A stretch of DNA of 30,272 nt. Origin: Gemmatimonadota bacterium. GTDB taxonomy: Bacteria > Gemmatimonadota > Gemmatimonadetes > Palauibacterales > Palauibacteraceae. Where the stretch lies: contig JBHIAV010000035.1 of NCBI GenBank assembly GCA_046758745.1, forward strand, positions 1 to 30,272, read 5' to 3'. This document shows, one piece after another, positions 1 to 30,272 of this stretch. The position numbers were made by a program, and so were the translations under genes. Numbering within the stretch: the stretch's first letter is position 1; every line of letters begins with the position of its first letter. Below the pieces are notes generated by a model, which had not been told where the DNA came from, searched no databases, and worked only from the letters and a program-made list of their open reading frames with translations.

Positions 1-1027
1 CGAGCCCGCCGACCACGACCTGCGAGCCCGCGGCGAGCCCGCGGCGTACCTCCACGAAGCCCGGAGTCCGCACGCCCAGCTCCACCTGGCGGCGAGAGGC
101 GGACCCCTCCGCCACCACCCACACATAGTCGGCACCCTGAAGGGGAAGCACGGCGTCCTCCGGGATCACCACGGCGTTCGGGCGCACCTCCGTGGCGAGC
201 CGCACCTCGATGAACATCCCGGGCCGGAGCCTGCGGGCGTGATTCGGCACCCGCGCCTTGACCGTGATCGTCCGCGCCGGGAGCTGCACCACGGGATCGA
301 CAAAGTCGACCGTCCCGGAGAACTCCGTGTCGGGCACGGCGGCCACGCGCAACGTGATCTGCTGCCCCAGGGCTAGCCGCCCCGCATATCGCTCGGGTAC
401 CTGGAAGGACGCCCGCTGCGGGTTCACCGTTTGCAACGTGGTCAGCCGGCTCGCGGTAGTGACGTAATCGCCGATGCTGACGAAGCGCTCGCCCACCACG
501 CCGGCGAAGGGCGCGCGCACCACGGTTCTCTCCAGCCGAACCCGCTGAAGGTCGAGCTGCGCCTGGGTGCTGCGGGCGTTCGCCTCGGCCTCCTCCAGGT
601 CCGCCTCGCTAGAGGCGTTGCGGGCGAGGAGATCTCGGCTACGCGCCAGGGCTTGCACCGCCAGGTCCCGCTCCGCGGTGAGACGGTCCACCTGAGCCCG
701 GAGCTCGGCGTCGTCCACCCTGAACAGCGGCGTTCCCTTGGAGACCTCCGCACCCTCACGCGCGAGGATCTCGACCAGTCGCCCCTCCACCTCCGGACGA
801 AGCTCGATCGACTGCACGGCTTCGATCCCGCCCGTGGCGAGGATCTCCTCCACCACCGTGTCGAGGCGCGCTTCGGCCACCTCGACGGGGAGGGGAGGGG
901 GGGCGTCGCCCGTGCCACCTTCCTCGCTCGATTCGGCGCTCCGGCAGCCGGCCAAAAATGCCACCAGCACCGCCCAGCGGAGCCATCCTCTCCGCAAGGT
1001 CACCGCTATATCGGTCGACCGTGACAA
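1..1027 (-). CDS. RND efflux periplasmic adaptor (membrane fusion protein), lipoprotein; 3' end runs off the window
   Basis: Not in the ORF track because it is open-ended. Manual translation gives MTLRRGWLRWAVLVAFLAGC (lipobox), then PLPVEVAE...ATGGIEAVQSIELRPEVEGRLVEILAREGAEVSKGTPLFRVDD...VRAPFAGVVG, typical of the MFP lipoyl/barrel-sandwich region. Start is TTG 1027 or GTG 1003, just after the TolC stop. Confidence 0.9.
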   Translation of the reverse strand, partial: MSRSTDIAVTLRRGWLRWAVLVAFLAGCRSAESSEEGGTGDAPPPLPVEVAEARLDTVVEEILATGGIEAVQSIELRPEVEGRLVEILAREGAEVSKGTPLFRVDDAELRAQVDRLTAERDLAVQALARSRDLLARNASSEADLEEAEANARSTQAQLDLQRVRLERTVVRAPFAGVVGERFVSIGDYVTTASRLTTLQTVNPQRASFQVPERYAGRLALGQQITLRVAAVPDTEFSGTVDFVDPVVQLPARTITVKARVPNHARRLRPGMFIEVRLATEVRPNAVVIPEDAVLPLQGADYVWVVAEGSASRRQVELGVRTPGFVEVRRGLAAGSQVVVGGL

Positions 1028-1031
1028 GTAT

Positions 1032-2450
1032 TCACTCCCTCGGAAAGAGCCGCCGGCCGAGAAGCGCCTCGAGGCCGGCCAGAGCCAGGCGCGTGGCGAA
1101 CCTCGCCTGCACCAGCTGCGCCTCGGCTTCGGCCAGCGACACCTGAGCGGTGATCAGGTCGATGATCGTCGTCGCGCCTGCTCGGTAGCGTTCCTCCTGC
1201 ACCTGCAGGTTCTCGCGGGCCACCAGCACCCCCTTCGCGGCGAGGTCTACGCTGGCCCGCGCCGTGTTGTACACCTGATGGGCCTCGCTCACGTCCCGGC
1301 GGAGGCCGAGCTCCGTGTCTCGCCGGGCTGCGCGCGCCACCTCCCGCGAAGTGCGGGCGCGCGACAGGTCCACCTCCCGCTGCGCGTCGTTCCAGATCGG
1401 GATGGTGATCTGCACTCCCCACACGGCGCGCGTCGTCGCGGTGGGAAAGAAACTATCGTCGAACGCCGTCCACTGCCCGAACAGGTTGACCTCGGGCAGG
1501 TACGCCGCCCGCGCCGAGCGGAAGAGCGCCTCCGCCGCCCGGTCGTCGGCCTCCACGCCCATGGCTCGCGGGCTGCTGAGGAGCGCCTCCGCCACGGCCT
1601 CTGCCTCGCCGATCGGCAGAGCCGGCGGCGGGAGCGTATCGAGCGGCACCGCGTCCACCGGCCCGGGGATTCCGACCCGCCGTCCGAGCTGTATGCGGGC
1701 GATATTCAGGCTGGACTCCTGCCGGAGCCGGTCGACCTGGGCCCGTGTCAGCTCGAGGAGGAGCTGGAGCGAGTCCGTGCGCACCGCGGCTCCGGCGGCG
1801 ACCCGGGCGCGCGCCACCGCGAACTGCTCCTCCGCCCGCCGGACGCGTTCCTCTGCGACACGCAGGAGCTCGCCCTGCGCCAACACGTCGTAGTAGTCCG
1901 ACTCCGTCTCCAGGGCCGTCTGGAAGAGGGCCTCCAGCTCCCCCGCCTCGGCGCTCTCGACCTCCGCCCTGCTCCGCTTCAGCTCGAAGAACTTGCCCCC
2001 GCCCCGGAAGAGGCTGTACGTGCCCTCCAACCGCGCGTCCACCAGCGTGGTGGTGAAGTCGCCGATCCCAACGTTGAAGAACTCCGTGGAGAAGCGCGTC
2101 GCGCTCGTCGTGAAGCGCACCGATGGGAGGATGAAAGTGGAGAGCGCGGAGCGGCGCACCCATTCCGCGTCGCTCACCCGCCGAAAGGCCGCCACGTAGT
2201 CCGGGTCCAGCCGCGTGGCGCGGCGCAGCGCCTCACCGAGAGTGATCTGTGGGATCGTATCCGCCCGCCCGGAGCCGCTCGCCGATCGCCCCTGCGGTAC
2301 CTGTGCCGCCCGGACCGCGACCTCTGCCGCCCGGACCGCGACTGCCGCCTCCGCCGGGTGGGGCGCCGACCACGCCGCCCGGGCCGAGGCGGATCCCGCC
2401 GCTGCTGCCACTGCCGCGCCCATCAGCGCGGTTCGCGCGTAGCGTATCAT
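1032..2450 (-). CDS. TolC-family outer membrane efflux protein
   Basis: Signal-peptide-like N-terminus, two OEP-like helical repeats (LPSVRF.../LPEVNLFG...), C-terminal 'ERYRAGATTIIDLITAQ' pattern. Start overlaps the permease stop (ATGA). Confidence 0.92.
   Translation of the reverse strand: MIRYARTALMGAAVAAAAGSASARAAWSAPHPAEAAVAVRAAEVAVRAAQVPQGRSASGSGRADTIPQITLGEALRRATRLDPDYVAAFRRVSDAEWVRRSALSTFILPSVRFTTSATRFSTEFFNVGIGDFTTTLVDARLEGTYSLFRGGGKFFELKRSRAEVESAEAGELEALFQTALETESDYYDVLAQGELLRVAEERVRRAEEQFAVARARVAAGAAVRTDSLQLLLELTRAQVDRLRQESSLNIARIQLGRRVGIPGPVDAVPLDTLPPPALPIGEAEAVAEALLSSPRAMGVEADDRAAEALFRSARAAYLPEVNLFGQWTAFDDSFFPTATTRAVWGVQITIPIWNDAQREVDLSRARTSREVARAARRDTELGLRRDVSEAHQVYNTARASVDLAAKGVLVARENLQVQEERYRAGATTIIDLITAQVSLAEAEAQLVQARFATRLALAGLEALLGRRLFPRE
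2304..2342. repeat. 21-bp-period tandem duplication (TGCCGCCCGGACCGCGAC x2) in the TolC N-terminal linker
   Basis: Copies at 2304-2321 and 2325-2342; encodes VAVRAAE/VAVRAAQ. Confidence 0.85.
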
Positions 2451-5400
2451 CGAGAAACCTCCACCGGCTCGAGCGCCTCTGCCCGGCCCCGGAACCGCGC
2501 CCCGAGCGCGTCGAGCAGGATGTAGACGACCGGGACGAGGAAGAGCGTCAGCAGGGTTGAGAAGAGCATCCCACCGACGATCGCGTACCCGAGGGGCCGC
2601 CGGCTGGCCGCGCCCGCGCCCAGCCCGAACGCGATCGGGAACATCGCGATGATGGTGGCCACCGAGGTCATGAGGATCGGTCGCAGCCGGATGCGGCCCG
2701 ACTCCAGCATCGCCTCGACGGTCCCGAGCCCCTTCCGCTTCAGCTGATTGGCGTACTCCACCAGGAGGATGGAGTTCTTCGTCACCAGGCCGATCAGCAG
2801 AACCATCCCGATCTGGCTGAACAGGTTCATCGTGGAGCCCGCCACCAGGAGAGTGACGAGCGCTCCCGTCACCGCCAGGGGCACCGCGAGGAGCACCGTG
2901 AACGGGTGGACGAGGGACTCGAACTGGGCCGCCAGCACCATGTACACGACGATCAGGGCGAGGATGAAGACGAAGAGGAGGGCGCTCTCGCTCTCCTCCA
3001 GCTCGCGCGACTCTCCGGCGAGGGCGATGGTGCTTCCGCGCGGGAGCACCTCCTCCGCCGTGGCGCGCAGGCCGTCCAGCACCTCCCCCAAGGTGGAGCC
3101 GGGCGACACGCTCCCGGTCAGGGTGAACGAGCGCACGCGCTGGTAGTGGTTCAGGGCCTGCGGTCCGATCCCCTCAGCGATGCGTGCCACGGCATCGAGC
3201 TGCACGAGAGCCCCATCTTGCCCGCGCACGTAGATCCCGGTCATGTCCCGCGGCGTGGCGCGCTCCCCCGGCGCCAGCTGGACCATCACGTCGTACAGCT
3301 TGTTGTCCCGAGTGAACGTGCTCACCCGCTGACCGCCGAGCATCGTCTGGAGGGCGTCGGAGATGTCGCGGATGGGGACCCCGAGGTCCTCGGCCCGGTC
3401 ACGGTCGTAGCTCACCGTGAGCTCCGGCTTGTTCACCCGCAGGTCCGTATCCACGTTGATCAGCCCCGGCACCTGGCGGGCCGCCACCGTGAGCCGCTCG
3501 AGCCCGGCTGTGAGGGAATCGAAGTTCGGGTGCCGAACCACGAACTGGACGGGGCTCGACCAACCGATGGCGGGCGGAGCGTTGGCGAACGCGAGGACGC
3601 CCGGGATCCCGAACAGCTGAGGCTGGATCTCCCCCACGATCTCATGCACGCTGCGCTCCCGCTCGTCCCAATCCTCCAGGCGGGTGAACATGATCCCGCT
3701 GCTCACCCCACGCGGCCACCCCACGATGCTGAAGTAGCCTTCCACCCCGGATGTCGAGCCGATGATCCGCTCGATCCGCCGCTGATACCCGTCCGTGTAG
3801 TCGAGGGAGGCACCTTCGGGGGCGATGGTGAAGGTGAGGAACCATCCGCGGTCCTCGGGCGGCAGGAACTCCCGCCTCAGCGCCCGAAGCGCCCCGAGCG
3901 CCACCAGCACGGCGGCCACGCCGCCGCCCACGACAAGCCAGCGGTGACGAAGCGCCATGGCGAGGGCGCGGGCGTACGCGCTCGAGATCGCGTTGAAGCC
4001 CCGCTCGAACGCCAGGAATACCGCGCCGTGGCTCTTCGGCACGCGCAGGATCCTGGCGCTCAGCATCGGCGTGAGGGTGAGCGCTACGAAGCTCGATACG
4101 ACCACCGCGCCGGCGAGCGCGATCCCGAACTCGTTGAACAGGCGGCCCGCCGTTCCTTGCAAGAAGGCGAGCGGCGTGAACACCGCCACCAGGGCGACCG
4201 TGGTGGCGATCACCGCGAAGGCGATCTCCCGTGTCCCCTTGAGCGCCGCCTGCTGCGGGTCCTCGCCCAGCTCCTCCTGGTGCCGGTACGCGTTCTCCAT
4301 CACGATGATCGCGTCGTCCACCACGATCCCGATCGCCAGGATGAGCGCCAGAAGGGTGAAGTTGTTGACGGTAAAGCCCAGAGCGTACAGGATCGCGAAG
4401 GCCGCTGTGATCGAGGTCGGGATGGCGAGACCCGGAATGATCGTCGCTCGCACGTTGCGCAGGAAGACGAAGATGATGAGCACCACCAGGATGCCCGCCA
4501 GGATGAGCGTGTCCTGCGCCTCGCGGATCGAGCGTCGCACGAACCGCGCGGAGTCGAAGCCCACCGAGATGTCCACCCCGGGCGGCAGAACCTCCTGGAT
4601 CTGTGGAAGCTCGGCCCGGATCGCATCGGACACCTCGATCAGGTTGGCCTTCGACTGGCGGACCACCCCGATCGCCACCGCGGGAACCCCCTTGTAGCGA
4701 AGGACCGAGCGCTCGTCCTCCGGCCCGAGCTCCACGCGCGCCAGGTCGCGGAGCCGGACCACCTGCCCGTCCCGGGCGGAGACGACCAGGTTCCCAAACT
4801 CCTCGGGCGTCTTCAGCTCGCCGAGGGAACGGACGGTGAACTCCCTGCGCGCCGACTCGATGCGGCCCGCCGGTAGCTCCACGTTGCGGCTCCGGATCGC
4901 CTCTTCCACGTCCTGCACGGCGAGCCCGCGCGAGGCGAGCTCCGCCGAGGAGATCCACACCCGCATGGAGTAGCGGCGCTCGCCGAAGATCTGGGCCCGC
5001 CCGACGCCCGTGACCGCCTGCAGGCGGCGCTTGACCTCCCGATCCGCAAGGTCCGAGAGCTGCAGGAGATCGTAGTTGTGACCCGAGAGCGCGATCCAGA
5101 AGAACGGCTGCGCGTCCGCGTCCTGCTTCGCCACCACCGGTTCCTCGATCTCCTGCGGCAGCCGTCCACGAACGCGCGCTACCTTGTCGCGCACATCCTG
5201 CGCGGCGATCTCGAGGTCGCGGTCGAGGGTGAACTCGAGCGTGATGTTGCTCTGTTGCTCCGAGCTGGCGCTGGTCAGCGTGCGCAGGCCGGGGATCGTG
5301 CTCAGCTCCTCCTCGAGCACGTCCGTGACCGTGGTCTCCATCACCCGGGGGTTGGCGCCGCGCAGGAAGGTGGACACGGAGACGACCGGCGGGTCCACGT

Positions 5401-5515
5401 CGGGGAGCTCCCGCACCGAGAGGCGCGTGAAGGCGACCCCCCCGAAGAGGACGAGAGCCGCGCTCGTCATGGTGGTGAGCACGGGCCGCCGGATCGCGGT
5501 GTCGGACAGCTTCAT
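2447..5515 (-). CDS. RND efflux transporter permease subunit (AcrB/AcrD/AcrF family)
   Basis: 1022 aa; N-terminal 'IRRPV'; proton-relay motifs GIVVDDAIIVMEN, GLVTKNSILLVE and RLRPILMTS; multiple TM segments. Confidence 0.97.
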   Translation of the reverse strand: MKLSDTAIRRPVLTTMTSAALVLFGGVAFTRLSVRELPDVDPPVVSVSTFLRGANPRVMETTVTDVLEEELSTIPGLRTLTSASSEQQSNITLEFTLDRDLEIAAQDVRDKVARVRGRLPQEIEEPVVAKQDADAQPFFWIALSGHNYDLLQLSDLADREVKRRLQAVTGVGRAQIFGERRYSMRVWISSAELASRGLAVQDVEEAIRSRNVELPAGRIESARREFTVRSLGELKTPEEFGNLVVSARDGQVVRLRDLARVELGPEDERSVLRYKGVPAVAIGVVRQSKANLIEVSDAIRAELPQIQEVLPPGVDISVGFDSARFVRRSIREAQDTLILAGILVVLIIFVFLRNVRATIIPGLAIPTSITAAFAILYALGFTVNNFTLLALILAIGIVVDDAIIVMENAYRHQEELGEDPQQAALKGTREIAFAVIATTVALVAVFTPLAFLQGTAGRLFNEFGIALAGAVVVSSFVALTLTPMLSARILRVPKSHGAVFLAFERGFNAISSAYARALAMALRHRWLVVGGGVAAVLVALGALRALRREFLPPEDRGWFLTFTIAPEGASLDYTDGYQRRIERIIGSTSGVEGYFSIVGWPRGVSSGIMFTRLEDWDERERSVHEIVGEIQPQLFGIPGVLAFANAPPAIGWSSPVQFVVRHPNFDSLTAGLERLTVAARQVPGLINVDTDLRVNKPELTVSYDRDRAEDLGVPIRDISDALQTMLGGQRVSTFTRDNKLYDVMVQLAPGERATPRDMTGIYVRGQDGALVQLDAVARIAEGIGPQALNHYQRVRSFTLTGSVSPGSTLGEVLDGLRATAEEVLPRGSTIALAGESRELEESESALLFVFILALIVVYMVLAAQFESLVHPFTVLLAVPLAVTGALVTLLVAGSTMNLFSQIGMVLLIGLVTKNSILLVEYANQLKRKGLGTVEAMLESGRIRLRPILMTSVATIIAMFPIAFGLGAGAASRRPLGYAIVGGMLFSTLLTLFLVPVVYILLDALGARFRGRAEALEPVEVSR

Positions 5516-5901
5516 GGAACCTCCACCCCACGGGAACGACAGACTCAGCCCTCAGATAACACTCCCCGGCAGGCAACCGTGTACCCGATTCGGCTACACC
5601 CGTCCTACGGGACCAGGTCCCCCGGCCGGAGCTTTGCCACCCACGGGCCGTCGGCCATCTTGGGGCCGGCATGATACGGCGTCCCGAGGGCGCTGTCATC
5701 GTTCCCGCTGCTGGCGCTGTCTAGCGGGTAGGAATAAGGTGTGGTCGAACCCTCGGGATCGAGCTATCTCTTGCGAACGAAGCGCCCTGTACCTCGAAGC
5801 GTCTCCGGACGCCACCAGGAGAACCTCTCGCGTGAACCGCTCGATCTGGACCCTCCTCGAGCGGGCGGATTGTCACCCCCGGCGGCCCCCGCGGCCGGCC
5901 C

Positions 5902-6957
5902 ATGACCGCGTCGTTCCTCCTTTACGGCTCCTACGGCTACACCGGCCGGCTGATCGTCCGCCGCGCCGTAGAACGGGGACTGGAGCCCGTGCTTTCCGGC
6001 CGGAACGAGGAGGCTCTGCGCGCCCAATCAGCCGAGACCGGGGCTCCGTACCGCGCCTTCCCACTCGATGATAGCGCGGCCGTCGACGCCGGCCTGGAGG
6101 GCGTCGGCGTCGTCCTGCACGCGGCCGGACCCTTCTCCCGGACGTCGGCACCCATGGCCGCCGCATGCCTGCGGACGGGGACGCACTACCTCGACATAAC
6201 CGGCGAGATCGAAGTGTTCGAGTCCCTGGCAGCCCGTGATCACCAGGCCCGGGCGGCCGGCATCATGCTCCTCCCCGGCGTCGGCTTCGACGTCGTCCCC
6301 TCTGACTGCCTCGCCGCCCACCTCAAGCGCCGCGTGCCCTCGGCCACCAGCCTCGCCCTCGCGATCCGCGGAACCGGCCGGCTCTCTCGTGGGACAGCGA
6401 CCACCATGGTGGAGAACCTGCCGCGCGGCGGACGGATCCGACGCGGCGGAGCGCTGCACCGAGTGCCGGTCGCCTGGAGGACGCGTGAAGTGGATTTCGG
6501 CGCCGGGCCCGTGCCGGTCACCACCATCCCGTGGGGCGACGTCGTGACCGCCTACCACAGCACCGGCATCCCGAACGTCGAGGTTTACGCCGCGATGCCG
6601 ACGGCCATGCGACGCCTCCTGATCGCCGGCCGGCCCTTCGCGCCTCTGCTGGGCTTGCGGCCGATCCAGCGGGCGCTGAAGGCGGCCATCCGCCGCCGCC
6701 CGCCGGGTCCGACGGACGAGCAGAGGGCGAGGGCCGGGAGCCGGGTGTGGGGAGAGGCGTCGGATGAGGAGGGACGTCGAGCGGTCTCGCGCCTCCTGGG
6801 CCCGGACGGGTACACCATCACCGCCGTGGCGGCCGTGGCCGTGGTGGAGAAGGTCCTGGCGGGACGGGCACCGGCGGGCTTCCGCACGCCGTCGCTCGCC
6901 TACGGATCCGACTTCGCGCTGGAGATCGAGGGAGTGCAGAGAGAGGACGTCCTGTGA
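5902..6957 (+). CDS. Saccharopine dehydrogenase-like NAD(P)-binding oxidoreductase (trans-acting enoyl reductase family)
   Basis: Rossmann motif YGSYGYTG, plus AAGPF, HYLDITGE, GFDVVPSD and SRGT motifs. Confidence 0.88.
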   Translation: MTASFLLYGSYGYTGRLIVRRAVERGLEPVLSGRNEEALRAQSAETGAPYRAFPLDDSAAVDAGLEGVGVVLHAAGPFSRTSAPMAAACLRTGTHYLDITGEIEVFESLAARDHQARAAGIMLLPGVGFDVVPSDCLAAHLKRRVPSATSLALAIRGTGRLSRGTATTMVENLPRGGRIRRGGALHRVPVAWRTREVDFGAGPVPVTTIPWGDVVTAYHSTGIPNVEVYAAMPTAMRRLLIAGRPFAPLLGLRPIQRALKAAIRRRPPGPTDEQRARAGSRVWGEASDEEGRRAVSRLLGPDGYTITAVAAVAVVEKVLAGRAPAGFRTPSLAYGSDFALEIEGVQREDVL

Positions 6958-7012
6958 TGCGCGGGACCTCAGGACATCGGTGCATGCGCGGCCGCTTACA
7001 GGGGATCGGAAC

Positions 7013-8611
7013 GTGACGGGGGACGGCGGACACTGGATCGGTCGCCGGATCTCGCCGCCGCCGACTCCCAGCGCCTCCTTCGAGGCGGAGCGCCGGGACT
7101 TCCTGTGGCATCGCTGCCGCCTCGTCTTCCTTCTCGGGGTAGGGATCGCCGTCTCCCTCAACATCGTCACCAAGCTCTTCCTCGAGCCCCCCCTCGCCTC
7201 CATGACCGACGCGGAGAGGCTCAAGTTCGGCCTCGACTTCGGATACCTCGGCATCACTCTCGGCGGCATGGCGCTGCTCCACCTGGGAAGGCCGAGCAGC
7301 CGGAGGATCGAGGCGATCGCCTTCGGCACGTTCGCGCTCGGCATGCTCCTTCACGAGCTGACCTTCACGCTTTTCCGGCCCGACTACGACTTCTCCTTCG
7401 GGATCGCCCTCATGCTGTTCATAACGGCGGCCTTCATCCCGTGGCGCCTCTCCTGGCAGATCTCGCTTGGCACCCTCGCCCTCGTCGGCTTCCTGCTCAC
7501 CGAGACGATGGCCTATGCCTTCCTGCCGGATACGCAGGCCTATTGGGCGGAGCGCGGCGACGCCCTCGGGCTCCGGCGGTTTCTCATCACGCAGACCACG
7601 GTCATCGTTATCCTCGCCGCCACCGCCGGCTTCGTCACACGAACCCTGTACGCCCTGCGACGCGCCGCGCACGAGGCGAGGCGGCTCGGCAACTACCTGA
7701 TCCGGCGGGAGCTCGGGGAGGGCGGCATGGGAAAGGTGTTCGAGGCGCAGCACGCCCTGCTCTGCCGGCCCACCGCCGTCAAGGTCCTGCGCGGCGCACC
7801 GGGAGGGGACACCGAGGCCCTGGCCCGATTCGAGCGCGAGGTACGGCTCTCCTCGAGCCTCACCCATCCCAACACGATCACCATCTACGACTTCGGCCGC
7901 GCCGAGGACGACACGTTCTTCTACGCGATGGAGTACCTGGAGGGCATGGACGTGGAGGAGCTGGTGGGGAGGTTCGGCGCCCTCCCGGCTCCGCGGGTCG
8001 CCCACCTCCTCATTCAGGTGTGCGGCTCGCTGTCCGAGGCGCATTCCCAAGGCATCATCCACCGCGACCTGAAGCCGTCCAACATCTTCGTCACCCGTCG
8101 CGGCGGCCTGTACGATTTCGTGAAGGTCCTGGATTTCGGGCTCGCCAAGCAGGTGCGCTCCGACGCCGACGTCCGGCTCACCCGGACGGGGGTCGTGTTC
8201 GGGACGCCGCTCTACCTCGCCCCGGAGACGGTGTACGGGACGAAGACCCCGGACTCGCGCGCCGACCTGTACAGTCTGGGTGGGACCGCGTACTGGATGC
8301 TCACCGGACGTCCGCCGTTCGAAGCCGAATCACCGGTCGAGGTGATGATCGAGCACGTGAAGACCCTCCCCCGCCGGCCGTCGGAGGCATCCGAGCTCCC
8401 GATCCAGCCGGAGATGGACGCGATCGTCATGCGCTGTCTGGAGAAGAAGCCCGAGGATCGTTTCCAGACCGCCGCGGAGCTCGCGGGCGCCCTGCGCGGG
8501 ATCGAGATCGTGGAGCCCTGGACGCAGGAGGAGGCGCGGAAGTGGTGGGAGCTGCACATCGGGCCGCCGAGCGGGCCCATGGGAGCGAGCGAGTCGCCCG
8601 GCCTGAGCTGA
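7013..8611 (+). CDS. Hanks-type Ser/Thr protein kinase with N-terminal multi-pass membrane domain
   Basis: Kinase motifs GEGGMGKV, AVKVL, HRDLKPSN, DFG, GTPLYLAPE; about 6 hydrophobic segments before the kinase. Start uncertain (GTG 7013 or 6980); the track start at 6764 overlaps the upstream gene. Confidence 0.93.
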   Translation: MTGDGGHWIGRRISPPPTPSASFEAERRDFLWHRCRLVFLLGVGIAVSLNIVTKLFLEPPLASMTDAERLKFGLDFGYLGITLGGMALLHLGRPSSRRIEAIAFGTFALGMLLHELTFTLFRPDYDFSFGIALMLFITAAFIPWRLSWQISLGTLALVGFLLTETMAYAFLPDTQAYWAERGDALGLRRFLITQTTVIVILAATAGFVTRTLYALRRAAHEARRLGNYLIRRELGEGGMGKVFEAQHALLCRPTAVKVLRGAPGGDTEALARFEREVRLSSSLTHPNTITIYDFGRAEDDTFFYAMEYLEGMDVEELVGRFGALPAPRVAHLLIQVCGSLSEAHSQGIIHRDLKPSNIFVTRRGGLYDFVKVLDFGLAKQVRSDADVRLTRTGVVFGTPLYLAPETVYGTKTPDSRADLYSLGGTAYWMLTGRPPFEAESPVEVMIEHVKTLPRRPSEASELPIQPEMDAIVMRCLEKKPEDRFQTAAELAGALRGIEIVEPWTQEEARKWWELHIGPPSGPMGASESPGLS

Positions 8612-8629
8612 GGACGGACGTCGTTCCCC

Positions 8630-9091
8630 TCAGCCCTCCGCCAGCTTCTTCTGCACGCAGGCCGTGAAGCGCCCGAACATGAAGTCGGCTACGTTTTGGA
8701 TGATCCCGCCACGTCCGAAGGAGGCGAGCCTGCCGGCAAGGTTCACCGTCTGCGTGACGCTCACCCGCGTGCCGCCTCCTTCGCGCGGGATGAGCTTGCT
8801 CCGCATCACCATCTTCACCGCTCCCGTTCCCCTCGAGTCCTTCCCCTCCCCCGTCATCTCGACCTCGTAGTTCTCCCTGTCGAGCCTCTCGAACCTAGCG
8901 ATGCCGCGGAACGTAGCGGCGATCGGCCCGAGCCTGACTCCGATCTCGCCCTCGTGGGTGCGCTCGTCGATCGACTGAAGGAGCCTGGCGCCCGGGAGAC
9001 ACTCCACGACCCTGGCCGGATCCACTAGAAAGGCCCACACCTCGTCGGGAGTCTGCTCCACTTCAAAGGTCTTTTCGATGGTGATCGCCAT
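8630..9091 (-). CDS. coxG: Carbon monoxide dehydrogenase accessory protein CoxG (SRPBCC family)
   Basis: MAITIEKTFEVEQTPDEVWAFLVDPARVVECLPGA...GRLASFGRG is a CoxG/SRPBCC pattern; ATG at 9091; divergent from coxM. Confidence 0.88.
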   Translation of the reverse strand: MAITIEKTFEVEQTPDEVWAFLVDPARVVECLPGARLLQSIDERTHEGEIGVRLGPIAATFRGIARFERLDRENYEVEMTGEGKDSRGTGAVKMVMRSKLIPREGGGTRVSVTQTVNLAGRLASFGRGGIIQNVADFMFGRFTACVQKKLAEG

Positions 9092-9114
9092 GGAAGCCTC
9101 CCGAATGCGCCGTT

Positions 9115-9226
9115 TCCTCCCGCGCGAGCCGGAACCGTGCTGCTCTCCGGGGCGATCGGGAACCGCGCTCCTCTCCGGCGCGATCGGGAACCGCGGGTTC
9201 CTGCGGCGCGAGCCAGAAGCGCGGGT
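9115..9226. repeat. Four degenerate tandem 28-bp units in the coxG-coxM intergenic region
   Basis: Units: 9115 tcctcccgcgcgagccggaaccgtgctg; 9143 ctctccggggcgatcgggaaccgcgctc; 9171 ctctccggcgcgatcgggaaccgcgggt; 9199 tcctgcggcgcgagccagaagcgcgggt. Confidence 0.85.
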
Positions 9227-9479
9227 TCTAGGGGCCGCATCCCTCACGGCTCGGGGCAGTCGAAGCTGAAACCACCCGGTGATCGGCGTCAAGCGACCGC
9301 GCGCAGACGATGCGGAGAGCTCCCGTCGCGAGGCGGGGGTGGCTGCGCGGGTGACACGAGCGGCCACCCGGTCTAGATTGGGTTCTCCGCCCTCAAGTGC
9401 CCGACCGCATCGCTGCCGGGATCGCGGCCTTCCGGGACGGAATCGGCTCTCTAGAGTTCAGCGTGGAGAGGAGCGACCG

Positions 9480-10355
9480 ATGATCCCCGCCGCCTTCGAC
9501 TACCACGTTCCCGCCACACTAGAGGAAGCTCTGGCCCTGCTCGGTGAGCACTCCGCCCACGCGAAGATCCTGGCCGGGGGACAGAGCCTGATCCCCATGA
9601 TGCGCTTCCGCCTCGTGGAGCCGGGAGAGATCATCGACATCAATCACATCGACGAGCTGACACGGCTCGACGAAGAGGGCGACTACCTCCACATCGGCGC
9701 CCTGGTTCGCCACGCGACGATCGAGGGGACAGGGTGGATTCGTGAGCGCTACCCATTGTTGGCCGAGGCGGCGGAGGTGATCGCGGATCCCCTGGTGCGC
9801 AACCGAGGCACTGTCGGCGGCTCCCTCGTGCATGCGGATCCCGCGGGGGACTGGGGAGCCGTGATGCTGGCCTATAGGGCGGAGTGCGTGGTGCGGAGTG
9901 CGTCGGGCGAGCGAGCGTTCCCGATCGACGATCTCTTCCTCACCACTTTCACCACGACCCTCGAGCCGGAGGAGATCCTGGTCGAGATCCGCGTCCCGAG
10001 GGCCGGGGAGAGCGAGGGCGGCGCGTACGAGAAGCTCGAGCGCAAGGTGGGCGACTTCGCCACCGTCGCGGTGGCCGTGCAGATCGCCGTGGACGGACAG
10101 GGCAACATCGCCTCGGCCGGGATCGGGCTCACCGCCGTGGGGCCGACCAACCTCCGGGCAGCCCGCGGCGAGGCGGCGCTGGTGGGAAAGCCTCCCGATG
10201 GAAGGACGATCGCCGAGGCGGCGGCGAGGGCGGCGGAAGACGCGAAACCGACGGCCGACAACCGCGGCCCGAAGGACTACAAGCGTGACATGGTGCGGGT
10301 GCTCACCGCCCGAGCGCTGCGGCGCGCGGCCGCCCGCACGCAGGGGGAGGGCTGA
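9480..10355 (+). CDS. coxM: Aerobic CO dehydrogenase medium (FAD) subunit
   Basis: MIPAAFDYH start after GAGGAG RBS; FAD motifs AGGQSLIP and RNRGTVGGS, plus DPAGD; directly upstream of coxS and coxL. Confidence 0.93.
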   Translation: MIPAAFDYHVPATLEEALALLGEHSAHAKILAGGQSLIPMMRFRLVEPGEIIDINHIDELTRLDEEGDYLHIGALVRHATIEGTGWIRERYPLLAEAAEVIADPLVRNRGTVGGSLVHADPAGDWGAVMLAYRAECVVRSASGERAFPIDDLFLTTFTTTLEPEEILVEIRVPRAGESEGGAYEKLERKVGDFATVAVAVQIAVDGQGNIASAGIGLTAVGPTNLRAARGEAALVGKPPDGRTIAEAAARAAEDAKPTADNRGPKDYKRDMVRVLTARALRRAAARTQGEG

Positions 10356-10358
10356 GCC

Positions 10359-10847
10359 ATGGCCGACACGAAGGAGATCCGGGTCACCGTGAACGGCCGG
10401 TCGTACGAGGCCGCGGTCCAGCCCCGCATGCTGCTCGCGCACTTCCTGCGCGATGAGCTCGGGTTGACCGGCACCCACATCGGGTGCGACACGACGAGCT
10501 GCGGCGCGTGCACGGTTCTCCTGAACGGGACTCCCATCAAGTCGTGCACGCTGTTCGCCGTGCAGACGGACGGACAGGAGCTCATGACCGTCGAGGGCCT
10601 GGAGAGCAACGGTGAGCTTCACCCCGTCCAGAGCGGCTTCCGGGAGGAGCACGGCCTCCAGTGCGGCTTCTGCACCCCCGGGATGATGATGGTCGGCTAC
10701 GCGCTGCTCCATCGGAGCCCGAGCCCGAGCGAGGCGGAGATCCGGCGCGCCATCTCCGGCAATCTGTGCCGGTGCACCGGTTATCAGAACATCGTGAAGT
10801 CGATTCGCCACGCGGCCGCGAAGCTGGCCGAGGGAGGTGGGGAATGA
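10359..10847 (+). CDS. coxS: Aerobic CO dehydrogenase small (2Fe-2S) subunit
   Basis: [12 protein letters not shown]...KSC and QCGFCTPG...GNLCRCTGY iron-sulfur motifs. Confidence 0.95.
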
Positions 10848-10915
10848 GCGCGAGGAAGGCGGGGGAACCGGTGCTCGCTCACACGACGCCGGCGGCCCGA
10901 GGAGGTGCGGCATGA
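10844..10915 (+). CDS. Putative 23-aa micro-ORF ([23 protein letters not shown]) bridging coxS and coxL
   Basis: GGAGG RBS; ATG overlaps the coxS stop (ATGA) and its TGA overlaps the coxL start (ATGA). Confidence 0.4.
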
Positions 10916-13266
10916 GCGCCACGAGGGCGGCAGAGATCGGAGGCCTCGGCCACCCGGTCAAGCGCAAGGAGGACGCGCGCTTCATCCGGGGGCGCGGACG
11001 CTACGTCGACGACATCCGGCTCCCGCACATGGCCTACCTGGAGCTCGTCCGATCCCCCTACGCACACGCGCGGATCGTGAAGATCGACACGTCCGAGGCG
11101 CTCCAGGTGGCCGGCGTACTCGCGGTGATCACCGGCGACGACCTGGCGGCGGCGGGCCTTGCCTGGATGCCGACCCTGTCGCACGACCAGCAGATGGTGC
11201 TCGCCACCGGGAAGGTGCTCTTCCAGGGCCAGGAGGTGGCGGCGGTGATCGGGGAGGACCGGTTCGCCGCGGCCGACGGGGCGGCGGCGGTGCGCGTCGA
11301 CTACGAGGAGCTTCCGGTCCTGGTCGATCCCCACCGGGCGCTGGAGCCGGACGCCCCGATCCTGCGCGAGGACCGGGAGGAGAAGTCGAACCGCATCTTC
11401 CACTGGGAGGCAGGCGACCGCGAGGCCACCGACCGGATCTTCGCCGAGGTGGACGTCACGGTGAGCCAGCAGATCGTCTATCCGCGGAGCCACCCCGCGC
11501 CCATCGAGTGCTGCGGATGCGTGGCGGATTGGGACACGGCGAACGAGAAGCTCACCATATGGATGACATCCCAGGCGCCCCACGCTCACCGCACCCTGTT
11601 CGCCCTCGTGGCCAACATCCCCGAGCACAACATCCGCGTCATCTCGCCCGACGTGGGCGGCGGGTTCGGCAACAAGGTACCGATCTACCCGGGCTACGTC
11701 GTCTCGGCGGTGGGGACGCTCCAGCTCAGGCGGCCGGTGAAGTGGACGGAGGACCGGTCGGGGAACCTCTCGAGCACCGGCTTCGCCCGGGACTACCACA
11801 TGCGGGCGGAGCTCGCGGCGACGAAGGAGGGAAAGATCCGGGCCCTGCGAGTGAAGACGCTGGCGGACCACGGGGCGTTCAACGCGGCCGCCCAGCCGTC
11901 CAAGTTCCCGGCCGGGTTCTACAACATCTGCTCGGGCTCCTACGACCTGGAGAGCGCTTTCATCGAAGTCGACGGCGTATACACGAACAAGGCGCCGGGC
12001 GGGATCGCCTACCGATGCTCCTTCCGGGTGACGGAGGCCGCCTACCTGATCGAGCGGGCGGTGGACGTGCTCGCCGATGAGCTCGCGATGGATCCGGCCG
12101 AGCTCCGCCGGCGCAACTTCATCCCGCCCGAGAAGTTCCCCTACACGACGCCGCTCGGGTGGACGTACGACAGCGGCAACTACGCCGCGGCGCTCGACAA
12201 GGCGTTGGAGATCATCGGCTACGAAGAGCTCCGGAGGGAGCAGGAGGAGAAGCGCGAGCGGGGCGAGCTGATGGGGATCGGGATCTCGAGCTTCACCGAG
12301 ATCGTCGGCGCGGGGCCGGGCAAGCAGTGCGACATCGCCGGCCTCGAGATGTTCGACTCGTGCGAGGTGCGGGTGCATCCGACCGGGAAGGTCCTGGCCC
12401 GCATCGGGTGCCAGACGCAGGGACAGGGACACGAGACGACGTTCGCGCAGATCCTCGCGGAGGAGCTCGGCATCCCGGTGGACGACATCACGGTCGAACA
12501 CGGCGACACCGACACGGCACCGTACGGACTCGGCACGTACGCCAGCCGCTCGACTCCGGTGGCCGGTGCGGCCACCGCGATGGCCGCCCGAAAGGTCCGC
12601 AAGAAGGGCGCGAAGATCGCCTCGCATCTGCTCGAGGCGAGCGTTGAGGATATCGAGTGGAAGGACTACGCCTTCCGCGTGAAAGGAGCGCCGGACCGAA
12701 ACGTCTCGATGGCGGAGGTCGCTTTCGCCGCGTACACGAACACGCCGGAAGGGGTGGAGGCCGGTCTCGAGGCCGTCGACTACTACGACCCGCCGAACAT
12801 GACCTATCCGTTCGGCAGCTACGTGTGCGTAGTGGACATCGACAGGGGCACGGGCGAGTGGAAGGTCCGACGGTTCGTCGCGGTGGACGACTGCGGCACG
12901 ATCATCAATCCGATGATCGTGGAGGGACAGATCCACGGCGGGCTCACGGAAGGTCTCGCGATCGCCTCGATGCAGCTCGTGGAGTACGACGAGGCCGGCA
13001 ACATGATCGGCGGCAACTTCATGGAGTACCTGCTCCCTACGGCCATGGAGACGCCGGTGTGGGAGACGGCGAAGACGGTCACGCCCTCGCCACACCACCC
13101 GATCGGGGCGAAGGGTGTCGGCGAGTCCCCGAACGTCGGCTCGCCAGCCGCCTTCGTGAACGCGGTGATCGACGCGCTCTCGCCCTACGGGATCCGGCAT
13201 ATCGACATGCCGATCACATCGGATAAGGTGTGGAAGGCGCTCCGAGACGCCGGGGTGAAGGAATGA
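10912..13266 (+). CDS. coxL: Aerobic CO dehydrogenase large (Mo-Cu) subunit, form I
   Basis: Active-site loop AYRCSFR at 12007-12027 (form I signature); VGGGFGNK, GQGHET, KGVGES motifs; ATG 10912 after GGAGG. Confidence 0.96.
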   Translation: MSATRAAEIGGLGHPVKRKEDARFIRGRGRYVDDIRLPHMAYLELVRSPYAHARIVKIDTSEALQVAGVLAVITGDDLAAAGLAWMPTLSHDQQMVLATGKVLFQGQEVAAVIGEDRFAAADGAAAVRVDYEELPVLVDPHRALEPDAPILREDREEKSNRIFHWEAGDREATDRIFAEVDVTVSQQIVYPRSHPAPIECCGCVADWDTANEKLTIWMTSQAPHAHRTLFALVANIPEHNIRVISPDVGGGFGNKVPIYPGYVVSAVGTLQLRRPVKWTEDRSGNLSSTGFARDYHMRAELAATKEGKIRALRVKTLADHGAFNAAAQPSKFPAGFYNICSGSYDLESAFIEVDGVYTNKAPGGIAYRCSFRVTEAAYLIERAVDVLADELAMDPAELRRRNFIPPEKFPYTTPLGWTYDSGNYAAALDKALEIIGYEELRREQEEKRERGELMGIGISSFTEIVGAGPGKQCDIAGLEMFDSCEVRVHPTGKVLARIGCQTQGQGHETTFAQILAEELGIPVDDITVEHGDTDTAPYGLGTYASRSTPVAGAATAMAARKVRKKGAKIASHLLEASVEDIEWKDYAFRVKGAPDRNVSMAEVAFAAYTNTPEGVEAGLEAVDYYDPPNMTYPFGSYVCVVDIDRGTGEWKVRRFVAVDDCGTIINPMIVEGQIHGGLTEGLAIASMQLVEYDEAGNMIGGNFMEYLLPTAMETPVWETAKTVTPSPHHPIGAKGVGESPNVGSPAAFVNAVIDALSPYGIRHIDMPITSDKVWKALRDAGVKE

Positions 13267-13275
13267 GGGCGAGCC

Positions 13276-14424
13276 TTGGCTTCGCCGGGTGAGGAGGGAA
13301 GGGCCAGGCGGCGCCGCGGTGCCGCGACGCCGGTCGGGGTCGATCGCGCCCCGACCGGAGGGGAGGTCCTGTGGCTCGCTGCGCGCCTCGCCCAGCGCGG
13401 CGAGCCCTTCGCCCTCGCGACGGTCGTCCGGCGGCTCGCTCCGAGCTCGGCACAGCTCGGCCAGAAGGCACTCATCGACGCGGCAGGACGGCTGCACGGC
13501 TGGCTGGGAGGAAGCTGCATCGAGCCGATCGTGCGGCGCGAGGCGGAGCGGGCGCTCCGCGAGGGGAAGCCGCGGCTGGTGGTACTGGCGCCGGACGGCC
13601 GCTCCGATCGGCCGGAGGCGGCCGTGTACCGGATGACCTGTCACAGCGGGGGCATGGTGGAGATCTACGTGGAGCCGCAGCTCCCTGCACCGCAGCTCGT
13701 CCTGTTCGGCGACTCGCCGATCGGCCGTGCGCTGGCCGCGCTGGCCGCGGTGGCAGGATACGAGGTACGGGCGGGCGGCGTCGGGGAGGCCGCCGCCGAG
13801 GGCGATGCAATGCGCACGGAGCCGTTCGAGACGGCCACCGACCCGCCGGCGAGGCGCGAGCTGTACGCCGTCGTGGCCACGATGGGGGAGTGGGACGAGG
13901 AGGCCGTCGAGCAGGCCCTGGCCGCCGGTGCGGCGTACGTGGGACTGGTGGCCAGCCCGCGTCGAGCCGACGAAGTGCGACGCCGGCTGACCTCGCGAGG
14001 ACTGACGAAGGAGGCGCTGCGGCGGTTGGTGAGCCCGGCCGGGCTCGACGTGGGAGCGAAGGAGCCGGCCGAAGTCGCGGTGACCATTCTCGCGCAGATC
14101 ATCCAGCTCCGGCGGGGCGCGGGCCTCGAACCCGGACCGGCCGGAGAGGGGCCGGACGAGGCCTCCTGCGGGGAGCGGGTACTCCCGCAGTCGGGCGGGG
14201 AGCGGGCAATCGCGGAGTCGGGCGGGGAGCGGGGGGCGGAGAGCTCGTGGGGCGATGGCAGGGAGCGCGATGGGGCCGTGGCGCGGGATCCCGTATGCGG
14301 GATGGAGGTAGGGGTGTCAGGGGCACGGCATGTCTTGGTGGCGGGGCGGACCACCCACTACTTCTGCAGCGCCGGCTGCCGGGAGAGATTCACGGCCGCT
14401 CCGGCGCGCTTCACCGGGAGCTGA
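13276..14424 (+). CDS. XdhC/CoxF-family molybdenum cofactor maturation protein with C-terminal YHS/TRASH domain
   Basis: GWLGGSC, TCHSGG, YVGLVAS, SPAGLDVGAKEPAEVAVTILAQ (XdhC); C-terminal DPVCGM...YFCSAGC (YHS). Start codon uncertain (TTG 13276). Confidence 0.88.
   Translation: MASPGEEGRARRRRGAATPVGVDRAPTGGEVLWLAARLAQRGEPFALATVVRRLAPSSAQLGQKALIDAAGRLHGWLGGSCIEPIVRREAERALREGKPRLVVLAPDGRSDRPEAAVYRMTCHSGGMVEIYVEPQLPAPQLVLFGDSPIGRALAALAAVAGYEVRAGGVGEAAAEGDAMRTEPFETATDPPARRELYAVVATMGEWDEEAVEQALAAGAAYVGLVASPRRADEVRRRLTSRGLTKEALRRLVSPAGLDVGAKEPAEVAVTILAQIIQLRRGAGLEPGPAGEGPDEASCGERVLPQSGGERAIAESGGERGAESSWGDGRERDGAVARDPVCGMEVGVSGARHVLVAGRTTHYFCSAGCRERFTAAPARFTGS
14168..14233. repeat. 27-bp-period tandem repeat (core GCGGGGAGCGGG x3) in the XdhC-YHS linker
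   Basis: Core at 14168, 14195 and 14222; encodes SCGERVLPQ/SGGERAIAE/SGGERGAES. Confidence 0.8.
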
Positions 14425-14447
14425 CGGCGGGCGAAGACGGTGCATCG

Positions 14448-15497
14448 ATGAAAGAAGACATCCGGGAGATCGCGGAGGCGATGGAGCGCCAAGGCTACGT
14501 GGCGGACCGTGCGATCGCCACGGCCGTTCACCTCGCGCGCAGCCTTGGGAAGCCGCTCCTCGTGGAAGGAGAGGCCGGCGTAGGCAAGACGGAGATCGCA
14601 AAGGTCCTGGCTGCGGTACTCGGGACGGAGCTGATCCGCCTGCAGTGCTACGAGGGATTGGACGTCAACACGGCGCTGTACGAGTGGAACTACCCGAAGC
14701 AACTCCTGCGCATCCGGCTCGAGGGACTCCGGTGGGAGCCGCAAACGGAAGGGGCGGGTGAGTCGGACCGTGCGGGCGAGCCCGGCCCTGGGGCGGGTGA
14801 GTCGGGCCCCGCGACCACGTCCAGCCCGGCCTCCGGCGTATCGGGCCCCGCGACCGCGTCCAGCCCGGCCTCGGGCGAGGACCTCGAGCACCTGATCTTC
14901 GGGCCCGAGTACCTGATGGAGCGTCCGCTTCTCCAGGCGATCTCCCGCGAGCGACCGCCGGTTCTTCTCATCGATGAGATCGACCGGGCCGACGAGGAGT
15001 TCGAGGCGTTTCTGCTCGAGCTGCTGTCGGACTTCCAGGTTTCGATCCCCGAGCTCGGGACGATCCGGGCGAAGAGCCGCCCGCACGTCGTCCTCACCTC
15101 GAACAGCACGCGTGAGCTTAGCGACGCCCTGCGAAGGCGCTGCCTGTATCTGTGGATCGACTACCCCACTTTCGAGAAGGAGCTGCGGATCCTTAGGGCC
15201 CGCCTCCCGAGCCTGACGCCGGGGCTCGATGAGGAGATCGTTCGCTTCGTGCACCGGCTTCGGGCGGAGAAGCTGTTCAAGACGCCCGGTGTGGCGGAGA
15301 CGCTCGACTGGGCCGGGGCGCTGGGCACCATCGGCGTCGAGGCGCTCGACGCGGAGGTCATCCGTTCCACGCTCGGATGTCTGATAAAGGACCGGCACGA
15401 CTTCCAGAAGCTCTCGCGGAACGGCTTCGGCCGCTTGCTCGAGATCGACCCGAGTGCGGCGACGCGCGGCGGGGAGGAAGACACGACGGACCCGTGA
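14448..15497 (+). CDS. coxD: CoxD-like MoxR AAA+ ATPase
   Basis: Walker A GEAGVGKT, LQCYEGLD, YEWNY, Walker B LLIDEIDRAD, DALRRRC; located in the cox operon. Confidence 0.9.
   Translation: MKEDIREIAEAMERQGYVADRAIATAVHLARSLGKPLLVEGEAGVGKTEIAKVLAAVLGTELIRLQCYEGLDVNTALYEWNYPKQLLRIRLEGLRWEPQTEGAGESDRAGEPGPGAGESGPATTSSPASGVSGPATASSPASGEDLEHLIFGPEYLMERPLLQAISRERPPVLLIDEIDRADEEFEAFLLELLSDFQVSIPELGTIRAKSRPHVVLTSNSTRELSDALRRRCLYLWIDYPTFEKELRILRARLPSLTPGLDEEIVRFVHRLRAEKLFKTPGVAETLDWAGALGTIGVEALDAEVIRSTLGCLIKDRHDFQKLSRNGFGRLLEIDPSAATRGGEEDTTDP
14751..14878. repeat. 39-bp-period tandem repeat inserted in coxD
   Basis: GGGGCGGGTGAGTCGG at 14751 and 14790; TCGGGCCCCGCGACCRCGTCCAGCCCGGCCTCSGGCG at 14802 and 14841; gives 13-aa low-complexity units. 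Confidence 0.85.
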
Positions 15498-16663
15498 GCA
15501 GACGCGACGACGGCTCGGAGATCCGCGAGCGACCCCTGGAATGGACGGCCAGACTCGGACGGGCGCTGCGGGAAGACGGTGTCGCGTGCACGGTCGCCGA
15601 GTCTCTCGCCGCTACCCGGGCTCTCGAGTATCTCGATCTCGGCGACGCGCTCGACGTCTACTTCGGCCTGCGATCCGTCTTCACCTCCGAGCCCGTCCAT
15701 GCTCCGGCGTTCGATCGCTGCTTCTGGGAGCTATGGGGCCGGAGACAACGAGGAGGATGGGGCCGGCCGGCGAGGCCATCGAGGCCGGCGGGCTGGCAGA
15801 CGCGGCGGGAGCTGGTGAACCGCCTGCACCGCCGGAGCGCGGAGCGGTCGCCGGAGCACCCCGCCAGCTCGCCCGAAACCTCGGGGAGAGGGCGGACCGG
15901 GGCCGCCTACAGCGCCCTGGAGCTCCTCGCGCAACGCTCCTTCGGCTCGCTGGACGAGCGGGAGGTGCGGGAGCTCGACCGTGCGTTCGACCGTCTTCTC
16001 ATCCGGCTCGCCACGCGCCGCAGCCGCCGCCTACAGTCGGGGGGGCGCCGGGGGTCCGTCGACCTCCGCCGCAGCCTGCGAGCCGCCGTGCACCACGACG
16101 CGGAGCTCATCCGCCTGGCGCGCCGCCAGCGCCGTATCGACCGTCCCCGCGTCGTGCTGCTATGTGATGTCAGCGGCTCGATGGAGCGGTACAGCCGCTT
16201 CCTTCTGCGCTTTCTCCTCGCGGCGACTCGGGACCGAAGCGTCGAGGTCTTCGCGTTCAGCACCCGACTCACGCGGCTGACCCCCTGGCTCGCCGGCGTG
16301 CGGGCCGACGAGGCGCTGGTGGCGCTCGGCGACCACGTGCGCGATTGGTCGGGCGGAACGCGGATCGGCGCCTGCCTGGAAGAGTTCCTCGAGCGGTACA
16401 GCCGATCGATGTTGGGGCAGAAGACGGTCGTGGTGATCCTGAGCGACGGGCTCGACCGCGGCGACATCGCTTCGTTGGAGCGGGCGATGCGCGGGATCCG
16501 GCGCCGCACCCGTCGGGTGATCTGGCTCAATCCCCTCCTCGAGAGCCCGCAATACCGGCCCGAAGCGCGCGGGATGAAGGCAGCCCTCCCATACGTCGAT
16601 GACTTCGCCCCGGGGCACAGCCTGGAGGCACTTCGCCAGCTTGCCAGGTTGATCCGGCTGTGA
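15494..16663 (+). CDS. coxE: CoxE-like von Willebrand factor A domain protein
   Basis: MIDAS motif DVSGSM, plus FAFSTRL, WSGGTRIG, ILSDG, IWLNPL; GTG overlaps the coxD stop (GTGA). Confidence 0.9.
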   Translation: MSRRDDGSEIRERPLEWTARLGRALREDGVACTVAESLAATRALEYLDLGDALDVYFGLRSVFTSEPVHAPAFDRCFWELWGRRQRGGWGRPARPSRPAGWQTRRELVNRLHRRSAERSPEHPASSPETSGRGRTGAAYSALELLAQRSFGSLDEREVRELDRAFDRLLIRLATRRSRRLQSGGRRGSVDLRRSLRAAVHHDAELIRLARRQRRIDRPRVVLLCDVSGSMERYSRFLLRFLLAATRDRSVEVFAFSTRLTRLTPWLAGVRADEALVALGDHVRDWSGGTRIGACLEEFLERYSRSMLGQKTVVVILSDGLDRGDIASLERAMRGIRRRTRRVIWLNPLLESPQYRPEARGMKAALPYVDDFAPGHSLEALRQLARLIRL

Positions 16664-16678
16664 GGACAGCTCTGAGCC

Positions 16679-18010
16679 TCAGGCCCCCTGCTCGACCCGG
16701 TGGCAGGCGCGGCCCAACCGATCGAGCGCCCCGCCGATCTCATCCTCTGTAACCAGCATGGATGGCCCGAGGCGGATGACGTGGCTGTGCAGCCCGCCCA
16801 CGCCGACGAGCAGGCGCTCTTCCTTGGTCGCTTCGAGGAGCTCCTCCGCCCTCGTGGGACTCGGGGCCCTGGTGCTCCGGTCCTCCACCAGCTCGAGAGC
16901 CTGCATGAGCCCCATCCCTCGCACGTCGCCGATCCACTCGTAGCGCCGCTGGAGCGCTTCGAGGCCTTCCCGAAGCTGGCGTCCCCGCTCCGCCGAGCGG
17001 GCGGGGACATCCTCCCGAGCCATCACCTCGTTCGTGGCGATGCCGGCCGCCATGGCGACCGGATTTCCGCCGAACGTCGAGATCGTCTTGGCGGTCCAAG
17101 CCTCGGCGATCTCCTCACGCGTGATCGTGGCGCCCACCGGGAAGCCGTTGGCGATCCCCTTCGCCATCACCATGATGTCGGGCTCCACTCCCCAGTGCTC
17201 GATCCCGAACCACCTGTCGCCCGTCCGTCCGAAGCCGGCCTGCACCTCGTCGCAGATGAAGAGCCCACCGTACCGGTGTATGACCTCCACCATGCGCTGG
17301 AAGTATCCGGGCGGCGGCACGATGTAGCCGCCCACCCCCTGTATCGTCTCCGCGAAGAACGCAGCCGGCCGGCCGCTCGTCGTGGTGAGGATGACCTCCT
17401 CCAAGTCACGGGCGAACGCGTCGAGACACGAGTCATCGCAGGGGGAGCGGAAAGGACAGCGATACGGATAGGGAGACACGACGTGCTTGATGCCGGGAAC
17501 CGCCGAGGCCAGCGGCCGCCACGCCCCGTGCCCCGTGAGGTTCGTGGCCAGGAGGCTTCGGCCCGAGTATGCCTGTCGCAGGGCGAGGATCTCGCTCCGC
17601 CCAGTGAACATGCACGCGAGCATCACGGCCGTCTCCACCGCTTCCGTGCCGCTGTTGGTGAAGAAGGTCCGGTTCAACCGGCCGGGAGCGATCTCGGCGA
17701 GCCGGCGGGCCATCTCAACCTGGTTCTCGGTAAGGTAGAGCGTGGATGTGTGCCCCAGGGCACCGAGCTGCTCCCGCACCCGCTCGACGACCTCGGGATG
17801 ACAGTGCCCGAGCGATGTGGTGAGGATGCCGCTGAAGAAATCGAGGAACTCTCGGCCCTCGGCATCCACCACCACCATCCCCCGCCCCTCGACCAGGACC
17901 AGCGGGTCGCCGTAGTAGGGGGGTGCGCAGGGAAAGAGGAATTCCCGGTAGCCAGCCTTCACCGCTGCGGCATCGGTTCCGGCTATCGACCCTTTCGCAC
18001 CGTTCACCAT
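16679..18010 (-). CDS. Class III PLP-dependent aminotransferase (4-aminobutyrate / alanine-glyoxylate AGXT2-like)
   Basis: FTNSGTEA, ETIQGVGG, DEVQAGFGRTG and PLP-lysine motif MAKGIANG. Confidence 0.93.
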   Translation of the reverse strand: MVNGAKGSIAGTDAAAVKAGYREFLFPCAPPYYGDPLVLVEGRGMVVVDAEGREFLDFFSGILTTSLGHCHPEVVERVREQLGALGHTSTLYLTENQVEMARRLAEIAPGRLNRTFFTNSGTEAVETAVMLACMFTGRSEILALRQAYSGRSLLATNLTGHGAWRPLASAVPGIKHVVSPYPYRCPFRSPCDDSCLDAFARDLEEVILTTTSGRPAAFFAETIQGVGGYIVPPPGYFQRMVEVIHRYGGLFICDEVQAGFGRTGDRWFGIEHWGVEPDIMVMAKGIANGFPVGATITREEIAEAWTAKTISTFGGNPVAMAAGIATNEVMAREDVPARSAERGRQLREGLEALQRRYEWIGDVRGMGLMQALELVEDRSTRAPSPTRAEELLEATKEERLLVGVGGLHSHVIRLGPSMLVTEDEIGGALDRLGRACHRVEQGA

Positions 18011-18481
18011 TCGCCCTTCCTCGTCCTATGGTCCTCGCCTCCACCGTCCCGCTGGGGGCCGCCGGCCGCGGCTTCAGCGGTTACCAGGTGGAGATGACGA
18101 CGAGCTCGTCCCGCGGAGCGGATCGCGGTCCGCCGGCCCTGTAGTCCCGACCGCGGGGTCCCGCCGGCCGAGCGGTCTCGATCGCGGGTCCGCCCGTCAG
18201 GGTCAGCGCGTATGATCGCGGGGGCGGCCGCGAGCCGCCAGCCAATGGCCGGCGGCGGGCGCGGCATCTCCCCGTTCGGACCGCGTCGGCTTCCGCGGAG
18301 CTCGTGATACCGGGACGCGGCCGGCCCGACAGGCCTTGCAAAAACTTCCGATGGGTGGCACCGCGTCCGTGGACCCGGCGCAACAGCTCCGGTGCCCTTC
18401 CGGCAAGGGCCGCAGCCCGCGCCTAGCCAACTTATTTTGTGGAAACGAGTTTCAAAGTAGCCGATCGCTCTTCCCCCGTTG

Positions 18482-18496
18482 TGGCACGCCTCTGGC
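18482..18496 (+). promoter_or_regulatory. Putative sigma54 (-24/-12) promoter upstream of flp
   Basis: TGGCACGCCTCTGGC matches TGGCACG-N4-TTGC with one mismatch and exact GG-N10-GC spacing; about 55 bp upstream of the pilin ATG; AT-rich stretch at 18428-18459. Confidence 0.6.
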
Positions 18497-18550
18497 CGCC
18501 TGCACCAATGCGGGTTTCACCAGATTCGGCGCTTGCGCCGGGAGGAGAAC

Positions 18551-18721
18551 ATGCTGGCACACCTCGTTACCCTGTGGACGGACGAGTCCGGTCAGGACCT
18601 GGCGGAGTACGCGATCCTGCTGGCACTCATCGCGATCGTCGTCATCGCGGCTGTTCGACTGCTCGGCCCGACGATCCGGAACGTCTTCCAGGACATCAAC
18701 GACAACCTGTCGGCCGCGTAG
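18551..18721 (+). CDS. flp: Flp/Fap family type IVb pilin
   Basis: 56 aa: MLAHLVTLWTDESG|QDLAEYAILLALIAIVVIAAV... with prepilin cleavage site, conserved EY and hydrophobic helix; strong RBS GGAGGAG. Confidence 0.92.
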   Translation: MLAHLVTLWTDESGQDLAEYAILLALIAIVVIAAVRLLGPTIRNVFQDINDNLSAA

Positions 18722-19061
18722 AAAGCTGTCGGTCGCTCCAGGCCGAGGCGGTCCGGAGCGACGCCGGCGGTTGAGGCGACGCCGCCCTCCAGGCCTCACC
18801 CAGAACTCCCACGGCCCGCCCGAGGAGAGGGGACACGTGCTGCTCGGGCGAATCGAGGCGGATTCCGGCTCGCCGGTAAGCAGGAACAGCGGCGCGCTTC
18901 AAAGGGAGGGCGCACACATGCTCGAAAGAGCGAAGATGGACTCGGCGTAACCGACCGACCCGAGACGGACGGGTTTCAGGCGAGTACCGTACCGAGTACA
19001 CTCCGGACAGGAGCCGAACGCGATGCCTCGACGCACGGGCGGGCGGCTGTCAAACTACGGA

Positions 19062-20945
19062 TCATCCGCTCGGCGAGACTTCCAGAACGAGGTTGAACAC
19101 CGACGAATCGATCTCGACCATATCCCGCAGCTCGTCTCGCACGGCGACCTCGATCCGGTCCCCGTACCGGGAAAGCCGTCTCAGCAGTCGGTGCAGATGA
19201 CGAAGCTGGCCCTCGTGCAGCTCATCGATGCGAAGCGTGACCGACGACGCCGTGTCGCGTAGCACTCTCTCCAGGTGATGTCCGGCACGGATGAAGAAAC
19301 CACGATCCAACCACCCCTTCATCCGAACCGACACAGTCGCGGCGGCATCCTTCACCTGCCTCAGGGAAACCTCCAAGGCATCCTGCTGAACGTAGTGTCG
19401 AAGCACTCTCTTCATCGACTCCACATGACTGTCCACGAGCTTCGCCATCGGCGCGGAGTGCCCGACAAGATGCCGGCTCGCATAGTCTCTCATCGCCAGG
19501 CCGACGATCCAGTCCTTGATCGCCTGCGGAACCAGCCTCGGTGACGACAAAGGGATCGAGCGACAGAAATGGAACATGGCAGACGGGCCACCACGGACCA
19601 GCCCGTGGACCAAGAGCCTCGTCAGCATCCCGATCCCCTCTCGTATCGAACGCTCCTCCCGACGAAGCGCGGGCACCAGGTAGCGGCACTTGTTTCTGAT
19701 GCGGTCCGCGATACTACGATGGGTCAGGAGTCGCTCGTGGAGCGCTCGATATCCGCTGACCATCTGGTCATACGTCATCTGCTTCGGGATGACGTTGGTG
19801 ACCAGCTTCGTGTTGTCCGCCACGTCTGCGTCGGGAACCAGCCTTCCCTCTTTCTCCAATCGCACGTACAGAGGCGTTCTCGGCAACGCGACCAGGAGTC
19901 CGACCATCGCCGTCTGGATGCCGGAGCTCATGATGAACCGATACTGCCTCTCGAATGTAGTGTTCGTGTCGTTGTCGAAGCCGATGATGAACCCGGCGAG
20001 CACATCGATGCCGAAGGAGTAGATCCTCCGCACCGACGAAAGCAGATCCTGCCGCAGGTTCTGGAACTTCTTGGTCTCCCTCAGGCTCGCTTCATCAGGG
20101 GACTCGATCCCGATGAAGACCCACTTGAAGTTCGCCTCACGAAAAAGGGTGAGCAACTCGCCATCTTGAGCCAAGTTCAAGGAAGCTTCCGTTCCAAAAT
20201 CGAACTGATAGTCGTGCTCCTGTTGGTAGTCTCTCAGGAACCTCAAGAGTTCCTTGGCTAGCTTCTTGTTTCCGATCAGGTTGTCATCGACAAAGAAGGC
20301 GTGATGCATCCCTAGCTCTCTCAACGCGTCGAGTTCTTTGCCCACCTGTTGAAGGGACTTGGTGCGGGGCTCCCGCCCGAACATCACGATGATGTCACAG
20401 AACTCGCATCGGTAGGGGCAGCCTCGGGAAAACTGCAAGCTTACCGTCTGGTACCTGTCCAGCCGGAGAAGGTCGAATCTCGGAGTGGGCGAGTCCGTCA
20501 TCGAAACCGTGCCGGTTTCACGATATACGGGCTCCGGAACGCCGCGTTCGAGGTCTCGGCAGAACTGCCGCCAGATATACTCGGCCTCACCCGCCACGAC
20601 TGTATCCGCGAGCGATTCATACCGCTCGGGACACAGCGAGGCATAGCTGCCGCCCGCGACGACGTAATACCCTCGACTCCGGTAGAAAGAGAGCAACTCC
20701 TTTTGTCGAGGGTACTGGACGCCCATGCCGCAGATACCGACGACATCCGCCCTCGGCTTCAGCGGGATGGACTCGATGTTCTCATCGACGATTGCGACTT
20801 CCCAGTCTGCAGGGCAGAGAGCCGCGAGAGTGGCCAACCCCAAGGGCGGGTTGATGGCCCTCTTGGCGGGCATGACCGTGTCGATCGCCCACTTGAAGCT
20901 CCAGAAGCTCTCGGGAAACTTCGGATTGATCAGTAGTAGCCTCAT
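19062..20945 (-). CDS. Cobalamin-binding radical SAM protein (DUF4070/HpnP-like family) with C-terminal extension
   Basis: N-terminal NPKFPESFWSF, PPLGLATLAAL, VVAGGSYAS, GEAE; radical SAM motif CPYRCEFC (20397-20420); FVDDNL, FIGIES, GFIIGFDND. Confidence 0.9.
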   Translation of the reverse strand: MRLLLINPKFPESFWSFKWAIDTVMPAKRAINPPLGLATLAALCPADWEVAIVDENIESIPLKPRADVVGICGMGVQYPRQKELLSFYRSRGYYVVAGGSYASLCPERYESLADTVVAGEAEYIWRQFCRDLERGVPEPVYRETGTVSMTDSPTPRFDLLRLDRYQTVSLQFSRGCPYRCEFCDIIVMFGREPRTKSLQQVGKELDALRELGMHHAFFVDDNLIGNKKLAKELLRFLRDYQQEHDYQFDFGTEASLNLAQDGELLTLFREANFKWVFIGIESPDEASLRETKKFQNLRQDLLSSVRRIYSFGIDVLAGFIIGFDNDTNTTFERQYRFIMSSGIQTAMVGLLVALPRTPLYVRLEKEGRLVPDADVADNTKLVTNVIPKQMTYDQMVSGYRALHERLLTHRSIADRIRNKCRYLVPALRREERSIREGIGMLTRLLVHGLVRGGPSAMFHFCRSIPLSSPRLVPQAIKDWIVGLAMRDYASRHLVGHSAPMAKLVDSHVESMKRVLRHYVQQDALEVSLRQVKDAAATVSVRMKGWLDRGFFIRAGHHLERVLRDTASSVTLRIDELHEGQLRHLHRLLRRLSRYGDRIEVAVRDELRDMVEIDSSVFNLVLEVSPSG

Positions 20946-21053
20946 TGACTCTGCGCTCCTTGCCGACCTCTGCCCTCACCGAGTCGACGACCCGCCGGGA
21001 TACCCTCGGATGACCAGGGCGGGCGGTTTCTCACCCGCCGCAGGTTTGGGAGT

Positions 21054-22271
21054 TCATCCCATCAGCAGGGAAGCCTTCTCACCAAGAGAAAGGTCACTGT
21101 ACTTGTGGCTCCCGGTGACTATTCCCAGGAGCTTCCGAAACAACAGCTCGTCGTGGCTCAGCCGGCGAATCGCGCGGTCGCCGACAGCCTTGTAGCGCGA
21201 GAGGTTCAGGAGGAGACGAGTGAATCGGAAAACGTCCTCGATGAGCTGGAAGCGGGCTCCCGCATATCGGCGTCCGAGCTCCGGACCGAAATCGCCCGTG
21301 GCGAACGCCTCCCTGATCAGGGGCACGGCCGCCTGCACGCACTTCAAAGCGAGCGTCATCCCCTCTCCCGTGATCGGGTCCAGGAACCCTGCGCTGTCAC
21401 CGATGAGAAGGAGCCCCGGCTGATAGCAAGGCTCAATCGAAAAACCCAAAGGCCCCACGGCGAACACAGGGGGGATCAGCCGGGCTCCCGAGATCCGATC
21501 CCGGAAACCCTCCGTCCTGCTCAAGAAGCTCATGTACTGGCCGCCGAGGTCGCCCCTGAAGAACTGCATTGCCCTCTCCTCGAGGAGCAGTGCGACCAGG
21601 CTTACGTCCTGCCCACACGGGGCGACATAGATCTCTCCATCGGCGTGAGGGAGCACTTCTACGTAAGAGCCGATCCCTTGGACTCCTCCCAGGTGACCAG
21701 TGATCCCGAATCGCCTGCGTCGGAGGTAGGTCTTCGTAAGCCCGCGCGCGGTGTGAAAGATGGAGTATCGCCCGTCGGCCGCGATGGTGAGCGAGGCATA
21801 CACCACATGGCGGTGAGCCCGGGAATCCACGAAATGTCCGGCTATCCCTCTGACGACGCCAGCCTCTCGGACCACGTCCGTCACCTTGAACCCCTCCCGG
21901 ACGGTAACGTTGGAGAAGGCTCTCGCTCGCCGAAGAAGCAGGTGGTCCAGATGGTAGCGGCGCATCACCACACCGAAGAGGATGGCGCTCTCGCCCGGGG
22001 GGAAATCCGACTGCGCCACGACGCCCTGGCGATTCGAGTACCGCATCCCTCGAATCTTCGTGCCGCCACGGGCGAGGACCTCCGGCAAGAGTCCGAGGTC
22101 TGCCAGGATCTGAGCGCCCTGTGGCATGATGCCCTCGCCGCAGGGCTTCTCGCGTGGGAACACTGCCTTGTCCAGGAGCAGGATCGAATAACCCTCCGGC
22201 GCGAGTGCGATCGCGGCAGATGCGCCGGCGATGCTGCTTCCGACGATGGCAATGTCGTATTGCGATCTCAT
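21054..22271 (-). CDS. FAD-dependent oxidoreductase (geranylgeranyl-reductase / flavin monooxygenase superfamily)
   Basis: DIAIVGSSIAGASAA (degenerate GxGxxG), FPREKPCGEG, AADGRYS, IGDSAGFLDPITGEG. Confidence 0.88.
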   Translation of the reverse strand: MRSQYDIAIVGSSIAGASAAIALAPEGYSILLLDKAVFPREKPCGEGIMPQGAQILADLGLLPEVLARGGTKIRGMRYSNRQGVVAQSDFPPGESAILFGVVMRRYHLDHLLLRRARAFSNVTVREGFKVTDVVREAGVVRGIAGHFVDSRAHRHVVYASLTIAADGRYSIFHTARGLTKTYLRRRRFGITGHLGGVQGIGSYVEVLPHADGEIYVAPCGQDVSLVALLLEERAMQFFRGDLGGQYMSFLSRTEGFRDRISGARLIPPVFAVGPLGFSIEPCYQPGLLLIGDSAGFLDPITGEGMTLALKCVQAAVPLIREAFATGDFGPELGRRYAGARFQLIEDVFRFTRLLLNLSRYKAVGDRAIRRLSHDELLFRKLLGIVTGSHKYSDLSLGEKASLLMG

Positions 22272-22281
22272 CGCGAGCTCT

Positions 22282-22330
22282 TCATCGACGATTGCGACTT
22301 CCCGATCCGCAGGACAACGGCCGCAAGGAG
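22282..22330 (-). pseudogene. Short degenerate remnant of a B12-radical SAM gene N-terminus
   Basis: Exact 22-bp match TCATCGACGATTGCGACTTCCC at 22282-22303 and 20782-20803. Flank reads LAA/CPADREVAIVDE versus LAALCPADWEVAIVDE, with an apparent 1-nt deletion. Confidence 0.65.
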
Positions 22331-22361
22331 GGGCTCTCCGAGGCCGTCACACTCCGAAAGC

Positions 22362-23327
22362 TTACGCGCGCTTCAGGTAGTATACGGCCTGATCGCCCGA
22401 CCCTTGTGCATTGAGGAGCGCCGCCCGTCGCTCAAAGGCTCTGATTTGTCGCTTGCTGAAGTGCGCGGAGAGGCCGCTGCTTCCCTCTCTCCCCGGTTGG
22501 GCCTCTCGCAGCGGAATGCCCGCTCGGTAGAGCTCGCTCCCCCAGAACTGAAACGCCGTCGAGTCACGATAGGAGTCCGTCAATCGCATCCCACCATTCT
22601 TGGCCGCCGCCTCGAGTCCCATCCGGGAGGGGATGCAGATGTGTCGGGGCGCATCGATCTGCACCCAGTCGACGCCGTACTCCGTCCAAGCCTGACAGGG
22701 AACCGCCGGTGACCTGATGATGCACACGCCGTCTCGGGCGAGCAGCGTGCCGATCTTCTTGATCGCGCCCTCCGGGTCCGTCAGGTGCTCGAACACATGG
22801 TGAAGCATTATCACATCCCATGTGCCATCCGTCTCGTCGAGTGTCTGCTTTCTTACCAGCGTCATGTCGCCATACCGTACATCATTCTGTACATACGGAT
22901 CTATCCCTGATACTTGGCTAACACCTAATTCATATAGCTTGCGTAACAACGTACCGGCGCCGCAGCCAACATCGAGGATGCGCGAGTTCTCATCAACCCG
23001 GACACGAGCCAGAGATCTGAGAGCAGGGTTCGGGTGACGCCGATAGAGGAGCCGGCCGAGCAAGCCCTCGCTGTACACCGCATATGTGTCCCGGAGCCTG
23101 CGTATGCGGAGAGCTATGTAACTACGTTTTCCCTCGGCGTCCGCCAGGGAGTAATAGTCGTGGGGATAATAGAGCGACAAATCCGATGGGGCATCAGCGA
23201 TCTGCAAAGTACCACAACGACCGCATTGGAAGTACTCGAAAGAATCGCGTCGGCCGAACATCATCTCGTGGACCGTGACGACGACTTCGGGATCTCGTGC
23301 GCCGCATAGCCGACAAGTCATGGTCAT
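22362..23327 (-). CDS. Class I SAM-dependent methyltransferase with N-terminal CxxC...CxxC (putative Zn) motif
   Basis: CRLC...CGRC; SAM motif ILDVGCGAG; GIDP; HVFEHL; DAPRH. Confidence 0.88.
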   Translation of the reverse strand: MTMTCRLCGARDPEVVVTVHEMMFGRRDSFEYFQCGRCGTLQIADAPSDLSLYYPHDYYSLADAEGKRSYIALRIRRLRDTYAVYSEGLLGRLLYRRHPNPALRSLARVRVDENSRILDVGCGAGTLLRKLYELGVSQVSGIDPYVQNDVRYGDMTLVRKQTLDETDGTWDVIMLHHVFEHLTDPEGAIKKIGTLLARDGVCIIRSPAVPCQAWTEYGVDWVQIDAPRHICIPSRMGLEAAAKNGGMRLTDSYRDSTAFQFWGSELYRAGIPLREAQPGREGSSGLSAHFSKRQIRAFERRAALLNAQGSGDQAVYYLKRA

Positions 23328-23713
23328 ACCTGGGGGTGCCTTGGACAGGCGGAGGTTGGGGCTAGTGCTGCTGACCGAATGCCTCGAAGGAATCCGCCCG
23401 CTGAATCTGCAGTTTCACGCGTATCATCGGCCCTCTTGTGGAGCTGCCTCGGTGTAACCCGGGATCTCCTCGGCCGAGTCAGGGGCGCTGCCGGGCTGCA
23501 CCACACCCCAATTCCCGACGACGATGGACGGGCCGAGGGCCGGCGTCAAGCTCATACGGCGGTCAGAGGCTCGGGGATCCCGAGGCCGTCCCGTGGAGTC
23601 TCTGAATGCCAGTCCATGCGAATGGCCCGAGCTGGAGCCTGATGATCAAGCGCCTCAGGCAGGAGCGGGTCGGCGTCGCGGCTACTTCTGTGCGGAAAGC
23701 CAGCTATGAACAA

Positions 23714-23787
23714 TACGCCCGGAGGGATTCGAACCCCCAACCTCCTGATCCGTAGTCAGGTGCTCTATCCAGTTGAGCTACGGGCGC
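23714..23787 (-). tRNA. tRNA-Arg(ACG)
   Basis: GCGCCCGTAGCTCAACTGGATAGAGCACCTGACT-ACG-GATCAGG...GTTCGAATCC...GGGCGTA; CCA not encoded. Confidence 0.96.
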
Positions 23788-23845
23788 ACTCGAAACGCGG
23801 CCGCTCGGGGATCGTGCGCTCACGCCGCGTCGTCGCCGAGGGGGA

Positions 23846-23929
23846 TGCCCAGGAGAGGATTCGAACCTCCACGACCTTGCGGCCACCAGCCCCTCAAGCT
23901 GGCGCGTCTGCCAATTCCGCCACCTGGGC
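23846..23929 (-). tRNA. tRNA-Leu(GAG)
   Basis: GCCCAGGTGGCGGAATTGGCAGACGCGCCAGCTT-GAG-GGGCTGG, long variable arm, GTTCGAATCC; CCA not encoded. Confidence 0.96.
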
Positions 23930-23932
23930 GAG

Positions 23933-24017
<85 letters not shown>

Positions 24018-24200
24018 CCATGACGGGCGCCGATCCGAGCGCGGGAGGCCCTCGGAACGGACCGCCCGATGGTCACCCGCGGCTCGGCCGACACCGCCGT
24101 ACCCCCAGAACAATCACCCCCGCCTGAAAGCGAGGGCGCCTGATCCGGGTCCCCGGCGGGCGAACACACCTGGAACCGCGAGCCGTCACGGGACGATCGA

Positions 24201-24228
24201 AATCTAGCGCACCGAATCCATGCCGCAA
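24201..24228 (-). promoter_or_regulatory. Putative sigma70 promoter for the Leu-Leu-Arg tRNA operon
   Basis: Minus strand TTGCGG-N16-TAGATT, about 185 bp upstream of tRNA-Leu(CAG). Confidence 0.45.
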
Positions 24229-24427
24229 CCTTCGCAGCGGCGGATTCCCCCTGTCGTGAGCCCAGCCACACCCCGAACCAGGCCGGCGGCCGTCAGAAGC
24301 AGGAAGAGGAGGGTACCGACCAGCCGGATGGCGGCGCGAAAAAGGCGAGCGACCCGGCGGCCGCTCGCCTTCCATCTCCTCGTCGGCGGACGCCGCGCGG
24401 ACGCCCGCCTCCGGTTTCGAGCTCAGG

Positions 24428-26296
24428 TCAGTGACAGCCGCACCCCGACTCGAGCTGCACGGTGCCCGGATGAGGCGGGGTCTTGCGCTTCTCGACGATG
24501 GGCAGGGACCGGCTCCCCGGTCTCAGATCCATGGGACGGTCTCCGGCGTAGATCTGGTGCCGCCCCTTGTCCTTGAACCAGTCCCGCGTCTTCGCGACCA
24601 TGTGCATGTTCTCCACGATCTTCCGCCACCCGGCGCCGGTGTTGTAGGCGCAGAAGGAGATCTCCCCCTCCTGGGTGGCGTACGGGATCACGCACATCTC
24701 GGTGCGCCGGAAGTCATACGTCCACAGGTCCTGGAACCACATCCCGCCGACCCACATCAGGTTCCACTCGCCGGTATCGGTGTCCCCCGTATCGAGCGAG
24801 CCACCCATCTTCCGGTTGGCGAGCTGGAGGAACTTCCGGGTCGTCAAGCCGGGCGGCATCTCCTTCTGGTTCAGATTTCGGAGCAGCGCCAAACCCGCCT
24901 GCACCTTGCTCAAGGTCATCCCGCGCGACGTGTCGGTGATCACGTTGATGTCCTTGACGAACTGCTCGACGTCGAAGAAGGCGGTGAACGGCGCCCACTC
25001 CTTGGTACGATTGTTGATCGCCAGGATCAGGCTGGCCCCGCAGTTCGGATGGCAGGAGCAGCTCAGCCCTCCGAACTCCACCTGTGGGCCGCGCAGGTGA
25101 TCCGCCAGCCAGGTGAAGGCCCCCATCGCGCCCAGGGGGTAGAAGTCGCGGTACGGGTCGATCCTCCCGTCGAAATAGCGCGAGAACTCGTGCGCCAGGT
25201 GGGAGATCGTGTACCGCTGACGGCGCCGGTCCTCGTTGCTGATGTGCTCGTCCCGGCCGGTGAACGAGACCGGCTGGAAGGAGACGGCTCCCATCTTGTC
25301 CGAGTTCTGGATCACGAAGTCGAGGATCGGACCTACCTGCTGATCGTTGATCGTGTTGATCACCGTCGTGACCGGGGTGATGTCGATCCCCGCATTGTGC
25401 ATCCGCTCGATGGCGAGCCACTTGGCGTCGAACAGGTTCGAGATGTGGCGGTGCCGGTTGGCCTCGTTGGTCACTCCGTCGAACTGGAGGTAGGCCATGT
25501 CGAGACCCGCCTCCTTCGCCTGGTAGGCGAACTCCGGCTCGAGCGCGAAGCGGAGGCCGTTGGTCGCCGCCTGCACGTTGTAGTAGCCGATCTCTTTGGC
25601 GTACCGGCAGGCCTCGAGGAAGTGCGGCGACATGGTCGGCTCGCCCCCCGAGTACTGCACGGACATCTGGCGGCGCGGCTTGAACGAGATCGAGTCCTCG
25701 AGGATCTCCTTGATCTCGTCCAGCGTGAGCTCGTGCACGTACCCGACCTGGTTCGCGTCCATGAAGCACGGGTTGCACATCATGTTGCATCGATTGGTCA
25801 GGTCGAGGGTAAGCACGGCCCCGCGCCCGTACCGGATAGTGGAGCTCCCGTGCCGATGCACGTGGTCGTCGTTCGAGGTCCGGTAGTCACGACCGAAGAA
25901 GCGCCGCTCAAGCAGCTCGCTGAGCTTCGGGTCGATCGAGAGGGTGTCCTCGTACTCGCCGTGTCGCTCGCACCTCTTACGGATCTTTATCTTACCGTCC
26001 TCCTCGACGATCTGGGCCCGGATCTCTCCGGTCTTCTTTTCGGTAAACTCCGCGAGGTCACGGTCCCCGGCGATGATCGCGTCCCGTACCTCGATCACGC
26101 AGTCCGGACAGAGCGAGTCCGTCTCCCGCGGCCAGCCAAGCGGCGGTTTCGTGCGCTCGTAGCTCTTGGGGAGCGGGCCCGGCGCCCACTCCGGCTGGAT
26201 GGAAGGGCTGTCGGGAATTCGCGTGTTTACGGCCTGAAAGGCGTTCCACGCGAGGTTGGCGGCGGTCTTCGCCGCGGTGGCGAGCAGGTCACTCAT
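24428..26296 (-). CDS. Radical SAM protein, bacterial homolog of tetraether synthase Tes / GDGT-MAS (MJ0619 family)
   Basis: Rubredoxin-like SLCPDC...IVEEDGKIKIRKRCERHG; DLTNRCNMMCNPCF; QYSGGEPT; ATNG; YLQFDG; FQPVSFTGR; CHPNCG; MWFQDLWTYDFRRTEMCVIPYAT...SFCAYN. These are colinear with MJ0619 motifs as recalled (SLCPIC, CPEHG, YLQFDG, FQPVSFTGR, MHFMDAYNFD, CCIHYAT, PFCTYN). RBS GGGAGG. Confidence 0.88.
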   Translation of the reverse strand: MSDLLATAAKTAANLAWNAFQAVNTRIPDSPSIQPEWAPGPLPKSYERTKPPLGWPRETDSLCPDCVIEVRDAIIAGDRDLAEFTEKKTGEIRAQIVEEDGKIKIRKRCERHGEYEDTLSIDPKLSELLERRFFGRDYRTSNDDHVHRHGSSTIRYGRGAVLTLDLTNRCNMMCNPCFMDANQVGYVHELTLDEIKEILEDSISFKPRRQMSVQYSGGEPTMSPHFLEACRYAKEIGYYNVQAATNGLRFALEPEFAYQAKEAGLDMAYLQFDGVTNEANRHRHISNLFDAKWLAIERMHNAGIDITPVTTVINTINDQQVGPILDFVIQNSDKMGAVSFQPVSFTGRDEHISNEDRRRQRYTISHLAHEFSRYFDGRIDPYRDFYPLGAMGAFTWLADHLRGPQVEFGGLSCSCHPNCGASLILAINNRTKEWAPFTAFFDVEQFVKDINVITDTSRGMTLSKVQAGLALLRNLNQKEMPPGLTTRKFLQLANRKMGGSLDTGDTDTGEWNLMWVGGMWFQDLWTYDFRRTEMCVIPYATQEGEISFCAYNTGAGWRKIVENMHMVAKTRDWFKDKGRHQIYAGDRPMDLRPGSRSLPIVEKRKTPPHPGTVQLESGCGCH

Positions 26297-26384
26297 GGGA
26301 CCTCCCTTCTGAGTAGCCCGGCGGAGCCTGCGAGCCGGGCGTGACAGGGACGTAGCCTCTCCCCACTCCGAAAACGTGGTGAAC

Positions 26385-27575
26385 TCACAACACCTCCAAC
26401 TCGGCGTCCACGTCGAGCGCCGATCGCGAGACGAATCGCGCCGCGCCTGTCACACGCGCGGCGAGCTCGGGACCCACCTCCGAGCGGTCCGCGATAACGA
26501 AGCAGATCGGCCCGGCGCCTCCGCCGTGGCCGCCGTCGTCGGCCGCGGCCCCGGTCCGCGCGGCCGCCTTCCCATTCCGCCCTCCTGCGCCGAACAGCCC
26601 GAGGAGCCTCTTGCGCTCCGAGGCGACATGCCGATTCTCCTTCCGCCGAGCCTCGATGGCGCGCAGGAAGCTGGTAACCATCCCCTCACGGCACACCACG
26701 AGCTCGGGCTCCAGCTCGGCGACACGCCCGGCTGCCTCCGCCGAGGTGGCGAACGCCGCGCGGGAGAGACCGTCCGCCCAGCAGGCGTAGAGGATGGCGC
26801 GGGAGAGCATCTCCGGCCGCTCGTCGGCCAGCACCCGCACCCGGCCGCGCGCGGGGGGAAAGCGCCGGAGCACGCTCTCGATGACCCTTACGAGAACGCG
26901 GTGGTCCACCTCGCGTCTGTCCAGCCCCGTCTCCGCATACTCGAACGCGACCACGTCGCCAGGCTCCGCCTCCCGGGCCGAGGTGCGCCACATCGAGGCT
27001 CGCTCGGGCGTGTCCAGGACGCTGCCGTAGTCCATCAGCTTCTCGAAGGGAAGCGATTCCTCTTCCGGATCGGTAGGGCCCCCCATCAGGATCGTCGCTC
27101 GCACGGACTCGGGGAGGCCTCCGGTCAACTTCAGGGCGTTCAGCGACTCGATATCCGGGGCGAAGAGTACCTGAGGGCTCGCATCGGCCAGCACTTCGCC
27201 CACGCGCCGAAGATCCCACTCCGGCCACACCGGGACGCTGATGGCGCCGATGGACCAGCAGCCGCGTTCCACGTAGGCCCACTCCCGGGACAGGGGGAAC
27301 CAGAGGGCCACCGTCTCGCCGCCGCCCACCTGGAGGCGCTGCCGGAGCACGAGCGCGGTCCGAATGGCGCTTCGGTCGGCCCGCCAATCCGGGGTCCCCT
27401 GCCAGCCCCACCCCGTGCGACGCCCCTTCTCCCAGTCGAGGAAGAGCTCGGCCCGGTCGTGGTAGCGGGCGCCGTGGAGTAGCAGGCGGTTCAGCGTGTC
27501 CGGGCCGCGTTCGTCCACGTGCTCGTCACTCGAGTCGGCAGCAACGCCGAACGGGAAAGGTCGTGAATCGCTCAA
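26385..27575 (-). CDS. AMP-binding (long-chain acyl-CoA ligase-like) domain protein, apparently degenerate and truncated
   Basis: N-terminal ANL-like pattern (GETVALW...EW...IGAISVPVW...VLADASPQVLF...EPGDVVAFEY), but the YTSGTTGxPKG loop is replaced and no C-terminal subdomain is evident; TTG start after GGAGG. Confidence 0.7.
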   Translation of the reverse strand: MSDSRPFPFGVAADSSDEHVDERGPDTLNRLLLHGARYHDRAELFLDWEKGRRTGWGWQGTPDWRADRSAIRTALVLRQRLQVGGGETVALWFPLSREWAYVERGCWSIGAISVPVWPEWDLRRVGEVLADASPQVLFAPDIESLNALKLTGGLPESVRATILMGGPTDPEEESLPFEKLMDYGSVLDTPERASMWRTSAREAEPGDVVAFEYAETGLDRREVDHRVLVRVIESVLRRFPPARGRVRVLADERPEMLSRAILYACWADGLSRAAFATSAEAAGRVAELEPELVVCREGMVTSFLRAIEARRKENRHVASERKRLLGLFGAGGRNGKAAARTGAAADDGGHGGGAGPICFVIADRSEVGPELAARVTGAARFVSRSALDVDAELEVL

Positions 27576-27588
27576 CGCCCAGCCTCCG

Positions 27589-28080
27589 TCAATTCCGGAC
27601 CTCTTCCCAGATCCGTTCGATCAGCGGGTCCTCGATGCCCCACAGCTCCATGGCGTGGATGATCGTCCGTATGTATTCCACGCCGGTCCCGACGACCCCG
27701 CGCGCCGAGTGAAGGGCTTCGAGCACCACGCCATTCTCCGGCCACAGGCGCTCGTCCGGAGACGGCAGGTAGCTCCTGGCCTTCCGGCCGCGGCCGCGAG
27801 CGTCGAGCACGCTCACCGCACGGGCCGAGCGCCTTTCCCGCTGCTTCAGGTTGTGAAACAGGAGGCGACGGTCCCCCAACGGGATGCGGAAGAGTACGCC
27901 CTCGCATCCGTCACCCATAACCAGGCCGATCTGCGGGCAGGGGCGCTCCGGGGACCCCCACCGCTGGGTGGATTCTCCGACGAAAGCGCGGCGCATTCCC
28001 TGCACACGGACCCTTTCGCCCTGGTAGGCGGCGAGGGCGTTGTCCCACATCAAGGATCCGTAGGCCAGCAGCCTAGCCAT
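27589..28080 (-). CDS. ChaC-like gamma-glutamylcyclotransferase
   Basis: LLAYGSLMW signature, RWGSPERP, LKQRE (catalytic Glu region), GVVGTGVEY; ATG at 28080. Confidence 0.85.
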   Translation of the reverse strand: MARLLAYGSLMWDNALAAYQGERVRVQGMRRAFVGESTQRWGSPERPCPQIGLVMGDGCEGVLFRIPLGDRRLLFHNLKQRERRSARAVSVLDARGRGRKARSYLPSPDERLWPENGVVLEALHSARGVVGTGVEYIRTIIHAMELWGIEDPLIERIWEEVRN

Positions 28081-28224
28081 TCCAACTCCCGAGAGGACGG
28101 CTCCCAAGATTGCTTCTTACTCCTAATGCTTCCCATTCGGCGGGGGTTCCCGAGTCTCCCCGCGCGTTTTTTCATCGTCCCGGCGGGAGGCAGGAGGTCG
28201 GCCCGCCTTCGGCTGCCCGCGGCT

Positions 28225-29676
28225 TCACGCCGACTGGGTTTCGGGGACCAGGGAGGCGAACCCCGGCGGACGCGAGTCGACCGGAACCTCCAGGTAGGCC
28301 TTCGGGTCGCGCATGTCCTTGAGAGCGCGCAAAAGCCGCCAGAAGACGAACCCGTAGCCGCGTACGTACAGACCAAGGGCGGACTTGATCGCAGACCATC
28401 CTACTCGCTGATGCTTCGCGGTCATGCTGTACAGCCGCGCGAAGCGCTCGTAAAAGCGCTCCAGCGGCAGACGCGTCGGCAGGACGCTGTGCACCACGTC
28501 GTACATCAGGTAGTTGTTCGTCACCAGCTCGCTGCGGTACTGCTCGTACAGCTCCGTGCCCGGGAGCGGCGTGAGGACGGTGAAGACCGGCTGGTCGAGC
28601 CGCATCTCCTCCAGATACGCCTCGAGGCGATCGAAGTCCTCCTCTCCCCACTGCGGGTCGACGATGAACGAGGTCATCGGCCGGATCCCCTTGTCCTGCA
28701 GGATCCGGATCGCCAGGTAGTTCTTCTCCTGGTCGGTCCGCTTGCGAACGGACTCCAGCCCCGCGTCGTCGATCTTCTCTATTCCCAAGAAGATGGTGCG
28801 CAATCCGACGTACCGCCACAGGTCGAACATGTCCTCGTACTTCACCACCAGATCGGCCCGCGTCTCGGCGGAGAAGTTCCGGAACATCCCGGCCGCCTTG
28901 ATCTCGTTCCCCAGCTCCTCGTAGCTCGGCCGGTGAATGAAGGCGATGTCATCGGTGAAGAAGATGTTGTGCTCGGGTACGGTCTCCAGGTCACGCATGA
29001 TGCCCCTGGGGCTACGCCGGCGGGCCCGGCGGGCGTAGAAGATCCACACGCTGCAGAAGTTGCAATCGAACGGACACCCGCGGGACGTCTCCACCGCCGC
29101 CGAGGGCACCCACGAGCCGTGATGGTACCTCCGCCGGTACCGCTGGGTGAGGTGCCTCCCCGGGAGCGGCATCTCGTCCAGGCTCGCGGTCATCATCCGC
29201 GGCTGGAAGCCGTCTCCGCGATTCTCCAGCGTCATCACACCGGGCACCTCCCCGATCGGCTTCCGCGCTGAGAGCGCACGCAACAACGCCTGCGAGGTGT
29301 GCTCGCCTTCGCCGACGACAAGGGCGTCGAAGGGCGTCCCGTCGAACAGGAAGTCGTCGGTCTGCAGACTGGCGTGGTGCCCGCCCGCGAACAGCATCAC
29401 ATCCGGGTCGAGGGCGCGAAGGAAGCCGCTCACATGCAGGGCCGGATACACATCCGTCATGAACTGGGAGGCCACGCCGACCGCGTCCGGTCCGAAGCTC
29501 TCGTATTCCGCCTGCAGGGAGCGCCAGCTGTCGAGGCGCATGTCCACGATCCGAACGTCGTGCCCCTCCTCCTCCAGGGCACCGCCGACGCACTCGAGGC
29601 CCAGAGGCTCGATGCGCAGGATGTTCGTGAAGCCGAAGTTGGTTCCCTGTGGCGGTTGGACGAGGAGGACTTTCAC
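28225..29676 (-). CDS. Cobalamin-dependent radical SAM methyltransferase-like protein (HpnR-like, class B)
   Basis: LRIEPLGLECV, GHDVRIVD, AGGHHAS, GEGE, ETSRGCPFDCNFC (29053-29076), FFTDD, ETRADL, FLGIE, TPLPGT; GTG start after GGAGG. Confidence 0.88.
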   Translation of the reverse strand: MKVLLVQPPQGTNFGFTNILRIEPLGLECVGGALEEEGHDVRIVDMRLDSWRSLQAEYESFGPDAVGVASQFMTDVYPALHVSGFLRALDPDVMLFAGGHHASLQTDDFLFDGTPFDALVVGEGEHTSQALLRALSARKPIGEVPGVMTLENRGDGFQPRMMTASLDEMPLPGRHLTQRYRRRYHHGSWVPSAAVETSRGCPFDCNFCSVWIFYARRARRRSPRGIMRDLETVPEHNIFFTDDIAFIHRPSYEELGNEIKAAGMFRNFSAETRADLVVKYEDMFDLWRYVGLRTIFLGIEKIDDAGLESVRKRTDQEKNYLAIRILQDKGIRPMTSFIVDPQWGEEDFDRLEAYLEEMRLDQPVFTVLTPLPGTELYEQYRSELVTNNYLMYDVVHSVLPTRLPLERFYERFARLYSMTAKHQRVGWSAIKSALGLYVRGYGFVFWRLLRALKDMRDPKAYLEVPVDSRPPGFASLVPETQSA

Positions 29677-29955
29677 GGCGAACCTCCGGAGCTGGGCGGT
29701 GCTCCCTAAGGTGTAACGCGGAAAGTTATAGCTCCGCTGGCAATTGCGCCAGCAATCAGCTAGAAGAACCGCCTCCGCCGCTCTCGTGTTCCCACCGCAG
29801 CGTGCCCCTCTTCTTCACGGGGCGGCTTGCGCCGACGGAGGGACCTCCCACAACCCCTCTCCGCTTCCGCGTCGCGCTGCTCCGGCTCGCTTCCAGCGGA
29901 GTTCTGAAAGAACGAGGCCGCCCCGCGTGTGACAGGGCGGCCCGCACTCCCGGAA

Positions 29956-30030
29956 TGTGCCCGACAGGATTCGAACCTGTGACCTTCGGCTCCGGAGGCC
30001 GACGCTCTATCCAGGCTGAGCTACGGGCAC
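29956..30030 (-). tRNA. tRNA-Arg(CCG)
   Basis: GTGCCCGTAGCTCAGCCTGGATAGAGCGTCGGCCT-CCG-GAGCCGA...GTTCGAATCC...GGGCACA. Confidence 0.96.
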
Positions 30031-30109
30031 CTCGCATCCGTGGGTGAGCCGCGAAAGCCTTGCCTCGGCGGCCCGCCTCCTTGGACGCGGGCCGGAAATC
30101 AGTGCCGGA

Positions 30110-30182
30110 TGCGCCGCCAGGGAATCGAACCCCGAACCTACTGGTTAAGAGCCAGTTGCTCTGCCAATTGAGCTAGCGGCGC
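30110..30182 (-). tRNA. tRNA-Lys(CTT)
   Basis: GCGCCGCTAGCTCAATTGGCAGAGCAACTGGCT-CTT-AACCAGT...GTTCGATTCC...GGCGCA. Confidence 0.96.
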
Positions 30183-30219
30183 ACGGGCCTCCACCGCCGG
30201 AGCCGGCGGCGGGCGCGAG

Positions 30220-30272
<53 letters not shown>

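What the first reader, a model, noticed from the sequence alone, without database searches (positions are those of the whole stretch)
24428..29676. Candidate bacterial membrane-spanning (brGDGT-type) lipid cluster: HpnR-like B12 radical SAM + ChaC + dead acyl-CoA ligase + Tes homolog
Seen: four co-oriented genes (gaps 144, 13 and 88 bp) enclosed by two tRNA clusters. The last gene is colinear with the archaeal tetraether synthase family and the first is a class B cobalamin radical SAM enzyme. Established: Tes/GDGT-MAS joins lipid tails by C-C coupling. Bacterial Tes homologs occur in brGDGT-producing Acidobacteria. B12-binding radical SAM enzymes methylate or cyclize lipids (HpnP, HpnR, GrsA/B). 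To my knowledge the enzymes adding extra methyls and rings to bacterial brGDGTs are not firmly assigned. Inference: this is a dedicated tail-coupling and tailoring module with a lipid-binding helper, possibly in a lineage not yet recognised as a brGDGT or diabolic-acid producer. That would matter for brGDGT paleo-proxies.
Basis: partly seen in the sequence, partly recalled or inferred. Interest (0 to 1): 0.85.

Follow-up and report, generated by a model that had tools for sequence, protein, structure and literature searches.

The report
Bacterial Tes-like lipid module with methylase
A hydrothermal-vent Gemmatimonadota genome carries four linked genes, including a bacterial relative of the archaeal enzyme that welds lipid tails together and a B12-dependent methylase-type enzyme that always travels with it, giving a concrete but untested gene set for how some bacteria may build and methylate the membrane-spanning lipids used as climate proxies.

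Summary
Four minus-strand genes (29676 to 24428) lie between two tRNA clusters with the stated gaps: an HpnR-like B12 radical SAM enzyme, a ChaC-like protein, a truncated dead adenylate-forming (ANL) protein and a Tes/GDGT-MAS homologue.

The Tes-like protein is a true full-length relative of GDGT-MAS. It belongs to a distinct bacterial clade that lacks the N-terminal [4Fe-4S] cluster and scores below NCBI's Tes cut-off.

The ANL-like partner sits directly upstream in 35 of 74 related loci and is fused to the enzyme in four proteins.

In 200 other Gemmatimonadota genomes, the HpnR-like gene occurs in exactly the 8 that carry the close Tes-like orthologue, and is adjacent in 7. Only 1 of those 8 has squalene-hopene cyclase, and the window's genome has none.

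This favours a lipid tail-coupling and methylation module. It argues against hopanoid methylation. No substrate is shown.

The genome also has AGPS-type ether-lipid genes.

This scan had already noted the ChaC/ANL/Tes-like trio on other DNA, and the Tes–brGDGT idea dates from 2022. New here are the tight methylase linkage and the Gemmatimonadota host.

The parts
28225..29676 (-). HpnR-like B12-binding radical SAM enzyme (483 aa), a candidate alkyl-chain C-methylase
   Evidence: PF02310 + PF04055. TIGR04367 HpnR 352 bits against a cut-off of 650. Found in the same 8 of 200 phylum genomes as the close Tes-like orthologue, and adjacent in 7 of them.
27589..28080 (-). ChaC-like gamma-glutamylcyclotransferase-fold protein (163 aa from ATG 28080; 172 aa if TTG 28107 is used)
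   Evidence: PF04752 at 50.3 bits. AYGSLM, RWGxPxxPCP and RE are conserved in 21 aligned orthologues. Start codon and GGGAG seen. Present in 20 of 80 related loci.
26385..27575 (-). Truncated, catalytically dead ANL (adenylate-forming) superfamily protein. The conserved core is residues ~26-307 and the tail is variable. It is the partner of the Tes-like enzyme.
   Evidence: PF00501 matches only profile positions 29-149. The model (pLDDT 87.5) hits ANL N-domains with Foldseek E 5e-14. The P-loop region is not conserved. Adjacent in 35 of 74 loci. Fused N-terminally to the Tes-like enzyme in P0045, P0052, P0064 and P0076.
24428..26296 (-). Tes/GDGT-MAS-like radical SAM enzyme (622 aa) of the bacterial clade without the N-terminal [4Fe-4S] cluster
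   Evidence: NF045702 307.7 bits (cut-off 450). 7TOL E 1.9e-58. Model against 7TOM: E 1e-30, TMt 0.83. Metal-site mapping. Clade support.
29915..29943 (-). Terminator-like hairpin between the upstream tRNA genes and the first gene
   Evidence: 12-pair stem followed by a T-rich tail. This is a consensus match only.
24115..24138 (-). Terminator-like hairpin after the Tes-like gene
   Evidence: 10-pair stem followed by a T-rich tail. This is a consensus match only.

Best explanation
This is an accessory membrane-lipid remodelling module, probably transcribed as one unit.

Proposed roles:
- The Tes-like radical SAM enzyme uses 5'-deoxyadenosyl radical chemistry and its C-terminal Fe-S cluster to join the terminal carbons of two fatty acyl or alkyl tails of glycerolipids. 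The product would be membrane-spanning, iso-diabolic-acid/brGDGT-type lipids.
- The truncated ANL-like protein no longer adenylates. It works as a subunit of the enzyme, proposed to bind or present a lipid tail or to dock the enzyme on the membrane.
- The HpnR-like cobalamin radical SAM enzyme adds methyl groups to unactivated carbons of the same chains.
- The ChaC-like enzyme keeps its catalytic signature and has an auxiliary role that remains unassigned.

Shown here: homology, retained and lost cofactor sites, fusion, synteny, and co-occurrence that is independent of hopanoid genes.
Inferred: the substrates, the products, and the roles of the ANL-like and ChaC-like proteins.
For: Tes-like enzyme:
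- It aligns with GDGT-MAS over residues 92-554 (E 1.9e-58).
- Its model matches only 7TOM/7TOL at full length (E 1e-30, TMt 0.83). The next hit, MoaA, is at E 1e-6.
- The rubredoxin site (C63, C66, C109, H112) and the radical SAM motif (C170, C174, C177) are invariant in 22 clade members. M519, which aligns with Met439, is kept in 20 of 22.

ANL-like partner:
- It is directly upstream in 35 of 74 loci that have at least 1 kb of upstream sequence.
- It is fused to the enzyme in 4 of the 120 best homologues.
- Its fold is an ANL N-domain, with long-chain fatty-acid-CoA ligases nearest in the Atlas (TM 0.84-0.87).

HpnR-like enzyme:
- It is within 3.5 kb in 13 of 80 loci, in four different positions or orientations.
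- Among 200 other phylum genomes it is present at 51-75% identity in exactly the 8 that have the 68-87% identical Tes-like gene. It is adjacent in 7 of those 8.
- Squalene-hopene cyclase scores over its cut-off in 6 of 201 genomes. Only 1 of the 8 has it, and the own genome has none.
- Seven further loci have a different B12 radical SAM gene (BchE/HpnJ-like) beside the Tes-like gene.

Genome context:
- The own genome has AGPS-like, FAR/acyltransferase-fusion and SDR genes for alkyl ether lipids.
- It has no PcrB/GGGPS over the cut-off.

Precedent: Gmm, a B12 radical SAM enzyme, methylates archaeal membrane-spanning lipids and clusters with Gms (passages of PMC11214058).
Against: - No member of this clade has been assayed. 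Reviews and papers to 2026 still call bacterial Tes function untested or inferred (passages).
- The protein scores 307.7 bits, below the 450-bit Tes cut-off. All three Cys of the N-terminal cluster are replaced, by H145, H149 and S152.
- Sahonero-Canavesi et al. found Tes homologues in only 3 of 14 iso-diabolic-acid-producing acidobacteria at their thresholds.
- All 80 best loci for the close subclade are MAGs, so no lipid phenotype can be tied to it.
- Sinninghe Damsté et al. 2017 report hpnR absent from every examined acidobacterial genome except Ca. K. versatilis (passages). HpnR-type enzymes therefore cannot be the general brGDGT methylase, unless divergent paralogues fell under their threshold.
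- A ChaC-like enzyme has no obvious place in lipid chemistry.
- The genome is 87% complete, so the absence of shc is not proven. Its closest relative, G086, does have shc.
Confidence: 0.55

Rival explanations
1. The module acts on a non-lipid substrate, such as a small molecule, cofactor or peptide-derived compound. In this reading the Tes-like enzyme makes a C-C or C-S bond on something else, and the ANL-like and ChaC-like proteins reflect amino-acid or gamma-glutamyl chemistry.
For: - The superfamily contains members of unknown or disputed function. The Pfam N-terminal domain is still named after the earlier pterin methyltransferase assignment of MJ0619. The genome's second paralogue is TrsS-like and paired with a DVU_1556-family methyltransferase.
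- The ChaC signature is conserved. From recall, GGCT-fold enzymes usually act on gamma-glutamyl compounds.
- The loss of the N-terminal cluster and the extra conserved Cys (C413, C415, and the C-terminal CGCH tail) show that the enzyme has diverged.
Against: - The full-length fold matches only the lipid enzyme GDGT-MAS.
- The partner's nearest structural neighbours are long-chain fatty-acid-CoA ligases.
- The companion B12 enzyme is closest to a lipid methylase family.
- No peptide precursor, carrier protein or transporter recurs in the neighbourhood. Clustering of neighbour ORFs across 80 loci gave only the ANL-like, ChaC-like and B12 genes plus housekeeping genes.
Confidence: 0.25
2. The Tes-like enzyme does couple lipid tails, but the HpnR-like B12 enzyme does not methylate. 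It would instead carry out another radical transformation on the chain, such as ring formation or cross-linking as in GrsA/B or BchE-type chemistry.
For: - B12 radical SAM enzymes also cyclise: GrsA/B are described so in PMC11214058, and BchE is the second-best NCBIfam hit at 153 bits.
- In other phyla the B12 neighbour of the Tes-like gene is BchE/HpnJ-like, not HpnR-like.
Against: The best family match by a wide margin is the methylase HpnR (352 against 153 bits). All 10 tested relatives show the same ranking.
Confidence: 0.12
3. The first gene is a hopanoid C-3 methylase (HpnR) that merely lies next to an unrelated operon.
For: - HpnR is the best NCBIfam match.
- Some sources name homologues 'hopanoid C-3 methylase'.
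- The closest relative, G086, has shc.
Against: - The score is 352 bits against a cut-off of 650. All 10 of 10 such homologues, including those named HpnR, score 320-355 bits.
- No shc was found in the own genome, nor in 7 of the 8 phylum genomes that carry the gene.
- The 5 other genomes with shc over its cut-off lack this gene.
- The gene stays beside the Tes-like gene through rearrangements.
Confidence: 0.04

Closest known systems
Archaeal tetraether synthase Tes / GDGT-MAS (MJ0619; PDB 7TOL, 7TOM; NCBIfam NF045702)
   Same: - Same overall fold across ~545 aligned columns, at 27-28% identity.
- Rubredoxin-type site and radical SAM CX3CX2C motif retained.
- Cys aligned with the C-terminal region and the Met439 equivalent retained.
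   Different: - Below the family cut-off: 307.7 against 450 bits.
- N-terminal [4Fe-4S] cluster ligands lost.
- About 55 extra N-terminal residues with a predicted helix.
- Extra conserved CxC and a C-terminal CGCH tail.
- A dedicated ANL-like partner, sometimes fused.
- A bacterial host without GGGPS, so the substrate would be fatty-acid-based.
Hopanoid C-3 methylase HpnR (TIGR04367), a class B radical SAM methylase
   Same: Same domain order (B12-binding then radical SAM). It is the best-scoring family and covers model positions 1-428 of 490.
   Different: - Scores about half the cut-off.
- Found in genomes without squalene-hopene cyclase.
- Linked to the Tes-like gene rather than to hpn genes.
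Gms-Gmm clusters of archaea, and bacterial gms-tes / gms-mss clusters (Garcia et al. 2024, PMC11214058; passages read)
   Same: The logic is the same: a radical SAM enzyme that makes or bridges membrane-spanning lipids is clustered with a B12 radical SAM enzyme that methylates the chain.
   Different: The enzyme families differ. Gmm is described as MoeK5-like, not HpnR-like. No Gms-type SPASM/Twitch gene was seen in this cluster. I made no sequence comparison with Gmm.
Mss (membrane-spanning lipid synthase) with Ger/PlsA of Thermotogota and Bacillota (Sahonero-Canavesi et al. 2022)
   Same: The proposed product class is the same: diabolic or iso-diabolic acid lipids, made by a radical SAM enzyme.
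   Different: - Mss is only remotely related to Tes according to that paper.
- The ether route available here is AGPS-type. No PlsA-type fusion was found: the HGD-D genes are separate subunits next to enoyl-CoA hydratases.
- Mss itself could not be searched for, because I had no model or sequence for it.

Membership tests
Tes / GDGT-MAS (NF045702) | Score at or above the curated equivalog cut-off (450 bits) | tested here: not met
   307.7 bits and 307.8 in the genome search. By contrast, 6 of 10 neighbouring sequences with the N-cluster motif score over 450.
Tes / GDGT-MAS (NF045702) | Radical SAM CX3CX2C cluster motif | tested here: met
   C170, C174 and C177 are invariant in 22 of 22 clade members.
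Tes / GDGT-MAS (NF045702) | Rubredoxin-type site CX2C...CX2H (C9, C12, C33, H36 of MJ0619) | tested here: met
   C63, C66, C109 and H112 are invariant. C109 and H112 fall inside the alignment to 7TOL. C63 and C66 lie upstream of that alignment and were matched by motif spacing and the PF23545 zinc-ribbon hit (residues 56-119). Ligand identities come from PMC9433317.
Tes / GDGT-MAS (NF045702) | N-terminal auxiliary [4Fe-4S] cluster (C73, C77, C80 + His) | tested here: not met
   The aligned residues are H145, H149 and S152. All 14 rows of the clade lack the motif. The segment 141-157 has pLDDT below 50.
Tes / GDGT-MAS (NF045702) | C-terminal auxiliary [4Fe-4S] cluster with a labile Met ligand | tested here: inconclusive
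   M519 aligns with Met439. C419, C535 and C549 align with Cys of MJ0619 and are kept in 19 of 22 (C419, C535) and 21 of 22 (C549) rows. The passages I read name only Met439 as a ligand, so the Cys assignment rests on alignment alone.
Tes / GDGT-MAS (NF045702) | Full-length fold of GDGT-MAS | tested here: met
   Foldseek against 7TOM: E 1.1e-30, TMt 0.83, 546 columns. The model has mean pLDDT 76.7.
Tes / GDGT-MAS (NF045702) | Tail-to-tail C-C coupling of membrane lipids | not testable with these tools
   Needs expression and lipid analysis.
HpnR hopanoid C-3 methylase (TIGR04367) | Score at or above the cut-off (650 bits) | tested here: not met
   352 bits. None of the 4 matches in the genome is over the cut-off.
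HpnR hopanoid C-3 methylase (TIGR04367) | A hopanoid substrate available (squalene-hopene cyclase in the genome) | tested here: not met
   No TIGR01507 match in the own genome, which is 87.4% complete. Only 1 of 8 carrier genomes in the phylum sample has shc.
Class B (cobalamin) radical SAM enzymes | N-terminal B12-binding domain followed by a radical SAM domain | tested here: met
   PF02310 at residues 22-131 and PF04055 at 195-339.
ANL adenylate-forming superfamily (PF00501) | Fold of the large N-terminal domain | tested here: met
   Model with pLDDT 87.5. Foldseek E ~5e-14, probability 1.00, about 290 columns aligned to acyl-CoA synthetases. Atlas TM 0.84-0.87.
ANL adenylate-forming superfamily (PF00501) | Phosphate-binding loop (Ser/Thr/Gly-rich motif ending in Lys; motif recalled, not from a call) | tested here: not met
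   The corresponding stretch (~205-222, PGDVVAFEYAETGLDRRE) has no such motif and is not conserved in 33-37 orthologues.
ANL adenylate-forming superfamily (PF00501) | C-terminal subdomain with the catalytic Lys (PF13193) | tested here: not met
   There is no PF13193 hit, and the Pfam match covers only profile positions 29-149 of 384. The conserved core ends near residue 307, and in the fusions it runs straight into the Tes-like part.
ChaC / gamma-glutamylcyclotransferase fold (PF04752) | Pfam score over the cut-off, and the YGSL and catalytic Glu motifs (motifs recalled) | tested here: met
   50.3 bits against 21, over profile positions 4-174 of 176. AYGSLM and RE are conserved in 21 orthologues. 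The PDB match to ChaC2 is only weak (E 0.04).
Mss membrane-spanning lipid synthase | Homology to T. maritima / T. ethanolicus Mss | not tested
   No model accession or stored sequence was available to search with.

The most novel reading that the evidence does not exclude
The HpnR-like B12 radical SAM family that travels with the close Tes-like subclade is a long-sought chain C-methylase of bacterial membrane-spanning lipids, producing the 'extra methyls' that drive brGDGT temperature proxies. The cluster-reduced Tes-like enzyme with its dead ANL subunit is the coupling enzyme. Gemmatimonadota, including hydrothermal-vent lineages, would then be unrecognised producers of methylated iso-diabolic-acid/brGDGT-type lipids.
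Probability: 0.3. Interest if true: 0.85.

Novelty: new variant of a known kind. Interest (0 to 1): 0.6.

Why it matters
brGDGT methylation indices are among the main continental palaeothermometers. In the papers I could read, no enzyme is assigned to the methylation step: Halamka et al. draw their pathway 'excluding C5/C6 methylations', and my search for brGDGT with B12 radical SAM methyltransferase returned only a general review. The function of bacterial Tes homologues is also still inferred.

This locus offers a compact gene set that can be expressed together: a coupling enzyme, its obligate-looking partner, a ChaC-like protein and a methylase-type enzyme. There is comparative evidence that the parts belong together and are not hopanoid genes.

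It also shows that there are at least two kinds of 'bacterial Tes homologue', those with and those without the N-terminal cluster. Gene-based surveys of brGDGT producers should keep them apart.

Tried and rejected
- Complex prediction of the Tes-like enzyme (residues 45-600) with the ANL-like protein (20-310), both as alignments: no verdict (scores 0.72, 0.29, 0.00). I do not use it either way.
- The look-up of sequencing runs listed no RNA holder, so co-transcription could not be examined.
- Read laying used DNA contigs only. No single listed piece spans the whole stretch, and nothing bridges 23914-23968 inside the tRNA genes.
- The listing of cluster members on 20 clade or neighbouring proteins gave one organism name only, Terriglobus roseus for P0250. 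I could not label the canonical-Tes neighbours as archaeal or bacterial.
- The careful tree did not finish. I used the quick IQ-TREE result, with midpoint rooting for drawing only. I claim the monophyly of the clade but not its sister group.
- The downstream trio was considered as an extension of the cluster and rejected: a second B12 radical SAM with DUF4070, a GGR-family flavoprotein and a methyltransferase at 19062-23327. None of the three is found near the Tes-like gene in 80 loci, apart from cross-matches of the B12 query to other B12 genes.
- The HGD-D genes on contig C28 were considered as PlsA/Ger and rejected. They are separate subunits with an activator, next to enoyl-CoA hydratases.
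- The tRNA flanks were considered as an island signature. They are not conserved in relatives, and I did not pursue this.
- Mss and GrsA/B could not be searched for, because I had no model or stored sequence.
- Supplements were closed. They may already show this clade or its neighbours: Zeng 2022 Supplementary Fig. 4 and Table 2, Garcia 2024 Fig. S15 and datasets, and Sahonero-Canavesi 2022 tables S21-22.

Full report
**What is there.**

The window is contig C35 of a 3.08-Mb, 130-contig genome that is 87.4% complete and has about 69% G+C.

On the minus strand, four ORFs run from 29676 to 24428:
- 28225-29676, 483 aa. It has a B12-binding and a Radical_SAM domain. Its best NCBIfam hit is HpnR at 352 bits, against a cut-off of 650.
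- 27589-28107. It hits ChaC at 50.3 bits, against a cut-off of 21.
- 26385-27575, 396 aa. The AMP-binding model matches only profile positions 29-149 of 384.
- 24428-26296, 622 aa. It has the HMPTM zinc ribbon and a Radical_SAM domain. The Tes model NF045702 scores 307.7 bits, against a cut-off of 450.

Five minus-strand tRNA genes flank the set. Terminator-like hairpins lie just before the first gene and just after the last gene, with none on that strand in between. Contigs from another sample of the same study bridge all three junctions without differences.

**Organism and habitat.**

The nearest loci are Gemmatimonadota or Gemmatimonadales MAGs, at 78-87% identity for the Tes-like protein. 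The only public runs that hold the stretch are hydrothermal-vent metagenomes from one study. No RNA run is listed.

**The Tes-like enzyme.**

It aligns with GDGT-MAS (7TOL) over residues 92-554, with E 1.9e-58. An AlphaFold model (mean pLDDT 76.7) matches 7TOM/7TOL at full length: E 1e-30, TMt 0.83, 27-28% identity. The next hit, MoaA, is at E 1e-6.

I mapped the metal sites using Lloyd et al. 2022 (PMC9433317, passages):
- The rubredoxin site is kept, as C63, C66, C109 and H112.
- The radical SAM motif is kept, as C170, C174 and C177.
- Both sites are invariant in 22 clade members.
- The three Cys of the N-terminal [4Fe-4S] cluster are replaced by H145, H149 and S152.
- Met439 aligns with M519.
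- Three C-terminal Cys aligned with MJ0619 Cys (C419, C535, C549) are kept in the close subclade.
- That subclade also has two further conserved Cys (C413, C415) and, in most members, a C-terminal CGCH tail.

Clade structure:
- Among the representatives from a search of 1.84 billion proteins, the 14 rows nearest the query all lack the N-cluster motif.
- They form one clade with SH-aLRT 100 on a long stem. This is the quick tree; the careful search did not finish.
- Neighbouring rows that keep the motif score 386-558 bits on the Tes model, and 6 of 10 are over the cut-off.
- One clade member, at 42% identity, is from Terriglobus roseus DSM 18391. Its subclade lacks C415, C419 and C535.

The gene is therefore a real Tes relative, but it is not a member of the curated Tes family. 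Earlier notes of this scan on other genomes reached the same view of the lost cluster. I re-derived it here.

**The partner.**

The 396-aa protein has an ANL N-domain fold. The model has pLDDT 87.5, and Foldseek gives E ~5e-14 to acyl- and acetyl-CoA synthetases. In the Atlas, residues 23-310 align with long-chain fatty-acid-CoA ligases at TM 0.84-0.87.

It is not an active ligase:
- It stops before the C-terminal subdomain.
- The stretch where the phosphate-binding loop should be is neither loop-like nor conserved in 33-37 orthologues.
- Those orthologues instead conserve W64, R68, D188, T189, E191, R192, A193, R197 and G269.

Its link to the enzyme is strong:
- It lies directly upstream of the Tes-like gene in 35 of the 74 loci with at least 1 kb of upstream sequence.
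- By taxon label, that is 11 of 16 Gemmatimonadota loci, 17 of 29 Acidobacteriota loci and 7 of 11 Myxococcota/'delta' loci.
- It was found in none of the 24 loci from the other groups.
- In 4 of the 120 best homologues it is fused to the N-terminus of the enzyme.

Fusion together with adjacency argues for a physical partnership. The complex prediction gave no verdict.

**The ChaC-like gene.**

It occurs in 20 of 80 loci (8 Gemmatimonadota, 12 Acidobacteriota). The AYGSLM, RWGxPxxPCP and RE motifs are conserved, so it looks active. Its role is open.

**The B12 enzyme.**

This is the new point.
- Homologues at 45% identity or more lie within 3.5 kb of the Tes-like gene in 13 of 80 loci (11 Gemmatimonadota, 2 Acidobacteriota).
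- They sit upstream-divergent, downstream-convergent or downstream-codirectional. The window and G135 have them upstream-codirectional.
- All four genes occur together in 7 of 80 loci, all Gemmatimonadota.

I also searched an even sample of 200 other genomes of the phylum.
- The Tes-like gene is found at 68-87% identity in 8 genomes, at 54-56% in 2, and as about 35% identical TrsS/Tes-type genes in 17.
- The HpnR-like gene, at 51-75% identity, is found in exactly the same 8 genomes. It is on the same contig within 2 kb in 7 of them.
- Squalene-hopene cyclase is over its cut-off in 6 of 201 genomes, and in only 1 of the 8. It is not found in the own genome.
- Ten homologues, several of them named 'HpnR' by their sources, all score 320-355 bits against the 650 cut-off.

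This family is therefore a sister of HpnR. It tracks the Tes-like gene, not hopanoid synthesis. In seven loci of other phyla a different, BchE/HpnJ-like B12 radical SAM gene sits beside the Tes-like gene. Association with a B12 radical SAM enzyme thus recurs with different partners.

**Genome context.**

- Contig C81 carries three adjacent genes: an AGPS-like flavoprotein, a fatty-acyl reductase/acyltransferase fusion, and an SDR. I recognise this from recall as the alkyl-DHAP route to ether lipids.
- No PcrB/GGGPS match is over its cut-off.
- The HGD-D genes are not PlsA-like.
- A second paralogue on C37 is TrsS-like. It keeps the N-cluster motif and is followed by a DVU_1556-family methyltransferase.

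**Interpretation.**

The best reading (0.55) is a lipid tail-coupling and methylation module, as set out under Best explanation.

Evidence against it:
- No clade member has been assayed.
- Sahonero-Canavesi et al. found few Tes homologues in iso-diabolic-acid producers at their thresholds.
- hpnR-type genes were reported absent from cultured acidobacteria other than Ca. K. versatilis.
- The close subclade is known only from MAGs.
- ChaC does not fit lipid chemistry.

Rivals: a non-lipid substrate (0.25); a B12 role other than methylation (0.12); hopanoid methylation (0.04).

**Literature.**

- Zeng et al. 2022 proposed bacterial Tes homologues for brGDGTs. I read passages only; the text has no mention of Gemmatimonadetes, gene clusters or operons.
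- Halamka et al. 2022 leave the methylation step out of their pathway.
- Garcia et al. 2024 show the archaeal precedent, Gms with the B12 methylase Gmm, and report bacterial gms-tes clusters.
- My searches for brGDGT with B12 radical SAM methyltransferase and for Gemmatimonadota or Gemmatimonadetes with brGDGT found nothing relevant.
- Supplements were closed and may hold relevant trees and neighbourhoods.

**Verdict.**

The feature is real and conserved. It is a new variant of a known kind. The core idea is already published, and this scan has already seen the three-gene core. The Tes-linked, hopanoid-independent HpnR-like enzyme and the Gemmatimonadota host are the additions that make an open question directly testable.

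Noticed in passing
window 19062-23327 (minus strand): Just downstream of the tRNA cluster, in a stretch of lower G+C (58-63%), lie three genes: a second B12 radical SAM gene with DUF4070 (627 aa), a geranylgeranyl-reductase-family flavoprotein (TIGR02032 102 bits, cut-off 158.8), and a SAM methyltransferase. The B12 protein belongs to a very conserved, unnamed family (64-78% identity in Gemmatimonadota and Thermodesulfobacteriota). The trio is not found beside the Tes-like gene in 80 related loci.
   Followed up: partly
G000 contig C37, L095:166-2625 (minus strand): A second Tes-superfamily paralogue (540 aa) scores best as TrsS (319 bits, cut-off 490). It keeps the N-terminal cluster motif CPHDCGLC and is followed by a DVU_1556-family methyltransferase (146 bits, cut-off 155). 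This is a separate, uncharacterised two-gene system.
   Followed up: partly
G000 contig C81, L094:95-5588: Three adjacent genes: an AGPS-like FAD enzyme (695 aa), a fatty-acyl reductase/acyltransferase fusion (926 aa), and an SDR (481 aa). Together they look like an alkyl-DHAP-type ether-lipid pathway.
   Followed up: partly
window 24428-26296 (protein residues 2-24, 413-415, 619-621): The close Tes-like subclade has three extra features: an N-terminal helix with conserved Trp residues, two extra conserved Cys (CxC before HPNC), and a flexible C-terminal tail ending in CGCH in most members. These may be an extra metal or redox site that makes up for the lost cluster.
   Followed up: partly
phylum genomes G014, G024, G028: The ~35% identical Tes/TrsS-type genes in another class of the phylum each carry one in-frame TGA. 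This is consistent with the selenoprotein forms of TrsS.
   Followed up: no
P0250, P0254, P0276 (alignment A1): The subclade that includes Terriglobus roseus lacks the Cys aligned with C415, C419 and C535. Its C-terminal cluster may be ligated differently or be absent. This matters for treating all 'bacterial Tes homologues' alike.
   Followed up: no
window 10837-16663: There is a molybdopterin hydroxylase large subunit, an AAA ATPase and a CoxE-like VWA protein. This is an ordinary CO-dehydrogenase/xanthine-dehydrogenase-type accessory set.
   Followed up: no
loci L029, L033, L037-L050: In Latescibacterota and two Acidobacteriota loci the Tes-like gene lies directly upstream of tig-clpP-clpX. 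This is a housekeeping neighbourhood with no ANL-like partner.
   Followed up: partly
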